Below, one piece after another: positions 1-64,000 of a stretch of 64,000 bases of DNA. Position 1 is the first letter of the stretch; each line of letters begins with the position of its first letter. The stretch spans positions 5,696,001-5,760,000 of the forward strand of contig OZ244999.1 of assembly GCA_965223265.1 (NCBI GenBank). The letters run 5' to 3'. The notes beneath the pieces were generated by a model that was not told the DNA's origin, searched no databases, and saw nothing but the letters and a program-made list of their open reading frames with translations. The position numbers were made by a program, and so were the translations under genes. Origin of the DNA: Planctomycetota bacterium. Its GTDB lineage: Bacteria > Planctomycetota > UBA8108 > SXIK01.

Positions 1-78
1 TCTGTCTCCGACTCCGACTCTGTCTCTGTCTCCGACTCCGACTCTGTCTCTGTCTCCGACTCCGACTCCGACTCTGTC
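1..78. repeat. Hexamer low-complexity repeat (CTCCGA/CTCTGT) encoding an acidic (ES/ET)n linker in the DUF3160 protein
   Basis: tctgtctccgactccgactc... reads ...DGTESESESETETESESETETE... on the minus strand. Confidence 0.8.
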
Positions 79-2609
79 CCATCAGAGATCGGATCAAACC
101 AAGGCGCCACAATCCTCTGTGGCAGATACCACGCCAGCGCCGCCCGTCCCCATTCGCTGTCGCCGAAGAGACGGCGCGCGGCCTCAACGGTGAGATCGTC
201 ATCGACCAGCGGCATCGCCAAGGCAACGTCGCGGAGTTCCCCGCTCGCCGCAGCCGTCAAAACACTCTCTCGTTCCTCCGCGCTTGCGTACAGCTCGACG
301 CGGCGCGCAACCCGCCGTAGGTGGTCGCCGCGGGTCAACTGTTGTGCCAGGTCGAGCATCTCCGACACCTCTCCGGAACCGGCGCGCTCGAGATAGAGCT
401 CCAGGTGATAGAAACCGCGCTCCGCCTTCCCGTCGGAAATGAGTTGGCAGAGCCCAGCGAGCGCAGCGGCGCGAATTTCCTCTTTGTCCTTATCTCGCGG
501 CGGATCGACGCGCTCACCGCGCGCCAGTCGCTCGAGTGGCGTGGTGACAACCTCGCGCTGAAAGTCTCGCGTCCACTCCGGCGGCGACGGCGCGTCGGGT
601 CGTGTGAGCAGCTCCCTCCAAGCCGCATCCGTGAGCCGCGGTTCTGTGGCATTTTGCTCAAACTCTCGGTAGTCGTAGATCGCCCCGCGATAAACCTGCA
701 GCTCCTCGCTCGGAGCACTCACCATGCTGAGGTCGCGGTAGCCGGTCGATGGGCGGATGACGAAAAGCTCGCGCGCCGGTCCGCTGCCAACCGAGATGCG
801 AGTGTCCGGCTCTCCCTCGACGCGCACCGTCGCGAACTCGGTCAAAAAGCCCAGCTTGTGCTCATCCCCATAGAGCTCGTCGTGGAACTTGCCCACCGTC
901 TTCCCATAGACCGCGATGAGGCTGGCCTCGGCGACCGACAGGCGGGCGCGCAGGAGATGCTTCCGCGCGATGACTCCAAGCTTTTCAGCCACGTCACCGA
1001 ACTCCCGCAGTGCCGCAGCGACCCGTCCCAGCTCTGCCTCCGGTGTTCGTTCCTGCTCGCCACGCTGCCGCCCACGACCCACTTCTCCTGCTTGCGAATC
1101 AGCAATCGGTTCCAGCTCAGTCGCGGTCCGCTCGCAGAGGATCGACAGCGCGGCAAAAAAATCGGGGTAGGGCGCGACGCAGCCGATGGGTTTGCGTAGC
1201 GAATGTCCGTAGTAAACCACGACGGTGCGTTTCGACTGCAGCTGGAGCGCGTGCTGCAGGCTCGCCCACGCCGCCATCGTGGTCGCCGTCATCTTCGTCC
1301 GCCATGCACGCGTGCGCGCAAACGGCGGTACGTTCACTGCGGGCGGTTCGAAGAGCGTCGCCAGCACTGCAGTCGCATCGCGGCGCATGCTGGGAAGCCC
1401 GGCGTGCACGAGCGGCGCACCGACGCGTCGTGCGGCTTCGGCATTCTCCGCCAACTCAAACGCACAACGGTTGCCAAGCGCGACGCCAATGTGTAGCGGC
1501 TCGATGCGATGTTGCGCGTGGCCCATGCGCGCTAGGAAGACGGCTTCCCACGAACGCCGCGGCGGCGTCAGGCGGACGCCGCGCCCGAGCTCCGCGAACT
1601 GCTCGAACTCTCGACCGTTCAACAGCTGATCGTTCACTTGAGGCGCCGGAAGCTGTCGCAGTGCCGCGACGAACTGAGGCAACCACGTGTCAAGGCGCGT
1701 CGCCGTAAGCGGCAGCGCTTTGCCGCCCTTCGCGGCCGCAGGCAGTGCTGCAACTGCCTGGATCACGCCGATGTCGTCGGGCGGGCCGGCGAGTGCCGTC
1801 GCCACGGCCTCCAACGCGTGAAACCGCTTTTTCATCATCGGTGAACGATCGGCGGCAAGCGCGAGCAACAGCGCGGCGCGGGAGTCCACGTCGATGTTTA
1901 GCGCGAAAAGCTGCGAACCGAACCAGCGACTGGAGCGAAAATGGCGCCGAAGTTCTGGGTCATCTGCGTACGGTCCGGCGGGCCGCAGCGCGCCGTAGTC
2001 GAACTCACGCCCAGCACAGAAAAGTTCCGTCTTCGCTATTCTACCGGCGCGAACGCGCAACAGCTCGCGCCGCGCTGTCGCTACTGCAGCATCAGGTAAG
2101 CGAAGCGATTCGAGGTCGGCGCCGTAAAGAGCAAGACCAACACCGAGAAAAGCCTGAAGACGATGGCGCGCGTCGCTCCAATCGCCATCAACCATCATCG
2201 CGCCAACACCACCGAGCAGATCCCGCACGGCCGGCTCGAGGTCGCGTGCCCGCAGCGTTTCACTGAGAACCACGCCGCGCCGCAGCATCAGCAGATAAGT
2301 GTTGAACGCGCTGTCAGTGGTGATGATCGGCGGCAACGCGCGAGGCAGTCGGTAAGGCGTGTGAAGATGCGGGAACCTCTCCGGACCGATCGCAAAGCCA
2401 ACCGCAGCCAGTTGCTGACGCAAACCATCGTCGTGCGGCACGGCATCAATACCGGCGACCTGCTCGAGATCGTACGGCAAGCCAGGATCCGCGACCGCCG
2501 CCGTTTGGACCGTCACCAGAAAGGCAAAGAAAGTTACCACCAAACCGCCTTGCGGCGAAGAGCAAGCCACAGACTCGCGACGGCCTCTGTGCCAATATAG
2601 CTGCGACAT
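1..2609 (-). CDS. DUF3160-domain protein, runs off the left window edge (absent from the ORF track)
   Basis: ATG at 2609 and the codons at the left edge share one frame, with no stop in the stretches I translated. MSQLYWHRG...FFAFLVTVQTAAVAD is signal-like. DUF3160-type motifs: PPIITTDSAFNTY, FDYGALRPAGPYADDPELRRHFRSSRWFG, PPFARTRAWRTKMTATTMAAWASLQHALQLQSK. Confidence 0.75.
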   Translation of the reverse strand, partial: MSQLYWHRGRRESVACSSPQGGLVVTFFAFLVTVQTAAVADPGLPYDLEQVAGIDAVPHDDGLRQQLAAVGFAIGPERFPHLHTPYRLPRALPPIITTDSAFNTYLLMLRRGVVLSETLRARDLEPAVRDLLGGVGAMMVDGDWSDARHRLQAFLGVGLALYGADLESLRLPDAAVATARRELLRVRAGRIAKTELFCAGREFDYGALRPAGPYADDPELRRHFRSSRWFGSQLFALNIDVDSRAALLLALAADRSPMMKKRFHALEAVATALAGPPDDIGVIQAVAALPAAAKGGKALPLTATRLDTWLPQFVAALRQLPAPQVNDQLLNGREFEQFAELGRGVRLTPPRRSWEAVFLARMGHAQHRIEPLHIGVALGNRCAFELAENAEAARRVGAPLVHAGLPSMRRDATAVLATLFEPPAVNVPPFARTRAWRTKMTATTMAAWASLQHALQLQSKRTVVVYYGHSLRKPIGCVAPYPDFFAALSILCERTATELEPIADSQAGEVGRGRQRGEQERTPEAELGRVAAALREFGDVAEKLGVIARKHLLRARLSVAEASLIAVYGKTVGKFHDELYGDEHKLGFLTEFATVRVEGEPDTRISVGSGPARELFVIRPSTGYRDLSMVSAPSEELQVYRGAIYDYREFEQNATEPRLTDAAWRELLTRPDAPSPPEWTRDFQREVVTTPLERLARGERVDPPRDKDKEEIRAAALAGLCQLISDGKAERGFYHLELYLERAGSGEVSEMLDLAQQLTRGDHLRRVARRVELYASAEERESVLTAAASGELRDVALAMPLVDDDLTVEAARRLFGDSEWGRAALAWYLPQRIVAPWFDPISDGTESESESETETESESETETESESET

Positions 2610-2892
2610 GCTGATATTCTGGCGCCCGCCGGCGCGGTGTCAAACTGGGAGAAGAGAGGTCGGAGCGTTGTGGCAAACAGCTCAGGGATCGTTAGAGGCG
2701 GAGCGCCGTGGGTATGCGAACGGGTGCGCTTGCTTGGCTGTGAAGCTGTAAGTCACAGCCACAACTGCAAGAGAAGGTCGCCCGCAGCGCTCCTTCAAGG
2801 TGGCAGCACCAATGCATTTTTCCCCTTTCCACCTTCGCCCGGTCTCGATAGCATCGCCGGCGTGGATACTACCGAGAAGGAGGCGCAGCGCG

Positions 2893-4266
2893 ATGCCCGA
2901 GAGCGACGATCTACGGAGAGCCCATAGCCATCGACTTCAGAATCGAATTCAGAGTCGGCGCTCGTTTCTGGGTGTCTCGCTCGTCAGCGGTGGGCTTGGC
3001 CTCAGTCTCGCCGATGTATTCCGCCTCCGCGCCGCAGCGGAGGAAAGTCGCGGCGCTTCGGCACCGCAGGATACCGCCGTCATTCAAATCTGGCTTGGCG
3101 GGGGAATCTCGCAGTTCGAGTCATGGGATCCGAAGCCGGACGCACCACGCGGTATTCGCGGTCCCTGGAAGCCGCTCGCGACCAACCTACCGGGTGTTCG
3201 GTTCTGCGAACTCCTACCGCAGCAAGCCCGAATCGCCGACAAGCTCGCGATCATCCGCAGCTGCTATCACACCGACAGCGGTCATGGGCAAGCGACGACA
3301 TTGTGCGTGACCGGCAAGCGCCCCGCGGGACATCCCTCGAACGGATCGATCACCACCAAACTGAAAGGGTCGAACGGATTCGGCGTCCCGGCGTACGTGC
3401 AGCTGAAGGAACCGACGACGGCGAACCCAACGTTCCTCCTCAACTTCAACGCCCACTACCTCGGCGGCGGCTGCGATCCGTTCAACATCGAGGCGGATCC
3501 GGCGGCGCCCAAGTTCCAAGTTCCAAATTTGAAACTCACGTCCGGGTTGACACTCGATCGCTTGGACGCCCGCCACGGGCTGCTCGCGGCATTCGACCGC
3601 TTCAGCCGGTTGACAGAGAGTAGCACAGCCCTTGAGTCGATGGATCACTTCCAGCAGTCGGCGTTTGAACTGCTCACCGCCCCGCGCACCCGCGACGCTT
3701 TCGACCTGACCCGGGAAGACCCCAAGCTGCGCGAACGTTACGGTCTCCATCGCTGGGGACAGAGCGCGCTGCTGGCACGCCGCCTTGTCGAAGCGGGCGT
3801 GACGTTCGTCACCATCAACACCGGGCCAGACTCGATTTACTGGGATATCCATGGCGGTGGCGCCGGAACGGTGACCGACACCATGCAAGACGGCTGCGGA
3901 CGCTTGGACTCGATGGTCTCTACTCTCGTCGAAGACATCCATCAGCGCGGACTCGATCGAAAAGTTCTGCTGCTCGTTTGGGGAGAATTCGGGCGCACAC
4001 CGAAAATCAACGACCGCGTTGGGCGTGACCACTGGCCACAAGTCGCCAGCCTTCTGCTTGCCGGAGGCGGGCTGCGCGTCGGACAGGTCATCGGCTCGTC
4101 AGATGCCATCGGTGGTGTGCCCGCGAGTCGACCGGTGATGCCAGAGGATGTTCTCGCCACCGTTTACCGTCACCTCGGAATTGATCCGCGCACCCACCTC
4201 CACGATCTGGACGGGCGACCGTTCCCAATCCTCGACCGCGGCGAGGTGATCCAGGAACTGCTGTAG
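2893..4266 (+). CDS. DUF1501 domain protein
   Basis: SRRSFL N-terminal motif, IWLGGGISQFESWDPKP, GQSALLARRLVEAGV, WGEFGRTPKIN, GRDHWP; AAGGAGG RBS upstream of ATG 2893. Confidence 0.92.
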   Translation: MPESDDLRRAHSHRLQNRIQSRRSFLGVSLVSGGLGLSLADVFRLRAAAEESRGASAPQDTAVIQIWLGGGISQFESWDPKPDAPRGIRGPWKPLATNLPGVRFCELLPQQARIADKLAIIRSCYHTDSGHGQATTLCVTGKRPAGHPSNGSITTKLKGSNGFGVPAYVQLKEPTTANPTFLLNFNAHYLGGGCDPFNIEADPAAPKFQVPNLKLTSGLTLDRLDARHGLLAAFDRFSRLTESSTALESMDHFQQSAFELLTAPRTRDAFDLTREDPKLRERYGLHRWGQSALLARRLVEAGVTFVTINTGPDSIYWDIHGGGAGTVTDTMQDGCGRLDSMVSTLVEDIHQRGLDRKVLLLVWGEFGRTPKINDRVGRDHWPQVASLLLAGGGLRVGQVIGSSDAIGGVPASRPVMPEDVLATVYRHLGIDPRTHLHDLDGRPFPILDRGEVIQELL

Positions 4267-4384
4267 CAGGGAGCGGCCGATGACCCGAGTGCGTGCGCCA
4301 GGGTCTGGCAAAAGCTCGGACATCCACACACCGACGGCACGTTACGTTGGGGTCAGAGTCAGATGCAGATGCTTAGTGCCGGCA

Positions 4385-4547
4385 CGCACACCTCCGGAAC
4401 GGCACACGTGTGCCTGCTACTTTAGCCGACGCCGACGCCCACGCACTCGCCCACGCACTCGCCCACGCACTCGCCCACGCACTCGCCCACGCACTCGCCC
4501 ACGCACTCGCCCACGCACTCGCACTCACCCACGGCGCTTGAAGCGCA
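4385..4547 (-). repeat. Dispersed intergenic repeat copy with 7x 12-bp tandem CCCACGCACTCG
   Basis: The reverse complement carries GTAGCAGGCACAC..GTGTGCCGTTC and CGCTTCAAG..CCGTGGG, matching the array at 49392-50256; tandem units span 4438-4521. Confidence 0.8.
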
Positions 4548-4706
4548 TTCTCTTGCAACAATGGGGTCAGTGTCGAGACGATCTGTGTCTCGGTCTCTCC
4601 CCCGGACCCACCAACAGCGCCCTCCTCGCGCCACCACGCTTCTGTTATGATGCGGGACTGGTTCAAAAGTCTCGCGTCACAGCGCGCCCCACCCGGGAGA
4701 AAAACT

Positions 4707-5555
4707 ATGAAGCGATCGCTCGTCACTCACACCCTATGCTCACTCCTCACCGTCGCCGCGGTGCTGACCGCCTACCACTTGGCTCACGAGACCGAAGCGC
4801 AGGAACGGCCGGATTGGCACGAGGGGCTGCCGCGACAGTTCAACTCCGTTTGGCTCAAGCACGACGACAACCGCCCGAAGCCGGAAAAAATCACCCCGGG
4901 AGCCACTTCCGGTGCGGCGCCCTCCGATGCCATCGCGCTTTTCGACGGCAGCGATCTGTCCGGCTGGGAGAGCACCCGCAAGGATGGCGGGCCAGCCAAG
5001 TGGAAGGTCGAAAACGGCTACATGGAGGTGAACAACACCGGTAGCATTCGCACGAAGGAACACTTTGGGGACTGCCAGCTGCACCTCGAGTACCGCGCGC
5101 CCACGCCGCCGCGCTTACGATCGCAGGGGCGCGGCAACAGCGGCATCATCCTCATGGGTCGCTACGAAGTCCAGGTGCTCGACAACTACGACAACCCAAC
5201 CTACGCGGACGGTTACATCGGCGCGGTCTATGGCGACTTCCCGCCGCTTGTCAACGCTTGCCGTAAGCCCGGCGAGTGGCAAACGTACGATATCGTCTTT
5301 CGCGCTCCGCGCTTCAAGGACGGCAAGGTCTCGGAACCGGCTCGCGTTACCGTTCTCCTCAACGGCATCGTGGTACAGCACAACACTGAGGTCTACGGCT
5401 CCGTGGCGTGGCGGCGCCTGTCAGCCTACGGTGAACCGCACGGCCCTGGCCCTATCATGCTGCAAGACCACGGCGACCAGCAGGCGCCACGCTTCCGCAA
5501 CATCTGGATCCGCAAGCTCGATCTATCGCCCGAGGCGATCGACGACCGAACATAA
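4707..5555 (+). CDS. DUF1080 (3-keto-disaccharide hydrolase-like) secreted protein
   Basis: Signal peptide; PSDAIALFDGSDLSGW, FGDCQLHLEY, GRGNSG, YEVQVLD, PGEWQTYDIVF, LQDHG, FRNIWIR. Confidence 0.93.
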   Translation: MKRSLVTHTLCSLLTVAAVLTAYHLAHETEAQERPDWHEGLPRQFNSVWLKHDDNRPKPEKITPGATSGAAPSDAIALFDGSDLSGWESTRKDGGPAKWKVENGYMEVNNTGSIRTKEHFGDCQLHLEYRAPTPPRLRSQGRGNSGIILMGRYEVQVLDNYDNPTYADGYIGAVYGDFPPLVNACRKPGEWQTYDIVFRAPRFKDGKVSEPARVTVLLNGIVVQHNTEVYGSVAWRRLSAYGEPHGPGPIMLQDHGDQQAPRFRNIWIRKLDLSPEAIDDRT

Positions 5556-5870
5556 CCTATGCCGTCGATTTCCCCTCCGGTGGGAAGTAGCGAAACTCAG
5601 GCAGCTCGAGGATGCCCGTCGAACGCAGTCATTCTTCGACGATTTGCGATGTCCGGCAACCGGTTCAGGGCCTGCAAGAAACGACGAGACCTCAGGCGAC
5701 TTTTCAGCGTCACTTTTTTGCAGGTCGTGACGGAATCTTTGCAAGCCACACCACAGATGTGCGACATCAGAGACAACACCTCTGACAAACGCTGACGCCC
5801 TGCGAGAAATGGCGAGCGAAACGGTTTTGTGTCGTCACTCTGTTCGGGCGTTCGCGCGGAGAACCTGCCT

Positions 5871-6416
5871 ATGTCCCGTTCGTCTCAAGCCATCGCGTTC
5901 GGCCTCCTCGCAGGAGCCACCGTTGTCGTCACTCTAGCCCTCTGGATTCGCGGTCAACCTGGTCGCGACGCGCTACGAGCCGAGGAACTCGTCAGCGAGT
6001 TTCACGGCGCAGCGTTGGCGGGAGATTCTGGGCGTGCCGAATCCGCTTACGAAGCTCTCAAGGAACTCGGCGCGGCGGCGGTTCCCCCCAGCGTGATTCT
6101 CCTGGGCGATCAGGATGAGCAAACGCGCGAGCTCGCCACGCAGCTGATCCAAGGACTGATCGAGGAGGTTCGTGAACGGGACCCGAGCGCTTCGGTGCCT
6201 CCTGAAGTCACCGAAGCCATCGGACCACTGGTCGCCACGCTCACGGATGCGCACGCCGGCGTCCGCGGTAAAGCGGTTTCGTCGCTGGGCTGGATCGGAC
6301 CTCCGGCCGCAAGCGCCATCCCTGCGATCGAAAAGATGCTCACCGACCCAGATGGAAAAGTGCGAGAGCGAGCGGAACGAGCGCTCCACCGCATTCGTAC
6401 CGGCGCCCTCGAATGA
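5871..6416 (+). CDS. Membrane-anchored HEAT/PBS-lyase repeat protein
   Basis: N-terminal TM segment; repeats LTDAHAGVRGKAVSSLGWIG and LTDPDGKVRERAERAL. Confidence 0.8.
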   Translation: MSRSSQAIAFGLLAGATVVVTLALWIRGQPGRDALRAEELVSEFHGAALAGDSGRAESAYEALKELGAAAVPPSVILLGDQDEQTRELATQLIQGLIEEVRERDPSASVPPEVTEAIGPLVATLTDAHAGVRGKAVSSLGWIGPPAASAIPAIEKMLTDPDGKVRERAERALHRIRTGALE

Positions 6417-6618
6417 AGCGCAGGTTCGATTGTGCTGAGAGAAGCGGCCGGGCCGTGACGAAATCTTGACGCCACGCGAAATTCAGCCGGGCGTTACCGG
6501 AGCGCTGCCGCGGCCTGTGCCATGGCGCCGTCATTTCGTCTTGTCGCACGCGCCGCCATGACGTAAAAGATGGAGCATCGGCGTCGTCTCCATTCGCCCT
6601 CCCTACGCAAGGTGGTCC

Positions 6619-8043
6619 ATGCTCCGGCTTCTCGGTAGTCCCACAAAGACCTGCGACGGAACGAGCCGCCGTGACATCCTCCGAGCCGGAGGCCTGACGC
6701 TCTTCGGTAGCGTCACACTGCCGCGTTTTCTCGAGGCGGCGTCGCTTAGTCCGCAGCGCGGCAAGGGACGCGCCAAGTCGGTGATCTTGCTCAACCTCTT
6801 CGGCGGTCCAAGCCATATCGACATGTTCGACATGAAGCCGGACGCCCCGAGCGAAGTGCGCGGCGAATTCCGGCCGATGCCGACGAATGTTCCCGGATTG
6901 CAGATCTGCGAGCACATGCCGCGCCTGGCGCGCAATATGCACCGCACGACGCTGATCCGCACGTTTTCGCATGGTTACAACAGCCACAACCCCTACGGTG
7001 TCCTCACCGGGTACAACGGCGGCAACGACCGCGAGAACTATTTCTCGAAGCAGACGGATCATCCCAGCATGGGTTCGGTGTGCCAATACGTCGGTATGGG
7101 TCGAGGCGACGTGCCGAGCTACGTCTTTATGCCAGCCTACCCTGGTTACAGTCAGGCGCTACGCCGTGCTGGCCCCTACGGCGGCTACCTCGGTAGCCAG
7201 TACGACCCGGCATTCACTCTCTACGAACCGACCTTCGATCGTGAGTTCGTACAGGAAGATTCCTTCTACGATCCGGTGGCGCCGTACGGCCAACCGGAGT
7301 TACCTTCGCTCGGCGCGCTTCCAAAGCTGACCGTTGATCGATTCGACCGTCGGCGTTCGCTTCTCCAGCAGCTCGACGCTGGCATGCGCGGGCTCAGCGA
7401 ATCGCGCAAGCTGGACCGGTTGGACCATTTCCATCAGCAGGCGCTGACCGTGCTGACGTCGAGCAAGACCCGAGCCGCCTTCAACCTCGATGACGAACCG
7501 GAGTGGATGCGCGAGCTCTACGGCCGTGACCTCTACGGCAACTGTGCGCTGCTCGCGCGGCGTCTGGTCGAAGCGGGCGTCCTGTTCACCGCGATCAACA
7601 CCGAGTCCAAGGGTGCGGGACACTGGGACTCGCACAACAAAAACTTCCACATGCTGGAGACCTACCATCTGCCGATGCTCGACCGCGTCGGCTCAGCGCT
7701 CCTTAGCGACCTCGACGAGCGCGGCCTTCTCGACGACACACTCGTCGTCATCATGGGCGAGATGGGACGGACCCCGCGTGTCAACCGCCGTGCAGGCCGC
7801 GATCATTGGCCGCAGTGCGGCTTTGCGCTGCTCGCCGGCGGCGGCGTCAAGCGCGGCCTCGTCTACGGCAAGAGCGACAAACACGCCGCGTTCCCTGCTG
7901 AAAACCCCGTCTCCGGCGGCGACATCGTGGCGACGATCTACCAGCTTCTCGGCGTCGACCCAACGCTGGCAGTACCCGACTTGCGCGGACGCCCCGTGCA
8001 CATCTCGCACGGCGGGACCCCGGTTTGGGACGTGATCGCCTGA
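6619..8043 (+). CDS. DUF1501 domain protein
   Basis: SRRDILRAG, KSVILLNLFGGPSHIDMFDMKP, LLARRLVEAGV, GEMGRTPRVN, GRDHWP. Confidence 0.93.
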   Translation: MLRLLGSPTKTCDGTSRRDILRAGGLTLFGSVTLPRFLEAASLSPQRGKGRAKSVILLNLFGGPSHIDMFDMKPDAPSEVRGEFRPMPTNVPGLQICEHMPRLARNMHRTTLIRTFSHGYNSHNPYGVLTGYNGGNDRENYFSKQTDHPSMGSVCQYVGMGRGDVPSYVFMPAYPGYSQALRRAGPYGGYLGSQYDPAFTLYEPTFDREFVQEDSFYDPVAPYGQPELPSLGALPKLTVDRFDRRRSLLQQLDAGMRGLSESRKLDRLDHFHQQALTVLTSSKTRAAFNLDDEPEWMRELYGRDLYGNCALLARRLVEAGVLFTAINTESKGAGHWDSHNKNFHMLETYHLPMLDRVGSALLSDLDERGLLDDTLVVIMGEMGRTPRVNRRAGRDHWPQCGFALLAGGGVKRGLVYGKSDKHAAFPAENPVSGGDIVATIYQLLGVDPTLAVPDLRGRPVHISHGGTPVWDVIA

Positions 8044-8089
8044 GCGCGAACCGGCGTCGTCATAGGGGTGGTCGTTTGCGTGGGCGTCT

Positions 8090-8402
8090 CTTCAGTAGGC
8101 ACGCGCCGTGTGCCGTCCGGTCGCCAAGAGCGCAAGCTCGGATCGGAAGTGGAGACGTGCTCGAGCGCCTGGCGCTTCTCTGTCTGATCTTCGTTTGCTT
8201 CTGTTCAAGAGATGAGAAGAAGAATTGAACGAAAGGAAACGAAGTCAACGAAGGGCGACCGTGCAAAGTAGCAGGCACACTCCTGTGTGCCGTCCGGACG
8301 TGCCGTGACCTGCGACGGCACATTTTAAAAACTCACAGCCTCTCCCCGTGGGCGTAGGCGTCGGCGTGAGTGTCGGCCGTTCCCGTTCCCGTTCCCGTTT
8401 GC
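8090..8402 (+). repeat. Composite dispersed repeat (REP/MITE-like) between convergent DUF1501 genes
   Basis: Contains GCACGCGCCGTGTGCCGTCCGG; the module CTCGAGCGCCTG..CTGATCTTCGTTTGCTTCTGTTCAAGA..TTGAACGAAAGGAAAC shared with 40600-40730 and 49175-49300; and AGTAGCAGGCACAC plus AACTC.CAGCCTCTCC shared with the 49474 core. Confidence 0.78.
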
Positions 8403-8458
8403 GTGCGGGCTGTCCGCCTCTGACTCCGCCTCCGCCCGCTTGGCCTAGATCACGCCCC

Positions 8459-9829
8459 TCAAGCCAAAAGCTCGCGCACCACCCGCCCGTGCGGCACGAG
8501 CGGATGCGGCCGGTCAACGGCGTCGTAGATGGAGTCGCGGTGGTCGATGCCAAAGAGATGGTAGATCGTCGCAACGATATCTCCTGGCGTCGTCGGGCTC
8601 TCGATCGGCAGTGCGCCAATGCGATCGCTGGCGCCATACACGAAACCAGACCGAATGCCGCCGCCTGCGAGCAGAATCGTGTAGCACGAGTTCCAGTGGT
8701 CGCGCCCGGCGTTTTTGTTGACGCGCGGCGTGCGGCCGAAGTCGCCGAGTACCGCGACCAAGGTCCTCTCAAGCAGACTGCGTTCTTCCAGGTCGCTGAG
8801 AAGCGTACTGAGTGCAGCGTCGAGCTGCGGCAGGAGCGTCGACTTCAGCTTGACGAAGTTCTTCGTATGTGTGTCCCATGTCGCGTTCGCGTCAGGCGCC
8901 CAGGAAACGTTGACGAGTCGCGTGCCGGCCTCGATCAACCGCCGCGCCAAAAGCACACTCTGACCGTAGATGTTGCGGCCGTAGAGCTCTCGCTTCTTCT
9001 CCGGTTCCTCACTCAGACGAAATGCGCGCTGCGCGGCACCGGACGTTAGTAAATCGAACGCGCGTTGCTGGAACTCATCCATCGATTCGAGTGACGGATC
9101 CCAACGCTCGGTGAGGGCGCCTTCTCGAAGGCGAGACGCATCGCCAAGATGTGCCAGCAACCGACGGCGCGCTCGAATCCGTTCCTCGCTGACCCCGTCG
9201 GCAGCCGTCAGGTTTGGCACGCTGAACTCTGGCGCGTTCGGGTCGTTCAAGATCCAAAACGGATCGTAGTGGCGACCGATGAACCCGGCCAAGAAGCCCG
9301 GCTGCAGCGGACCGCGCGCTCCCTCCTTCGTCTTGAACGGGAGCACAACGTACGGCAGCGCCGCACGTATCGGCGGTTGCAACATGCCGAGCACCGCACC
9401 GGGCGGCGGATAGTCGGTCGGCCGCGCACCACCGCCCAGCTCGCCACGATCGTGACCTGTGAGCGCGGCGTAGACCGCGGCGGCATGAGCATTGTTGACA
9501 CTGTGGTGCATCGATCTGACGACCGTGGTTCGATGCATGTGATGCGCGAGTCGCGGCAGGTGCTCGCACACCGGCACTTCTGGCAGCGACGACGGGATCG
9601 ACCGAAACTCGCCGCGAATCTCGCTCGGCGCATCCGGTTTCATGTCCCACGTGTCGTGGTGGCTGGCCCCGCCGTTGAGGAAGATCGTGATGCAGGCATC
9701 CGCGCGCACATTCACGCCACGGCTACGCGCCGACGAGTCGGCAGCAAGCAATCCGGGGAGAGACAAACCGGCGAGTCCTGTCCCCCCGATGCTGAGAACA
9801 TCACGCCTGGAAAGCTTTGGCCGATTCAT
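8459..9829 (-). CDS. DUF1501 domain protein
   Basis: MNRPKLSRRDVL, IFLNGGASHHDTWDMKP, GQSVLLARRLIEAG, GDFGRTPRVN, GRDHWN. Confidence 0.92.
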   Translation of the reverse strand: MNRPKLSRRDVLSIGGTGLAGLSLPGLLAADSSARSRGVNVRADACITIFLNGGASHHDTWDMKPDAPSEIRGEFRSIPSSLPEVPVCEHLPRLAHHMHRTTVVRSMHHSVNNAHAAAVYAALTGHDRGELGGGARPTDYPPPGAVLGMLQPPIRAALPYVVLPFKTKEGARGPLQPGFLAGFIGRHYDPFWILNDPNAPEFSVPNLTAADGVSEERIRARRRLLAHLGDASRLREGALTERWDPSLESMDEFQQRAFDLLTSGAAQRAFRLSEEPEKKRELYGRNIYGQSVLLARRLIEAGTRLVNVSWAPDANATWDTHTKNFVKLKSTLLPQLDAALSTLLSDLEERSLLERTLVAVLGDFGRTPRVNKNAGRDHWNSCYTILLAGGGIRSGFVYGASDRIGALPIESPTTPGDIVATIYHLFGIDHRDSIYDAVDRPHPLVPHGRVVRELLA

Positions 9830-9970
9830 TCGCACCTCGAAAGGATCCTCACGTTGAACGAGTAGGGGCGAGTGTACGCTGCCCGGAGCCGCACGGCAAT
9901 CGAATCCACCAACCGACGCGCGATCGATGCGGCGCGTCGACAGCCGTCGACGGTACTGCCCCACTCCAAA

Positions 9971-10705
9971 TTACTGTTGTCGCACCAGCAATCGGAGCGT
10001 GGACCAAGCAATCCGCACCACGTCGCGTAGCGGCCGAAAATGTGACACGCCACCGCCGACAACATCGTAAGCACAGTCGATCGGAACGGAGACCAACGAG
10101 ACGCCTCGCCGACCCGCTTGAACAAGGACCTCGAACTCGAACTCGTAGCGGTCACCGCGCAGATGGAGCTGAGAGACTGTGGCGAGGGGATAGGCGCGAA
10201 AGCCGGACTGAGAGTCGCGCAGGCGCACGCCGGCCAGGCATCCCAGGACGCGGTTCGAGAGCGCCAGCCCGACGAGACTCCGCCGCGGCGCGCGAGCGAC
10301 CTGCATATTTCTCTCCCCGACCAGGAGACTCTCTGGATGATCCGCGATCGCACCGAGAAAGCGCGGCAGGTCACTCGGGAAATGTTGACCATCTGCGTCC
10401 AACGTGACGGCGTGTGTGAAACCGGCCGTCTCGAGGTACCGAAACCCGGATCTCAGAGCACTCCCCTTGCCGCGGTTGGTCTCGTGCCTGAGCGTTCGCA
10501 GGTCGGCGGCGAAACGCACGAGTAGTTGAGGCGTCTCGTCGGTCGAACCATCGTCGACGATCAAAATGCTCGCCGAATCGACGTACTCGCGACATCCATC
10601 GATCACCTTCTCCAGCGTCGCAGCGTTGTTAAACGTTGGAATCAACACGCCGACGCGTTGGGAATCGTGAGAGATCGAGCCGGTCACTCCGCGGGTACCA
10701 AACAT
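9971..10705 (-). CDS. Glycosyltransferase family 2 (DPM1-like)
   Basis: VLIPTFN, VDDGSTDET, NRGKGSAL, TLDADGQH, DSQSGFRAY, YEFEFEVL, SHFRP. Confidence 0.92.
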   Translation of the reverse strand: MFGTRGVTGSISHDSQRVGVLIPTFNNAATLEKVIDGCREYVDSASILIVDDGSTDETPQLLVRFAADLRTLRHETNRGKGSALRSGFRYLETAGFTHAVTLDADGQHFPSDLPRFLGAIADHPESLLVGERNMQVARAPRRSLVGLALSNRVLGCLAGVRLRDSQSGFRAYPLATVSQLHLRGDRYEFEFEVLVQAGRRGVSLVSVPIDCAYDVVGGGVSHFRPLRDVVRIAWSTLRLLVRQQ

Positions 10706-10903
10706 GGTCGAACGAACGCAAGGACAACACCACCATGATAGAACAGGAATTCTCGCTACGGAACTACATGAACGTTACCCTGCAAGTTGTTAGCGGGTGG
10801 AATCCGCTCCGGGTCGAAACGAAGTTCCCATTGCGTTCTCCATCCACTATAAGACGATGAGGGCAGATGACACTCACGCTTCACAGAGAGGACGCCTGAC
10901 GAC

Positions 10904-11989
10904 ATGCAAAAAAGGGAACAGCTCCGTCTCAGTAGCCACATGTCACGGCGTACCTGGCTCGGTGCCGCGCTGGCGAGCAGCGCCGTGCCAAGTGGGCTCA
11001 TAGCCGCACGGCTCGGCGCTCAGGGCGAAGCCAACCGCAGCCACCGCAGGCGCGTCGTCTTCGAACACGTCGAAAAGATCTACTCGGACGGGCGCTGGAA
11101 CGGTCGACCGACGATCGTTTTCTGGCGTGGGCGATATCACATCTTCTTTCGCGAGGGCTCGGAACACTCCAGCCAAGATGGACGCATCGCAGTCCTTCGA
11201 TCTGAGGGTCAAGAGCCGCGCGGCTGGACCCGCCACGAAGTCGCCGACGGTCGAGAGAACGAAGCGGAGGCCCATGTGCTAGTGACGCCAGATCGACTCT
11301 TCGTCTATCTTGTCCTGGAAGACCCAACCCGCGGCGGCGGTCAGCCCATCGCGTCCCAAGTGATCTACACCGACGACGGTGACACGTGGAGTCGACCGAC
11401 GCCCGTCTACGAGCCTGAATTCTCGTTCTGGAAACCAGCGACACATGACGGGGTCCACTATGTTGCCTCAGACGTGATGGTCGGAAAGCGGCGTGTCGAG
11501 CTGCTCAAGTCGATTGACGGAGTCGCCTGGAGCCGCGTGTCGACGATTCTGTCAGGTAAGTTCACTGAGACCTCGCTGACATTTCTCGAGGACGAGTCGC
11601 TGCTGGCGGTCACTCGACAGGCGCAGCTATCGCTCGCGAGACCGCCTTACACCAAGTGGAACCACTACCCCGGCGTCGGGCTCGGCGGGCCGGCTGCTGT
11701 GCGCCTTGGAGACACGGTGTTGGTGTCAGGGCGCACTTCACGCCGGCGCTTCCCCGACGATCAACCCGGGTCGTCGCGCACTGGTCTCTTTGCACTCGAT
11801 CGAGCCGACATGACTCTCAAGTGGCAAACGAACCTTGTGACCCAGTGGGGTGGCGACGTCTCGTACCCGGACTTTCACCGCCTCGACGACCGGCGCGCGC
11901 TCATTGCCTGGTACGATGGCGAAGGCTACGAAGAAGGCGTCCCCAAACAGTCTGATCTCTTTCTTGCGACGCTACGAATCGTCGTCTGA
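10904..11989 (+). CDS. Tat-exported BNR/Asp-box sialidase-like beta-propeller protein
   Basis: SRRTWL twin-arginine motif; Asp-boxes TDDGDTW and SIDGVAW; FREGSEH and GGDVSYP. Confidence 0.7.
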   Translation: MQKREQLRLSSHMSRRTWLGAALASSAVPSGLIAARLGAQGEANRSHRRRVVFEHVEKIYSDGRWNGRPTIVFWRGRYHIFFREGSEHSSQDGRIAVLRSEGQEPRGWTRHEVADGRENEAEAHVLVTPDRLFVYLVLEDPTRGGGQPIASQVIYTDDGDTWSRPTPVYEPEFSFWKPATHDGVHYVASDVMVGKRRVELLKSIDGVAWSRVSTILSGKFTETSLTFLEDESLLAVTRQAQLSLARPPYTKWNHYPGVGLGGPAAVRLGDTVLVSGRTSRRRFPDDQPGSSRTGLFALDRADMTLKWQTNLVTQWGGDVSYPDFHRLDDRRALIAWYDGEGYEEGVPKQSDLFLATLRIVV

Positions 11990-12047
11990 ACGGCGCCCGC
12001 CACGACTGTGATTGGCCGACGCTGAAACGTCAGGTACGATGGGGAGC

Positions 12048-15000
12048 ATGTCGAAACCAGCCATGCTGTTCGCCTCATCCCGTGCGATGCTTTGCGCCTT
12101 GACGCTTCTGGCGACGCCGACGCCAGGAATCTTGTCGGCACAAATCGTCGTCAGCGAGATCATGTACCATCCGCCTGACGGCGAGCTTGAGTACATCGAA
12201 CTAACGAACATTGGCGCAGCCGCGGTCGATCTCGGCGGTTGGGCCTTCACCGACGGCGTTCGCTTTACGTTCCCAGCGGCGACTCTCCTACCGGCAAACG
12301 ATCGTCTGGTTGTCTGCCGCGCACGCGACACCTTCCTTGCGGCCTATCCGGACGTCGCGGAGTCGGCCGTGTTCGGCGACTACGACGGAGCCCTCGCCAA
12401 CAGCGGCGAACGCCTCATCTTTTCGGACGCCGTGGGCGCTCCGCAGCAGACGATCACGTACGACGACACTGCGCCTTGGGACGTGCTCGCCGATGGCTTC
12501 GGAGCCGCGCTGGAACGCCTCTGCCTGACGGCGGCTGAAGACGATCCGGCAAATTGGCGCGCGAGCCGGCTCGTGCACCCTGGGACGAACGAAGACCCGG
12601 CGCCAGATACACCGGGCAGCGCGTTCGCGCCGACACCAGCCGCGGGAAACAGCGTCGTTGTGTGCCCGCCACCCGCCGCTCCACCCGGTGGCCTCTTCCT
12701 CAGCGAGATCATGTACCACCCGGTCCGAGAGGATGACTTCGACGACAACCATGAGTTCATCGAGATCGCGAGCGCCGCCGAGCTGGCGGTCGATCTCAGC
12801 GGCTGGCGGCTTGTCGGCCTGCGTTACACGTTTCCTGAAGGCAGCGCCATCGCACCGGGCGAGCTGATCGTTCTCGCGAAGAATCCTGCGCGCCTCCTCG
12901 AGTTAGAAGACTACGACCTCGACCCGAGCGTTGTCTTCGGGCCGTACGCCGGCAGCCTCGACAACGGCGGCGAGCGACTTGCGCTCGTCACCGCGGATGG
13001 CCGCGGCGTCGACGCAGTCCGTTATGATGACGGTTTTCCGTGGCCAGACGCGGCCGACGCGCTCGGCGCTGAAGCCGGCTGGCTCGACGAGGCGCTGCTG
13101 CCGCTCAATGCGCATCAATTCCGCGGCGTGTCTCTCGAGCGAGTGAGCTTCGACGTGGCGGCGAACGAAGTGGCCAACTGGGAGCCAAGCCCTGTCGACG
13201 CTCCTACGCCTGGCCGCATCAACACACGTCTCGGCAGCGAGCTGCGCCCCATCGTCACCTCGATCGATGTCGAGCCGTCGGCAAGCGCGTCCAGCGACAT
13301 CTTCGCTGCTGACGACGTACGCGTAGAGGTAGAATTCGCGCCGCGGGCGCCGATCGCACCGACGCTCGAGTTCTTCGTCGAAGACCTTGAGTCAGACGAC
13401 GAACTCCGCCTCGAGTTGCCGCTCAGCGACAACGGATCGAGCGGCGACCTGGAGGAGAGCGATGGCACGTTCACGGCGCTATTGCCGCCGCAACCTGAGA
13501 ACTCGATCGTTCGCTACCGCGTACGCGGCAGCGTCGAAGGGTTCGACGAACAGGTCCTCTCGCCGCGCCCAAGCGACGCGGCCGCGTGGCACGCCTATTT
13601 TGTCGCTCCGGAGATCGACACGACGACGCGCACCTACCATCTCTTCATCAGTCGTGACTCTTGGGGCAAGCTCAACACCAATCTCAGTTCGAATCGCGTC
13701 AGCGACTGTGACAAGAGCCCAACTTGGAACGCCAGGGAGCCAGCAGTCTTCGTGCACAACGGCCGAGTGATCGACGCTCGCGTACGTTTTCAAGGCAGTC
13801 GCTGGAACCGTACCAGCGGCGAGGTGATCTCCAACTGGCAGCAACCGGGGCCGAGCTCCGGCACTACAGCCGTTCGTAGCTGGCGCCTGGCGTTTCCCCG
13901 TTATCGCCAACTCGAAGGCCGGAGCGTCGTGATCATGAACAAACTCCGGCAGTCCTGCCCGGGTCACAACTCAGTCATCGGCTTCCGCCTTTTTACGCTC
14001 GCCGACATCCCGTCGCCCGAAACAACCTTCGTACGTTTTCACATCAACGGTGGCTACTACCGCTATATGCTCGAGTACGAACGACCCGGCGAAGACATGA
14101 TCCGCCGTTACAACCGTGACCAATCTGCAAAGTATCCAGACAAGCCAAGCGAGAGAGTCGGCCATCTGTTCAAATCCATTGGCTGCAGCTGTGACGAGGG
14201 TCCGTTCGGTTGGGGCGACTGGCGACTCTTGACAGAATTCTGCGGTCACGATGCCGCTGCGCGCTACGCCGCCACCTACGACCGCAAGACGCACGAGTGG
14301 GCAAGCCATGACGAGCTCATCACGCTCATCGAGGACCTCCACACCGCCCGCGCCGAGGGAAACGAGGCGCTCCGGCAATACTTCCTTGACCGATTCGACC
14401 TTGATCGCCTCTTCGATTATGTTGCGATCATGAACTGGTCCGTACCGTTCGACGACATGTTCCAGAATCATTTCATCTACCAGCGATTGAGCGACGGCAG
14501 GTGGATGTTGGCGCCCTGGGACCTCGATCGAAATTACGGCGAGTGGAAATCTCACCTGGCGTCGTTCTTCATGGGCGAGCAGGGCGACCGCGATAACCGT
14601 GGTACGGCGTGGCACCGTCTAAAGGATGGGTTCCTGAAGGGCTTTCGGGATGAGTACACGCAGCATCTCTTGATGCTCAACAATGAACTCCTGAGCCCGA
14701 AAAACATTTTGCCACTCGTCGATGAATTGAGCGCCAGCGTTGATCAGGACGAAGCCAACGCCGCGGCGGCGCGATTGCCGTGCACCTTCGCTGGCCGCGA
14801 TGCGTCGTTTCGCCGTTTTGTCGTGGCTCGGCACGAGCTCATCAACGAGCAACTCGCAGGGGTTCGCGTCGAACCCGGACCCGACCAACTTGTCTTCGTC
14901 GGCGAGGTCGCGAGCTTCGATGCTACAGCGACGACGCCGCCACCGGGCCCGGACGTCGCGTATTCCTGGTCCAACGGCATGGAGGGCACGACACCCGAGT

Positions 15001-15911
15001 TCGCATTCGCCACGCCCGGTCTGGAGGAGATCACTCTGACCGTGACGACTCTCGACATCGATTTCGAGGCGAGTCTGTCGGTGGAGATTCTTCCCAAGCC
15101 GGAGACCGTCTACCGCGCAGACGACGGTCTCGTCACCATCGAGGCAGAGAACGCGTTCATGAACCTGTGTCACGGCTCCGAATTGGTGGCGTGGGAGACC
15201 GCGTCTGACCTCGAAGGTTTCTCCGGCCGTAGCTACATGCACGCCACACAGTTGCGCCGTCAAACTTTTCGGACGAACTACACGCGTGTCGCGCCCGAGC
15301 TGCGTTTCGCGATCGAATTCGACGAACCAGGTGTGTACCACGTGTGGATTCGTGCCTTCACGAACTCCAGTGGGTCGGACTCGCTCCACGTCGGTCTCGA
15401 CGGTAAGGAGCGCGACACGCTCGACGCTACAGATTTTGAACCGGACGAAGTCGCGTTCACTTGGTCAGGCGCCGATATGCGCGGCGATCCACAGGAAATC
15501 ATCGTCGAGACACCGGGCACGCGCGTCGTGTCGCTGTGGGTTCGCGAGAGCAATCTCATTGTCGACAAACTGATCCTGACGCGCGACCGCGACTTCGTGC
15601 CGCAAGGCTTGGGGCCGCGGGAGAGTTTCCGCTTCTCCGCGACCGGTCGGTCCTTCATCCGCGGCGACGCCAATGACGATGGGGACGTCGATATCGCCGA
15701 TGCCATAACGATCTTGATGCATCTCTTTCTCGGCGTTTCAGCGGTTGCCTGTGATGACTGGGGCGACACCGACGATAGCGGCAAGCTCGAGCTCTCCGAT
15801 GCGGTCGGGCTCCTCGAGTTTCTCTTCACGCCAGGACCAGCGCCGGCACTGCCATTTCCCACCCCTGACTTTGACCCCACACCGGACCCCGCGGCGTGTG
15901 GCAACCTGTAG
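12048..15911 (+). CDS. Large secreted protein: 2x lamin-tail domains, CotH kinase, PKD-like, carbohydrate-binding-like and C-terminal dockerin-like domains
   Basis: Two SEIMYHP..E(Y/F)IE..DLxGW modules; CotH-like NHFIY..W.LAPWDLD; IEAE..GVYHVWIRA..DSLHVGLDG; FIRGDANDDGDVDIADAI. Confidence 0.85.
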   Translation: MSKPAMLFASSRAMLCALTLLATPTPGILSAQIVVSEIMYHPPDGELEYIELTNIGAAAVDLGGWAFTDGVRFTFPAATLLPANDRLVVCRARDTFLAAYPDVAESAVFGDYDGALANSGERLIFSDAVGAPQQTITYDDTAPWDVLADGFGAALERLCLTAAEDDPANWRASRLVHPGTNEDPAPDTPGSAFAPTPAAGNSVVVCPPPAAPPGGLFLSEIMYHPVREDDFDDNHEFIEIASAAELAVDLSGWRLVGLRYTFPEGSAIAPGELIVLAKNPARLLELEDYDLDPSVVFGPYAGSLDNGGERLALVTADGRGVDAVRYDDGFPWPDAADALGAEAGWLDEALLPLNAHQFRGVSLERVSFDVAANEVANWEPSPVDAPTPGRINTRLGSELRPIVTSIDVEPSASASSDIFAADDVRVEVEFAPRAPIAPTLEFFVEDLESDDELRLELPLSDNGSSGDLEESDGTFTALLPPQPENSIVRYRVRGSVEGFDEQVLSPRPSDAAAWHAYFVAPEIDTTTRTYHLFISRDSWGKLNTNLSSNRVSDCDKSPTWNAREPAVFVHNGRVIDARVRFQGSRWNRTSGEVISNWQQPGPSSGTTAVRSWRLAFPRYRQLEGRSVVIMNKLRQSCPGHNSVIGFRLFTLADIPSPETTFVRFHINGGYYRYMLEYERPGEDMIRRYNRDQSAKYPDKPSERVGHLFKSIGCSCDEGPFGWGDWRLLTEFCGHDAAARYAATYDRKTHEWASHDELITLIEDLHTARAEGNEALRQYFLDRFDLDRLFDYVAIMNWSVPFDDMFQNHFIYQRLSDGRWMLAPWDLDRNYGEWKSHLASFFMGEQGDRDNRGTAWHRLKDGFLKGFRDEYTQHLLMLNNELLSPKNILPLVDELSASVDQDEANAAAARLPCTFAGRDASFRRFVVARHELINEQLAGVRVEPGPDQLVFVGEVASFDATATTPPPGPDVAYSWSNGMEGTTPEFAFATPGLEEITLTVTTLDIDFEASLSVEILPKPETVYRADDGLVTIEAENAFMNLCHGSELVAWETASDLEGFSGRSYMHATQLRRQTFRTNYTRVAPELRFAIEFDEPGVYHVWIRAFTNSSGSDSLHVGLDGKERDTLDATDFEPDEVAFTWSGADMRGDPQEIIVETPGTRVVSLWVRESNLIVDKLILTRDRDFVPQGLGPRESFRFSATGRSFIRGDANDDGDVDIADAITILMHLFLGVSAVACDDWGDTDDSGKLELSDAVGLLEFLFTPGPAPALPFPTPDFDPTPDPAACGNL

Positions 15912-16029
15912 ACCGCGCCGGCCTCAATTGAAGCGAGATGCGCCGACGGCGATCGGGTAGTTTAGAGCGTCTGGGTGTGAGGACCGCGGGCAGATGGAAG
16001 CGGATCACGGCTGGAGTTTGACCATCAAC

Positions 16030-19000
16030 ATGAAGCGCACGACCAAGTTCTCGCGTGGCCGGCTCGACCTGGTCGCGCATCCGTTTACAACGATGATTCT
16101 GTGCGCGCTCAGCTGGTGCGTGGCTGAAGAATGGGCCTGTGCGAGTCCCGACGCAGCGAATAAGACCGCCGCACCGAAGCCGAGCGAAGGATCCACAAAG
16201 GAAGAGTCCGCCGACGACTCGCCGTACGGGTTCGACAAGAGACCACCCTGGACAACCTCGACCGTCGTCGGCAGTCCTGAACCACCGCTGCCGTACGAGC
16301 TCAAGAGGATTTTCCCCAAGCTAAAGTTCGCCAGCCCGATTTTCTACGCTCACGAGCCCGGAACCGACCGCTTAGTGGTGGCCGAACACGACGGCAAGAT
16401 CCACGCCTTCTCGACGAGTGACCCGGACATCGAGAAGGCTGACCTCTTCTTCCAGGGACAGGGTAACCTCTACGCCTTTTCGTTCCACCCGCGTTACAGC
16501 GACAACGGGCAGTTCTTCACGTTCAGCCCAACCGGCCCACCCCAGGAGCCAAAGGAAAAATCCGAGGAGGAGAAAGAACAGCCCGAAGAGAAGCCTGTGG
16601 AAAAGCGCAGCCGGGTATCACGCTGGCGCACCAACCTCGACCACCCGCGCGTCGCGATCCCTGAGGTTGAAGACGTCATCGTCGAGTGGCCTTCGGGAGG
16701 TCACAACGGCGGCGAAGCGATCATCGGTCCAGACGGATATCTCTACGTTGCCACGGGGGACGGGAGCAGTGATTCGGACACGCTCGATTCTGGTCAAGGG
16801 GTCGACGATTTGCTCTCGGTCATCATGCGGCTCGACGTCGAAAACCCTGACCCTGGCAAAGGCTACTCGGTGCCTCCGGACAACCCGTTCGTCGACATGC
16901 CCGATGCGCGGCCGGAGATTTGGGCCTTCGGCTTTCGTAACCCTTACCGCCTCAGTTTCGATGCAAAGACGGGAAGGCTCTACGTCGGCGACGTCGGCCA
17001 AGACCTGTGGGAGATGATCTGGGACGTCCAGCGCGGCGGCAACTACGGCTGGAGCGTTCAGGAAGGCACGCATCTCTTCCACCCCAACCGCGAGCGCGGG
17101 CCGGGGCCGATTCTGCCACCAGTTATTGAGCACCACCATACAGAGTGCCGCTCGATCACCGGCGGCTACGTCTATTACGGTGACAAATTCCCTGAGCTCC
17201 AAGGGGCGTATGTCTACGGCGACTACGAGTACGGCAAGATTTGGGCGCTGCGTTACGACGGCGATAGAGTGACGTGGCGCGCGGAGCTCACCGACACGCC
17301 CTACAAGTTGGCGTCGTTCGCGGTGACGCGCGACGGCGAGATCATCACGGCAGACTATGCCAGCGGCGAGCTCTATTCGCTCGAGCGATCAAGCGCGGAA
17401 AACCTCAGCCAACAGTTTCCGCGACAGCTCAGCGCAACCGGAATCTTCTCGTCGGTGACCGATCAGACGCCGGCGCCTGGGGTCCTCCCCTACTCGGTCA
17501 ACGCTCCCGGCTGGGCCGACGGTGCCCACGCTCAGCGCTTCGTTTGTCTTCCCGACGACTCCACCATCACCTTCAATGATAGTGACGCGCCGACGCCGTG
17601 GGGCTTCAAGGACGGCACGGTCACCGTGCAGACGCTTTCGCTCGACATGAAAGCGGGCGACCCACAGTCACGACGCCATATCGAGACACGCATCATCGTC
17701 AAGCAGCAGGAACACTGGGTCGGTTATACGTATCTTTGGAATGAAGAACAGACCGACGCCGCGCTCGTCGAGGCGCCGGGTACCGAACTGACTCTCACGG
17801 TCAAAGATGCCGCCGTATGCGGTGGCGAACGCCAGCAGATCTGGCGTGTGCCGAGCCGCAACGAGTGCATGTTCTGCCATTCGCGTGCATCCGGTTTTGT
17901 GCTCGGGCTCAACACCCATCAGCTCAACCGCACTCACAACTACGACGGCATCATCGACAACCAACTGCGCGCGCTCGGCCACGCTGGCGTTTTCGGCGGT
18001 CCGCTCGAGAAAAAGCCTGAAGAGTACAAAGCGTTCCCAAACCCGTACGACTCGGCGGCCGATCTTACCGAACGCGCACGTACGTACCTCGCCGTCAACT
18101 GCGGAATCTGTCATGTCACGGCGGGCGGTGGCAACGCCAAGATCGTTCTCAGCTACGGCGCCAAGCCCGAGGACACAAAACTCTTCGGCGACGCACCGCT
18201 TCACGATACGTTCGGCCTGGACGCGACGCAGCTAGTCTCCCCCGGGGCGCCCCACGCTTCAGCCCTGTTTTACCGTATGTCGACGGTCGGTCGCGGCCGC
18301 ATGCCGCGCGTCGGCTCGAGTGTGCCGGACGATCGAGCGTTGGCTTTGCTCGCAGAGTGGATCACGCAGCTCGACGCCAATGGCGCCGCGGCGGCAGCGG
18401 AGAGCAAAACGCCGTCGCTCGAGGAGGCCGAAGCGTCGGCACTCGCGGCACTGCGCAAAGCCGGTGCCACGAGCGGCGGCAGCGGTGCAGATGTAGCGCG
18501 CTCTGCGGTGACCCCAGCTGAGTCAGGCGCGATCAACACGCTTCTCGCATCGGAGCGTGGCGCACTTCTCTTGCAAAGGCACATGGTGGAAGAGCCCGCG
18601 ACTGCTGTTGTGCGCAGCGCCGCCGTTGCCGCGGCGCTGGCGCAGCCGAACCCGAACGTGCGCGACCTCTTTGAACGCTTCGTGCCGCCGAGCCAGCGGC
18701 TCGTGCGGCTCGGTAACGACATCGATCCGCAGTCGATTCTTGATCTCGACGGGGACGCGGCGCGCGGCCGCGCCCTCTTGGACTCCGGCGTCGGTAAGAC
18801 GTGTAAGACCTGTCACCGCGTCGAGGGGGTCGGAGGGCTCGTCGGTCCCGACCTGGCGGAAAGTGCCAGGAAGCCTGAAAACACGCGGGCCGAGCTGCTC
18901 ACGTCGATCCTACAACCGTCACGCAAGATCGACCCAAAGTACGCAGCGTTCGTCCTGGTCACGCTTCAGGGCGAGGTGGTGACGGGGCTGCTGGAGTCAA

Positions 19001-19176
19001 AAACCGACGCTGAAATCGTCCTGCGCGACGCCAAGGGCGAGCAGGTCCGCGTGCCGGCACCCGACGTCGCAGCATTCGACCCGCAGGACACCTCACTCAT
19101 GCCGGATATGCTGCTGCGCGACTGGACGGCTCAGCAGGCGGCAGACTTGCTCGCCTACCTGGCGAGCTTCAAGTAG
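16030..19176 (+). CDS. PQQ-dependent sugar (glucose/sorbosone) dehydrogenase fused to c-type cytochrome domains
   Basis: GHNGG, GYSVPPDNPF, PEIWAFGFRNPYR, GDVGQ, GGNYGW; three CxxCH motifs (CMFCH, CGICH, CKTCH); C-terminal GPDL..SILQPS..SLMP heme-binding module. Confidence 0.9.
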   Translation: MKRTTKFSRGRLDLVAHPFTTMILCALSWCVAEEWACASPDAANKTAAPKPSEGSTKEESADDSPYGFDKRPPWTTSTVVGSPEPPLPYELKRIFPKLKFASPIFYAHEPGTDRLVVAEHDGKIHAFSTSDPDIEKADLFFQGQGNLYAFSFHPRYSDNGQFFTFSPTGPPQEPKEKSEEEKEQPEEKPVEKRSRVSRWRTNLDHPRVAIPEVEDVIVEWPSGGHNGGEAIIGPDGYLYVATGDGSSDSDTLDSGQGVDDLLSVIMRLDVENPDPGKGYSVPPDNPFVDMPDARPEIWAFGFRNPYRLSFDAKTGRLYVGDVGQDLWEMIWDVQRGGNYGWSVQEGTHLFHPNRERGPGPILPPVIEHHHTECRSITGGYVYYGDKFPELQGAYVYGDYEYGKIWALRYDGDRVTWRAELTDTPYKLASFAVTRDGEIITADYASGELYSLERSSAENLSQQFPRQLSATGIFSSVTDQTPAPGVLPYSVNAPGWADGAHAQRFVCLPDDSTITFNDSDAPTPWGFKDGTVTVQTLSLDMKAGDPQSRRHIETRIIVKQQEHWVGYTYLWNEEQTDAALVEAPGTELTLTVKDAAVCGGERQQIWRVPSRNECMFCHSRASGFVLGLNTHQLNRTHNYDGIIDNQLRALGHAGVFGGPLEKKPEEYKAFPNPYDSAADLTERARTYLAVNCGICHVTAGGGNAKIVLSYGAKPEDTKLFGDAPLHDTFGLDATQLVSPGAPHASALFYRMSTVGRGRMPRVGSSVPDDRALALLAEWITQLDANGAAAAAESKTPSLEEAEASALAALRKAGATSGGSGADVARSAVTPAESGAINTLLASERGALLLQRHMVEEPATAVVRSAAVAAALAQPNPNVRDLFERFVPPSQRLVRLGNDIDPQSILDLDGDAARGRALLDSGVGKTCKTCHRVEGVGGLVGPDLAESARKPENTRAELLTSILQPSRKIDPKYAAFVLVTLQGEVVTGLLESKTDAEIVLRDAKGEQVRVPAPDVAAFDPQDTSLMPDMLLRDWTAQQAADLLAYLASFK

Positions 19177-19693
19177 TAGATTCCTCAAGGTAGAAAGCCG
19201 ATTCGGGGTGCCTGCTACTTTCATGTTCTTCCACCTCGGGCGTTCAGGGCTTGCCCACTGCGGAGAGAGCGAATCGCAGATCTCGCGGCCGAACGCAGAG
19301 TAGGCTTTCACCGATCTGACTTCCTCTGCGCTGTGCAACTCTGCGTCCTCCGCGGTGAGAATCTCTTCTCGGGACAGAGTTCGCGGAGTTTCGCAGAGTT
19401 CCCAATCAAAGAAACTTGCGGCTCTCGAGTAGTTCCTCTGCAGTGCTGACGTCTGAAACAAGACCAGATGGCGCCGAGTGCACGCGTACGGTTTCAGCGG
19501 TGCGAGTCCTTGGCAGTAGCGATGATGGGAAGGGGCCGACGTCGCCCGATAGAGGTCCAGACCGGCGATTCTGCTATAGGGCGCCATTCTTGGCTGTGGA
19601 GCCCGGCAAATTAGGCAACGTTCGCTTTTTCGAGTTGCCGGAGGAGACTCCCTGCGGTTGATCCAAGGCAGGGGAATCTTTCGGGAGGCTCTG

Positions 19694-20461
19694 GTGCGAA
19701 TACCCGTCATTCGAGGCCTGATTGACCGGCGAATCCTGGTCAACTACCGGGTAGAGGCTCGGGCAATCCAACGGTACCTTCCCCCTCCCTTCCGTCCGGC
19801 ATTGGTCAACGGTTGGGCAATCGGTGGAATCTGTCTGATTCGGCTTCGGAAGATTCGACCTCGGTTTGTTCCTGCCTTTGTCGGGCTGGCCTCCGAGAAT
19901 TCTGCGCACCGAATTGCCGTCGAATGGGCAGGTGACGACGGATTTCGCAAAGGGGTCTACATTCCGCGACGTGACACCTCGTCGCGGCTCAATTCCCTGG
20001 TTGGCGGCAGAGTGTTTCCAGGTGTTCACCACCATGCGGCCTTCACGGTGCAGGAGGAGAAGGATTCTTACTCCGTCCATTTGGAAAGCGACGACCGATC
20101 TACGCGGTTACTTGTAGAAGCTCGTGTCGCGGACACTCTGCCGTCTGACTCCGTCTTCAAATCTCTCGAAGAGGCTTCGAGTTTCTTCGAAGGTGGCTCT
20201 CTCGGCTTCTCGCCCAACCCGGATTGCTCTTGTTTTGATGGGCTCGAACTCCGAGCGTTCTCTTGGAGCGTTCAGCCCCTCACCGTTACAAACGTGGCAT
20301 CGAGCTTCTTCGAAGACGAGAGCCTATTCCCGGCAGGAACCGCTCGATTCGACAGCGCTCTCCTAATGCGCGGAATCCCTCACGAATGGCATGCGAGAGC
20401 ACCAATTCGCATCACCACCGACGTTGCGTCTCCGCCAAACCACCCGATTGACACTCCATAG
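19694..20461 (+). CDS. DUF2071 (YqjF-like) protein
   Basis: RRILVNYR, LPPPFRP, GICLIRL, SENSAHRIAVEW, GVYIPRRDT, FDSALLMRGIPHEW; GGAGG RBS before GTG. Confidence 0.85.
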   Translation: MRIPVIRGLIDRRILVNYRVEARAIQRYLPPPFRPALVNGWAIGGICLIRLRKIRPRFVPAFVGLASENSAHRIAVEWAGDDGFRKGVYIPRRDTSSRLNSLVGGRVFPGVHHHAAFTVQEEKDSYSVHLESDDRSTRLLVEARVADTLPSDSVFKSLEEASSFFEGGSLGFSPNPDCSCFDGLELRAFSWSVQPLTVTNVASSFFEDESLFPAGTARFDSALLMRGIPHEWHARAPIRITTDVASPPNHPIDTP

Positions 20462-20707
20462 CACCGTCGCCAGTTCGCGTCACGCGCGACAGAACGCCCT
20501 GAACCCCGTCCAATTACCCTGAGTAAAATGTGTCATTGACACCGCTGAGCAGCGAAAACGACCTTGTTTCGTGATGAGGCGCCTGTGCCACTTGCATAAA
20601 CGTGAAGTGGACAAGTACGGATATCTGAGCTCAGGATATCCGTACGCATGATTGTCAGACCCCAAGATCGTTCGTCACACAGTTGCTCTTCCTGGGGCTG
20701 AGAACAC

Positions 20708-21811
20708 TCAGCGCTGCGATTCCGACGCCCCTGCGCCTCGCACAAGTGAACGCGTGCCCGCGTTCTCGTCGCCATCGCACTCCCTCATTCCCCGCAGCAC
20801 ATGCTGGTGCAGCGTGCGCACGACACGCTCCTCGATGGGGCGCCAGACAAACTCTGGTGACAGCAGCCGCTGGTAGCGTGTCAAGAGCGTCACGCGAGTG
20901 CGTTTGCCGCTCAGCGGCGTGAACTCGAACCTGCCGTCGAGCAGGCGGACGTCGCGCTCGAAATGTAGCTGCTGATCGATGACCTCGAAGGCCAGTCGAC
21001 GCCCCGGATTGACCTCGGAGATGCGCTTGGTGAGATGGCCACGCTCATAGACGCAGCGAACGACGCTGCCAGCTTCCATCTTGGTGCCGATCACGTATCG
21101 CGGCCGCGGCAGAGCTAACTTCAGGAGAAATGGCGGCTCGTGCGTCACTTCTTCGTAGAACACCGCTCGCTTCCATGCGGCTTCAGGCTCGACGTCGAAC
21201 ACCGTGCTCGTCGCTACCGTGACGATCGCCTCCGAAGGCGGGAAGAGGCGTTCCACCGCGAGCGTCAGGTAGGGCAGCGTCAAAAAGAAAAACACCGGCA
21301 AAAACACCCGCTGGCTCCACTCACTCCCTTTGAGCCAGACGCGGAGCCCCGCGCCAAGACCCAGGCCGATCGCCGCTGGCGCTAGCAAAATCGCGCCGCC
21401 GACCATAGCGCAAAAAACTCCTCCGATGTTCGCCGAGACGAGCACCAGGAGAATTGCGCCAATGGCGATGAGAAGTGCCATGATCTTGAACCAGATGCGA
21501 ACGCGCGAGAGGTAACCGATCAAGGCGCCGATGCTGATCGGTAGGGCGACGAAAAGCGCCGTTCCCATTGTCTCCGACGCGGCGATCAGCGCATAGCTGA
21601 TGGAACCAGAGACGACCGCAAGGATCAGCCCAGGCATGAGGAGAACCCACACCATGCGGAATCGTTCGGTGGTGTAGGTTGCGGCGTCGGTAGGGTCGAA
21701 TGGCAAACCGCACGTCGAACAGCGGGCACTACCGCGGACGAGTGACTCCTGGCAGCGAAGGCAAAAGATCTTCTGCGTCTCCGGGGAATCGCGGTCGATG
21801 AGTTCGTCCAT
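20708..21811 (-). CDS. Membrane protein with N-terminal Zn-ribbon and C-terminal SRPBCC/START-like domain
   Basis: CLRC..CSTC; about 5 TM segments; SRPBCC-like AWKRAVFYEE..LPRP..EVNPGRRLAF..GRFEF..TRVTLLTRY..LHQHVL. Confidence 0.75.
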   Translation of the reverse strand: MDELIDRDSPETQKIFCLRCQESLVRGSARCSTCGLPFDPTDAATYTTERFRMVWVLLMPGLILAVVSGSISYALIAASETMGTALFVALPISIGALIGYLSRVRIWFKIMALLIAIGAILLVLVSANIGGVFCAMVGGAILLAPAAIGLGLGAGLRVWLKGSEWSQRVFLPVFFFLTLPYLTLAVERLFPPSEAIVTVATSTVFDVEPEAAWKRAVFYEEVTHEPPFLLKLALPRPRYVIGTKMEAGSVVRCVYERGHLTKRISEVNPGRRLAFEVIDQQLHFERDVRLLDGRFEFTPLSGKRTRVTLLTRYQRLLSPEFVWRPIEERVVRTLHQHVLRGMRECDGDENAGTRSLVRGAGASESQR

Positions 21812-21972
21812 TCATCACCCCCAGCTCGACATTCGGGCTCAGCTGAGCGCTTGGGCTCAGTGCGTCCAGCACGGCCACCGGCGAAAGCGTTCTCCACCTC
21901 GTCTGCTGATCGATCATCCGCGCCGCGGCGCTGCCGATTCACACGAAATCTGAAGTCTTCTAGACGACCTGA

Positions 21973-23535
21973 CTATTGCGCCGCGGCATCGACGTCCCGG
22001 CGAGGGAAGATCAGCCCCAGAAGCGCACCAACAAGGACGATGAAAATCATGCCGAAGACTGCGATCAACAGGTCGTTAAAAGGCGACATCGGGATCGAAG
22101 GGTCCTCTGGAACCTTGCCCAGCAAGTCCGGGAGTGCCTTGTACGCCTTTGGAATCGTGAGCCAAGCGATGAACATGGTGCCGAGAATCACCGCCAACAC
22201 GGCCGCTGCGTTGCCTGCACGCCTCGCCACCATACCGAGCAAGAAGATCCCGATCATGCCACCCGTGAAGATTCCGGAGAGAATCCACCAGGCGTCGAGG
22301 GCGCTCTTCGGTTCAGCCCTGACGAAGTAGACCGCCATGGCGGTACCGAGAACGCCGATGATGATCGTCGCGCCATAGAGAACCATCATTGAACGTCCCT
22401 CACCGGCGCTCGGATTGATATAGCGTTTGTAGTGGTCGGTGAGGATGAGGGTTGCCGAAGAATTGAGACTCGTTGAGATCGTGCTCATGGCCGCTGCGAA
22501 GACGGCTGCGATCAGCAGGCCGCGGACACCCGTCGGCAACTCCGTCAGGATAAAGTAGGGGAAGACGCGGTCAGACTTCGCCGCGATCTCAGGAGGCAGC
22601 GGGTTCTGCTGGTAGTAGACGTAGAGCGCAGTGCCAATGAGAAAAAAGACCGCCGACAGCGGCAAGAACGTCAAGCCGCCGATCCATAGACTCTTTCGCG
22701 CCTCGCTGTCTGACTTCGAGGCAACGTAGCGCTGGACATAGTTTTGATCGATGCCAAAGTTGTTCAAGTTGATCGCGATGCCGTAAAGGAGCGTCACCCA
22801 AAACGTCGTCTCGGCAACGTTGGTCAACCCGAGTTCCCACGAGCCGAGAGAGAACTTTCCATCAGTGCTGACGATTCGCGTGAACTCGCTCATCCCACCC
22901 GGCGTGTCGAAGAGCATGAGAGCCAAGCAAATCAACGCGCCGACCATCAAGATGATGCACTGAATGGCATCGGTCCAGATCACAGCAACGATTCCACCGA
23001 TGAACGTGTAGAGCGTCGTGGTCACGCCAAGGACAAGAACTATGTAGAGCCCGTCCACATCGAGAAGCGCCTGCAGCGGCAGCGCCATGAGGTACATGAC
23101 GACGGCGATGCGCACAAGCTGCATGGCGAGGTAGAGCGAGCCGACGTAGAAGCGAGCCCAGGGACCGAAGCGCTTCTCGAGGTGGCTGTACGCTGAGACT
23201 TCCGTGCCGCGGCGATAGTACGGCAAGAAATAGCGCACGGCGATCCAAGTCGCGATCGGGATCGACAGGCTGAAGACGAAAGGATTCCAGTTGCCGCCGA
23301 ACGACTTGCCCGGGTTCGCGAAGAAGCTGATGCTGCTGACGTACGTGGCAAGGATAGAAAATCCGACGACCCAGCCCGGGAGCGAGCGTCCAGCGGCGGT
23401 GAAGCCATCGACCGAGCGGCTCTTACGCCAAAAATAAACGCCTGTTGCCAGCACAACGATGAAGTAGACGGCAACGATCACCGTGTCGACAGTGTTGAGC
23501 TCGGCGGTCTTCGGTGTCGCGTCGGGCGCCTGCAT
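21973..23535 (-). CDS. Sodium:solute symporter (SSS family)
   Basis: About 13 TM segments; AGRSLPGW, SSISF, GGIVAVIWTD, DQNYVQRY, AAAMSTISTSLNS; start placed at MQAPD. Confidence 0.93.
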   Translation of the reverse strand: MQAPDATPKTAELNTVDTVIVAVYFIVVLATGVYFWRKSRSVDGFTAAGRSLPGWVVGFSILATYVSSISFFANPGKSFGGNWNPFVFSLSIPIATWIAVRYFLPYYRRGTEVSAYSHLEKRFGPWARFYVGSLYLAMQLVRIAVVMYLMALPLQALLDVDGLYIVLVLGVTTTLYTFIGGIVAVIWTDAIQCIILMVGALICLALMLFDTPGGMSEFTRIVSTDGKFSLGSWELGLTNVAETTFWVTLLYGIAINLNNFGIDQNYVQRYVASKSDSEARKSLWIGGLTFLPLSAVFFLIGTALYVYYQQNPLPPEIAAKSDRVFPYFILTELPTGVRGLLIAAVFAAAMSTISTSLNSSATLILTDHYKRYINPSAGEGRSMMVLYGATIIIGVLGTAMAVYFVRAEPKSALDAWWILSGIFTGGMIGIFLLGMVARRAGNAAAVLAVILGTMFIAWLTIPKAYKALPDLLGKVPEDPSIPMSPFNDLLIAVFGMIFIVLVGALLGLIFPRRDVDAAAQ

Positions 23536-23728
23536 GCGGTGGGTTCCTCGGCGAGCGAACGATACGATGGGGCGAGGACGCAGCGGACCGCCGTCGCTCG
23601 CTGGCAGCCGCCACGTGAGAAGATGCGCCAGAAGATCTTCACCAGGAAGGCGACTACGATAGGAGATTTGATGAGCGAAAGCAAGGGAGGCGGAAGCTCC
23701 CGGACCGGCGCGCAGGCTGTTGCCGGTT

Positions 23729-23995
23729 TCAGCAGTCGCTAAGCATCGGCGATGAGCTCGACACGCATGGGTGGCGTCGCCAGCAAAGACACGAGCGCGC
23801 GCACCAACAAGAATCGTCGGTGCACCGCGGCCTCCAGTAGCTGCACGATTCACCTCGACCATACCCTTCCCCCCAGCCGCGACACGATCGCACCGCGTCC
23901 GGAGTGATGTAGCCTCCGCGAGCGCAGCCAAGGGCGCACACAAGAGTGCCGAGAAGAACCAGTGCGAATGGGAACCTGCTCAACCGAACGTTCAT
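23729..23995 (-). CDS. Small cysteine-rich putative lipoprotein (88 aa)
   Basis: GGAG upstream of ATG; basic N-terminus, hydrophobic core, lipobox-like ALGC; 9 further Cys including CWC and CLC; co-oriented with the sulfatase and symporter. Confidence 0.5.
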   Translation of the reverse strand: MNVRLSRFPFALVLLGTLVCALGCARGGYITPDAVRSCRGWGEGYGRGESCSYWRPRCTDDSCWCARSCLCWRRHPCVSSSSPMLSDC

Positions 23996-24089
23996 GCTCT
24001 TCTCCCAGCCTGAGTTGCGGAAAGACCGACCCAGAGTGAGACGAGCGCGGCGCAGAGCTTATTCAGTGGTGCTCGGATTCAACAGGCTG

Positions 24090-25721
24090 TCAATCCTGAG
24101 CCTGCGGCCGCCGCCTCTCCACCCACGGCTCGGCCTTGCCGCGCGCCGGGTTCTCGCGCGCCCACTCCGGCTCGGGAAACCAGCGCAGGCGGCTGTAGCG
24201 CGGATAGGTCTCGAAGACGTCGCCGCCGTCGCCATCGACGACGCGCGGATCCACGGTAGCGCGCAGGTGGGCGAGCAATCTTTCGCTGAGCTGCTGGCGC
24301 GTCGCCCCGTGCGCCGGATCGTCGGCGAGGTTGTCAATGCAGCCAGGGTCTTTGACGATGTCGTAAAGCTCTTCGGCGGGACGTTTGGCCACCGCGAGCT
24401 CCAGGTACCTCCCAAGAGCAGGATCGTCTGCGTGTTCGATGAGAAACGTCAGCGTCGGGCAGCGGTCAATGTCGTGATAGCCGCCATGCTCTGGACCCAA
24501 CTGCGCGCGTGCGACCACGTCGCCGGGGGCGTACATGCCGGTGCCGAACTTGCGCGGCGCACCGGCCGGCCAGCGCTCAGGGCGAAAGTTGCGAATGTAG
24601 AGATAGCGGCGCGTGCGAATGCAGCGCTGTGGATAGCCGAGCGTGTTGTAGCGCGATGACGAGTGGCGCTCCCGACCAGAAAAAACCGCGTCGCGATCGG
24701 CATCGACGATCCCCTGCCGCGTCGAGGTCAACGTGCCGAGAAAACTCCGCCCTGCGAGCGGATAACGCGTTGGCGGCGCGACTCCAGTCGCAGCATAGAT
24801 CGTCGCGGTGACGTCGATGAGACTGACGAGGTCGTTGACGACGCGTCCGCCGGGGATCTTCGCGCCCCAAGCGATTGCCAGCGGCATGTGGATGCCATAC
24901 TCGTAGACGTTCGCTTTGGCGCGCGGAAACGCCATGCCGTTATCGCTCGTCACGATGATGATGGTGTTTTCCAGTTCGTCCAACTCCACGAGGACATCGA
25001 GCATGCGACCGAGGTGCTCGTCGAACCACTGGATCTCGTAGCAATAGTCGAGGAAGTCGTCGCGCACTTCTGGCGTGTCGGGCAAGAACGAAGGCACTTC
25101 CACGTCGTCCGGATCGAGTCCGTGCTCGCGCCCGATGCCCTTCTTGAAGAAGCGGTGCGGCTCCGAGGCGCCGTACCAGAAGCTGAACGGCTGCCCCTTC
25201 GGGCGTGCAGCGAGGAAGCGCTCAAAATTGGCGGCATAGTCGTTGTCCTTGATGCCCGCCGGAGCCTCAAGGCGCGCGCCCGAAAACTCGATGCCGGCTG
25301 GATTCCGCCGGCGGCCGCTCGCTCGCCAGTTGCCAGGCCCCCACCCCTTGCCCGTGTAGCCAACGAAGTACCCCGCCCGCTCGAGTCGATCCTGAAACCC
25401 CTCGTACTTGGAAGCGAAGGAACTGGCGTGCGTCCCGGCGTGTTCGATCTGCCAAATGTTGCGCCCGGTGAGGAACGCGGCGCGCATCGGACTGCACCCC
25501 GGTGCCGGCGTGAACGCGTTGCGGAAAAGAACACCGCGAGAGGCAACGCGATCAAACGCGGGCGTGCGCACGGCCCCGAAGCCGTATGCCGCTGCATGCG
25601 GGTACGACTGGTCGTCGGAGATGGCGATGAGGACGTTGGGACGCGCGGTTGCGGTCGCCTGCGGTGCGGCGACCGCGCAAAGAAGCGCTAGCGATTGCAG
25701 CGAAAGAGTTCGAAAGGGCAC
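24090..25721 (-). CDS. Secreted sulfatase (formylglycine-dependent S1 family)
   Basis: Signal peptide; RPNVLIAISDD, CSPMRAAFLTGR (CxPxR), YTGKGW, EPHR, SDNG, EELYD..DP..NLA. Confidence 0.95.
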   Translation of the reverse strand: MPFRTLSLQSLALLCAVAAPQATATARPNVLIAISDDQSYPHAAAYGFGAVRTPAFDRVASRGVLFRNAFTPAPGCSPMRAAFLTGRNIWQIEHAGTHASSFASKYEGFQDRLERAGYFVGYTGKGWGPGNWRASGRRRNPAGIEFSGARLEAPAGIKDNDYAANFERFLAARPKGQPFSFWYGASEPHRFFKKGIGREHGLDPDDVEVPSFLPDTPEVRDDFLDYCYEIQWFDEHLGRMLDVLVELDELENTIIIVTSDNGMAFPRAKANVYEYGIHMPLAIAWGAKIPGGRVVNDLVSLIDVTATIYAATGVAPPTRYPLAGRSFLGTLTSTRQGIVDADRDAVFSGRERHSSSRYNTLGYPQRCIRTRRYLYIRNFRPERWPAGAPRKFGTGMYAPGDVVARAQLGPEHGGYHDIDRCPTLTFLIEHADDPALGRYLELAVAKRPAEELYDIVKDPGCIDNLADDPAHGATRQQLSERLLAHLRATVDPRVVDGDGGDVFETYPRYSRLRWFPEPEWARENPARGKAEPWVERRRPQAQD

Positions 25722-26077
25722 GGCAAAGCCTCAGGAGTAGCTAAGATTGGTTCGGCATGGGGAATCCCGCAGTGGTCATTACATGACGACGCACCGGGAG
25801 GCCGCGGACAAGGAGGTAGATCGTAACTGCACGCCCGGTCGCCGTCGAGTTGGCAAATGGCCTACGCGCATCGACGTCGCATGAAGGAGTCTTCCTTCGA
25901 CGGTTTCTGGAAAGCTGGACCCGCCGTCCCAACTCCCACCGCGCGGCACCAGTGAACGTCCTGGCGAGCGCTCGATGTCACCAGGAGAGGAGGTATGATC
26001 CCCTTTGGAGTGCAACCTCGAAGAGACCGCTGAGGAGGGACGGCATGCGACCATAACAAGATGCGCTTGGGAGTGAC

Positions 26078-28612
26078 ATGCCAGAACACCTGTCGAGACT
26101 AAAACCTGTGCCGCGACTCGCGGCGCTCGGATTCGGCCTTCTCGCCGCTGCCGTGGCGATTTGGATTGCCCGGGGTGTTATCGAAGAACGGATGCTTCTC
26201 CAGCGGCTGACGGCGCGAGACGAAAAGGTGCGGTTAGCGGCCGCAGCGGCGCTCGGAAGCATGAAGTCCAAGGCTGGGGTACAGGCGATTCTTGAGCTGC
26301 CCGAGAGCGCCAGAGAATGGTCCGCTGCTGCAAACGAACACGACGAGAGTAAACTCCAAGACACCGACTCTCTAGCCCACGGCGAACTCGTCAACGAGTG
26401 GCTGGACGTCGTTGAAGCTTATGGCCTGCAGGCGTGGGAGCGGAATCTTGAAATCGCACTGACGCGTCTCGATCACGATCTCAGCCAACCTCGCAATAGC
26501 CCGCCTCACGACCGCGCGGTAACGTTGCTGGGATTCCTATACTTTCGAGATTCGCCCAATGCACTAACTCGTCAGGAAGGCGCCGAGCTGGCCCTCAAGC
26601 ATTGTGCCGGGATGCAGACGGACGACTGCTCTGAATGGCTCTGGTTCGTCAAAGTCAGACATTCTGTGTGGGCTGATGCCCACAAACTCCTGCCCCCTCT
26701 GATAGGCCTCGTCGACGTCGAGGAAGGGCTTCTTCTCGAAGATGCTTCAGCCGCAGCGCGCGCGATCGATCCAGCATCATCCGAGCTCATCGAGGCGCTG
26801 ATCGGAAAACTCTTGAGTGAAAAACAGCGGCACTCTTTGCGCGCCGCAGCAGAGCTACACGACGTCCCCGCGGCCACGGACCGACTTCTCCAGGTCGCAC
26901 AAGGCAACGACCGCAGTCAACAGCTCGCTGCCATTCGCGCGCTCTCCTCTCCGGTAGCGATTCCCGTGCTGGCGGAATTCGCGCAGGGCGAGGAGCCCGA
27001 GTTCCGCCGCCAAGCTCTCGAGGCGCTCGGCCGCGTCAATTCCGAGACGTCGGTCAGCATCGTGGCGACGCACGCACGCGATCGCGACCTCACGATCGCA
27101 GCGACCGCGATCAGGCAGCTGGGTCGATCGCGGACCCGTACCGCCGCACGCATCCTCATCGACTTGGCGCGATCGTCTGACTCGTACATCACGGTCAAAG
27201 CGTTGGAGGCGATGAGCTCCCTGAACGATAACTTTCTCGAGGAGAGGATTGAAGCGGTGCTCGACACTCTCTCCGACTCCACCGAGCCCATCCGGGCCGC
27301 TGCAACGCACGCCTTGTGGAGACTTCTGGAACTCCACTGGGCGCTGAACACGGGCCGATCGGAGACTCCGTCGCGCAGCCAAGTCCCACACGCGCTGCGG
27401 CCCTTTCGTCAGTTCGAGGAAGAGACGAGGGCAGGCGTCACGTGGGCGTTCGCCGCTGGCAGACTCGGCGAGATGCTCTCTGTCGCGCTGCAGGATCCCT
27501 CGCCGCTTGTCCGTCGGCAGACCCTGCGGGCGCTGCGGTCGTTCCCGCGCTTTTTCTCGCCGCCCGGCTATCTCCAGCCTGCGAGCGTCCTCCGAGGCGT
27601 CATTCGCTGCCTCCAGGATACAGATCTCAGCGTTAGCAGGGCGGCTGAGCGTCTTCTCAGACCCGATGACTTGCCTCTTTTCTCAACAGCTCACATCCAT
27701 CGCTTCCAAGATGTTCTGCAGGAGCCCGAGCTCCTCGAGAGCTTTCCTGTGCAGCGCGAGCCCGTCCGCGTGGTACTGGCCGCCGCTGCGTCGCGCGTCG
27801 TCGCCGACGATTTGATCACCTTGGCGCTTGCTGACCCCTCGCCCCTTGTGCGACACACGGCGCTGGACGATCTCTCAGGCGTTGACTCCCTCGCCGAGCC
27901 TGTCTTGAACTCGATTCTTCACGTGTGCCTGACCGATTCGGACGCTCAGGTCAGATGGGCCGCCGCGCACCTCATCGGCCGGCGCCCTGGATACGCGGGA
28001 GACCTTATCGCCGCCTTAGAAGGTACCAAGCGCCAGCGCTGGTCGGGCGCGGCGCTGGCACTCGAATCCGCAGCTCTCGAATCGCACATCGATGCAGCGC
28101 AAGGAGAACGTCTCATTCCGACACTCATTCAGCGCATCAACCACGGCGACAGGGAAACCCGTGAGGCCTGCGCGCCGGTGCTATCGATACTCCGCCCAGA
28201 GGCGATGGTCGATCTCCTCGTGACACAACTCGTTTCAAAGGATTCCCGTGCCGACGAAGAGGAGCTTCGATCTCTGGCGGCGCTCGTCTCTCAGCATCCG
28301 CGCAGCGTCTCCGACGCCCTGCGCATCCTCGAGACCAACTCGGACTCGCCGGCGACCGAGCTTTTCGACCTCGCTGCAGCGTCCAATTGTGGCGAAGCTG
28401 CGGCGACCGAACGATTTCTCCGCGAAATGCTCGCGCTCAAGTTTCCACGGCTGCGGCTGCTCGCCGCGCGGCGACTTCGCAACGCCGGGCTCGCACCGCC
28501 GACCGCCCTCGCCCTTCTCGGCGACGCTCTGCAGCGGGAATCCAGTGCCGAAGTACGCCGCGAGCTCAAAGGGGCTGTAGCTCAAATCACAGAGTCGCTC
28601 GCGGACCCTTGA
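26078..28612 (+). CDS. Membrane-anchored HEAT repeat protein
   Basis: N-terminal TM segment; many repeats of type LQDPSPLVRRQTLRAL, LADPSPLVRHTAL, LTDSDAQVRWAAA. Confidence 0.8.
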   Translation: MPEHLSRLKPVPRLAALGFGLLAAAVAIWIARGVIEERMLLQRLTARDEKVRLAAAAALGSMKSKAGVQAILELPESAREWSAAANEHDESKLQDTDSLAHGELVNEWLDVVEAYGLQAWERNLEIALTRLDHDLSQPRNSPPHDRAVTLLGFLYFRDSPNALTRQEGAELALKHCAGMQTDDCSEWLWFVKVRHSVWADAHKLLPPLIGLVDVEEGLLLEDASAAARAIDPASSELIEALIGKLLSEKQRHSLRAAAELHDVPAATDRLLQVAQGNDRSQQLAAIRALSSPVAIPVLAEFAQGEEPEFRRQALEALGRVNSETSVSIVATHARDRDLTIAATAIRQLGRSRTRTAARILIDLARSSDSYITVKALEAMSSLNDNFLEERIEAVLDTLSDSTEPIRAAATHALWRLLELHWALNTGRSETPSRSQVPHALRPFRQFEEETRAGVTWAFAAGRLGEMLSVALQDPSPLVRRQTLRALRSFPRFFSPPGYLQPASVLRGVIRCLQDTDLSVSRAAERLLRPDDLPLFSTAHIHRFQDVLQEPELLESFPVQREPVRVVLAAAASRVVADDLITLALADPSPLVRHTALDDLSGVDSLAEPVLNSILHVCLTDSDAQVRWAAAHLIGRRPGYAGDLIAALEGTKRQRWSGAALALESAALESHIDAAQGERLIPTLIQRINHGDRETREACAPVLSILRPEAMVDLLVTQLVSKDSRADEEELRSLAALVSQHPRSVSDALRILETNSDSPATELFDLAAASNCGEAAATERFLREMLALKFPRLRLLAARRLRNAGLAPPTALALLGDALQRESSAEVRRELKGAVAQITESLADP

Positions 28613-28667
28613 CTTCGCCCCCTCGGGCGCCTCAACTGGCGGGCTTGACTCTCCCAAGGATCACCTC

Positions 28668-30569
28668 ATGAGCTCAAGCCTCGACCTGCGCGCCACCGGC
28701 AAAACGGTGCTGCTCTCTGCGTGCGTCGGCATCGTTGCCGGCCTTGGCGCCATCGTTTTTCAGTTCGCGTGTCAGCTTTGTCTGCACTTCGTGCTCGCTG
28801 GCTTCACCGGTTGGTCGCCGGTGGAGCCGCGCGGCGAAGCGTCGTGGTTTCATGCTGCTGGCGGGACTCCGTCGTTGACGCTGATCGTCCTCGTCATGGC
28901 AGCTGGCGGACTCGTCTCGGGCATCCTCGTCTACACGTTCGCACCCGACGCTGAGGGTCACGGCACCGACGCAGCCATCGAAGCGTTTCACCACAAACGC
29001 GGTGCGATCGCACCACTCACCGCGCTCGTCAAACTCGTCGCCTCAGCCGTCACGATCGGCACGGGCGGCTCCGGGGGGCGCGAAGGACCGATCGCACAGA
29101 TCGGCGCTGGGTTCGGCTCCTTCGTCGGTGCGCGCTTGAAGCTCTCAGCACGTGAGCGCCGCGTACTCATGGCCGCCGGCATGGGTGCAGGCGTCGCGGC
29201 GATCTTTCGCGCCCCACTTGCTGGGGCACTCTTTGCCGCGGAAATCCTCTACCGTGAAGCAGAGTTCGAGTCGGAGGTCATCGTCCCGGCCGCGATCGCA
29301 TCGATTATCTCATACAGCGTCTACGCGCTTTCGCTGCCGGCGCACCTCATGTTCACGCCGCTCTTTGGTGAAGGTCTCGGTTTCGCCCTCGGTTCTCCGT
29401 TCGAACTGTTGCCGCTGACGATTCTCGCGGTCGTGCTGAGCTTGACCGCTGTCGTCTATATCAAGGTCTTCTATGGCACTCATGCGTTGTTCAAAAAGCT
29501 ACCGCTACCACGACACGTTCGGCCCGCGGTCGGTGCTGGACTGGCTGGGCTGTTCGGGATCGGCCTCTACACGCTGATTGGCAATGAAGTCGCACTGTCG
29601 GTACTTTCGAGCGGCTACGGCGCGATCCAGGGTGCACTCGACACGTCTGTAGACATCGGCATCGGTGTTCTCTGTGCCATCGCCTTCGGCAAGATTCTGA
29701 CGACCTCGTTGACGATCGGCTCCGGCGGTTCCGGCGGCGTCTTTGGTCCGTCGATGGTGATCGGCGGCACCCTCGGCGCTGCCGCCGGGCAGACGCTGCA
29801 TGGACTGTGGCCGGCGCTCGTAACGCAGCCGCAGGCTTACACCATTGTCGGCATGGCCGGGTTCTTTTCAGGTTGCGCGCACGCTCCCATCTCGACGCTC
29901 GTCATGGTCTCGGAGATCACCGGCGACTATCGCCTCCTCATTCCTGCCATGTGGGTGTCGACGCTCTGCTTCATCTTGTGCCGACCCTGGACAATCTACG
30001 AGAAGCAGGTGCCGACGCGACTCGAATCGCCGGCGCACCGCGGCGACTTCATCATTGACTTGCTCGAAGGCTTTCGCGTCCGCGAGGTGTTTCGACCGGG
30101 GCGCCCATTCAAACTTATCGGTGAGTCGACACCACTCGAGACGATCCTGAAAGAAATCGCGGCCAGCGGCCAGAGTTACTTCCCGGTGGTCAGGAGTGCG
30201 CCCACGCGACCTTCGGATGGCGGAGAGTCCGACGCTGAAGCCGAAGGCGAACACGACACTGTGTCGTCGTCGGCCGCAGACGAACACATGGTCGGAATCT
30301 TTTCCGCCAATGACGTTCGCGCGTTCATCTACGATGAGTCGATGTGGCGCGTTGCCATCGCCCGTGACATCATGGTCACGGACTTTCTCAGCGTCACGCT
30401 CGACGACGACCTCAATACCGCGCTGCGGCGCTTCACGGCGCGCAATATCGACGAGCTACCGGTGATCGATACGCCGAGTGGTCGCGTGCTCGGCCTCTTG
30501 CGGCGTAAGGACGTCATAGCGTTTTATAACGAGCGCCTTGAAGAGCAGAAACGAAATGTCGACAGCTGA
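28668..30569 (+). CDS. ClC-family chloride channel/H+ antiporter with two CBS domains
   Basis: GHGTD, GGSGGREGP (gating Glu), GGSGGVFGP, FRAPLAGALFAAE; C-terminal CBS pair. Confidence 0.93.
   Translation: MSSSLDLRATGKTVLLSACVGIVAGLGAIVFQFACQLCLHFVLAGFTGWSPVEPRGEASWFHAAGGTPSLTLIVLVMAAGGLVSGILVYTFAPDAEGHGTDAAIEAFHHKRGAIAPLTALVKLVASAVTIGTGGSGGREGPIAQIGAGFGSFVGARLKLSARERRVLMAAGMGAGVAAIFRAPLAGALFAAEILYREAEFESEVIVPAAIASIISYSVYALSLPAHLMFTPLFGEGLGFALGSPFELLPLTILAVVLSLTAVVYIKVFYGTHALFKKLPLPRHVRPAVGAGLAGLFGIGLYTLIGNEVALSVLSSGYGAIQGALDTSVDIGIGVLCAIAFGKILTTSLTIGSGGSGGVFGPSMVIGGTLGAAAGQTLHGLWPALVTQPQAYTIVGMAGFFSGCAHAPISTLVMVSEITGDYRLLIPAMWVSTLCFILCRPWTIYEKQVPTRLESPAHRGDFIIDLLEGFRVREVFRPGRPFKLIGESTPLETILKEIAASGQSYFPVVRSAPTRPSDGGESDAEAEGEHDTVSSSAADEHMVGIFSANDVRAFIYDESMWRVAIARDIMVTDFLSVTLDDDLNTALRRFTARNIDELPVIDTPSGRVLGLLRRKDVIAFYNERLEEQKRNVDS
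30291..30464 (+). repeat. 174-bp direct repeat, copy 1 (CBS-coding segment of the ClC gene)
   Basis: Matches 31550-31723; 30381-30457 is identical to 31640-31716. Confidence 0.9.
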
Positions 30570-31476
30570 AGTCCGGCGCCGAGGAAAGCGCGTAGCGGGT
30601 CTGGCGGGTCTCGGAGCCATCACGATCGTAGTGCTGCTCACCCTCAACTGGCACACTCTCGTGACCCATTATCGCCTCCGGCAACTCGACCGCTCCGAAA
30701 CATTCGACGCGGCAAAGGTTTTACTCGACCCTCTCCTGGTGAGCTCGCACCGACAAGACGTCGCGCGAGTCATCGTCGGGGAGATGGGACCGGATCGTCC
30801 GACGTTGACGTTTTGGCTGTTCTACCACTGTGCTGCAGCTACGTCGATGAACGGGGATGATCACGAGGCGCTGCGGCAAATGGGACCGCTCCTTCCGCTA
30901 GTGCGAGAGTTTGGCACTCGCGTGCGCCGTGATGAACAGCTTCTCGCCTCTCTCGCGTATTTCGTACGGTGGTGCGGGCCCGACGCTTGGAAACACATTC
31001 AGAGGCCCGGACGACCTTCCCCCAAGAGGGGACTGGGTGACGTGCTGCTTTCCGCGTTCATCGGGCCTCTCTTCAACTTCGACGAAATGATGACCGAGTT
31101 CCACGCGGAGGAGCCGGAAGGAACGGAGGTGCTGCTTCGCTTCCGCGAGTTGGTCCTTCTTGCCGAAGCATGGATTCTTGGGGTAGAACCGCCGCCCGAG
31201 CTTCCGAATGTCGAGTTTCCAAAGTCGCGAGATGAGAAAAAGCTCCTTCGATTCCTGAGAGCATCGGAAAGTAACTACGCGCTCTTGCAGAATTGGGTTC
31301 AAGAGAACAGGGACTTTTTGCTCTTCGATGAGTCTCTTGGACGATTCGTGATTCAGCGCGGACCTAGAGGTGAGCCCATAGAAGTTCCGCGCTCGAGGAG
31401 AACGGTGACCGTCCCGGAGAAGCCGTGTTTGGACTGGACGGGACCAATTCCTCCGCGCTCCGCCGAGCAATCGTGA
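30556..31476 (+). CDS. Hypothetical protein with N-terminal TM anchor
   Basis: Long ORF overlapping the ClC stop codon; GLAGLGAITIVVLLTLNW TM segment; no recognised domain. Confidence 0.7.
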   Translation: MSTAEVRRRGKRVAGLAGLGAITIVVLLTLNWHTLVTHYRLRQLDRSETFDAAKVLLDPLLVSSHRQDVARVIVGEMGPDRPTLTFWLFYHCAAATSMNGDDHEALRQMGPLLPLVREFGTRVRRDEQLLASLAYFVRWCGPDAWKHIQRPGRPSPKRGLGDVLLSAFIGPLFNFDEMMTEFHAEEPEGTEVLLRFRELVLLAEAWILGVEPPPELPNVEFPKSRDEKKLLRFLRASESNYALLQNWVQENRDFLLFDESLGRFVIQRGPRGEPIEVPRSRRTVTVPEKPCLDWTGPIPPRSAEQS

Positions 31477-31549
31477 AGTCCCAAGGAAGTCCGCGGACGA
31501 AGAATGACGCTCGAAGGAACTCCGGCGCTCGAGAGCCTCCGAACGTACG

Positions 31550-31723
31550 GTAGGAATCTTCTCCACCAACGATGTGCGTGCTTTCATCTATGACGAGTCA
31601 ATGTGGCGCATTGCGATCGCTCGTGACATGATGGTCACCGACTTTCTCAGCGTCACGCTCGACGACGACCTCAATACCGCGCTGCGGCGCTTCACGGCGC
31701 GCAATATCGACGAGCTTCCGGTC
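31550..31723 (+). pseudogene. Duplicated CBS-domain fragment of the ClC gene (direct repeat copy 2)
   Basis: VGIFSTNDVRAFIYDESMWRIAIARDMMVTDFLSVTLDDDLNTALRRFTARNIDELPV; 3 aa differences over 58 relative to the ClC copy. Confidence 0.85.
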
Positions 31724-31727
31724 CTGG

Positions 31728-32456
31728 AGGCACAAAGCGATCGACGCGCTGCGCAAGTGCTTTGCGGTTCACCTCGCGGGTGATCAGCACTTAGCGACGA
31801 TCTTCCACCATGGCATCGAGGAGTTTCGCGACAGTTGTTTCTCCTTCGGTGTCCCATCGATCGCGAACCTTTACCTGCGCTGGTGGAAGCCGCTCCAACC
31901 CGGCGGGCAACGCGAGCCGGGCGCGCCGGAGTATACCGGCGATCACTTGGACGGCTTTGGCAACAAGGTCACCTGCTATGCCGTCGCCAACCCCGACGAA
32001 CGCCCCGCCAGTGGCGACAAGCTGACGACACGCGCCGCCGGCTTTGGAGTCTTGCGCCTCAATAAACGCACGCGCCAGATCACCATGCAGTGCTTCCCGC
32101 GCGGCGTCGACGTCATGAACCCGGCGACTCAACAGTACGATGGTTGGCCGAAGACCATCGACCAGCAAGACAACTATGGACGAACTCCAAAAGCGTATCT
32201 CCCCACGCTAGAGATCACCGGTCAGGCGGATCCAGTCGTCAAGATCATCGACGAGTCAGATGGCGCTTGGGTCTACGCCCTGCGCATCAGGGGGTCGCGC
32301 TTTCAACCGAAGGTGTTTCGTGAGGGGCGTTACACCGTGGAAGTCGGCGAAGGCGAGGCAAAGGCCGTCATCAAAGGCGTGCAGTCGATCGGACTCGATC
32401 AGCAGGCTGAATTGCGAGTCGCACTGCGCGCAGAAAAGGTCGACGGCTCCCCTTGA
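31728..32456 (+). pseudogene. 5'-truncated C-terminal part of a PhoD-like metallophosphoesterase
   Basis: Open frame from 31728: RHKAIDALRKCFAVHLAGDQHLATIFHHG..VPSIANLYLRWW..DGFGNKVTCYAVANP..GWP..WVYALRIRG..QPKVF; no start codon upstream of the GDQH motif. Confidence 0.7.
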
Positions 32457-32566
32457 CGAAGACGACGTCAGAGCCAGGCCCCGACACCTGCATTTGACTT
32501 CGGTTCTCGTTCACTGGATACTGCGTTGCCACAAACGACCCGTATCGCGGACAGGAGAATCGAGTG

Positions 32567-32962
32567 ATGCATAGAGTACTTGTTTGGTCCCTTTCGTTGT
32601 TTCTCCTGCCGCTCGCTGTGAGCGCCTGCGGGCAGTCTTCGCACGAGTCACTCACCGACGAAATGGTCACGTCGACTGAGGAAATCGCGGACGTTCTCGA
32701 AACAGTGACTGACAAGGCGTCGGCTGAAGCAGCGAAGCCGAGACTCGAGGCGATCGCGAAAAAGATGAAGGACACCCTCGAGCGCAGAAAGGCCCTTGGT
32801 GAGCCGGACGCCGCGGAGCAGCAGGCGATCGCGGAAAAGGTCAAGTCCCGGCTCGATGCTAGCCAGGCTCGCATGATGCAAGCCATGATGCGATTGCAAT
32901 CGCAACCCGATGCGCTACAAGTGTTGCGTGACACCATCACAGGAATTGGCCCACTCGAATAG
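32567..32962 (+). CDS. Small helical lipoprotein
   Basis: AGGAG RBS; signal peptide with lipobox VSAC; LETVTDKASAEAAKPRL helical region. Confidence 0.8.
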   Translation: MHRVLVWSLSLFLLPLAVSACGQSSHESLTDEMVTSTEEIADVLETVTDKASAEAAKPRLEAIAKKMKDTLERRKALGEPDAAEQQAIAEKVKSRLDASQARMMQAMMRLQSQPDALQVLRDTITGIGPLE

Positions 32963-33016
32963 TCGAGACGAGTGCCAGGTCAGTGTCACCGTCGCGCGGG
33001 TAGCCTAGCGCCAGAT

Positions 33017-34261
33017 CTAGATCGCCGCCAGCGGCTTGTACCCAGCGATCACGCCGCGCGCTTGTCGCAAAAACGGTAGCGGCGAAAGCCCCCCGGCACG
33101 CGGCTCCTCGCCTTGAAAGATGTGCTGCACCTGTTGACGAGGAAAACAGCGCCAGGCGACGCGATCCGTGCCGGCGATGGCGAGCAGATTCAGGTTTCCT
33201 TGCTTGGCCTCGTAGCCATCCTCGCCATTCGAAATCGCTAAAAACTCTTCCAGCGCCGCCTCGCCGTATAGGGAGCCTAAAACTCGATCTTTCAGCGTCG
33301 GCGCGCCACCGCGCTGCAGGTCGTCGAGCAGGACGTGGCGCACCTGAGCAGCGGAGCGGTCGGAGAAATGCACATCCAGTGCTTCAGCAACTCGCAGCAC
33401 CGTCAGCTCGAGCGGTTTGATCGATGTCATCATATCCTCGTAGTCGATGCGCGGGGCTTCGCCACCGCGAACGTTGACCACGGGTACACCGCTCGGAAGG
33501 ATGACGAGAAGGTACTTGCGGTTGCCACGCTCGAACATAGCTTCGATCCAGCGCACGAGCTCAGGGATGCTGACGTAATTCGGATCAAACTCTCGCCCGT
33601 AGAGCTGCTGGATCTCAGCGCGGTGCTCGTCAGTCAATCTCGGCCGCAGCGGCAAATAGATTCGGTGCGCGCCGCAGGCCAAACCGACCTGGATCGGCAT
33701 GCAGTTGCTCTTCGAACCGACACACTCGACCAGAAATACCGTGCGGCTGTGGAACGCCTGATCGCGGAGACAATCGACGACGTCGACGGCGCGGTTAGCA
33801 GCCGTGTCGAAGCCGATCGACTCGGCGTGAACGTCGTCCGATGCATCGTCGACGTTGGGATCAAGGAATTCACCTTCCACTGATGCGGGTACGAACATCG
33901 TCGTCGTACGTGCCATGAGGCCGCTTTCATAAAGCCGGTTCAGCACAGCGAAGCTTCCGAGTCCCCCCGTAGCCACGACGACGTCATACTTACGCAGCGC
34001 CATGGCAATTTTCCTGTGACTCTCGGTGTCATCTTTGTTGATCTTGGCATCGGTGGAGCCAAGAACGGACCCACCACGCGACAACACTGAAGCGACATCG
34101 CTATCCTTCAGCTGCCAAAATTCGTCCCGAAGCAGCCCGAGCCAGCCCAAGCGGGCGCCGAAGACATCGGCCCCTCGTTTCAGGGCGATTCGCGTCACAG
34201 CTCGAACGGCGGCATTGACGCCTGGTGCGTCTCCACCGAGCGTCGCAATGAGGCACCGCAT
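33017..34261 (-). CDS. 6-phosphofructokinase (PfkA-family) homolog with degenerate catalytic motifs
   Basis: GGDAPGVNAAVRAV, GGSVLGS, SIGFDTA and LQRGG retained; GGDGS is GGLGS, TIDND is SVEGE, MGR is VGS; GGAGG RBS. Confidence 0.8.
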   Translation of the reverse strand: MRCLIATLGGDAPGVNAAVRAVTRIALKRGADVFGARLGWLGLLRDEFWQLKDSDVASVLSRGGSVLGSTDAKINKDDTESHRKIAMALRKYDVVVATGGLGSFAVLNRLYESGLMARTTTMFVPASVEGEFLDPNVDDASDDVHAESIGFDTAANRAVDVVDCLRDQAFHSRTVFLVECVGSKSNCMPIQVGLACGAHRIYLPLRPRLTDEHRAEIQQLYGREFDPNYVSIPELVRWIEAMFERGNRKYLLVILPSGVPVVNVRGGEAPRIDYEDMMTSIKPLELTVLRVAEALDVHFSDRSAAQVRHVLLDDLQRGGAPTLKDRVLGSLYGEAALEEFLAISNGEDGYEAKQGNLNLLAIAGTDRVAWRCFPRQQVQHIFQGEEPRAGGLSPLPFLRQARGVIAGYKPLAAI

Positions 34262-34622
34262 AGTTCCTCCTTCGCGATTGAGTCGGAATCATCCAGTTTT
34301 GGAACCAGACCGCGGCGAGGACACCTTTTAAGATAACCGAGGCCCCTGCCGAGCGTATGAACTTTCCCCGGAATCCTGCGTGCCGCCGAGTCGCCGATGG
34401 CGTAAAGCGAACGCAGAGATCGGCCCGAGCGCCCGCGAAAAATGGCGAGCAAGAGCGGCGAAGAGTGCGTCAGTAGCAGAGTCTCGAGACGCGGCGGAGC
34501 GTTGAGCGTACTTCACCGCAGGTGAGCAAATTGCCGACGCCGCTCAATCGTCGATCATTGCGCACTCTTCGCGGGTCGAAGAGCGCTTCGTTGCCGTGAT
34601 TTTTGTAGGCGATAGGGAACCA

Positions 34623-36230
34623 TCACCGGCCCTCGTGATCGCCGGCGCCTCCACCGTGCCAAGCATGTTCTGGTCGCGCCAGAATCTCGTCAATGACGGT
34701 CGCGACGCGTGAGGCGGCATCACCTTGCCCCGCCGTCCGCGCCTCCGCGAGGATGTGACGCGCCTGAGGTATCAGTTCTTCATAGAATCTCTCCGCAACT
34801 TCGTACATCCCGTGCCAGTGGGCATAGTCGGGCGCCATCATCGACGCGCCATGCCGCGCTCGTCGCCCCTCGTGGTGCCAGAGATAGAACCAGGTCCACT
34901 CGATCTTGTCGTCGAATTGAGTCTTAGAGATGAGCTCGTTTTCGAGGAGCGCAGCCATGATCGCCTTTCCTGGTTTGGCGAACTTCTCGTTGTAGAGAAT
35001 GACGAAATCGTCGTACTGCTTGTAGAAGCCAGAGATGTAGGCCGGTGTATGACAGTGGGCGCAGACATCCTTCATGCGATCACGTTTGTTCTGCCAGCTG
35101 TCGGCGATCAACTCCTGCCTCTTGGCGCTGTCGATCTCCTTGATCACTTTGTGTTCGGCATCGGTGTCCATGACGAGACTGACGGGTGGTCGATTGGTCC
35201 ACGAAATCCTCTGACCAGGGTCGTGCGTGATTTTGCCATCGTTGCGCGAATGGCCAGACATGTGACAGGTCGCGCACGTCGGCGCCTGCGAGTAATCACG
35301 CCCAAGCACCCAAGTCTCTGAGTCCAAGTTCATCGTCTCCCGCAGGTCGCGATAGGCGACACCGTGCTTGGACTCTTCGTAGATCTCTTTTTGCGGGTGG
35401 TCGGGTCCGAGGTGACACTTTCCGCAGTTCTCCGGTTGACGGGCACGCCGCGGCGAAAAGTCGTGCCGCGAGTGGCACGCGGAGCAGGAGCCCTTCGATC
35501 CGTCGAGGTTGAGGCGTCCAATACCGGTGTTCGGCCACGTCCCGGGGTCGTAGAGTGGTCGCCCGCTGTCGGGGTCGTGACGAATGCGAGCGACCGCGGC
35601 TGCGTTCGTCGGTTTTCCATCACCGTCCGGCTGCAAGTCATTGACGGTCACGCGTCCGCCATCAGTAGTCTGTAAGGCGACCATACTGCCATGGCACTGG
35701 TGACACCCGACAAGAGCGCTCGCCATGCCGTTGACGAGTCCGTCTTCGCGGCCCGGGGTCGGTGAATGAGGATTGAAAGGCACACGCGATCCCTCGACGG
35801 TTTCAGCGAGGAAATTGTCGAGCGAGTGGAGGATGTTACCGCCCGCGGCGTGATGACTGCGTGCAAACTCTGCGGCAACGTCGGGATGGCAGCGGCTGCA
35901 GTCGAGCGGGGTTACGACGGTCGCAATGACGACGCCGAAGTGCACAAAGGCGTCCGCGTCACCCTGCTCGGCGCGGTGGCACTCGACACAGCCGACACCC
36001 TTCTCCGCATGCGTGCTACCTTCCCAATGCTCAACGATCCCGGGCGAATTCCTCGTGTGACAGTCGACACATCCCTCCGAAGTCTTTGGCGTGACGTAGT
36101 GAGGGCGGAACCGGCCCGTTTCGCGGCCTTTACGGAGGACTTCCATCGCTTGGACAAAGATGAGCGACAGAAGAAAAACTCCGCCAAGAATCCCGATGAT
36201 CACTTTCTTCGTTTCGAGCCTCATCGACAC
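34623..36230 (-). CDS. Octaheme cytochrome c, hydroxylamine oxidoreductase (HAO)-like family, membrane anchored
   Basis: Eight CxxCH motifs (CVDCH, CVECH, CSRCH, CHQCH, CSACH, CGKCH, CATCH, CAHCH); GPDHPQKEIYEESKHG, APTCATCHM, GASMMAPDYAHWHG; N-terminal TM segment. Confidence 0.9.
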   Translation of the reverse strand: MSMRLETKKVIIGILGGVFLLSLIFVQAMEVLRKGRETGRFRPHYVTPKTSEGCVDCHTRNSPGIVEHWEGSTHAEKGVGCVECHRAEQGDADAFVHFGVVIATVVTPLDCSRCHPDVAAEFARSHHAAGGNILHSLDNFLAETVEGSRVPFNPHSPTPGREDGLVNGMASALVGCHQCHGSMVALQTTDGGRVTVNDLQPDGDGKPTNAAAVARIRHDPDSGRPLYDPGTWPNTGIGRLNLDGSKGSCSACHSRHDFSPRRARQPENCGKCHLGPDHPQKEIYEESKHGVAYRDLRETMNLDSETWVLGRDYSQAPTCATCHMSGHSRNDGKITHDPGQRISWTNRPPVSLVMDTDAEHKVIKEIDSAKRQELIADSWQNKRDRMKDVCAHCHTPAYISGFYKQYDDFVILYNEKFAKPGKAIMAALLENELISKTQFDDKIEWTWFYLWHHEGRRARHGASMMAPDYAHWHGMYEVAERFYEELIPQARHILAEARTAGQGDAASRVATVIDEILARPEHAWHGGGAGDHEGR

Positions 36231-36282
36231 GCTCCATGCTGGAAATGTTGTATTTCTCTCTCACGCTCTGCGGCGTCTGCTC

Positions 36283-37341
36283 TCAGTGACTCACGGCAGC
36301 TTCCCACACGGTCAGCAAAATGATGGCAATCACTGCCGCAATGCCGATCCAGACGCTCATTTCACTCGTCGGAGCACGGCGACGCAGCCAACCATCGATC
36401 AAAGGCCAGACGAACATGAGAAAGAGAATGAATCCCGTCGTCAGTACTGCGAACGTCCCCGAAAACAACTTGAGCCAACGGAAGACGACGTAGAAGAACC
36501 ACTCGGGCTTGATGACCTCTGGTGTCGTGAAGGGATCTGCCTTCGGGCCGAGCTCCGCTGGCAGGGTGATCGCCAGCGTCGTCAGAATGACCATGAGGGA
36601 TAGTCCGAGAATCAGTTCTGTGTAGAAATGGTCGGGGAAAAAACTGAAGTGAGCGTTCTCCCGATCGCTGTCACGAGCGAAGCGGTACTCGGTGACTCCC
36701 TGCAGCCGAATGAGTGTCAAGTGGATCCCGATCAGGAGCACCATCAGGACGGGAAGAACCGCGGCGTGAAGTACGTAAAGCCGCGACAACGTGTGCGCGC
36801 CGTACGTCTCGCCGCCAAGAAGCAGCCGCTTCAGAACGCCGCCGATCCATGGGATGCTGTCGGCGATGTTGGCGCCCACCGTCGCACCCCAGTAGCTCAG
36901 CTGCTCGTAAACCAGGCTATAGCCGGTGAAGCCGAGAACGAGAGTGCAGACCAGCAGACACATACCGATCATCCAGTTCAGCTCGCGTGGTCTGCGGTAA
37001 GCGCCCGTGAAGTAGACTCGCATCTGGTGCAGGATGACTGCTGCCACCATGAGCGTCGCGGACCACTTGTGAAGACTGCGGATGTACCAGCCGTAGGCGA
37101 CACTCTCCGTGATATACTCAACCGACTCATACGCACGTTGCGGAGACGGCTCGTAGTAAAAGGCGAGCAGAATCCCGGTGACGATCTGGACGACAAAAAG
37201 GTAGGCCGGGGTGCCACCGAGACAGAACCACCAGTGGCGCAGGTGATTCGGCACGGGTTCGTTCGTCAACTCGCGCAGCTGATCACCTGAGACCGGAACC
37301 CGCTCGCGTAGCCACGTGGTCAGGGCGGACATGAGTACCAT
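36283..37341 (-). CDS. Cytochrome b of a Rieske/cytochrome b complex (b6-like, fused to subunit IV)
   Basis: WFCLGG, RSLHKW, ILHQMRVY..GAYRRPRELNW, GFTGYSL, LHAAVLP..GIHL, IKPEWFF. Confidence 0.93.
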   Translation of the reverse strand: MVLMSALTTWLRERVPVSGDQLRELTNEPVPNHLRHWWFCLGGTPAYLFVVQIVTGILLAFYYEPSPQRAYESVEYITESVAYGWYIRSLHKWSATLMVAAVILHQMRVYFTGAYRRPRELNWMIGMCLLVCTLVLGFTGYSLVYEQLSYWGATVGANIADSIPWIGGVLKRLLLGGETYGAHTLSRLYVLHAAVLPVLMVLLIGIHLTLIRLQGVTEYRFARDSDRENAHFSFFPDHFYTELILGLSLMVILTTLAITLPAELGPKADPFTTPEVIKPEWFFYVVFRWLKLFSGTFAVLTTGFILFLMFVWPLIDGWLRRRAPTSEMSVWIGIAAVIAIILLTVWEAAVSH

Positions 37342-37357
37342 CTCTCTTCGTGCTCCC

Positions 37358-37879
37358 CTAGACCGACTCGTTCACGGCAACTTCAATGAAGAGAAGTCCG
37401 TTCTCTACCTTCAGCGGGTAGCGCGGTAGCGCCTGGCCCGCGTCCGCCGGAGGGCCGGAGACGGGCTCTCCCTGCGGTGAAAACACGCCGTTGTGGCACG
37501 GACAAAAGAAGCGGGAATTGTGAGCCTCCCAGTGGACACGACAGCCAAGGTGTGGACAGGTGCTCGAAAGAGCGATGAAGCTGTCATCATCATCGCCGTC
37601 GCCATTGGCGGTGTCGCCGCGACGACTGATGGCCACACGGAGTCCCGCCGGAGTCGCGTAGCTTAGCGTCTTGCCACGACTCAGCTCGCGAACCGGTGCG
37701 ACGAGATGCCAAGCTCGCTCGCTACTCGCTGCTGGATAGAGAAAACGCCCCGCCATCAAGGCGAACGTTCCGTAGCTCAGGGCAAGTCCGCCGCCCATGG
37801 CGACGCCAGAAGCCCGGCGTAGAAAGGTACGGCGAGGTTCGGCTGGGTTGACTGACAAGCCGTCAGTGGTGTCGTGCAT
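37358..37879 (-). CDS. Rieske 2Fe-2S subunit of a Rieske/cytochrome b complex
   Basis: Tat motif RRTFL plus TM segment; CPHLGC and FCPCHNG; GPP. Confidence 0.93.
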   Translation of the reverse strand: MHDTTDGLSVNPAEPRRTFLRRASGVAMGGGLALSYGTFALMAGRFLYPAASSERAWHLVAPVRELSRGKTLSYATPAGLRVAISRRGDTANGDGDDDDSFIALSSTCPHLGCRVHWEAHNSRFFCPCHNGVFSPQGEPVSGPPADAGQALPRYPLKVENGLLFIEVAVNESV

Positions 37880-38313
37880 AAGGTTCTATTCGCAAACTGA
37901 ACAGTAAAGAAAGCGTACCTAACGACGGAACTCTCGTATCTGAGAGTCGCTCCAACTCGCGTCGCGCCGCATGCCTCGGCATGTCGAGGCACGCCTTATT
38001 CGCAAACGACGTTCCATGCACCGCGATTCACTCAGGAAGCCGACAGTCCCTACCAGCGACGCACGTGAAGGCGCCGTTGCACGAATCAGCTGCAAGCCAC
38101 GCATTCGAGCAGATGCGAGAATTCTCGTCCCCGGCGTAAAATTCCCCTTTCTCGATGATCGCCTATCCGCCTGTGTTGACAGGACTTCCGCGGAGACACT
38201 TGGCGTGACGGGCGCCCGATTGAGGCGAGGACAAGGCCATCTTGGACGCTCATTCGCTGCGGCGCCGGCTGGTCGACAGCACCCCAGTCGTCGTTTTTCA
38301 CCGCCTCGCGCAG

Positions 38314-40260
38314 TCACGCCCCCCCCTGAATCTCGGCGAGGAATGCGGCGCCGAAATCGGCGAGCTTCCGCTCGCCGACGCCGTGCACCTCGAGCAGCGC
38401 CTCCATCGTCCGCGGCACCCGGCGCGCCATGTCGCGGAGCGTTGCGTCGCCAAAGACGACAAACGGCGGTACATTGCGCTCACGCGCCAAACGCAGGCGC
38501 AGCTGTCGCAGCCTCTCGAACAGCTCGGCGTCGACGCCCGCCCACGCATCCTCTTCATGCCGAGAGCGGTGGACGCGCGTTGGCTTCCTCTCGGGTAGGA
38601 ACCAAGCTTGCCGGTTCCCACGGAGCACTTGAGCGGACTGCTCATTCAGCCTGAGGACCGGAAACGCCCCACCTGTTCTCGAGAGGAGGTCCTGATCGAT
38701 GAGCTGATAGACCATGTTCGTGATCGACTTCTTCGTTCGCTCCCTCATCAGCCCGAACGTGCTGAGCTGGTCATGGGAGAGCTGCACGACCCGGTCGCTT
38801 CGAGTACCACGCAACACGTCGGCGATGTGGGCGATCCCGAACTCGCCCTTGACGCGAAAGACGCACGAGAGAATCTGCTGTGCTGCAACCGTTCCATCCT
38901 CAAGGGCGTCGCACTCGCCGAGGCAGACGTCACAAGCGCCGCAATCCGCCGTCTCGTACGGTTGACCGAAGTACTCCGAGAGCGTCTTGTGGCGACAGGT
39001 TCCGGGAGCGGAGAGTCTGCGCATGTGGTGAAGGAGAGTGGCCGCCGCAGCGAATTCCTTCTCCCCTTGGCTCGGATCCTCCGCCTCCGCCGCAGAGCGT
39101 TCCATGAGCTTGCGCCAGCGCAGGGTGTCGGCTGGCGAATGCAACAGAACGCACTCGGCTTCGAGGCCGTCTCGTCCTGCGCGGCCTGTCTCCTGCTGGT
39201 AGTGCTCGATCGATTTTGGGGTCGCTGCGTGAATCACGCAGCGGACGTTGCTGCGGTCGACTCCCATGCCGAACGCAACGGTGGCTACGATGACGTTCAA
39301 GTTTTCGTCGGCGAAAGCTTCTTGGACGCGACGGCGTTCGTCGGCCTCCATGCCGGCATGGTAGCAGGCGGCGCGGTGCCCTTGCGCGTCGAGGTAACTG
39401 CTCAGGCGCTCCGTGTCGCTGCGGCTGATGCAGTAAATGATGACCGCCTCGCCGCGATGCCGTTCGAGCACGTCAAGCGTTTGCTGCCGCAGGTTGTGGC
39501 GCGGAATGAGTCGATATGTCAGGTTGGGGCGGTCGAAGCGTCCGACCAAGACTTCGGGATCGTCCAGCCGCAGCTGCTGAACGATGTCGGCGCGCACGCG
39601 CTCGGTCGCAGTCGCGGTATACGCATGGAGGCCAGCCGCGGGAAAGCGATCCTTGAGGACGGCGAGCTGACGGTATTCAGGTCGAAAGTTGTGGCCCCAA
39701 TGGCTGATGCAGTGCGCTTCGTCAATGGCGAACGATCGCACTGGCACGCGCCTGAGAAGATCGAGGAATCGCGGCTGGACGAGACGCTCTGGCGCGACGA
39801 AGACCAGTCGCACGTCGCCGCCCGCAATGGAGCGCTCGGCCGCGTCGCGTTCCTCCGGTGAAAGTCCGCTATGAATGCCTACCGCGGCGTAGCCGCAGGC
39901 GCGAAGCGAATCGACCTGATCTTTCATCAGCGAGATCAGGGGTGAAACGACGACGTCGGTGCATCCGAGCACTGCCGGCGGCACCTGATAGCAAAGCGAC
40001 TTGCCGCCGCCGGTCGGCATCACCACGAGCGAATCTCGACCGCTCAGGCCAGCGGCGATCGCTTCGGCTTGAAGCGGCCGCAGCTGATCAAAGCCCCAAA
40101 AGCGGCGCACGGTCTCTTTGACTGACTCATGCTCTTTGACTGACTCATGCAGCGACTCTTTCGGCGACTCGTGCACGGACTCCGCCGCTGACTCGGTCGC
40201 CGAAATGTCCACCAACTCCTCGCCGACTGCCTTGACTGCGTCGTTCACCGACTCCTCCAC
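38314..40260 (-). CDS. recQ: ATP-dependent DNA helicase RecQ
   Basis: MPTGGGKSLCYQ, DEAHCISHWGHNFRPEY, TATAT, ATVAFGMGVD, YQQETGRAGRDG, Zn-binding CR..CGACDVC, RQC and HRDC domains; exact start uncertain. Confidence 0.95.
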   Translation of the reverse strand: MEESVNDAVKAVGEELVDISATESAAESVHESPKESLHESVKEHESVKETVRRFWGFDQLRPLQAEAIAAGLSGRDSLVVMPTGGGKSLCYQVPPAVLGCTDVVVSPLISLMKDQVDSLRACGYAAVGIHSGLSPEERDAAERSIAGGDVRLVFVAPERLVQPRFLDLLRRVPVRSFAIDEAHCISHWGHNFRPEYRQLAVLKDRFPAAGLHAYTATATERVRADIVQQLRLDDPEVLVGRFDRPNLTYRLIPRHNLRQQTLDVLERHRGEAVIIYCISRSDTERLSSYLDAQGHRAACYHAGMEADERRRVQEAFADENLNVIVATVAFGMGVDRSNVRCVIHAATPKSIEHYQQETGRAGRDGLEAECVLLHSPADTLRWRKLMERSAAEAEDPSQGEKEFAAAATLLHHMRRLSAPGTCRHKTLSEYFGQPYETADCGACDVCLGECDALEDGTVAAQQILSCVFRVKGEFGIAHIADVLRGTRSDRVVQLSHDQLSTFGLMRERTKKSITNMVYQLIDQDLLSRTGGAFPVLRLNEQSAQVLRGNRQAWFLPERKPTRVHRSRHEEDAWAGVDAELFERLRQLRLRLARERNVPPFVVFGDATLRDMARRVPRTMEALLEVHGVGERKLADFGAAFLAEIQGGA

Positions 40261-40522
40261 CGTCCACCAGCGGCAGCGTCACGTGTTTTCCCCGCTCTTG
40301 TTGCCTTGCGTGGGGGAACAACAGCGACCTTCGCGTCTGACGACTGCACGCTCGGGGCATTCTAACGCTGATCGACCGTGTTCGCCAGTCGCCGCGTTTC
40401 AGCGTCCGACGCTTCGGTTCAGAGGCGAGGACGGACGGGCCAGAACTGGCGTGAAGAAGCCAGCCGCAGAATCATCAATTCAGGCAGGCTATGAACCTCG
40501 AGTTTGGCCATTCGGTGCACGA

Positions 40523-40797
40523 AAGTGGCAGGCAACGCCGTGTGCCGTCCGGTCTGGCACACTCCGACCCCATTGTTGCAAAAGAAAAGCGCTTCAAAGC
40601 CATGCGCGATTGCGTGAGCGTGGATCCTCGAGCGCCTGCCGCTTCTCTGCCTGATCTTCGTTTGCTTCTGTTCAAGATTCAAGAGATCAGAACAAGTTGA
40701 ACGAAAAGGAAACCAAGTCAACGAAGGAAAAACGTCCAAACGAGCAGGCAATGCCGTGTGTCGTCCGGACGGCACACGGCGTGCGTCTACTACTTTT
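40523..40797 (+). repeat. Dispersed intergenic repeat copy
   Basis: GCAGGCAA.GCCGTGTG.CGTCCGG..GGCAC palindromes flank the module GGATCCTCGAGCGCCTGCCGCTTCTCTGCCTGATCTTCG..CTTCTGTTCAAGATTCAAGAGATCAGAACAAG..TTGAACGAAAGG shared with 49175-49345 and 8150-8255. Confidence 0.85.
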
Positions 40798-40908
40798 CCA
40801 GAGGAGCTCTTGACACTCGCAAGTTTGCTCAGGGGGAGCAAAAATGCGAAAGGCCTCTGCATCCCGTGAACTCGTCCGGCCAGGCCAGCACGAAATGGTA
40901 GAGTCGAG

Positions 40909-42594
40909 TCAACGCTTCGCCGTCTGCGCTCGTCGCTCGCCGATGATGAACAGATGCTTCTCGCCGCGCAGGAGGATCTGGCCGTCCAAGATTGCGGCCG
41001 AGGCGAGCACGCTCTCGCCGACCGAGCTATGACTCACCTGCTCGAACTCGCGCCCGTAGCGGACGACGAACGTCTCGCCGTCTTCGTTGGTGATGTAGAT
41101 CAGGTCATCGCCAGCGACGAGCGACGAGGTGAAACGCCCGCTCAGACGCTGCTGGTATACCTTCTCGCCCGTCAATGCGTCGAGACAAGTGAGAATGCCC
41201 GTGTCGTTGACCAAGTAGAGAAGGTCCTTCCACAAGACAGGCGACGGCACGTGCGGGCCTCCTCGCGGCGAGCGCCACGCCACGCTCTCTGCTGAGATGT
41301 CGCCTTCGCCACCCGGACGGATTGCCAGCGTTGGACCGCTGCGGCCGCTCGTTGTGTAGACCATGCCGTGGCCGTAGACGAGCGTCGGCACGACTTCCCG
41401 CGTCGGGCCGGGACAGTGCCATAGCTCCTCGCCGGTCGCCGGATCGATGCCAAGCACAGTGAGCTTAGCCGCCCACAAGAGCTGCTCCTCGCCGCCGAAG
41501 CGCACGGCGATCGGCGTGCACCAACCCAGCGCCTTGTCGCGCTCGAACCGCCAACGCTCCTCGCCGCTGCGCTTGTCGATGGCACGACCAAGCGACGGAC
41601 CGCCGTTCTGTTCTTGGCACAGAATGACCAGATCTTGCCAAAGAATCGGCGACGCCGCTGTGCCGTGGCTGCCCTCGAACGGCGGCAGCTCGTACTGCCA
41701 GAGAAGCTGCTCACCATTCATATCATACGCCACGACACCGACGTTACCGAGAAAGAGGATCACTCTTTCACCGTCGGTCACCGGCGTTGCCGCGGCGTAT
41801 CCCGTCTTCTTTTGAATCTTCACTTGCGGCGGCGCTGGGGGCGCGTCGCGCACGAAAAGCACCTCGCTATCGCCACGGCGCAGACCGACGAGGGCGCGGC
41901 GGCGACCGTCTTCGAATGCGGCGGTCAGGTAGATCCGCTCGCCCCAGATGACAGGCGACGAGTTGCCGGCGCCTGGTAGTGCCACGCGCCGGACGTTCTC
42001 ATCAGGCGACCAACGCGTCGGTAGACCCGTCTCGTACGACGTGCCGTCAGCGCGCGGCCCGCGCCACTGCGGCCAGTAGCGCTCGGCCTCGGCCGTGACC
42101 AACACCGCTTCGATGGTGATCGGCTGATCCGAAGCGGTCTGCTGTGCCTTCACATCCACCGGCGCCGCGGGAGTCCGCTCCGGGACAGGGCGCGAACCGA
42201 TGGTGCGCTCCAGAAGTGCGAGAAACTGGGAGGAAATCTGCTGACGTCGCTCGTAGGCAGCAAGCAATTCGGGATCGCTCTGGATCGCATCAACCCCGCC
42301 GTGGGCGGCGGCAAAACGTGCCGGAGTGTCGGCGTTATCGAGGCGTTCATACTCGGTGAGTCGATCCCACATGTTGCGCATCGGCGCCAAGATCTCAGCG
42401 TACGAAGGATCGGCCAGGTCACGTGCAATCAGCGCCATCTCATCGCCGAGAGGATAAAGCTCATCGGCCTGCGCCGTCGGCGTGGCAGAGTCCGCTTTCG
42501 TCTCGACATCGGTCGGCGCGCCGCACCCCGCCGTGAAAAATAACACTGTCGCCATACAGCCAAGCCATTCGCAAGCTTGCCAAACGCGTTTCAC
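40909..42594 (-). CDS. Lipoprotein with PQQ-like (BamB-type) beta-propeller
   Basis: GAGGAG RBS before GTG 42594; lipobox TAGC; WPQWRGP..LPTRWS, GNSSPVIWG, ASPIL, VPSPVL, LRGEKHLF. Confidence 0.85.
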   Translation of the reverse strand: MKRVWQACEWLGCMATVLFFTAGCGAPTDVETKADSATPTAQADELYPLGDEMALIARDLADPSYAEILAPMRNMWDRLTEYERLDNADTPARFAAAHGGVDAIQSDPELLAAYERRQQISSQFLALLERTIGSRPVPERTPAAPVDVKAQQTASDQPITIEAVLVTAEAERYWPQWRGPRADGTSYETGLPTRWSPDENVRRVALPGAGNSSPVIWGERIYLTAAFEDGRRRALVGLRRGDSEVLFVRDAPPAPPQVKIQKKTGYAAATPVTDGERVILFLGNVGVVAYDMNGEQLLWQYELPPFEGSHGTAASPILWQDLVILCQEQNGGPSLGRAIDKRSGEERWRFERDKALGWCTPIAVRFGGEEQLLWAAKLTVLGIDPATGEELWHCPGPTREVVPTLVYGHGMVYTTSGRSGPTLAIRPGGEGDISAESVAWRSPRGGPHVPSPVLWKDLLYLVNDTGILTCLDALTGEKVYQQRLSGRFTSSLVAGDDLIYITNEDGETFVVRYGREFEQVSHSSVGESVLASAAILDGQILLRGEKHLFIIGERRAQTAKR

Positions 42595-42868
42595 GGTCTC
42601 CTCCTCGGGTTGAGGGCCAGCGAGCAAAGGTCGCACATCGACTGACGGTGTTGTATCCGGTCCCGACGCCGATGTCCAACCGGGCGGCAGAGCGCCGTGC
42701 CCAAAAACAAATGAGACCTGATGCGGCGAGGCGTCGACGCTCAAATGCATCGTGCTGGACTCTTTCGGGATGATCTGTGGCGGAGAGCATTTCGTCGGAG
42801 CTCGGCTCGCATCTGCTAGGGCCTACCCGCCACGACGCAACGCTCCACGCCGTAGATACCAGACTTGC

Positions 42869-44536
42869 CTACGATGTGGGCTTTTCAGATGAGTCGCTCA
42901 CGAGCATCGCCGCCCGCTTGCCCAGCAGGTCGCCTACTTCCTTTTCCTCGTCGATCACAGCACTAGCTCCGGCTGGTTCGAGAACCTCCGCGTGTCTGTG
43001 GTAGCGCGACCGTACGACCACAGGCACGTCCGACGCCTGACACCTAATCGCTCGCACCGCCTTCTCAGCGGTCCGAGGATCGGGCAGTGCCACGACAACA
43101 ACAGCGGCGGAGGCCACGTGCAGGTGTTCGAGGACCTCCGGGTGCGTTCCGTCGCCGACATGGGCGTCGAAACCGTCATCCCTGGCACTCGTCGCCAGGG
43201 CGGGGTTCAAATCGAGAACCGAGATCGGAAGAGAAGCGCCGCGAAGCACTCTCGCGCACATCCGCCCCGCAGGTCCGTATCCGACGAGCACCACGTGACG
43301 AGAGATCAGTTCTCGCTGACCCTCAGCGGTGGGAAGATTCACCCTCACGACTCCGAGCTTGGTGAGCGGCCGCAGGATTCCCGAAGCCAAACGTGGAGCC
43401 CAAGCAATCAGGTGCGGAGTGGCGCAGAGGGTCACCATCATGGTCGACACGATCACCATGAAGAGGTCGTGGTCTATGAGCGTTCTTCGCGAGGTCTCCG
43501 CGATAACGAAGGCGAACTCCCCGACCTGGGAGAGACAGAGTCCCGCAGCAAGCGATGACTGCGCGCTCTGTCGCAGGGTCCGAAGTGCGGCGAAGCAAAT
43601 GATCGCTTTCAGAGTCAGTACGCCGGCCGCCACCGCAAACGTAAGCCCGATGTGTTCGACGATCCACGCAGGGTCGGCAAGCATTCCGATCGAACTGAAA
43701 AACACTGTCACGAGAAGCGTACGCAACACCGAGAGGTCAGCCCGGACCTGCGTGGCGAAGGGTGATTCGCCAAGGAGCATACCCGCGATGAACGCTCCGA
43801 CGGCCGGGGACAGTCCGAGTTCGTGCGCCACGTAGATCGAAGCCAGGGCGCCTACGACTGCGAACAGAACCGGCAGCTCGCGATTTCTGAGGGAAGAGGT
43901 CGCAAGCAGTACGCGTGGGACGACGTGGTTGAAGGCCACGTAGAATCCAACGGTCGCCAGAATCAGCATCAGCCCCGTGCGGCCAATACTCCACATTGAC
44001 GCTGAGAGATTTGAGTCCGGAGCGCCGAGAAAGCCCGCGAGGAGCACGAGTGGGATCACTGCGAGGTCCTGGAGCAGGAGGATCCCGAGAGCGTGGCGTC
44101 CGTGCAGGCTGTCGATCTCCGCGCGAGCCATGAGTACCCGCAAGACACCCGCTGTACTGCTGAGCGCGAATGCGGCTCCAACGACCACCGCCGTTCGGAC
44201 GGGAAGTCCGGCCCAGGCGCCGACCACGGCGACAGCGATCAACGTCAACCCAACCTGTAGTGCTCCGCCGCCGAGCGCGGTCAAGCCAAGCGCCCGCAGG
44301 CGGCGCCACGAGAATTCCAATCCGAGCGAGAAGAGCAGCAAGCAGACTCCGACCTCTGCGAGACCTTCCACCTCCTGGCTCGTCGATACCACATCGAGTG
44401 CGTTCGGTCCGAGCAGCATGCCTGCAAGCAAGTAACCGAGAAGAGCACTCTGTCGAAGACGCTCGCACAGAGCGCCGAAAACGAACGCGACGCCAAGAAG
44501 GACCCCGATCTCGAATAGGATCGACCAAAAATCCAT
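42869..44536 (-). CDS. Cation:proton antiporter (CPA2/Kef-like) with C-terminal TrkA-N domain
   Basis: GYLLAGMLLGP, LLFSLGLEFS, ALSSTA, GILLLQD, GAFIAG, QVGEFAFV, GYGPAG..GDGT. Confidence 0.93.
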   Translation of the reverse strand: MDFWSILFEIGVLLGVAFVFGALCERLRQSALLGYLLAGMLLGPNALDVVSTSQEVEGLAEVGVCLLLFSLGLEFSWRRLRALGLTALGGGALQVGLTLIAVAVVGAWAGLPVRTAVVVGAAFALSSTAGVLRVLMARAEIDSLHGRHALGILLLQDLAVIPLVLLAGFLGAPDSNLSASMWSIGRTGLMLILATVGFYVAFNHVVPRVLLATSSLRNRELPVLFAVVGALASIYVAHELGLSPAVGAFIAGMLLGESPFATQVRADLSVLRTLLVTVFFSSIGMLADPAWIVEHIGLTFAVAAGVLTLKAIICFAALRTLRQSAQSSLAAGLCLSQVGEFAFVIAETSRRTLIDHDLFMVIVSTMMVTLCATPHLIAWAPRLASGILRPLTKLGVVRVNLPTAEGQRELISRHVVLVGYGPAGRMCARVLRGASLPISVLDLNPALATSARDDGFDAHVGDGTHPEVLEHLHVASAAVVVVALPDPRTAEKAVRAIRCQASDVPVVVRSRYHRHAEVLEPAGASAVIDEEKEVGDLLGKRAAMLVSDSSEKPTS

Positions 44537-44908
44537 CAAGGAAGCTGCCTCGCTTTCATGGTGCGCTGTCCGCCATCCTATCGAAGGGAAAACCACTTGC
44601 GAGCGGCGCAGACAATCCGTTCCGGTCTCACAACGTCCCCCTCAAGTGGGCGGGTCGCCACTGAAATGTCACGCTAACGTGTGGGGCGAGAAATCGGATG
44701 CTGCCCGGACAAAGACTCGTCCAAGCAAAAGGCTCCCCGCGCGCGTGCGCATTTTAGCCAAGCGAGCCGCGGAAGTAGCCAGTACTCCTCGCGATCCTGC
44801 CAAGTGGTCGATCCCGTGCAGATAGAGTATCCTGCTCAGAGCTTCGTTGGGTGAGCCATTTCTCGAAATCCCACTCTCTGAATCGCAACTGCCCTAGGAC
44901 GTTCACGT

Positions 44909-45898
44909 TTGTCTGCTGATCGACAGTCTGGCAGTGACCCGAGCGGCCTTTGGGCTCTCGCGTGTTACTTCAACCCGCTCGAGCACCGACAGCGACTCGC
45001 CAACTACCACGCGTTTCGTCGCCGATTGAACGTGCCTCTGATCACGGTGGAGCTCGCCTACGGCGACAGCTACGAACTTGGCGCGGATGACGCAGAGATT
45101 CTGATCCAACGGCGCGGCCGCGACGTGCTTTGGCAGAAGGAACGCTTACTCAATATCGGTTTGCAAGCTCTGCCCCGAGAGTGCGACAAGATCGCTTGGC
45201 TCGATTGTGACGTGGTCTTCCGAACCACCGACTGGCGGGAGCGAGCCTGCGAACTCTTGCGTGACTTCGCCGCGATCCAGTTGTTCGACACCGCATACTT
45301 TCTTTCTCCGGGAATGACGCCGCGGCCACCATCTCAGGTCTCCTCAGGCTACTCGCAACCGGCGATCGCGCGCTGGCTCGTCCTGCAAGACCGCCGCGTA
45401 CGGCATCGCGAAGCGCCCAGGCGGCAGGCCTGGGGACTCGGATGGGCAGCGCGGCGAGACGTGCTCGACCGTCACGGGTTCTACGACACCTGTATCATCG
45501 GTGGCGGCGACGCGGCGATGGCCTATGCGTTTCGCGGTTGTCTGCAGGGTGCTGTCGACGCACTGCGAATGAACGACCGGCAAACCGCCCACTACTTGGC
45601 CTGGGCAGAACCAGTATCCCAAGACATGCGCGGGCAGGTCAGTTGGCTTGACATCGAGATCGAGCATCTTTGGCACGGCGATCACGAACGTCGCGCGTAC
45701 CGCAGTCGTCACCGCAGCTTTCGACGATTCGGCTTTGATCCGTACCAAGACGTTGCGCGGGATGGGAGCGACTGCTGGTGCTGGAACACCAAAAAACACG
45801 ATATGCACGAATGGGTCCTGCGTTACTTCGCCTCCCGACAGGCGAGTGACGAGTCGAAAGACCTTTCACCCACCCGCGATCCTCGGCCGCGACGATGA
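44909..45898 (+). CDS. Uncharacterised glycosyltransferase-A-like protein
   Basis: CYFNP, VELAY, LWQKERLLN, AWLDCDV (DxD), IGGGD, HLWHG..R.Y..R. Confidence 0.65.
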   Translation: MSADRQSGSDPSGLWALACYFNPLEHRQRLANYHAFRRRLNVPLITVELAYGDSYELGADDAEILIQRRGRDVLWQKERLLNIGLQALPRECDKIAWLDCDVVFRTTDWRERACELLRDFAAIQLFDTAYFLSPGMTPRPPSQVSSGYSQPAIARWLVLQDRRVRHREAPRRQAWGLGWAARRDVLDRHGFYDTCIIGGGDAAMAYAFRGCLQGAVDALRMNDRQTAHYLAWAEPVSQDMRGQVSWLDIEIEHLWHGDHERRAYRSRHRSFRRFGFDPYQDVARDGSDCWCWNTKKHDMHEWVLRYFASRQASDESKDLSPTRDPRPRR

Positions 45899-46150
45899 CC
45901 CCAACGCCTGCAAGAATGGCGAAGCGCGCGTCGGTCGGAGCCATGCTCCGATAAACTCAGCCGCGCACCGCGCGTTGCCGGGTGAAACGTTGATAATGTG
46001 GCCTTACGAACCACTTATTGTTAGCGGTTCACCTCCGAAATCGGATAGAGTCTACCGCTTCAATGATCCGGGGGACGCAGTTGAAAACGTTCGCATCCCG
46101 AATCGCAAGCACGACGGCGGAGAGGCCGGAGATCTGAGATAGAGACACAC

Positions 46151-47611
46151 TTGACTGACTTCCGTGATCTCGGGCTGTCGAAGGATGTCCTTCGCGCCGT
46201 TCATAAAGAAGGCTACGAGCTAGCGACTCCGATCCAGATCCAAGCCATCCCCGAGGCTCTCGCGGGCCGGGATCTCATGGGAAATGCGCAAACTGGTACG
46301 GGAAAGACCGCGGCCTTCGCGATGCCCGTGCTCGAGCGACTGAGAGCGGGCGGCAGCCCACCTCGGGGCCAGCCGCGGGGCCGCCACCGGGAATTTACAC
46401 CGCCGAGGCGCATTCGAGCTCTCGTCTTGGCGCCGACCCGCGAGTTAGCGGCACAGATCGGCGCAAGCTTTAGCGCCTACGGCCGCTTCACCGGATTACG
46501 AAACACTGTCATCTTTGGTGGGGTCGGACAGGGACCGCAGGTACAAGCCATCAAACGCGGCATCGACATCCTCGTCGCCACCCCAGGCCGGCTCGAGGAT
46601 CTGATGGGTCAACGCGTCGTCAGTCTTCGAGACGTCGAAATCCTGATTCTCGACGAGGCTGACCATATGCTCGACATCGGCTTCATCCACGCGCTACGAC
46701 GCATCGTGAAAACAGTCCCAGCGTCGCGACAGACGCTCATGTTCTCCGCAACAATGCCGAACGAAATCCGTCGCTTGGCGAAGGAGTGGCTGAACGACCC
46801 AGTGCACGTTCAGGTAGATCCAGTTTCGACTCCTGCAGAAGATGTGGAGCAGTCCGTCTATTACGTCGAAAAGAAACAGAAACCCAGACTGCTCGCCGCG
46901 TTGTTGAAAGAACTGCCGCGGCATCGATCACTGGTTTTCACACGCACCAAGTACGGTGCTGACAAAGTGGTCAAGCTGCTGAAACGTGAGGGACTCGAGG
47001 CGGCGGCGATCCATGGGAACAAGAGTCAAGGGCACCGTCAGCGAGTGCTCGCACAGTTCAAATCGCATCGAATCACGGTCCTCGTCGCCACCGACATTGC
47101 AGCGCGGGGACTCGACATCGACGGTATCACGCACGTGTTCAATGTCGATCTGCCGGAGGTTGCCGAGGTGTACGTGCACCGCATCGGCCGAACGGGAAGA
47201 GCAGGTGCGACAGGAATTGCGATCTCGTTCTGCGCGCGCGAGGAGGTGTCACTCCTTCGCGCCATTACAAGGCTGACAAAAAGAGAGATTCGCAGGGAAG
47301 AGACACCAACACAACTCCAGTCGCAAGAGGCACCACCGGCGCGGGTCGGCACAGCTCGCGCGGCAAGGGCAAATCAGCCTCGCCAACGGGGCGAGAAAGA
47401 GAACGGAAGAACGCCGCGACGAGGCCGCCAGCATCACTCGAAAGATGGTGCCGACAGCAAATCAAGCGAAACTCGTGGGGAGAACACGCGGAACGAAAGG
47501 CAGAGCGAAAGGCGACGGCCGAAAGCAGCAGCTAAGGCGCGGCGACGACGGCGGTCTCGGAGAACGGCGCCTCCCAGGCGCCGACAGAACGACTCGCAGA
47601 GGAGTGAATAG
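46151..47611 (+). CDS. DEAD-box RNA helicase (RhlE-like) with basic C-terminal tail
   Basis: Q motif [43 protein letters not shown]; TTG start. Confidence 0.95.
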
Positions 47612-47879
47612 AGAGAACGAGAGAAAACGAAGTGAGGAGATCGAACATCGGTGCGGCGAGAGCCCGGAAGAGATATCACGCGCCAAGCCGGTGACGGCGA
47701 CCAAACGTCGCGACCGAAGTTGAGACGATTTGGTGCCACGAAGCCAAAAACTCAGCCGAAAAATTATAGCAGGCGGGTTGGATAGGCCGACTCAAAGGTC
47801 GGAAGGCGAGGCGCGTGGAGCTGCGACGATGACGGTCGTACGCACACGCCTCGAAGAGCTTGCAAGGATCGAAGGAAAA

Positions 47880-48881
47880 ATGGACGCACAAACGAACCGC
47901 ACGAGAGACGACAAAGACGTCATCCTCGAAACAAAGGCGTACGCCCAGGAACGTCCTTGGTTGAGTTGGTGGCACCTCGCGTCGACGCTCGCTATCTTCT
48001 GTTTTCTCGCGGCGTTGACGGTCGTCGTCGATTCCACCGCGATCAAACTCGCGGCGAGCTTCCTGCTTGGGCTCGTCATGGTGCGCATCTTCATTCTCTA
48101 CCATGACGCCGAGCACGGGACGATCTTTCGTGGCTCCCGTCTGGCACGCTCGATCATGTACGTCTATGGCCTGTTCGTCCTCAATCCACCGAACATCTGG
48201 CGCCGCTCGCACGACCATCATCACAGAAACAACGCCAAGATCTTTGGTGCCAGCATTGGCTCCTACCCAGTCATGACACGGGAGAACTACGAAAAAGCTT
48301 CCCGCCGCACGCGCCTTGCTTACTCGATCTCAAGACACCCGCTGACGATCGCGTTAGGCTATTTAACGATCTTCTTCTGGGGTATGTGCTTACGATCATT
48401 CCTCGTCAACCCGAAAGCACACTGGGACTCGGCCTTGTCGATCGTGCTTCACGTCAGCCTCGTCATCACGCTTCTGTTCATTAGCCCAGGTGTCGTGCCA
48501 TTTCTCGTCATCATTCCAATGGTAGTCGCGTCGGCAATGGGGGCTTACCTGTTCTATGCTCAGCACAACTTTCCAGCTGTGAAGCTCCGCGATCGAGAAA
48601 ACTGGGACTACTACTTCGCCGCGCTTCACTCCTCGAGCTTCATCCGCATGGGCGCCCTGCTTAACTGGTTCACCGGCAATATCGGGTACCACCACGTCCA
48701 CCATCTCAACGCGAAGATCCCGTTCTATCGATTGCCGGAAGCCATGAAGGGGATCAAAGAACTCCAGTCTCCAGGTGAGACATCGCTCGGCATACTCGAC
48801 GTGTGGCGCTGCTGCCGGCTCAAACTTTGGGATGCGAAGGCCGACCGCATGATCTCGTTTCGCGAGTTGGCTCGCCCCTGA
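47880..48881 (+). CDS. Membrane fatty acid desaturase (Des-like)
   Basis: His boxes HDAEH, HDHHH, HHVHH; FYAQHNF; IPFYRL; AAGGA RBS before ATG 47880. Confidence 0.92.
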   Translation: MDAQTNRTRDDKDVILETKAYAQERPWLSWWHLASTLAIFCFLAALTVVVDSTAIKLAASFLLGLVMVRIFILYHDAEHGTIFRGSRLARSIMYVYGLFVLNPPNIWRRSHDHHHRNNAKIFGASIGSYPVMTRENYEKASRRTRLAYSISRHPLTIALGYLTIFFWGMCLRSFLVNPKAHWDSALSIVLHVSLVITLLFISPGVVPFLVIIPMVVASAMGAYLFYAQHNFPAVKLRDRENWDYYFAALHSSSFIRMGALLNWFTGNIGYHHVHHLNAKIPFYRLPEAMKGIKELQSPGETSLGILDVWRCCRLKLWDAKADRMISFRELARP

Positions 48882-49174
48882 GCCTCACAAACCAAAACGA
48901 TCGCGTCGGTCGAGCGACGACTCGCCGACCTCGCGGACGTTCGCGTCGCTATCGACTGCTTGAGTAGCCACGAGCTGAAGACCGCCCCCTATGATGGCGC
49001 CCAATACCTTCGGCGACTTGGGCTCGACGCGAAGACACCGGCAGCTGCGCCGTCAAATTCGACGCCGAGCTCAAGAGCACCGGCGTCGCAAATCTCCGCC
49101 GTCCAGCGCGGTCGACCCAATGAGAGCGTAGCGGGGAGTCGCCGCGCCGGCCGTCTTGCACCGCGATTCGATGG

Positions 49175-49365
49175 CGCGCGATTGCGTGGGGGTGGATCCT
49201 CGAGCGCCTGCCGCTTCTCTGCCTGATCTTCGTCTGCTTCGTTTGCTTCGTTCGCTTCTGTTCAAGATTCAAGAGATCAGAACAAGAGTTGAACGAAAGG
49301 AGCCCAAAGGAGCAGGCAATGCCGTGTGTCGTCCGGACGGCACGTAGGAGCGTGCGTGCTACTTT
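49175..49365 (+). repeat. Dispersed intergenic repeat copy (same family as 40600-40797 and 8150-8255)
   Basis: Near-identical GCGCGATTGCGTG..GGATCCTCGAGCGCCTGCCGCTTCTCTGCCTGATC.. module with extra 9-bp CTTCGT(T/C)(T/C)G units. Confidence 0.85.
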
Positions 49366-49391
49366 GAAGATCGGCGGCGATACGTGTCTAT

Positions 49392-50256
49392 AGTAGCAGG
49401 CACACGCCGCTTCAAGGCCGTGGGCGTGGCCGTGGGCGTGGGCGTGGGCGTGGGCGTGGGCGTGGGCGTGGGCGCCTCTTCAACGTAGCAGGCACACGCC
49501 GTGTGCCGTTCTGGAGGTGACCGCCGACTGTGACTGTGACCGCGAGTCGTCATCGCTCGTTCTCAAGAACTCCCAGCCTCTCCGTGTGCCGTCCGGCCTT
49601 GTCGACGTGAGCGTGGGCGTGGGCGTGGGCGTGGGCGTGGGCGTGGGCGTGGGCGTGGGCGTGGGCGTGGGCGTGGGCGTGGGCGTGGGCGTGGGCGCCT
49701 CTTCAACGTAGCAGGCACACGCCGTGTGCCGTTCTGGAGGTGACCGCCGACTGTGACTGTGACCGCGAGTCGTCATCGCTCGTTCTCAAGAACTCCCAGC
49801 CTCTCCGTGTGCCGTCCGGCCTTGTCGACGTGAGCGTTTGCGTGGGCGTGGGCGTGGGCGTGGGCGTGGGCGTGGGCGTGGGCGTTTGCGTGGGCGAGTG
49901 CATGGGCGTGGGCGTGGGCGAGTGCGAGTGCGTGGGCGAGTGCGTTTGCGTGGGCGTTTGCGTGGGCGTTTGCGTTTGCGTTTGCGTTTGCGTTTGCGTT
50001 TGCGTTTGCGTGGGCGTGGGCGTGGCCGTGGCCGTGGGCGAGGGCGAGGGCGAGGGCGAGGGCGAGGGCGTGGGCGTGGGCGTGGGCGCCTCTTCAACGT
50101 AGCAGGCACACGCCGTGTGCCGTTCTGGAGGTGACCGCCGACTGTGACTGTGACCGCGCGTCGTCATCGCTCGTTCTCAAGAACTCCCAGCCTCTCCGTG
50201 TGCCGTCCGGCCTTGTCGACGTGAGCGTGGGCGTGGGCGTGGGCGTGGGCGTGGGA
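49392..50256 (+). repeat. Tandem array of three 139-bp cores separated by variable G-rich hexamer tracts
   Basis: Cores at 49474-49612, 49697-49835 and 50088-50226 (one substitution in copy 3). Hexamer tracts of 9, 14, 42 and 4 units (GTGGGC with GTTTGC, GAGTGC, GAGGGC, GTGGCC variants). Confidence 0.92.
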
Positions 50257-50344
50257 ATATTCTGGTTCTGAATCTGTATCTGAATCTCCGCCTCCGCCTC
50301 TGCCTCCCTCTTGCGCCACCCGCTCCCAAGCACAATCTTTTCAC

Positions 50345-50386
50345 TTGAAATTTAGTTAATCTACAGATAATTTGTAGATTAACTAA
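50345..50386 (+). promoter_or_regulatory. AT-rich promoter with a perfect 14-bp inverted repeat (putative MarR operator)
   Basis: TTAGTTAATCTACA-gataatt-TGTAGATTAACTAA (50352-50386) ends on the A of the marR ATG; TTGAAA (50345-50350) lies 17 bp before TAATTT. Confidence 0.8.
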
Positions 50387-50853
50387 TGAAAAGCAACAAG
50401 CCTCAAAGACACACCGCCTATCAAACTCTCGTCACCCTCGTCCGTCTCGGCGGGCTCCTTCGCAAAGCCGGAGACCGGTTCTTCTCCGGCTACGGGCTGA
50501 CGTGGACGCAGTTCTGCGTCCTCATGGCTCTCAAGTACGAACTGCCGCGCGGCGGCACTCAGAACGAGCTTTGCGGCGCGCTGCTCGTCAAACCAGCCAA
50601 CATGACCGGGATCGTGCGACGAATGGAAGCCATAGGGCTTGTGACTCGCGAAGTTGATGCGGAGGACGAGCGCGTGTGGATCGTGAACATGACGACTCAA
50701 GGTCGCCGAACTCTCCAACAGATCGAATCAGCCTACTACCGCGATGCCGAACGCATCATGGGAGCCCGGTCAGAAACCGAGCTCAAGCGACTGTCGCTAC
50801 AGCTCGAACAAACCCAAGCTGCCGTGTTGGCGCAGACCGATCAGACCGTCTGA
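50386..50853 (+). CDS. MarR family transcriptional regulator
   Basis: GLTWTQFCVL, TQNEL..L.VKPANMTGIVRRME..GLVTR..DAEDER...V.MTTQG. Confidence 0.93.
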   Translation: MKSNKPQRHTAYQTLVTLVRLGGLLRKAGDRFFSGYGLTWTQFCVLMALKYELPRGGTQNELCGALLVKPANMTGIVRRMEAIGLVTREVDAEDERVWIVNMTTQGRRTLQQIESAYYRDAERIMGARSETELKRLSLQLEQTQAAVLAQTDQTV

Positions 50854-50907
50854 GACCCGCTGGATGCGCACTTCGAGGCGCCCCGGTGTCTGAGAGGAGC
50901 AGAAGCT

Positions 50908-51963
50908 ATGGTCAGGCTAAAGAATTTCTGGTACATCGCCGCACCGTCTGTCGAGCTCAAGCGTCGCCCGATTCGGCGCGTCGTCGAGGGCGAAACCGTG
51001 GCACTGTTTCGTGACACGCTGGGCAAATGTCACGCGCTGCGCGATCGCTGTGTGCATCGAGGTATGGCCCTTTCAGCAGGCCGGGTGGTTGGCAGCTGCA
51101 TCCAGTGCCCATATCACGGCTGGCAGTATGACAGCGACGGGCACATTCGCTCCGTGCCGGCTCTTTGCGACACTGAGGACCTTCCAACGGCGAGAACACG
51201 CTCGTTTCCGGTTCGCGAACAAGACGACCACATCTGGGTCTGGATCGGCGATGAAGAGCCGACCACACAACCCTTTCACTTTCCTCGCTACGGAGAGCAC
51301 GGCTGGTCCACCTTCTTCATGCAGACTCGTTTCAATGCGCCAGTCGAGCTGTGTCTCGAGAATTTCCTCGACGTACCGCACACACTCTTCGTCCACCCAG
51401 GCCTGTTCCGCAAAGACGAACTGAGGAACACCCGTGCCCAAGTGCGGACCTACAAAAACGGCGTCGAAGCGGAGTTCATGAATGAAGCGCCGCTGGAAGG
51501 CATTGGCCCACGGCTACTTTTTCCGCGCGGTACGAAGATGGAGCACACCGATCGCTTCATTCTGCCTTCGATCTCACGCGTAGACTATCGCTTCGGTGAT
51601 GCCTATCAGTTCATCATTTCGTCACAGTGCACACAGCGTGACGACGACGTCGTAGATGTCGTCACGGCGATCACCTGGCGACTCCCTCTGCCTGCAATTG
51701 CCGTTGGCCCATTCCTGCGCTGGTACTGCCGGCGTGTGATTCAGCAGGACGTCGAGACTCTGGAGATTCAAGGCGAGCAGTTGAGACGCTTCGGTCGCTG
51801 CGATCTTCACACCTCCGCCGACCTTCTTGGCCGGCAAATCTGCGAACTCCGACGCCAGGCGATAGAGGGATTGAACCAGCGAGTGGATGTCGACAACTCT
51901 GCGAGTGACGAGCGCCGAGCGCCGACACGCGAGTTCTGCAGAGAGATCGAACTTCGAATATAG
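50908..51963 (+). CDS. Rieske non-heme iron oxygenase alpha subunit (VanA/KshA-like)
   Basis: Rieske CVHRG and CPYHGW; mononuclear Fe motif ENFLDVPHTLFVH; C-terminal QD; AGGAG RBS. Confidence 0.92.
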   Translation: MVRLKNFWYIAAPSVELKRRPIRRVVEGETVALFRDTLGKCHALRDRCVHRGMALSAGRVVGSCIQCPYHGWQYDSDGHIRSVPALCDTEDLPTARTRSFPVREQDDHIWVWIGDEEPTTQPFHFPRYGEHGWSTFFMQTRFNAPVELCLENFLDVPHTLFVHPGLFRKDELRNTRAQVRTYKNGVEAEFMNEAPLEGIGPRLLFPRGTKMEHTDRFILPSISRVDYRFGDAYQFIISSQCTQRDDDVVDVVTAITWRLPLPAIAVGPFLRWYCRRVIQQDVETLEIQGEQLRRFGRCDLHTSADLLGRQICELRRQAIEGLNQRVDVDNSASDERRAPTREFCREIELRI

Positions 51964-51974
51964 CAAAACGAGGC

Positions 51975-52703
51975 ATGACGATGCTCCAAGGATCTGTGCA
52001 GCCGCGGCAATCCGTCTCTGATGACGACGTCGAACGCATGTATCGCCTCTTCTGCAATTACTACACACATGTAAGGCGAGACGTCTTCTATCGCGACTGG
52101 AAGGAGAAACATTGGGCACTCACGCTGCGCGACGAGTCAGGAGACCTTCGCGGCTTCACGACGCTCATGCTCTATGATCTCAAGGTTCTCGGAAAGCGTA
52201 TTCGTGCTGTCTTCAACGGCAACACCATCATCGACCGCGACTGCTGGGGAGAGCAGGAACTGGTGCGAACGTGGTGCACGTTCATGTCGACGCTCAAGAC
52301 GCAGCAGCCCGATCTCCCTCTCTACTGGTTTCTCATCTCCAGCGGCTACCGCACGTATCTTTTTCTGCCGCTCTTTTTCCGTGAGTTCTTTCCGCGCTAC
52401 GACCGAAGTACCCCGCCGCTCGAGCAGCACATCATCGACTCCCTGGGACGACTGAAATTTCCGGGGGAGTACCGTGACGGCATCGTACGTGTTTCCGAGC
52501 AGCGCGAGTGCTTTCGCTCAGACTTAGCGAAGCCATCGCCTGGACGCCTACGGAACGATCACGTCAAGTTCTTCGTGACCCAGAATCCAAACTTCGCACG
52601 AGGCGACGAATTGGTCTGCCTGACGGAGTTCTCCTTCGCCAACACGAAACGAATGGCCCATGAGAAACTCGCTGAGACGTTGATGGACAAAAACGTGAGT
52701 TAA
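51975..52703 (+). CDS. Hypothetical GNAT-like protein, GH3-operon associated
   Basis: F..D..EK..L....G.LRGFTT, VFNGNTIID..WG, YWFLISSGYRTY, RGDELVCL; fold assignment is inference. Confidence 0.7.
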   Translation: MTMLQGSVQPRQSVSDDDVERMYRLFCNYYTHVRRDVFYRDWKEKHWALTLRDESGDLRGFTTLMLYDLKVLGKRIRAVFNGNTIIDRDCWGEQELVRTWCTFMSTLKTQQPDLPLYWFLISSGYRTYLFLPLFFREFFPRYDRSTPPLEQHIIDSLGRLKFPGEYRDGIVRVSEQRECFRSDLAKPSPGRLRNDHVKFFVTQNPNFARGDELVCLTEFSFANTKRMAHEKLAETLMDKNVS

Positions 52704-52889
52704 CAGCCCGTTGAAACAGGGTTTCGTTCTCCGAACCGGCTCCCTCACGCTCAGCTCAGCTCGACCGCATCGGCACCCGCCATGTATGCCTTTTAGAAAA
52801 AGCTCGAAGATCACCCGCGCTTGCCACTGCTGCGGCGGATGCGAATGATCCGGTTATTCGACTAAAGCACTCTTTCGACAGGCCGTTAA
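52700..52889. mobile_element. Putative 190-bp MITE with imperfect terminal inverted repeats
   Basis: Left end TTAACAGCCCGTTGAAA; right end TTTCGACAGGCCGTTAA (reverse complement TTAACGGCCTGTCGAAA; 14/17 match); TTAA at both ends; no convincing ORF inside. Confidence 0.55.
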
Positions 52890-52908
52890 AAGCGTCTTCA
52901 AGCTACCA

Positions 52909-54411
52909 ATGATCACTCGCTGTCTCGGCAACGCTCTTTGGCTCCGGTCAAACCTCCGTCATGCAGCAGCATATCGCCGCGCCCTGAGCAATCCGCGTCG
53001 AGCTCAAGAAGAGATTCTCTTCGCTTTTCTCGAGCGCAACGCGACCTCAGCGTACGGGCGCCAATTTCGTTACGCCCAAATACGATCGGTGCACGATTTT
53101 CAGCAAGCCGTGCCAGTGGTCACCTACGACGACCTCGTGCCGTGGATCGATCGCATGCTGCACGGAGAGGAGAGAGTGCTGACGACGGAGGCTGTGCTCC
53201 GGTTCGAGAAGTCGAGTGGCTCAAATGGACCGGCGAAGTTCATTCCATACACCGAAACGCTGCTGCAGCAGTTCCGGGCTGCGATCGGCGCCTGGATCGA
53301 GGACATGTACCGTGCACGTCCGGGGCTCGCTTTCGGATCCCAGTATTGGTCCGTCTCGCCGATCGTGACCGAACGCGAGCACACACCTGGTGGCCATCCC
53401 ATCGGCATGGAGGACGACACTGAGTACTTCGCGCCGGCCGTTCGTCGTTGGCTCCGCTGGATCATGGCGGCCCCTGGAGCCCTCGCGGCCACGCAAGATG
53501 TCGGCGAACACCGGAGGCTCACGCTCGCTCACCTCATGCGCGCTCGCGACCTCCGGTTCATTTCGGTATGGAATCCAAGCTTCTTGACGCTACTCCTTGA
53601 GCAACTGCCGGCACCCGAGCTGGCGACGAAACTCTGGCCGCGGCTGCAGCTCATCAGCTGTTGGACGAGCGGCGCTGCAGCACGCGCAGTCGGCGACCTT
53701 GAGCGTCTCTTTCCGGACGTCGAGATTCAGGGCAAGGGACTCATGGCAACCGAGGGCGCCGTTTCGATTCCGCGCTTTCCGGACGCCTCATCGCCCTCTA
53801 CTCAAGTGACAATTCCCAGCCCTGCGCTGACGTCTCACTTCTTGGAGTTCATCGCCTCAGACGGCAGCGTTCACCTCGTGGGCGACCTCGACCCCGGAGA
53901 GACCTACCGCGTCGTCTTGACAGCGGGCAACGGATTCGCCCGCTACGACCTCGGCGACCGAGTTCGAGCCGCTCCACCACTGCCTGGCGAACGTGTCGCT
54001 CGCATCGAGTTCGTTGGCAGGGACAGCAACTTCACGGATCTGTGCGGAGAGAAGCTCAACGAGGTCTTCGTCGGAGACATCATCGAGGGCGTCGTTCAGC
54101 GGTTTGACGTCAACGGTATCGCCATGTTGGCCCCGGAGTGGGGCCAACCGCCTCACTATCTCCTCTTTGTCGACTCGCCCCAGGCTCCCACCATTGCAGC
54201 GGCAGTCGAAGATCGCCTCCGCACTTCGTTTCACTACGACTACTGCCGACGTTTGGGACAGCTCGGCCCCACCGAAGGGATTTACTGTCAGCGCGGCAAC
54301 GAAGCTTACCTCGGCGTGCGCGCTGCTCAAGGCATGCGCCTTGGCAACGTCAAGCCAACGTATCTTCGCCGCGAACTAGATTGGAGGAAACGGCTCGCAG
54401 CTCATGCGTGA
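52909..54411 (+). CDS. GH3 family acyl-adenylate/amide synthetase
   Basis: FQQAVPVVTYDD, FEKSSGSNGPAKFIP, ISVWNPSFL, QGKGLMATEG, HFLEF, ARYDLGDRV, F.GR...DLCGEKL. Confidence 0.9.
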   Translation: MITRCLGNALWLRSNLRHAAAYRRALSNPRRAQEEILFAFLERNATSAYGRQFRYAQIRSVHDFQQAVPVVTYDDLVPWIDRMLHGEERVLTTEAVLRFEKSSGSNGPAKFIPYTETLLQQFRAAIGAWIEDMYRARPGLAFGSQYWSVSPIVTEREHTPGGHPIGMEDDTEYFAPAVRRWLRWIMAAPGALAATQDVGEHRRLTLAHLMRARDLRFISVWNPSFLTLLLEQLPAPELATKLWPRLQLISCWTSGAAARAVGDLERLFPDVEIQGKGLMATEGAVSIPRFPDASSPSTQVTIPSPALTSHFLEFIASDGSVHLVGDLDPGETYRVVLTAGNGFARYDLGDRVRAAPPLPGERVARIEFVGRDSNFTDLCGEKLNEVFVGDIIEGVVQRFDVNGIAMLAPEWGQPPHYLLFVDSPQAPTIAAAVEDRLRTSFHYDYCRRLGQLGPTEGIYCQRGNEAYLGVRAAQGMRLGNVKPTYLRRELDWRKRLAAHA

Positions 54412-55615
54412 AGTCATAGAACGCACAAGGAAAGTTCGACGCGCACAGTTCTTCGATGAACGAAAGAGCCTCTTCCGGTCGCTCGATAGCCGGCCTGCAT
54501 TCTCGGATACGTCCGCGGCTACGTCCGCGGGTGCGATGCGCTTCGAACTGGCGACGCCAAGCGACGACGAAGCGCTTCGCGCGCTCCTTCGCGAAACTCC
54601 AATACCCGGTATGGCAGAAGTCGCGTTTTTGCGTGAGCCGAGCTACTTTCGCGCCGCAGCCGTGGCTGGCACCCACGTTCAAACGCTCGTCGCGCGCGCG
54701 GGCGGCCAAATCGCCGCGGTCAGTACGAGGGCCATTCGTCCAACTTTCATCAACGGCAGGCGCACCGACGCAGGTTACTTAGGAGACCTTCGCGTCCGGC
54801 CAGAGTTTCGCGGCACGACGCTGCTCGCGCGTGGCTACCGGTTCCTCCGCCGGCTTCATGACGACGGCCGCGCCCGACTCTACTCCACGATGATCATGGA
54901 AGGCAATCGCAACGCCCTGTCCACGATTGCGGCGAACCGCGCCGATCTGCCGTGCTACTCGGATCAAGGCCGCGTCTTCACCCCCATGCTGCACGTCCGG
55001 CGGTCTCGCAGAGTAAACCTGGCGAGATCCGAAACGCTCGAACGTGGTCGACCTGAGACTCTCGACGAGATCGTCGCGGCGCTGAACCGTGACCGTCTAC
55101 AGTTCGCTCCGGCGTATTCGCGCCATGACTTTCTCGGCGGCCGCTACGCCAACTTTTCTGTAGAGGACTTCTTTGTGCTGCGGCGCACCGGCCGCATCGT
55201 TGCCGTCGCGGGTCTATGGGACCAACGACCCGCACGCCAGACCGTAGTGACGCGATACTGCGGTGCGCTAAAGGCGCTCCGGCCACTGGTGAACTTACTG
55301 CGTCGTCCCAAGTTGCCGCAGCCACACACACCGTGGAACTATGCCTACGTCGCCTTTGCCTACAGCCGCGACACGGAAAGCTTTCGCAAAATTCTACGAT
55401 CCATCCATAACCACGTCGGCGGCGTTGGGCTCGAAGACGGGCGCTGCAGTGACATCGATTTCCTGATCATCGGTCTCCACGAAGATGATCCTCGCGCCGC
55501 CGTTCTCAGCGAATTTCGTACGACTCCATTCAGCGGTCGACTTTTCGCCGTGACTTTCGACGCCCCATTACCGTTCGATGGCCGCACCCCCTTCGTTGAG
55601 GCGGCTTTGCTATGA
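54404..55615 (+). CDS. GNAT-family acyltransferase-like protein
   Basis: REPSYF, GYLGDLRVRPEFRG, N..A..T, GLWDQR..RQ, GLHEDDP; start may be ATG 54536. Confidence 0.75.
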   Translation: MREVIERTRKVRRAQFFDERKSLFRSLDSRPAFSDTSAATSAGAMRFELATPSDDEALRALLRETPIPGMAEVAFLREPSYFRAAAVAGTHVQTLVARAGGQIAAVSTRAIRPTFINGRRTDAGYLGDLRVRPEFRGTTLLARGYRFLRRLHDDGRARLYSTMIMEGNRNALSTIAANRADLPCYSDQGRVFTPMLHVRRSRRVNLARSETLERGRPETLDEIVAALNRDRLQFAPAYSRHDFLGGRYANFSVEDFFVLRRTGRIVAVAGLWDQRPARQTVVTRYCGALKALRPLVNLLRRPKLPQPHTPWNYAYVAFAYSRDTESFRKILRSIHNHVGGVGLEDGRCSDIDFLIIGLHEDDPRAAVLSEFRTTPFSGRLFAVTFDAPLPFDGRTPFVEAALL

Positions 55616-56586
55616 AGGTACTTGACGATCGCTCCGATGTTCGAAGTCTTGTTTTCATCGCCGCGCTTCTTCTCTTGATCGGACTGCAGTGGTGTGGAGC
55701 GGCTCGAGACTCAGTTCTCTACGCCGCCACCCTTTGGCTCAGTTTTGTCGCCTGCATCGTCAATCACAATCACCAACACTGCGCGACGTTCTGTTCGGCG
55801 GTCGGAAATCGCCTCTTCGGCATTCTGTTGACTTTCTCAATCGGTCAGCCCGCGACGGCGATCGTTCCGATGCACAACCACAACCACCATCCGCACAACA
55901 ACTCGGCGCACGACTACGTGCGCGTCTCACAGGTCACCTATCGCTGGAATCTCCTCAATTTGCTTCTGTTTCCGTTCGTTGCGGTCAAGAACTATGCGGC
56001 CGTCAAATCTCAACAGATGCGGCAGTGGCGTCGACTCGACCCGCGCCTTTTCGCGCAACTGCGCTGGGAACGAACACTCTTCTACCCGACGCTGCTTCTT
56101 TTGGTGTTCGCTCGCCCGGTCGAAACCGTTCAGTTCTGCATCCTGCCTTATCTCTTCGGGCAGTGGAGCATCATCGCGATCAATCTCGTGCAACATGACG
56201 GCTGCGACGCCCAGTCCAGACATAACCACTCACGCAACTTCACCGGTCGGTGGCTCAACTGGTGGACACTCAACAACGGCTATCACACAGCACACCATAT
56301 GCGCCCACAGATGCACTGGAGCCGTCTGCCGACGCTTCACGCGGAGATCCAGGCGTCCATCCACCCTAAGCTGCGCCGAGGGTCGCTGCTGTGGACCCTC
56401 TTTCAATTCTATCTTTGGCCGGGTCGCCGCGCCCAGGTGGCGGAACTACGGCGCCCCGCTGTGCGACCCAGCTTGTCGGCAAGCGAAGCGGCGCCGGAGT
56501 GTGAGTCGATTCGGTTGGGCCAGAAGCAACAGCATCGGCGGCCAAGTTTGGAAACCGTGGGAAGTCAGGAGAGTCAAAACGCATGA
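55612..56586 (+). CDS. Membrane-bound fatty acid desaturase-family protein
   Basis: His boxes HNHQH, HNHNHHPH, NNGYHTAHH; NLVQHDG; WSRLP; ATGA coupling. Confidence 0.88.
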   Translation: MKVLDDRSDVRSLVFIAALLLLIGLQWCGAARDSVLYAATLWLSFVACIVNHNHQHCATFCSAVGNRLFGILLTFSIGQPATAIVPMHNHNHHPHNNSAHDYVRVSQVTYRWNLLNLLLFPFVAVKNYAAVKSQQMRQWRRLDPRLFAQLRWERTLFYPTLLLLVFARPVETVQFCILPYLFGQWSIIAINLVQHDGCDAQSRHNHSRNFTGRWLNWWTLNNGYHTAHHMRPQMHWSRLPTLHAEIQASIHPKLRRGSLLWTLFQFYLWPGRRAQVAELRRPAVRPSLSASEAAPECESIRLGQKQQHRRPSLETVGSQESQNA

Positions 56587-59500
56587 AACCGTTCTCCAAT
56601 CGAGCGCCGGCGAATTCAGCAACTACCGCGAAAGCTTCGGAGGTGTCGGAGCCACAACCCCCACAGCGCTGGCTGCGATGGTGGTTAGCAGCGGCCCTCT
56701 CGATCCTCGCTGCCATAGCGCTCCTGTTTTATCGCCACCAGAACATGTCAGCTGGTGTCGGCGGCCCCATCTCGCTTCCCAAGATACTCTGGCTTGCGTT
56801 CGCCGTTGGCACTTGGTTCGTCGTCCCCCCCTTTCTATGGCGCGACCGTCGCTTGAATCGTCCGACGCGTCAACTGTTCGGGTATTTTTGGATCGCCATG
56901 ATGGTGCGGGGCGTTCTCGAGATCATTCTCATTTACTTTTTCCACCACTGGACGCCCTGGTATGGCATCGCTCACGACCTCTTTTGCGTGCTACTGATCC
57001 TCGCACTACGTCGCCGTGTGCCGTCATCGGGTCCGGAGGCGACGAACGAAAGCCATCGAGCCCGCCGCTTCTCCTCGTCAATCGTTGTCGCACTCCTGGC
57101 CGAGACGGCGTTTGCGGCGATGTTTCTCCAGGCACAGGTGCACCATGAAGCGATCTACTTCGTCTCGTCCGCTTCGTCCTGGGGTTACGTCAACCTCACG
57201 ACCATCGCTGTACTCATGTTTCTGTACCCGGACCTGATCGCTATGCTGATCACGCTCTACTTTCCGGGTGTCTCCCGCGAGACTCCACGGGCGCTGAGGC
57301 TGGCAGGTGCCGTAGGTCGTTTCGCTACCGTGGTCCTGGTCGCTGCTGCCCTCTCCTTTTGGACGTGGATGCAGAGTGTCGAGCGAACCGCGCGGCAGTT
57401 TCAAGACGTCGGCTATCAAGTCGTCGACTCGTGTACACAATTCAAAGAAGACTTCGTGCTGGCCCGTCGAGATCGGATGGCAGACTTCATTGACTCGGGT
57501 GTAGCTACGTGGCGCCGTGTCTCGCGTCAGCACAACCATCCTTTCGAGATCCTCGAGTGGCAACCTGGGGGCGAAGAGGACCGACGCCCGCTCCTCGACG
57601 CGCTGCTCGAAATGCGCCACCGCTTCACCAGCCTGACGGCGGCGGCGTTCAAGATCCATCTCGTCGAGCGCTCCGATGACGAAGACGCCATCGTGCAGCT
57701 TCGTTTCGAGGTCAGTGGTGTCGAACGCAACCTTGCTGGGATCCCCGCGCTCCACGGCACTGACCGTGGACTACTTCGCTGCTCATTTCATCTCGGCGAC
57801 GATGGCCGTTGGCGGATCACGCAATCGTCGCTGCTCGAAGGGGTCTCTGTTCGCGGCAAGGCTCGTTCGTTTCGAGACGTCGCCGAAGAGCGTGGGGTCG
57901 CCTTCTTCATGGAACCAGACCGCCGCTTCCTTCCGGGGGAGAAATGCGACGCTCATCGCTGCGGCGACTATGGCAGACTCCACTTTCAAACCATGCGCCA
58001 CGCCTATGCAGGCTGCTCGACAGCCGACTACGACGGCGACGGGCATGACGACGTGCTTCTCTGTGCCGGAGGACGCTCCCGACTCTATCGAAACAAGGGA
58101 GACGGCACATTCCATGAGACCACGGCGCGAGCTGGCCTACCGGAGCTGTGGCACGTCAACACTGCCGGATTCGCTGATTTGGACAACGACGGCGACCAAG
58201 ACCTCTTCTTAGGTGCTTTCTACGGACAGAATCGTCTGTTCGAGAACATGGGTGGCGGAAGATTCAGGGAAGCAACAGAGCGCTCGAGTCTTGGTCGAGA
58301 CGACGCGGTCACGTGCTTTGCATTCTTCGACTACGACCGCGACGGCGATCTCGACCTTTACCTCGGCCGCTTCCTCGAAGCACGTCGCGAAATACCAGAT
58401 TCCTTTCTCTATGCCCGCAACGGCGAGCCCAATGTTCTCTACGAGAACGAAGGAGGGCTTCGGTTCCGCGACGTCACAAAGAAGGCCGGCGTGGGCGACC
58501 GAGGTTTAACCCTCAGTCTCGCAGCTGCTGACTATGACGAAGACGGCGACCAAGATCTCTATGTCGCAAACGACTTCGGCCGCAATCTCCTCTACGAGAA
58601 CCGCGGCGATGGTTCGTTCCAAGATGTGGCCAAACAACGCGGGGCGTTAGCCATTGGCGGCAGCATGAGCGCCAGTTGGGGCGACTATGACAACGATGGC
58701 AGACTCGATCTTTACGTCGCCGCGATTCGCTCCAACCAGCGCTGGTTTGTCCAGCCGATCACAGCACGGCGCGTCATCTTCAAATTCTTCCGCGAGGGGA
58801 AACTGGGAACGGACAACCCCGTACTCTCCGACCTCAGGAGCTACATGGGAAGAGACTGGGTCAACATCGGCAACCACGCTCTCGCGGGCAACTCGCTGCT
58901 TAGGCAAACGCCTGAGCACAACTTCACCGAGCAGGCTGAGCTGGCGCACGCTCGGCCCGCGGGTTGGTATTGGAGTTCCGGCTTCATAGACCTCGACCAT
59001 GACGGCGATCTTGACATCCTGGCGACGAACGGGTGGATCACGGGCAAGAAATCTCACGACTTGTGAGCTGAATTCAACACCGGTGCGGTCGCACCGGATC
59101 GCCCCTACAAGAGTGGCTACCTCTTCAGCGACGCCTTTCTGCGTGACTTCTCCTGGAACGGCAACGAGCGCAATCGTTTCCTTGTGAACATGGGCGAAGG
59201 CGTGTTCGTCGAGGCTGCGACTCCGTATGGACTCGATAGCATTCGCGACGCTCGAGGTCTCGCAGCGTCCGACTTCGATGGCGACGGAGATGTCGACTTG
59301 ATCGTCAATAACTACAACCGCCCAGCGCACTACTTCGCCAACGATGCGGCACGAGGCAACTGGCTACGCGTGCGCCTGCGGGGACGGACAAGCAATCGAG
59401 ACGGCATCGGAGCCACCGTGCGGGTTGAAACAGGAACGCACCGGCAAATGCGCGTCGTAACAGCGGGGAGCGGCTACGCATCGCAGTCTTCGCGGACGGT

Positions 59501-59669
59501 ACATTTCGGCCTTGGGACATACGACACCGTGGATCTCCTCGAAATCAAATGGCCGGGAGGCGATCGCGGCAGCGCAGTACGACAGAGTTTCAGGGACGTC
59601 AGTGTGAATCGGTTGCTGGTCATAGATGAACACGAGCATGAGCTATTCGCGATGGAGCCGTCACGGTGA
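56583..59669 (+). CDS. Membrane-anchored FG-GAP/CRTAC1 (ASPIC-UnbV) protein with in-frame TGA (probable selenocysteine at codon 828; 1028 aa)
   Basis: About 6-7 N-terminal TM segments; repeats DYDGDGHDD, DLDNDGDQDL, DYDRDGDLDL, DYDEDGDQDL, DYDNDGRLDL, DLDHDGDLDI. After TGA 59064-66 the frame stays open (AEFNTG..SWNGNERNRF..DFDGDGDVDL..SNRDGIGA..GSGYASQS..HFGLG..IKWP). The track ORFs 56583-59066 and 59184-59669 are in the same frame. Confidence 0.8.
59080..59097 (+). promoter_or_regulatory. Bacterial SECIS-like hairpin
   Basis: CCGGTGC-GGTC-GCACCGG: perfect 7-bp stem with a GGUC loop starting 21 nt after the UGA; resembles the E. coli fdhF SECIS upper stem (GGUUGC-AGGUCU-GCACC). Confidence 0.72.
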
Positions 59670-60697
59670 GGAGGGACGCAGTGATCAGTAGTCCAAGCGC
59701 ACTGCTCGAGAAGAACCCGGCCCGATTGCCGCTTCGAGAACTTCTCGATCAGGCTCGAGAGCACGCCAACTCGCCGAGGTCGTTGAACGTTGTTGCACCG
59801 ATCGCCACGGATCGATTCTTCATCTGCCCGACTGCGACACCGCTTTACTATACCTCACTCTACCGAAAGCTCTCCGAAGAGCAGGCGCGACGCTACAACC
59901 AGCTCACGGCGCTCTCTTTCAACGAGCTCATCATGGCCCTCGAAAGAAGCATCGCCCCAGTGCTTTTCGCCGCCCTACGCGGCGCAGCCTGGTTTCACCG
60001 TACCGATCCACCGTCCGAGCTTGTCGACTACTTCGAGTTCTTCGAAGCCGAAGAGCGTCGACACCTGCGTATGTGGCAGGCCCTGAACCAACTCGCCGAA
60101 CCCAAGTGGTATGAGGGCGAGAACGTCCATTTCTTCCAGACACGGACGCGCCCATCGTCAATGCTCCGAACACTCTGTTCGCGCCCCCACCTCGTTTCAA
60201 CAGTGCTTTGGATCATGCTCCTGCAGGAGGAGATGACGATGGAGTTAGCGCGCCGCTGTGCCAGAAGCTGTCTCGAACCACTCGAGCCTCGCTTCGGAGA
60301 GGCGTACCGCCTACACGTCGAAGATGAAGTTCGACATGTTCAGATTGACTGGTACGTGATTGAACACTTGCGTGCCGCGCAGAGCCCTCGGGTGCGCCGA
60401 TTGAACGCGAGGATAGTCCGATTCCTCGTGAAGACGTTCTTTCTGGCGCCACGTCGACTCGCTGTCAAGGTCGCCAAAGAGCTCGTCCGCGAGTTTCCGA
60501 GTCTACGGCCAAGCCTTTCACGGATGCAGAGGGAACTGAAGGGGCTCGGATCGGATCTTGAATACCAGCACATGATGTACTCGCGTCGAAGCCACCCTAT
60601 TTCGTTTCATTTGTTCGACTGCTACCCGGAATTTGAGGCCATGAGACACGTGCTCTTCTCCTACCAACCAGGTGAGTCTTCCCGTGCGCAGTCATAG
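59666..60697 (+). CDS. AurF/CmlI-like ferritin-fold diiron oxygenase
   Basis: TPLYYT..Y..L, FNELIMALE, EAEERRH, LLQEE, HVEDEVRHVQID; GTGA coupling. Confidence 0.82.
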   Translation: MRRDAVISSPSALLEKNPARLPLRELLDQAREHANSPRSLNVVAPIATDRFFICPTATPLYYTSLYRKLSEEQARRYNQLTALSFNELIMALERSIAPVLFAALRGAAWFHRTDPPSELVDYFEFFEAEERRHLRMWQALNQLAEPKWYEGENVHFFQTRTRPSSMLRTLCSRPHLVSTVLWIMLLQEEMTMELARRCARSCLEPLEPRFGEAYRLHVEDEVRHVQIDWYVIEHLRAAQSPRVRRLNARIVRFLVKTFFLAPRRLAVKVAKELVREFPSLRPSLSRMQRELKGLGSDLEYQHMMYSRRSHPISFHLFDCYPEFEAMRHVLFSYQPGESSRAQS

Positions 60698-61622
60698 CGG
60701 TGTGCCGTCAACATTTCCGATACCGACCGCGTGGAACGTGTCGATCATTATGGTGCAATGGCTTGCGTTCTTTGCATGCTGCTGGTGGGCTGCAAGGATC
60801 GAAACCTGGACGCAGACGCTTGGTCTGGCACTTGTGTTCGGCATTCTTGGCAACTCGATCTATTCCGTCCTTCATGAAGCGGAACACGGGATCCTTCTTC
60901 CGAACCGCCGCCTGAACGATCTCGCCGGTGTCATGATGGCGCTCCTCTTCCCGGCGCCGTTTCATCTGCTGCGGCAAGGACATCTCGGGCACCACCTCAG
61001 AAACCGCTCCGACGACGAAGCCTTCGACCTCGTCATCGAGGGCGAGCACCCCGTGTGGAAGCGCATTCAGTTTTACGGGATCATCACTGGTTTTTACTGG
61101 CTTGCCGTCGTGCTCGGCAACTTCGTAGCTCTCTTTGCGCCGACGCTATTGAGGTCTCAGTCGCTGCGGTTTGACAAAGCGACAGCGGCTCTACTCGATT
61201 CACTCAATCCACGCTATCTGCGCCTGATCCGCATCGAAGCATGTGCCGCGCTTGCCTTCCACACAAGTGTCGTATGGGCATTCGGCATCGCGCCAGCGAC
61301 CTACTTCTGCGTTTACTTCGGTTTCGGCTGGATGTGGTCCGCCATGCAATACGTACACCACTTCGGGACCGAACGCCACGTAGTGCGCGGCACTCGCAAT
61401 CTCTGGGTGTGGCGCCCGCTCGACGCCGTTTGGCTGCACCACAATCTGCATTTGAACCACCACGCCCACCCGACCGTTCCGTGGATTCACCTACCAAAGC
61501 TCAGCGAAGGCGCAGAAACGACACGAGGGTTTCTGCCGTGGTACTACCTCCGCATGTGGCGTGGCCCTCAGCCAACGGCGGAACACGTGGAGAACCGTTA
61601 TGCGGGACGGATCATTGACTGA
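60672..61622 (+). CDS. Membrane-bound fatty acid desaturase-family protein
   Basis: His boxes HEAEH, HLGHH, HHNLHLNHH; QYVHH; PTVPWIHLP. Confidence 0.88.
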   Translation: MSLPVRSHSGVPSTFPIPTAWNVSIIMVQWLAFFACCWWAARIETWTQTLGLALVFGILGNSIYSVLHEAEHGILLPNRRLNDLAGVMMALLFPAPFHLLRQGHLGHHLRNRSDDEAFDLVIEGEHPVWKRIQFYGIITGFYWLAVVLGNFVALFAPTLLRSQSLRFDKATAALLDSLNPRYLRLIRIEACAALAFHTSVVWAFGIAPATYFCVYFGFGWMWSAMQYVHHFGTERHVVRGTRNLWVWRPLDAVWLHHNLHLNHHAHPTVPWIHLPKLSEGAETTRGFLPWYYLRMWRGPQPTAEHVENRYAGRIID

Positions 61623-62355
61623 TCTAACGAATGATGCAGCGCAGAAGGTCTTAGGCGATTCGGTCGTCGGCCGGGAAGAGCCGACGCATGTAAAGCTGCA
61701 GCGGAAGGCCAACATAGGCACCGGGACAAAACTCTTCATGATCCTCACGGGCTACATTCCTCTCGCTCACGCCGTCTTCTGTGCGTTTCTGTTTGTCGCG
61801 GTCGTAGCCGCCGCTGGTCCAGCATGGGGAGTCGCGACGGCGCTCAGCGCATTGTACATAGCCCCGGCGCTTCTCGTGCGCTCGGTTCGTCGCGTTGCGG
61901 CAGTGCCCAACGGCCGATACGGCCCAGCGACGATCACATTTCGACTCTGGTGGTTCTGTGCGCAGTGCCAGCTTCTCTTCAATCGACTGCCGATCTTGGA
62001 GGAGTGCCTCCGCGTTGTCCCAGGTCTCTACTCCGCGTGGATCCGGCTTTGGGGCTCACGCGTGGGCTCGCTCGTCTACTGGGCACCAGGCGTCGTGGTG
62101 TTCGACCGACAGCTCTTGCGCATTGGGCATCGTGTCGCGTTCGGTGGCCGCGCCCACATAACGCCACACTACATGGCCAAAGACGACGACGGCTGCATCG
62201 AGCTCTGCATCGCACCGATCACCATAGGAGACGACGCCCTCGTTGGCGGCCTGTCGCTCGTTCCGGCCGGTGCGACCATTGAACCAGGTGGAGTGACTCG
62301 CGTTCGCGGCGTCGTCAAACCGTTCGAAGTCTACGGCAGGACGTCCGAAGTATGA
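61600..62355 (+). CDS. Membrane-associated acyltransferase-like protein (left-handed beta-helix)
   Basis: Two TM segments; LEECLRVVPGLYSAWIRLWGSRVG; IGHRVAFG, ITIGDDALVG, GATI hexapeptide-like motifs. Confidence 0.72.
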   Translation: MRDGSLTDLTNDAAQKVLGDSVVGREEPTHVKLQRKANIGTGTKLFMILTGYIPLAHAVFCAFLFVAVVAAAGPAWGVATALSALYIAPALLVRSVRRVAAVPNGRYGPATITFRLWWFCAQCQLLFNRLPILEECLRVVPGLYSAWIRLWGSRVGSLVYWAPGVVVFDRQLLRIGHRVAFGGRAHITPHYMAKDDDGCIELCIAPITIGDDALVGGLSLVPAGATIEPGGVTRVRGVVKPFEVYGRTSEV

Positions 62356-63119
62356 AATCGATCGGCAAACCACGGGCAGTCGAGGAAGGCGCCCGGAAGC
62401 GAAACCTCCTTGAACTCGTTTCGCGCGTGTGGCAGACGAAGCTAGCCCTCACCCTCGTTTTGCCGATTGCATTCTGCGTCTTCTACTTTCTGCTTCAGCA
62501 CCTCACCGAGATGCGAGTCACGACGTTCAAACTCACCAGCGTGGATCGCTGGATTCAGTTTCAACCGGAATGGATCTGGGTCTACCAGTCCGTCTATCTC
62601 GCGATGCCAATCGCACCGTGGCTTGCGGCCTCTAAGAGGGAGCTGAGGCGCTACGGAGAGGGTTTCGTGCTCCTGTCGCTGATCGGCTTCGGCATCTTCT
62701 CTCTCTATCCAGTCGCGGCCCCACGTCCCACGGACGTCCCGGCGCATGAAATGTACGCGCTATTGATCACTTACGACGGAATCGGCAACGCGTTTCCCTC
62801 TCTGCACTGTGCGTTGACATTTTACCATCTGCTGTTTGCGGAGCACACGACGACCACTCTGCTGTCACGGCGCGGACGACTGCTCTGGCGCGTCATAGGA
62901 GGCTTCTGGACCGCTGCGATCTGCTACTCGACGCTAGCAACGAAGCAGCACTATTTTGTCGACGTCGTAGCTGGTCTCGTGCTCGCTACGGCGGTGCACG
63001 CTGTTGTGTGGACGGAACGCACTAGGGCGACAAGCTTTCTCGCACTGCGGCGGCCAGCCGCTGTGCTGCACCCTACGGCGAGATCATGCACTCCAGCAAA
63101 CTCGCGAACCGACAACTGA
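62352..63119 (+). CDS. PAP2 superfamily membrane protein (Aur1/IPC-synthase-like)
   Basis: About 6 TM segments; YPVAAPRP, NAFPSLH, STLATKQHYFVDV; ATGA coupling. Confidence 0.85.
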   Translation: MKSIGKPRAVEEGARKRNLLELVSRVWQTKLALTLVLPIAFCVFYFLLQHLTEMRVTTFKLTSVDRWIQFQPEWIWVYQSVYLAMPIAPWLAASKRELRRYGEGFVLLSLIGFGIFSLYPVAAPRPTDVPAHEMYALLITYDGIGNAFPSLHCALTFYHLLFAEHTTTTLLSRRGRLLWRVIGGFWTAAICYSTLATKQHYFVDVVAGLVLATAVHAVVWTERTRATSFLALRRPAAVLHPTARSCTPANSRTDN

Positions 63120-63131
63120 AAGGAAGGTAAG

Positions 63132-63734
63132 ATGGATCGGATCAAATCAGGAAGTACTCTTCTCATCGGCGGCGCTCTATGCGCGACCTTCGCGTTCGCG
63201 ACCACTGTGAACGGTCAAGGCGACGAAGCCGAACACACAGCTCTTCGAGAACTCAAATCGATCTACGAAAAAGCTGTCAATGAAACACAGCTCGACTTAC
63301 TTGCCCCGCACTTGCACGCTAATTTCAGTGGGGTCATGGTCACAAACGACCCCGTAGCGAGCCAGAAAGACATCGAGGAGTACTGGCAATGGGTGTCGGG
63401 ACTCCTAGGCGACGGCGGCACGTATCGCGTCACACTCAATCCAGAGCGTAGCACTCTTCTCGGCAACTTTGCTCTGGCGAGAGGAACCGCAGACGAAGTC
63501 GCATCGATTCGCGGGAAGGAACTCAAGTTCCAGTCCAATTGGACCGCGCTTCTCGAGAAAGTCGATGGCGCCTGGAAGATCCTACGCGTTCACGGCTCCA
63601 TGAACCCAGTCGCGAATCCGTTTGCGAAAGCGAGCGCCAAGGCTGCGTCGTACACCAGCGGCGCTATCGGCGGTGGCATAGGGTTCGTTGTCGGGCTTTT
63701 GGTCATGTTGGTCACGCGCCGCAAGAAATCTTGA
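63132..63734 (+). CDS. Exported NTF2-like (DUF4440/SnoaL-type) protein with C-terminal TM anchor
   Basis: Signal peptide; FSGVMVT, ALARG, WTALLEKVDGAWKILRVHGSM; C-terminal TM segment plus RRKKS; AGGAAGG RBS. Confidence 0.8.
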   Translation: MDRIKSGSTLLIGGALCATFAFATTVNGQGDEAEHTALRELKSIYEKAVNETQLDLLAPHLHANFSGVMVTNDPVASQKDIEEYWQWVSGLLGDGGTYRVTLNPERSTLLGNFALARGTADEVASIRGKELKFQSNWTALLEKVDGAWKILRVHGSMNPVANPFAKASAKAASYTSGAIGGGIGFVVGLLVMLVTRRKKS

Positions 63735-63738
63735 CGCC

Positions 63739-64000
63739 TCAGCGCCTTATTTCCTCCTCGACGGGTATGGACGCTGAGCCATAGATTCGGCCAGCCTTCA
63801 CCGTCGCCACCGGCAGCAGCCGGCGGTGCCCAACGCGCTCCTGCTTCAGAGCATCGATGAACTTAAAGTCGCCCTCCTCGAGCGAGAACACGGCGACGTC
63901 TGCTTCAGCGCCCTCGCGCAGAGAACCGAGACCACCGGCAAAACCAAACACACTGGCAGGATTCTTCGTCGCGCGTTCGATCACGTCCTCGAGGGAAAGC
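63739..64000 (-). CDS. C-terminal end of a metal-dependent amidohydrolase/deacetylase (dihydroorotase-like), partial
   Basis: LEDVIERATKNPA..LGSLREGAEADVAVF..GDFKFID..LLPVATVKAG; runs off the right edge. Confidence 0.8.
   Translation of the reverse strand, partial: LSLEDVIERATKNPASVFGFAGGLGSLREGAEADVAVFSLEEGDFKFIDALKQERVGHRRLLPVATVKAGRIYGSASIPVEEEIRR

Follow-up and report, generated by a model that had tools for sequence, protein, structure and literature searches.

A MarR-headed, operon-like planctomycete gene block from a widespread cluster family, with an amide-linked lipid as its most likely product

Sphingolipid head groups and chains are tailored by Aur1/IPC synthase, by PAP2 transferases of the sphingomyelin-synthase type and by dihydroceramide desaturase/hydroxylase; plant GH3 enzymes take aromatic acids or jasmonate as substrates, and the relatives of AurF are known as arylamine oxygenases, not as lipid enzymes. 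The planctomycete GH3-like enzyme OlsH produces N-acyl ornithine from a free fatty acid and ATP (PMC12493201). In the OlsH/OlsI(/OlsG) ornithine-lipid pathway of Singulisphaera acidiphila, this enzyme belongs to a small operon of lipid enzymes (PMC12493201; review PMC12971839). The cyanobacterial 'Rieske-containing' clusters of CylC homologues are an orphan type, for which the authors proposed action on fatty-acid-derived substrates (PMC8406957).

The window analysed here, a stretch of 64,000 nucleotides, contains an operon-like block of 12 genes from a planctomycete host, likewise with a planctomycete GH3-like gene among putative lipid enzymes. An ORF check of the window gave 12 ORFs, all on the + strand, from 50386 to 63734, and the features of the block are as follows.

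50352-50386, unstranded: candidate MarR operator, a near-perfect 35-bp palindrome whose last base is the A of the marR start codon ATG
50386-50853, + strand: MarR-family regulator, 155 aa (MarR_2 at 43.4 and MarR at 36.2 bits, each over its cut-off)
50908-51963, + strand: Rieske non-heme iron oxygenase, VanA/PAO-like, 351 aa (Rieske 75.8 bits, VanA_C 32.4 bits)
51975-52703, + strand: GNAT-fold acyltransferase of an unnamed family, 242 aa (GNAT242; fold from an AF2 model)
52704-52908, unstranded: 205-nt spacer upstream of GH3, a possible internal promoter
52909-54411, + strand: GH3-family acyl acid amido synthetase of 500 aa (N-terminal GH3 domain at 143.4 bits, with middle and C-terminal domains following)
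54404-55615, + strand: tandem-GNAT acyltransferase of N-myristoyltransferase/Eis-like fold, 403 aa (GNAT403; AF2 model)
55612-56586, + strand: membrane His-box desaturase/hydroxylase 1 (des1), 324 aa (FA_desaturase 92.9 bits)
56583-59669, + strand: FG-GAP/UnbV fusion of 1028 residues, read through one TGA (FG-GAP_3 160.8 bits, UnbV_ASPIC 69.8 bits)
59064-59097, + strand: well-supported selenocysteine (Sec) codon TGA (59064-59066) and SECIS-like hairpin (59080-59097; 7-bp stem, GGUC loop)
59666-60697, + strand: soluble diiron oxygenase of AurF/CmlI-like type, 343 aa (AurF at 46.2 bits, cut-off 29.6 bits)
60672-61622, + strand: membrane His-box desaturase/hydroxylase 2 (des2), 316 aa (FA_desaturase 89.8 bits)
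61561-62355, + strand: membrane-anchored left-handed beta-helix (LbH, hexapeptide) acyltransferase, at most 264 aa (profile-level assignment)
62352-63119, + strand: PAP2_3 (Aur1/sphingomyelin-synthase-like) lipid phosphate phosphotransferase or phosphatase, 255 aa (PAP2_3 49.1 bits, PAP2 42.6 bits)
63132-63734, + strand: NTF2-like protein, 200 aa (DUF4440 25.8 bits, SnoaL_3 24.6 bits)

An earlier note on this DNA had described co-oriented genes with mostly overlapping stop and start codons, and indeed seven of the 11 junctions overlap: GH3/GNAT403 by 8 nt, GNAT403/des1, des1/FG-GAP, FG-GAP/AurF and LbH/PAP2 by 4 nt each, and AurF/des2 and des2/LbH by 26 and 62 nt, respectively, these two long overlaps hinging on the choice of GTG starts. 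The remaining gaps measure 54 nt (marR/Rieske), 11 nt (Rieske/GNAT242), 205 nt (GNAT242/GH3) and 12 nt (PAP2/NTF2). The family assignments that the same note had made for all 12 genes were borne out by Pfam (MarR, Rieske with VanA_C, GH3 N/M/C, FA_desaturase twice, FG-GAP with UnbV_ASPIC, AurF, PAP2_3 and DUF4440/SnoaL), profile searches and AF2 folds. A domain search of the 12 proteins agreed with it in returning no PKS, NRPS, ACP or ketosynthase, and the fatty-acid supply genes sought (ACP, KS, acyl-CoA ligase) were likewise absent within the block. Catalytic residues of the block enzymes are intact, and hydrophobic segments are present in six of the 12 proteins and in none of the assembly enzymes. 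The block is bounded upstream by ~1.5 kb of repeat-rich, apparently non-coding DNA and downstream by an ORF on the - strand.

The GH3 protein can be aligned to plant GH3 structures, the SSGxxGxxKxIP and YRxGD motifs among the matching parts, and its nucleotide-binding motifs are conserved with respect to OlsH. OlsH (JBC 2025) is its only biochemical precedent (PMC12493201), and the reaction proposed for the window protein would share with it an ATP-dependent amide formation that starts from a free acid and needs no carrier protein. Orthology with OlsH was ruled out, as the OlsH model scores 36.5 bits against a cut-off of 620 bits and the window protein falls in a separate clade with support of 100. 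The GH3 represents a distinct subfamily; it is ~24-26% identical to the OlsH-like planctomycete GH3s and, given this identity and the separate clade, its acid and amine substrates could differ greatly. No second GH3 was found in the host genome. In contrast to the OlsH pathway, the block has neither an OlsI-type hydrolase nor an OlsG methylase, and its Rieske, two GNAT, desaturase, AurF, LbH, PAP2 and FG-GAP/UnbV partners go unmentioned in the OlsH paper; the words 'Rieske', 'GNAT' and 'acetyltransferase' occur 0 times each in it (PMC12493201). In its Legionella version, the cluster has as its last gene a weakly matched alpha/beta-hydrolase (E 3.5e-4), a fold that OlsI also has.

For the Rieske protein, the top NCBIfam match is the sterol 4-methyl monooxygenase SdmA, at 90.7 bits against a 600-bit cut-off, and C48, H50, C67, H70, H158 and H163 are invariant in 53/53 sequences. 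GNAT242 has 464 homologues and no Pfam or NCBIfam match; its AF2 model (pLDDT 95) has a GNAT fold, with NatD (Z 12.2), LasI, an AHL synthase (Z 11.8), and FeeM, an N-acyl amino acid synthase (Z 10.1), as effectively tied structural neighbours. The AF2 model of GNAT403 (pLDDT 90) has as neighbours the tandem GNAT MAB_4324, the Eis-like 2hv2 and 2i00, and N-myristoyltransferases, at TM 0.44-0.68 (either normalisation), and Acetyltransf_1 is detectable in 13 of 38 orthologues. Both proteins have the fold common to GNAT-fold N-acyltransferases (FeeM, AHL synthases, OlsB-type) and N-myristoyltransferases, the last at TM ~0.55 among the structural neighbours, but neither has a family membership at the sequence level, and these matches are tied with ordinary acetyltransferases. 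The fold matches of both are generic (TM 0.4-0.6, Z 10-12, tied among many GNATs).

In des1, which has hydrophobic segments, 13/13 sequences share every residue of the His boxes H52/H54/H56, H88/H92/H93 and H225/H228/H229; in des2, H68/H72, H104/H107/H108 and H263/H264 are invariant in 22/22, and des2 matches GntB, CrtR and CrtW weakly. The PAP2 protein retains the SxH (S150/H152) and HxxxD (H200/D204) motifs in 9/9 sequences and weakly matches phosphoinositol dihydroceramide synthase (E 9.4e-4). With its SxH/HxxxD gene adjoining His-box desaturases, all of which would act on an N-acyl lipid, the block resembles sphingolipid tailoring at the superfamily level only; unlike the sphingolipid pathway, it has no serine palmitoyltransferase, ceramide synthase or reductase, and the amide is proposed to come from GH3 instead of an acyl-CoA-dependent ceramide synthase. 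As a profile, LbH matches hexapeptide O-acetyltransferases (3ect, E 7.6e-9), and with a permissive threshold of E<=1 Hexapep is found in 9/9 orthologues, the best value being 7e-6; for the protein of the window itself the values are no better than E 0.02 for Hexapep_2 and 0.64 for Hexapep. It has two hydrophobic segments, and the orthologues can be aligned only from residue ~48, so that its true start is probably further downstream. The NTF2-like protein has hydrophobic segments at residues 8-26 (an N-terminal leader) and 177-195 (a C-terminal membrane anchor).

The diiron protein, as a profile, matches the AurF structures 3chh and 2jcd (E 5.5e-7), its closest solved relatives, while a PDB search with the single sequence gave no match. 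Like the AurF/CmlI arylamine N-oxygenases, it exceeds the Pfam AurF cut-off and has four carboxylates and three histidines (E93, E130, H133, E188/E189, H217, E221 and H224, invariant in 12/12), a pattern in keeping with the metal ligands of AurF; it differs from them in its low identity and in a context without aminobenzoate or chloramphenicol-type genes. With the cyanobacterial 'Rieske-containing' clusters, as described in the accessible part of the report, the block shares an AurF-related dimetal-carboxylate protein, a Rieske protein, enzymes of the desaturase/hydroxylase family and acyltransferases, as well as the lack of a carrier protein and the orphan status without an assigned product, whereas a GH3 and a GNAT pair are unreported in that text (PMC8406957). 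Compared with CylC, the window protein is a full-length AurF-type enzyme of ~340 aa. Its profile gave nine strong matches (E<=1e-27) in 151 genomes of the cyanobacterial phylum and ~15 weak ones of 19-26 bits, whose ORFs are mostly 290-430 aa (three longer); this does not establish kinship with CylC.

Conserved co-occurrence elsewhere, on which the earlier note had staked its reading beforehand, proved strong. The complete gene order is kept in two other planctomycete genomes (G048 and G005) at 38-64% amino-acid identity, which places the block far beyond chance, and a core of Rieske, GNAT242, GH3 and tandem GNAT recurs in >10 phyla, including in Legionella, Acidobacteriota, Verrucomicrobiota, Rokubacteria and Burkholderiales, frequently accompanied by FG-GAP/UnbV, His-box desaturases, AurF-like diiron, LbH, PAP2 and NTF2-like proteins. 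Counts were taken on the best 80 of 229 GNAT242-anchored loci from one genome each of 185,579 species; they are conditional on that anchor, and contig ends cut many loci. Among these best 80 of 229, GH3 is present in 70, the tandem GNAT in 61, Rieske in 58 and all four core genes in 43, followed by FG-GAP/UnbV (36), des1, des2 and the TM200 domain (22 each), PAP2 (12), LbH (10), AurF (9) and NTF2 (9), and at least eight of 13 families are found together in 10 loci spanning seven phyla. The gene-cluster family is widespread, beyond the host genome and phylum, and previously unstudied; a literature search found no characterised equivalent of the cluster, as had been supposed. Natural fusions, among them that of TM200 to FG-GAP/UnbV described below, also tie the membrane enzymes together. 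One joins PAP2 to an FA_desaturase in Legionella moravica, and its desaturase half matches GntB, an amino-acid hydroxylase with the FA_desaturase fold, at 83 bits; another, in P0155, joins AurF to an FA_desaturase and suggests a lipid-bound substrate for the AurF-like enzyme.

On balance, we lean towards a model in which the MarR-controlled block builds an N-acyl amide in the cytosol, which is then oxidised, acylated and subjected to phospho-headgroup transfer once in the membrane; the product would most likely be an amide-linked, oxidatively decorated lipid. The soluble core of Rieske, GNAT242, GH3 and NMT-like tandem GNAT would work at the cytoplasmic face. There, GH3 would adenylate a carboxylic acid (a fatty acid is the likeliest) and couple it with an amine or amino acid, in the way that OlsH uses ornithine, while the two GNATs would supply further acyl groups and the Rieske enzyme would hydroxylate; the N-myristoyltransferases that the tandem GNAT resembles structurally use long-chain acyl-CoA. 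In the membrane, the amide could be tailored by the two His-box desaturase/hydroxylases and the AurF-like oxygenase, acted on also by the anchored LbH acyltransferase, and given or relieved of a phospho-headgroup by the Aur1/SMS-like PAP2 enzyme. The periplasm-facing NTF2-like protein and the membrane-embedded FG-GAP/UnbV selenoprotein may be accessory, possibly in redox or binding. The substrate class, the order of steps and the envelope destination are what we infer from these assignments. Counting against the model are the distance of GH3 from the OlsH-like enzymes, the missing fatty-acid supply genes, the generic fold matches of both GNATs, the arylamine chemistry for which AurF relatives are known, and the P450 and exporter of the acidobacterial relatives. 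Of the scaffold-free amide-lipid or signal pathway suggested earlier, the assignments, the co-occurrence and, through the OlsH precedent, the amide have gained support, while 'membrane lipid or signal' we continue to infer.

The same enzymology might instead yield a secreted small molecule (an N-acyl amino-acid signal, surfactant or metal chelator) on which the membrane enzymes act en route out. The acidobacterial relatives of the cluster, in which a cytochrome P450 and a MATE efflux pump come last, would point to such an exported product, but a domain search found no transporter within the window's block. Small ligands are common effectors of MarR regulators, AurF-type N-oxygenation would fit a headgroup of the hydroxamate or nitro type, and the patchy occurrence among close relatives (GH3 in 0/3 genomes of the host's family) is typical of accessory metabolism; on the other side, PAP2/Aur1-like enzymes and His-box desaturases work on membrane-embedded lipids, and the PAP2::desaturase fusion speaks for a membrane-resident substrate. 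We regard a secreted product as rather unlikely. A peptide or protein target seems quite improbable: here the GNATs would place acyl groups on an N-terminus, with GH3 coupling an amino acid to a carboxylate, giving a lipopeptide or lipidated envelope protein, yet neither a precursor-peptide gene nor a protease was seen in the block's ORF list, and the N-myristoyltransferases among the structures most similar to the tandem GNAT and the N-terminal acetyltransferase NatD as the top VIA match of GNAT242 (Z 12.2) are tied with many unrelated GNATs. Moreover, the only characterised bacterial GH3-like enzyme uses a fatty acid and an amino acid that are both free (PMC12493201). Most improbable is a MarR-regulated operon for catabolism or detoxification of an aromatic or xenobiotic acid, with demethylation or hydroxylation by Rieske, conjugation by GH3 and acetylation by the GNATs, since the VanA_C domain, the frequency of MarR-led operons for aromatic acids and the conjugation of such acids by plant GH3s are set against a MarR gene in only 2/80 loci (best 80 of 229), the lack of any role for two membrane desaturases, PAP2, LbH and a periplasmic NTF2 protein, and the absence of ring-cleavage and reductase genes from the block in the domain search.

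Regulation of the proposed lipid pathway by MarR would act through the palindrome, whose arms (50352-50368 and 50370-50386) are 17 nt each and 94% complementary. Only the two planctomycete loci with full synteny have the regulator at their head. An internal promoter may lie in the 205-nt gap that precedes GH3; this gap has the sole sigma-70-like site found in the region (52821-52849) and no match in an Rfam search, and it is missing from orthologous loci, GNAT242 and GH3 being ~10 nt apart in L030.

The FG-GAP/UnbV fusion comprises a six-segment membrane domain (~residues 1-280), a middle domain without an assigned fold, an FG-GAP beta-propeller and UnbV_ASPIC. Its designation as Sec-containing stands up well: the TGA at 59064-59066 is the single in-frame stop across the ORF and is kept in 5/5 planctomycete orthologues of the fused form, the hairpin 3' of it has compensatory changes at three of seven stem pairs, and the genome encodes selA (548 bits), selB (324 bits), selD (308.8 bits) and tRNA-Sec (70.3 bits), all above cut-off. 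Reading this TGA as a selenocysteine codon is well supported by these comparisons, and the fusion would be a previously unreported selenocysteine-containing membrane protein. Residues ~1-220 have a free-standing homologue of ~200 aa (TM200), whose gene lies between Rieske and GNAT242 in other phyla; in planctomycetes TM200 is fused to FG-GAP/UnbV.

Twelve ORFs on the + strand occupy positions 50386-63734, in the order marR, Rieske oxygenase, GNAT242 (a 242-aa protein), GH3, GNAT403 (a 403-aa tandem GNAT), des1 (a His-box desaturase), FG-GAP/UnbV, AurF-like protein, des2 (a second His-box desaturase), LbH, PAP2 and NTF2, in agreement with the co-oriented array described in the earlier note. The junctions, in gene order, are +54, +11, +205, -8, -4, -4, -4, -26, -62, -4 and +12 nt, and the description of mostly overlapping genes also holds, with overlaps at 7 of 11 junctions, both long ones being contingent on the choice of a GTG start. 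The family assignments made from the sequence were recovered by Pfam or NCBIfam for most of the proteins, including a MarR domain in the first gene, a Rieske/VanA_C oxygenase in the second and a DUF4440/SnoaL-like protein in the last, and by models or a profile for GNAT242, GNAT403 and LbH. Pfam and NCBIfam searches of the 12 block proteins returned no PKS, NRPS, ACP or ketosynthase domain, as had been claimed, and because PKS, NRPS and ACP are missing, the cluster would be invisible to rule-based cluster miners. Six of the proteins (des1, des2, the FG-GAP protein, LbH, PAP2 and NTF2) have hydrophobic segments, which are absent from MarR, the Rieske protein, GH3, the AurF-like protein, GNAT242 and GNAT403.

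The block is followed by an ORF on the opposite strand, and the ~1.5 kb upstream of marR is without a convincing gene. An ORF of 154 aa on the - strand (49703-50167) was considered as a divergent neighbour and set aside, being most likely an artefact of the (CGTGGG)n hexamer repeat. The marR start codon is overlapped by a 35-bp near-perfect palindrome at 50352-50386. A palindrome at the gene's own start is the customary layout for an autoregulated MarR operator, and we infer that MarR binds this candidate site. When a shared operator sequence was sought in two further loci of the cluster, L030 and L031, each had its own palindrome with no sequence in common. One gap interrupts the otherwise tight spacing:

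52704-52908, + strand block, 205-nt spacer between GNAT242 and GH3

The spacer is absent from orthologous loci (~10 nt in L030) and gave no Rfam match. The one sigma-70-like match in this region falls within it, and a promoter inside it, ahead of GH3, is therefore possible. A scan for promoters and terminators was uninformative: promoter-like sites numbered 1 where 3.1 were expected, and terminator-like sites 22 where the expectation was 13.4 +/- 3.9.

The GH3 protein is a clear member of its family, scoring 143.4 bits to PF03321 and 29.4 bits to PF23571, over the 23.6-bit cut-off, and 20.9 bits to PF23572, slightly under a cut-off of 23.6 bits. Its alignment to AtGH3.15 spans 'SSGSNGPAKFIP' and 'RYDLGD', the nucleotide-binding motifs. 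Among the cluster-linked GH3s, G104, R345, Y346, D350 and K482 are invariant (46/46), and K110 is conserved in at least 90% of the 46. OlsH, a planctomycete protein, is the one bacterial GH3-like enzyme that has been characterised (PMC12493201); it uses ATP to join a free fatty acid to ornithine, giving N-acyl ornithine, and OlsI attaches the second acyl chain (PMC12493201; PMC12971839). We rejected the window GH3 as an equivalog of OlsH, since it reaches 36.5 bits against a cut-off of 620 in the OlsH model (NCBIfam NF052613), has no OlsI or OlsG partner and falls in a separate clade. The partner search covered the 12 block proteins and found neither an OlsI-type alpha/beta-hydrolase nor an OlsG-type methyltransferase domain, and across the genome the OlsH model has a single match (35.2 bits), the GH3 being the sole copy. 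In contrast to the partners of the window GH3, those in the OlsH paper include no mention of a Rieske protein, a GNAT or an acetyltransferase (PMC12493201).

A GH3 match was present in 99 of 301 genomes of the phylum, the OlsH-like ones scoring ~160-440 bits and none exceeding the cut-off of 620. In a FastTree tree of 97 GH3 sequences, 68 cluster-linked and 29 OlsH-like, the two groups are split by a branch whose support is 100, where 'OlsH-like' denotes sequences of which none reaches 620 bits and the best scores 440. The four Legionella GH3s are nested in a 100-supported clade of 15 whose remaining 11 members are planctomycete, and this placement inside an otherwise planctomycete clade suggests that GH3 was transferred between the phylum of Legionella and the planctomycetes. 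Another planctomycete locus, L131 (G125:C58:2198-3691), encodes an OlsH-like GH3 (418.7 bits) with one TGA within the match.

In the Rieske protein, the 2Fe-2S residues C48, H50, C67 and H70 and the iron His pair H158 and H163 are conserved in 53/53 sequences, with D281 and D305 likewise invariant. No dedicated Rieske reductase or ferredoxin is encoded among the 12 block genes, so a housekeeping partner would be needed. GNAT242 matches no Pfam or NCBIfam family; its model, with a pLDDT of 95, has the GNAT fold. The model of GNAT403 (pLDDT 90) is a tandem GNAT that resembles other tandem GNATs, Eis-like proteins and N-myristoyltransferases in structure, and an Atlas search with it retrieved unnamed GNAT clusters only. 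In L079 (8855-9556), a locus from an acidobacterial MAG, the GNAT242 orthologue is interrupted in frame by a stop at codon 175; the gene could be a pseudogene or recoded, or the stop could stem from an error in sequencing.

The earlier note had named a lack of conserved co-occurrence as the result that would speak against it; co-occurrence was found, both as full gene order in two other planctomycete genomes and as a core across phyla. The GH3 query matched 19 of 101 related genomes, at orthologue level (E<=1e-117) in three only and in 0/3 genomes of the same family. Two of these three, the planctomycete genomes G048 and G005, have all twelve genes in identical order with 38-64% identity, a third (G044) has a rearranged subset, its contig being truncated at the beginning, and two remoter planctomycetes have partial gene sets. 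We then anchored a scan on GNAT242 in one genome each for 185,579 species, which gave 229 loci, the best 80 of which were kept.

Gene families at the best 80 of 229 loci; counts are conditional on the GNAT242 anchor, and contig ends truncate many of the loci. TM200 is a membrane domain that in other phyla is encoded by a separate gene of ~200 aa.
GH3, 70/80
Tandem GNAT, 61/80
Rieske, 58/80
FG-GAP/UnbV, 36/80
des1, 22/80
des2, 22/80
TM200, 22/80
PAP2, 12/80
LbH, 10/80
AurF, 9/80
NTF2, 9/80
marR, 2/80

All four core genes (Rieske, GNAT242, GH3 and tandem GNAT) occur together in 43 of these best 80 loci. At least 8 of 13 families are found in 10 of the 80, and these belong to Planctomycetota, Rokubacteria, Elusimicrobia, Verrucomicrobiota, Acidobacteriota, Binatia and Burkholderiales. 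Some carriers are in culture, including four species of Legionella as well as Massilia glaciei, strain B448-2 of which has the core at locus L122.

Catalytic residues are also invariant across orthologues of the desaturases, the AurF-like protein and PAP2. Both desaturases match FA_desaturase, des1 with 92.9 bits and three His boxes invariant in 13/13 sequences, and des2 with 89.8 bits and invariant His boxes in 22/22. The AurF-like protein scores 46.2 bits to Pfam AurF (cut-off 29.6), and E93, E130, H133, E188/189, H217, E221 and H224 are invariant in 12/12 sequences, giving the pattern E/ExxH/E/HxxxExxH. A single-sequence search of the PDB with this protein found no match and a profile was required; its nearest solved relatives were then AurF structures 3chh and 2jcd, with the ExxH and HxxxExxH segments aligning with 3chh. 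We take the conserved carboxylate/His set to correspond to the metal ligands of AurF. No aminoarene pathway genes are present among the 12 block genes. PAP2 matches PAP2_3 with 49.1 bits (27-bit cut-off), its C2 SxH and C3 HxxxD motifs (S150, H152, H200 and D204) are conserved in 9/9 sequences, and it matches phosphoinositol dihydroceramide synthase weakly (E 9.4e-4). As a rule, PAP2 transferases, unlike phosphatases, lack the C1 motif KxxxxxxRP, and we saw no conserved C1-type Lys or Arg in the orthologues. Recognition of the LbH protein required a profile built from nine orthologues, which matched 3ect (E 7.6e-9) as well as galactoside O-acetyltransferase, maltose O-acetyltransferase and GlmU; Hexapep was matched in 9/9 orthologues at a permissive E<=1 (best 7e-6), and the window protein by itself is under threshold (E 0.02).

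The FG-GAP/UnbV frame contains one TGA at 59064-59066, corresponding to residue 828, followed by 200 further in-frame codons that encode another FG-GAP repeat and a UnbV_ASPIC domain. The selenocysteine proposed in the earlier note is borne out by the conservation of this TGA, by a hairpin with compensatory changes and by the genomic Sec machinery. In 5/5 fused forms (the window, G048, G005, L053 and L056), which are all the planctomycete genomes found with the fused protein, the TGA occupies one and the same alignment column (HDL-U-AEFN). The SECIS-like hairpin begins 13 nt past the UGA and has a 7-bp stem, with compensatory changes at 3 of 7 pairs over the five sequences, and a GGUC loop that resembles the one in E. 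coli fdhF; its folding energy is ordinary against shuffles (z -0.6). An Rfam search of 44000-64000 at E<=1 found no SECIS family, only a chance miRNA match. The genome encodes selB (324.1 bits), tRNA-Sec (70.3), selA (548.1) and selD (308.8), all over curated cut-offs. Homologues outside the fused planctomycete subgroup have no TGA. A nearby Cys (within ~4 columns, CPxYWY) is found in 7 of 30 aligned non-planctomycete homologues, the unfused planctomycete homologue at L032 reads AECRSYW at the Sec region and acidobacterial homologues have no Cys, the alignment being ambiguous. We found no paper in the open-access literature that links selenocysteine with FG-GAP, UnbV, ASPIC or CRTAC1 proteins, and know of no established biochemical role for the UnbV/ASPIC domain. 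The membrane FG-GAP/UnbV protein would represent an unreported selenoprotein family.

Natural fusions tie several of these families together. The first ~220 residues of the window FG-GAP protein correspond to TM200, which in other phyla is a ~200-aa membrane-protein gene between Rieske and GNAT242; an Atlas search with TM200 gave a best score of 0.78 and found no family. In Acidobacteriota, an RnfD-like membrane domain is fused to FG-GAP/UnbV instead, and genes for a P450 and a MATE pump come later in the cluster. In Legionella moravica, the order is Rieske, GNAT242, GH3, tandem GNAT, a 490-aa PAP2::FA_desaturase, a second desaturase and an alpha/beta-hydrolase. The variant loci are:

L058 (acidobacterial locus), 6118-8949, RnfD/NqrB-like::FG-GAP/UnbV fusion, 943 aa
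L058, 14362-17604, P450 and MATE pump after des1
L051 (L. moravica locus), 13218-14690, PAP2::FA_desaturase fusion
L051, 16847-18300, region after the fusion

The L058 fusion matches NQR2_RnfD_RnfE with 28.1 bits (27.7-bit cut-off), and the desaturase half of the L. moravica fusion matches GntB, which hydroxylates an amino acid and shares this fold, at 83 bits. The L. moravica cluster is preceded by a phosphatidylserine decarboxylase gene, and an AbiEi/AbiEii toxin-antitoxin pair lies after the alpha/beta-hydrolase. A 597-aa metagenomic protein, P0155, is a natural fusion of AurF and FA_desaturase, and ORFs of 566 and 649 aa with an AurF-like match, in genomes G482 and G402, may likewise be fused.

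In the open-access main texts searched, we found no characterised equivalent of the cluster. A 2021 survey of CylC homologues reports 'Rieske-containing' clusters with desaturases and acyltransferases, without a carrier protein or a known product (PMC8406957). In 151 cyanobacterial-phylum genomes, the AurF-like profile gave 9 strong matches and also weak partial ones (19-26 bits) in ORFs mostly of 290-430 aa, perhaps of CylC type; a link of the window diiron protein to CylC/BrtJ is a lead suggested by these profile matches. The legionellol cluster of L. pneumophila contains a GH3 and was rejected as an equivalent, being of FAS/PKS type and otherwise unrelated, with a GH3 knockout that left the product unchanged (PMC5640695).

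We regard the cluster as a variant on the theme of GH3-dependent amide lipids, one for which the literature searched offers no characterised member. On balance we lean towards a reading in which an N-acyl amide produced by the soluble core goes on to be decorated by the membrane module. GH3 would adenylate an acid and couple it to an amine, the GNATs would attach acyl groups and the Rieske enzyme would hydroxylate; desaturation or hydroxylation, N- or C-oxygenation, acylation and phospho-decoration would follow at the membrane, with the NTF2-like protein and the FG-GAP/UnbV selenoprotein acting on the outer side. The same genes would be accommodated, with appreciably lower probability, by an exported acyl-amide signal or surfactant. 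We consider it rather unlikely that the cluster is a carrier-protein-free GH3 route to new ceramide-like N-acyl amide envelope lipids with a phospho-headgroup and a Sec redox step, in which the GH3 ligase would replace serine palmitoyltransferase and ceramide synthase, the His-box and diiron oxygenases would desaturate or hydroxylate, an Aur1/SMS-type PAP2 would supply the phospho-headgroup and, in planctomycetes, the Sec-dependent membrane FG-GAP/UnbV enzyme would perform a lipid redox step on the outer side of the membrane. If true, bacterial lipid metabolism would gain its first selenoenzyme and the UnbV/ASPIC domain its first function. Lipidation of a peptide or protein is improbable, and detoxification of an aromatic acid highly so. 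Returning to the decorated N-acyl amide, the earlier interpretation of a scaffold-free pathway for an amide-linked membrane lipid or signal holds in its observations and gene linkage, and its product class is still a proposal; the product would probably belong to a new lipid or acyl-amide class. Bacterial GH3-like enzymes were tied to a function, in ornithine lipids, as late as 2025, and the present cluster adds another GH3 subfamily, deeply divergent from the first and firmly linked with two GNATs and a Rieske oxygenase across more than 10 phyla, among them the abundant soil Acidobacteriota, Verrucomicrobiota and Rokubacteria as well as the cultured Legionella and Massilia. The planctomycete 12-gene form is the most complete version, lies in a closed genome and, with marR and the palindrome, would offer a built-in switch for turning the pathway on.

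Two further genes lie upstream on the strand of the block:

46151-47611, + strand, DEAD-box helicase
47730-48881, + strand, third FA_desaturase

They resemble a cold-adaptation pair and are not conserved with the cluster, with a weak cross-match in L030 only. Just upstream of the block, at 49419-50260, CGTGGG hexamer arrays of up to 43 copies lie within a 223-bp repeat of 2.3 copies, and the G3N3 spacing would permit G-quadruplexes. Genome-wide, a five-unit CGTGGG pattern has 108 occurrences, of which 67 are forward and 41 reverse, against 0 in a reversed control. Of the sites listed, the - strand holds the ones at 0.4-1.8 Mb and 8.57 Mb, and the + strand the ones at 4.3-7.3 Mb, except for a single - strand site at 5.01 Mb.

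Follow-up and report, generated by a model that had tools for sequence, protein, structure and literature searches.

Does the TGA at positions 59064-59066 of the window (the whole stretch of 64,000 nucleotides of planctomycete DNA that was analysed) end a gene, or is it a selenocysteine (Sec) codon inside a longer one? Automatic ORF calling gives two genes, one of 827 aa (56583..59066) that terminates at this TGA, and a separate downstream ORF (59184..59669) with a GTG start at 59184. The frame of the first ORF does however remain open to 59669, and with the TGA read as U there is a single open frame of 1028 residues, which ends at the TGA in 59667-59669. A preliminary description of this DNA had pointed to such a hidden selenoprotein, and its coordinates for the ORF, the TGA, the open frame and a downstream hairpin were all correct when we recomputed them; the peptide that it quoted was recovered around residue 828 of the long frame. 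The predicted selenoprotein gene (56583..59669, 1028 codons including Sec828, plus the terminal TGA) lies on the forward strand, as do all features of the window described here. Its start ATG overlaps, in an ATGA, with the stop of the gene before it, and its terminal TGA, in a GTGA, with the GTG at which the next gene starts, which we count as translational coupling. The upstream neighbour is a fatty-acid desaturase family protein (55612..56586) and the downstream one an AurF-like di-iron oxygenase family protein (59666..60697), whose start overlaps the selenoprotein stop; both are syntenic at orthologous loci.

A bacterial Sec codon needs a SECIS element, and the candidate here is a hairpin at 59080..59097 with a 7-bp stem (59080-59086/59091-59097) and a GGUC loop (59087-59090), which the preliminary description compared with the SECIS of E. 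coli fdhF; our own control is an FdhA-type gene of the same genome (see below). The stem starts 13 nt and the loop 20 nt after the UGA. The bSECIS consensus, as given in a 2026 catalogue of prokaryotic selenoproteins (PMC13188914), has an apical loop of 3-9 nt with a G among its first two nucleotides, an upper stem of 4-16 bp, a distance from UGA to loop of 16-37 nt, and an MFE <= -7.5 kcal/mol. The hairpin of the window agrees with each of these published constraints (4-nt loop, 7-bp stem, 20 nt, -12.6 kcal/mol). A strict implementation of the same published rules passes 23 of 54 TGA forms of the gene and 1 of 25 non-TGA forms. A descriptor that asks for a GU within the apical loop, a loop start 18-27 nt from the UGA (counted from its first base) and four or more base pairs in the stem finds a hairpin in 50/53 and 9/25, respectively.

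Folded alone, the 62-nt stretch is unremarkable against its shuffles (z = -1.04, with 31 of 200 shuffles as good or better), and the hairpin is significant only via related sequences. Covariation across orthologs, which the preliminary description had proposed as a check, is indeed found. In 30 distinct sequences, 78.8% of the cells of the helix can pair, compared with 20-51% when the partners are slid, 5 of the 8 pairs change on both sides, and the covariation score of 0.391 (shuffled mean 0.175) was reached by 0/500 shuffles. Folding energy does not separate TGA from non-TGA forms (median MFE -10.0 vs -9.6 kcal/mol, one-sided p = 0.19), and only 6 of 53 TGA forms beat 95% of their synonymous recodings on energy; judged by the hairpin descriptor, 9 of 53 do. 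The peptide after Sec largely encodes the palindrome, and selection on the RNA and on the protein are thus confounded.

The host genome has what is required to use such an element. As the preliminary description would have it, tRNA-Sec (70.3 bits, anticodon tca), selA (548 bits), selB (324 bits) and selD (309 bits) are all present, each above its curated cut-off. The presence of selA is in itself non-discriminating, being found in 58/61 relatives, in 3/4 genomes with TGA forms and in 4/5 with non-TGA forms. A positive control is offered by an FdhA-type gene in the same genome (G000:C1:8400141), with one in-frame TGA in the context ...CSRA-U-HAP... and a hairpin of a 6-bp stem with a GGUCU loop 18 nt past the TGA. 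Both genes thus have a UGA and then a short intra-coding hairpin with a small loop beginning GGU, and the loops and spacings (GGUCU at 18 nt, GGUC at 20 nt) both fit the bSECIS consensus of PMC13188914. The proteins are unrelated, the FdhA-type one being a molybdopterin oxidoreductase with the family motif U-H-x-P, as Table 1 of the catalogue has it (PMC13188914). A covariance model built from the hairpins of one clade missed those of the FdhA-type gene, of a paralog of the window gene and of another subfamily. In the mechanism that we propose, the hairpin would recruit SelB with Sec-tRNA(Sec) and Sec would be inserted at UGA 59064-59066, while ribosomes that do not recode would release an 827-residue product without the C-terminal UnbV_ASPIC domain.

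The residues found at the Sec position in relatives bear on what is inserted. Three proteins (P0034, P0050 and P0059) and the loci L116-L119 have Cys. These Cys homologs are 41-51% identical to the window protein, have the propeller and UnbV_ASPIC in common with it and share the context Asp-Leu-[Cys/Sec]-Leu-Asp-Phe, but they lack its seven-helix N-terminal domain, and they have TGC and no qualifying hairpin 3' of the codon where the window gene has TGA and a hairpin. L113-115 (TGA) and L116-119 (TGC) form a Sec/Cys pair with matching architecture, in which 580/579 residues precede and 240 follow the codon, and are separated by tree branches of 0.001-0.035. UGA conserved in orthologs together with Cys in some homologs, the pattern by which bacterial selenoproteins are recognised, is what this family displays. 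Cys is by no means general, and the 36 non-Sec rows of the alignment have Glu (10), Ser (9), Ala (7), Trp (5), Cys (2) and for the remainder other residues; in a single derived clade the residue is Ser, Ala, Gly, Glu or Val, in other groups Glu or Trp. The statement in the preliminary description that homologs carry Cys is thus partly right: it holds for those full-length homologs that are nearest and for one sister group, while Glu, Ser, Ala, Gly, Val or Trp is found in the more distant ones. As the position is not Cys family-wide, a universal catalytic role for the CRTAC1/UnbV family does not follow.

It could be argued that the UGA is read through without Sec, by a near-cognate tRNA (e.g. 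for Trp or Cys) and with the hairpin as a stimulator, so that an ordinary residue is inserted. Downstream hairpins can stimulate readthrough in other systems, and a distant subgroup aligns Trp (TGG, 5 rows) here. Those rows are however the most distant in the tree and the alignment at this column is uncertain in them, while the nearest non-TGA relatives have Cys, not Trp. The hairpin, moreover, fits the SelB-type consensus with a G first in a small loop and at the correct spacing, it resembles that of the FdhA-type selenoprotein gene of the same genome, and the full Sec machinery is present, all of which makes readthrough of this kind improbable.

Still less probable, in our opinion, is that the TGA is a true stop, and that a conserved gene split yields two products, a propeller protein of 827 residues and, restarting at GTG 59184, a separate C-terminal one of ~161 residues. 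Gene callers give exactly these two ORFs, some translation events surely terminate at the UGA, and short forms are frequent in databases: of the best 120 matches, 56 lack UnbV_ASPIC and span just 59-63% of the query region. Yet the 46 ortholog proteins that we aligned (45 of these 56 and the ORF of the window itself) all terminate at an invariant D826-L827, and in a tblastn search against 164 loci every stop at the aligned codon was TGA, in 53-54 distinct sequences once duplicates were removed, with neither TAA nor TAG among them. These sequences fall into at least four subfamilies with 30-75% identity, and were seen in Planctomycetota, Acidobacteriota, one Akkermansiaceae genome, and marine and soil metagenomes; a second paralog in the genome of the window also has TGA at the equivalent site and an 8-bp GGUC hairpin. 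The homologous frame is open for 185-244 codons past the TGA in 20/20 loci checked. The 39 codons from the UGA to the first in-frame start codon (59067..59183) would be untranslated if there were two genes, but they have 67-85% amino-acid identity in 9 of 9 orthologs, with substitutions mostly in the third position (e.g. 5/3/25 at codon positions 1/2/3), and they match contiguous sequence in unsplit relatives. Judged by these substitutions, the sequence 3' of the TGA is under purifying selection. A split would also cut the propeller ahead of its last blades, and the sister group with otherwise identical architecture has TGC. In a tree of 89 fragments, 34 Sec and 2 Cys forms make up a single clade, and the Sec label needs 6 changes against a mean of 28.6 for shuffled labels. 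In all the counts given here the sequences share ancestry, so that p-values overstate the evidence. The orthologs are hence not a series of gene pairs lacking a hairpin, an outcome that the preliminary description had held against itself; TGA, open frame and hairpin are all conserved.

A pseudogene, or a TGA that arose from faulty sequencing or assembly, has nothing in its favour but the in-frame stop itself and can be dismissed. Dozens of assemblies that are independent of one another, and come from various phyla and habitats, have the TGA, and the sequence past it is under purifying selection. Contigs from 4 public runs (2 samples, 1 study), although possibly the source of this genome, carry TGA at 59064-59066 with 0 differences over 58900-59300, and not the TGG or TGC that the preliminary description had named as refuting. 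We therefore regard it as very likely, from comparative sequence data, that 56583-59669 is a single gene for a 1028-residue selenoprotein in which UGA 59064-59066 is decoded as Sec. The proposal of such a protein, with a bacterial SECIS directly following the UGA, withstood every refuting condition that the preliminary description had named, and has support from the Sec machinery, from the conserved TGA, frame and hairpin, and from the Cys relatives.

The protein has a β-propeller and a C-terminal domain that the two-gene reading separates. A Pfam search gave FG-GAP_3 (PF13517, 180.1 bits over 6 stretches), PF01839 (68.8 bits) and, past the TGA, UnbV_ASPIC (PF07593, 66.5 bits with a cut-off of 23.4), and an FG-GAP propeller followed by UnbV_ASPIC places it among the CRTAC1-like FG-GAP/UnbV_ASPIC proteins. 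In the AlphaFold model the N-terminal domain (residues 29-292, 56667..57458) consists of seven long helices, presumably membrane-spanning; it is ortholog-specific by alignment, and its Pfam matches are weak and all below cut-off. An alpha+beta linker domain (residues 296-432, 57468..57878) is seen in the AlphaFold model only and belongs to no Pfam family. The FG-GAP propeller (about residues 470-930, 57990..59372) is supported by Pfam, the AlphaFold model and a structural match, and the UnbV_ASPIC domain (residues 941-1012, 59403..59618) is wholly encoded 3' of the UGA. The best structural match is murine CRTAC1 (9etn_A; Foldseek E 1e-24, TM-score 0.71 on target, 18% identity), and a comparison with PDB sequences likewise matched 9etn alone (E 1e-21). 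Cartilage acidic protein 1 (CRTAC1; PDB 9etn) and bacterial ASPIC/UnbV proteins have the same domain order as the window protein, which differs from CRTAC1 in an insert with Sec between late blades and in the extra seven-helix and alpha+beta domains. The CRTAC1 alignment is loose around Sec, and the equivalent CRTAC1 residue is not fixed by pairwise alignment.

Sec828, in the conserved motif Asp-Leu-Sec-x-x-Phe, is within an insert of ~48 residues (817-864) that separates two late propeller blades and in the model is probably a mobile loop. As pLDDT is below 50 at 820-827, 834-840 and 854-860, the location of Sec relative to any site is not assignable from the model. No conserved partner Cys for Sec was found, nor any Cys inside the motif, and Pfam recognised no cofactor-binding domain near Sec. 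The paralog in the genome has a lipoprotein-like signal at its N-terminus, while proteins of the Sec/Cys sister group start with a signal-like stretch and have a hydrophobic anchor at the C-terminus. On these grounds the propeller is probably periplasm-facing. The conserved operon encodes two desaturases, the AurF-like oxygenase, a Rieske oxygenase and a GH3 acyl-adenylate-forming enzyme (GH3-type ligase), and its richness in O2-dependent di-iron enzymes points to a lipid/acyl-derived pathway intermediate, or peroxide by-products, as the substrate of Sec. It is conceivable, if rather doubtful, that Sec is a lone nucleophilic or redox centre, or a soft-metal ligand, in a mobile loop over the propeller, with a lipid/acyl intermediate or peroxide as substrate.

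Human CRTAC1 belongs to the CRTAC1/UnbV family, as do the UnbV proteins encoded in enediyne gene clusters, and we know of no catalytic activity for either CRTAC1 or UnbV. Bacterial selenoproteins are mostly thioredoxin-like or metal-cofactor oxidoreductases. Table 1 of the 2026 catalogue comprises 119 prokaryotic selenoprotein families and subfamilies (PMC13188914), most of which are thioredoxin-like or have UxxC/CxxU motifs. Like the window protein, they combine one Sec with a bacterial SECIS and have homologs with Cys, but among the 119 families of that table (PMC13188914) there is no FG-GAP, VCBS, UnbV_ASPIC or propeller entry. P0001 has no match at E <= 0.01 in NCBIfam, where many models define catalogued families, and no FG-GAP or UnbV selenoprotein was found in the full-text literature searched.

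Sec is costly, and that Sec or Cys has repeatedly been kept by selection at one loop position flags this position as functionally critical. On balance we lean towards an unrecognised, environmentally widespread and probably extracytoplasmic selenoprotein family, in which the Sec/Cys loop of a CRTAC1/ASPIC-UnbV propeller marks a new active site that may act on lipid/acyl intermediates. Dozens of database entries end early at the Sec codon, and annotation and selenoproteome surveys miss the family. Sec in a Ca-binding-type β-propeller, without CxxU/UxxC and probably periplasmic, would broaden the range of selenium-using folds, and the conserved operon gives the selenoprotein a testable pathway link. 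It would be the first sign of a reactive selenium or sulfur residue in the CRTAC1/ASPIC-UnbV family and, if true, the first chemical handle on a family without an assigned activity.

The gene lies in a single contig of 9.18 Mb, and the closest named relative of the organism is a Planctomycetota MAG. On the forward strand, the frame that opens at 56583 encodes 827 amino acids up to a TGA at 59064-59066, and when this TGA is read as selenocysteine (U) no other stop is met until the TGA at 59667-59669, which gives 1028 residues with U at position 828 (...NGWITGKKSHDL-U-AEFNTGAVAP...). The preliminary description saw a single gene split within one frame and an ASPIC/UnbV C-terminus behind the split, and the Pfam assignments agree with this: FG-GAP_3 matches six stretches of the protein, and UnbV_ASPIC matches residues 941-1012 (66.5 bits against a cut-off of 23.4), entirely past the TGA.

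The TGA is conserved at the DNA level. Four of 61 genomes (the window's own and 60 relatives) had a strong match, the window's own included, each with exactly one TGA inside. When residues 740-930 were compared by tblastn with the collected loci, 80 from genomes and 80 from metagenomes, a stop at the codon aligned to residue 828 was a TGA wherever a stop stood there; in ten loci no HSP reached across the site, and in two seeming exceptions, L161 and L165, the TGA lies one residue over. With identical sequences counted once, and L026 left out as the same sequence as L023, 53 rows have the stop in a single alignment column, and in the 36 rows without Sec that column is Glu in 10, Ser in 9, Ala in 7, Trp in 5, Cys in 2 and another residue in the remainder. 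The TGA forms comprise several diverged subfamilies, in which U is followed by A-E-F-N (the orthologs), L-D-F-A, L-P-Y/F-I or S-F-F-W-R-Q-V-V. A pair with Sec and Cys is also found, L113-115 with TGA and L116-119 with TGC, alike in architecture, with 580 and 579 residues upstream and 240 downstream.

The genome itself holds a paralog of 763 amino acids on the reverse strand (G000:C1:3157218; L188:2123-4411), with FG-GAP_3 in six stretches, UnbV_ASPIC and a lipoprotein-like N-terminus. It has a TGA at the homologous Asp-Leu-x position and an 8-bp hairpin with a GGUC loop, and its sequence after the Sec codon, P-T-F-L-E-N-V, is unlike that of the window gene and resembles that of locus L025. Five metagenome loci (L123, L126, L130, L131 and L132) each hold two FG-GAP/UnbV genes, about 2.4-2.6 kb apart and in different frames, and as both have their own TGA at the homologous site and their own GGUC hairpin, they are tandem paralogous selenoprotein genes. 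In a scan of the genome contigs with the whole protein, matches to a generic FG-GAP pattern drowned out the rest and L026 was the one true ortholog obtained; none of the 63 pattern matches in a metagenome scan with the N-terminal 470 residues was confirmed.

Behind the codon stands the hairpin that the preliminary description placed at 59080-59097, and it is found there on the forward strand with arms at 59080-59086 and 59091-59097, seven base pairs and a GGUC loop at 59087-59090. Judged from this one sequence the fold is ordinary (z = -1.04; 31 of 200 shuffles fold as well or better), so that the argument depends on comparing related sequences. Folding of the 75 nt past the codon gave a small hairpin at near-constant distance in the TGA forms. 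A descriptor asking for an apical loop with GU in it, beginning 18-27 nt from the first UGA base and resting on four or more pairs, matched 50 of the 53 distinct TGA forms versus 9 of the 25 forms without TGA (Fisher p = 7e-8, related sequences not being independent). The loop is GGUC in 28 of the TGA forms and GGUCG in nine, and L113-115, the three forms outside the descriptor, carry a hairpin of 6 bp whose loop is UGGAU or UGGAC. The hairpin also covaries: for 31 sequences (30 of them distinct) aligned without gaps, with the structure taken from one of them, which favours that structure, the covariation score was 0.391 against a shuffled mean of 0.175 and was matched by none of 500 shuffles. 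In the helix of eight pairs 78.8% of the cells are paired, versus 20-51% with the partners slid, and both sides change in five of the eight.

The published bSECIS consensus (PMC13188914) has a loop of 3-9 nt, an upper stem of 4-16 bp, a G in the first two loop positions, a spacing of 16-37 nt and an MFE of -7.5 kcal/mol or lower, and the window hairpin agrees with it throughout (4 nt, 7 bp, GG first, 20 nt, -12.6 kcal/mol). Our strict implementation, an approximation of bSECISearch that accepts only perfect stems and scores nothing but the hairpin, was passed by 23 of 54 TGA forms versus 1 of 25 non-TGA forms. Generic folding energy did not discriminate (median MFE -10.0 kcal/mol for TGA forms versus -9.6, one-sided p = 0.19; z-scores against synonymous recodings, p = 0.10); these GC-rich coding sequences fold anyway. 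Synonymous recoding as a control on the descriptor gave values of 0.05 or lower in 9 of 53 TGA and 3 of 25 non-TGA forms, and cannot part RNA-level from protein-level constraint, since the conserved peptide after Sec encodes the palindrome. Trained on 21 hairpins from a single clade, a covariance model found only the window hairpin in 335,720 bases (27 bits, E 0.0004) and had no match there at the formate-dehydrogenase-type gene described below, the paralog or the other subfamily; it did not transfer because it is too short and too sequence-specific. An Rfam scan of 58900-59300 (E up to 10) gave a single chance match, to a snoRNA, and no family of relevance.

The machinery to read such a codon is present in the genome, where selA (548 bits), selB (324 bits), selD (309 bits) and tRNA-Sec (70.3 bits; anticodon tca by ARAGORN), all four proposed for checking beforehand, score above their curated cut-offs. 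The selD match (G000:C1:3460739-3461653, forward strand) lies inside an open frame of 790 amino acids, and as this far exceeds plain SelD (the profile has only 311 positions) the frame suggests a fusion protein. Co-occurrence with selA does not inform, because selA is nearly universal in the genomes sampled. A genome scan for a TGA followed by a GGU-loop hairpin, with frames open on both sides, gave 220 candidates, mostly noise, but among them is a gene for an NAD-linked, FdhA-type molybdopterin oxidoreductase (G000:C1:8399739-8401184, forward strand) with one in-frame TGA in the context CSRA-U-HAP. Its hairpin, of 6 bp with a GGUCU loop 18 nt from the codon, is much like that of the window gene. 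This gene served as the positive control for Sec decoding: in a classical family, then, the organism reads UGA as Sec. A further candidate codon at G000:C1:3487289 (forward strand; ...AVAVDDG-U-NFDCYLVEV...) has frames open for 84 codons upstream and 142 downstream and a 9-bp hairpin with a GGUCG loop.

We infer that Sec is very probably inserted at residue 828 in a SelB-dependent manner. Readthrough of the UGA with some other amino acid is contradicted by the data on the hairpin and the machinery, and we consider it very unlikely. A true stop between two genes would be the plain reading of the ORF as annotated, and it would leave untranslated the 39 codons from the TGA to the first in-frame start. 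These codons have 67-85% amino-acid identity in nine orthologs, with differences mostly in third positions (e.g. 5/3/25), the frame is open for 185-244 codons past the site in all 20 loci examined, and the full gene overlaps with neighbouring genes at its start (ATGA) and at its terminal stop (GTGA), in keeping with translation running through to 59669; a pair of genes is contradicted by the data and seems highly improbable. A pseudogene or a sequencing error is contradicted by the same TGA in other genomes and is hardly conceivable. Of the public runs listed as containing the sequence of the site, four are DNA runs of one study, which may be the source of this genome, and none is RNA.

Sec insertion at this site is also consistent with the phylogeny. 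In a maximum-likelihood tree of 89 distinct fragments (quick search, unrooted, several long branches meeting), the window falls inside a starred clade of 10 Sec forms, within a clade of 34 Sec and 2 Cys forms; the S-F-F-W subfamily comprises 17 Sec forms together with 18 non-Sec forms (Ser, Ala, Gly, Glu, Val), which make up one derived clade, also starred. Six changes of the Sec label are needed on the tree, versus a mean of 28.6 for shuffled labels, so that the TGA must have persisted along long branches; row L161_2 is mislabelled 'other:V' despite a TGA one residue away. The column turned variable where the TGA was lost without Cys in its place.

When residues 480-1028 were searched against a collection of 5.8 billion proteins, 56 of the best 120 matches were without UnbV_ASPIC; these are 53-100% identical and span only 59-63% of the query region. 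Forty-five of these, aligned with the ORF of the window, all end at the invariant D826-L827 (46 of 46), and among the best 120 matches the close orthologs are all stored as truncated proteins, two of them named VCBS repeat-containing protein by NCBI. The suggestion in the preliminary description that homologs carry Cys at this position holds for the nearest full-length ones (P0034, P0050 and P0059, 41-43% identity overall, context DLCLDFA) and fails for more distant ones, where the residue is Glu, Gly or Leu. Common to the orthologs is a C-x-x-H-x-C motif directly before the first propeller blade (57936-57959, about residues 452-459), of which C455 is at least 90% conserved in the 46-sequence alignment; the segment is absent from the Cys-containing and the more distant homologs.

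In the AlphaFold2 model (24-row alignment, mean pLDDT 82.3, pTM 0.77), seven long helices (29-292) are followed by an alpha+beta domain (296-432), then by the propeller and lastly by a beta domain at the C-terminus. Confidence is low across residues 820-860 (pLDDT below 50 at 820-827, 834-840 and 854-860), which would place Sec in a poorly defined, partly helical insert. Among PDB structures Foldseek ranks murine CRTAC1 first (9etn_A, E 1e-24, TM-score 0.71 on the target), ahead of propellers of the FG-GAP type, among them aldos-2-ulose dehydratase and rhamnogalacturonan lyase (E about 1e-7). 9etn is also the sole PDB sequence match, but the alignment is too loose around Sec to name an equivalent residue. 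No partner Cys is conserved with Sec in the 190-residue neighbourhood. A Cys at one of columns 865/866 is found in 22 of 53 Sec fragments versus 0 of 36 non-Sec ones, and in some subfamilies it might serve as a resolving Cys; in the window gene the two columns are Arg-Phe. Judged from signal- or anchor-like termini in relatives and the helix count, the protein is probably extracytoplasmic.

The gene belongs to a series of ORFs on one strand that overlap or follow each other closely (50908-63734, forward strand), in the order Rieske/VanA-like oxygenase, a 242-aa protein, GH3-family enzyme, a 403-aa protein, fatty-acid desaturase, the selenoprotein, AurF-like di-iron oxygenase, a second fatty-acid desaturase, a 264-aa protein, PAP2 phosphatase and SnoaL-like protein; the three named by length have no Pfam family. 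This order is kept in three ortholog loci, L023 and L024 (403-aa protein to second desaturase) and L026 (GH3 to PAP2), of which L023 and L026 are the same sequence, and partly in L107-109, with the 242-aa protein, GH3 and the 403-aa protein directly upstream. We speculate, as a tentative and rather doubtful proposal, that Sec could be a lone nucleophile, a redox centre or a soft-metal ligand on a mobile loop, and that its substrates could be lipid or acyl intermediates, or else peroxides, to which the operon's di-iron enzymes give rise.

Table 1 of PMC13188914 (2026) has no FG-GAP, VCBS, UnbV, ASPIC or propeller entry among 119 prokaryotic selenoprotein families, and term searches gave none of these names in PMC9312934, PMC2398784 and PMC5029168; in PMC4807772 only 'selenoprotein' matched, and its supplementary table S9, of planctomycete selenoprotein candidates, could include the family. 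NCBIfam release 20 has no match for the protein. In the full texts searched, no link of selenocysteine or selenoproteins with FG-GAP, UnbV, ASPIC, VCBS, CRTAC1 or bacterial propellers was found. We rate it as a new bacterial selenoprotein family with a standard recoding mechanism, of which an earlier mention in supplementary tables is possible, and with no redox motif, its CRTAC1-like fold and its probable location it is unusual for a selenoprotein.
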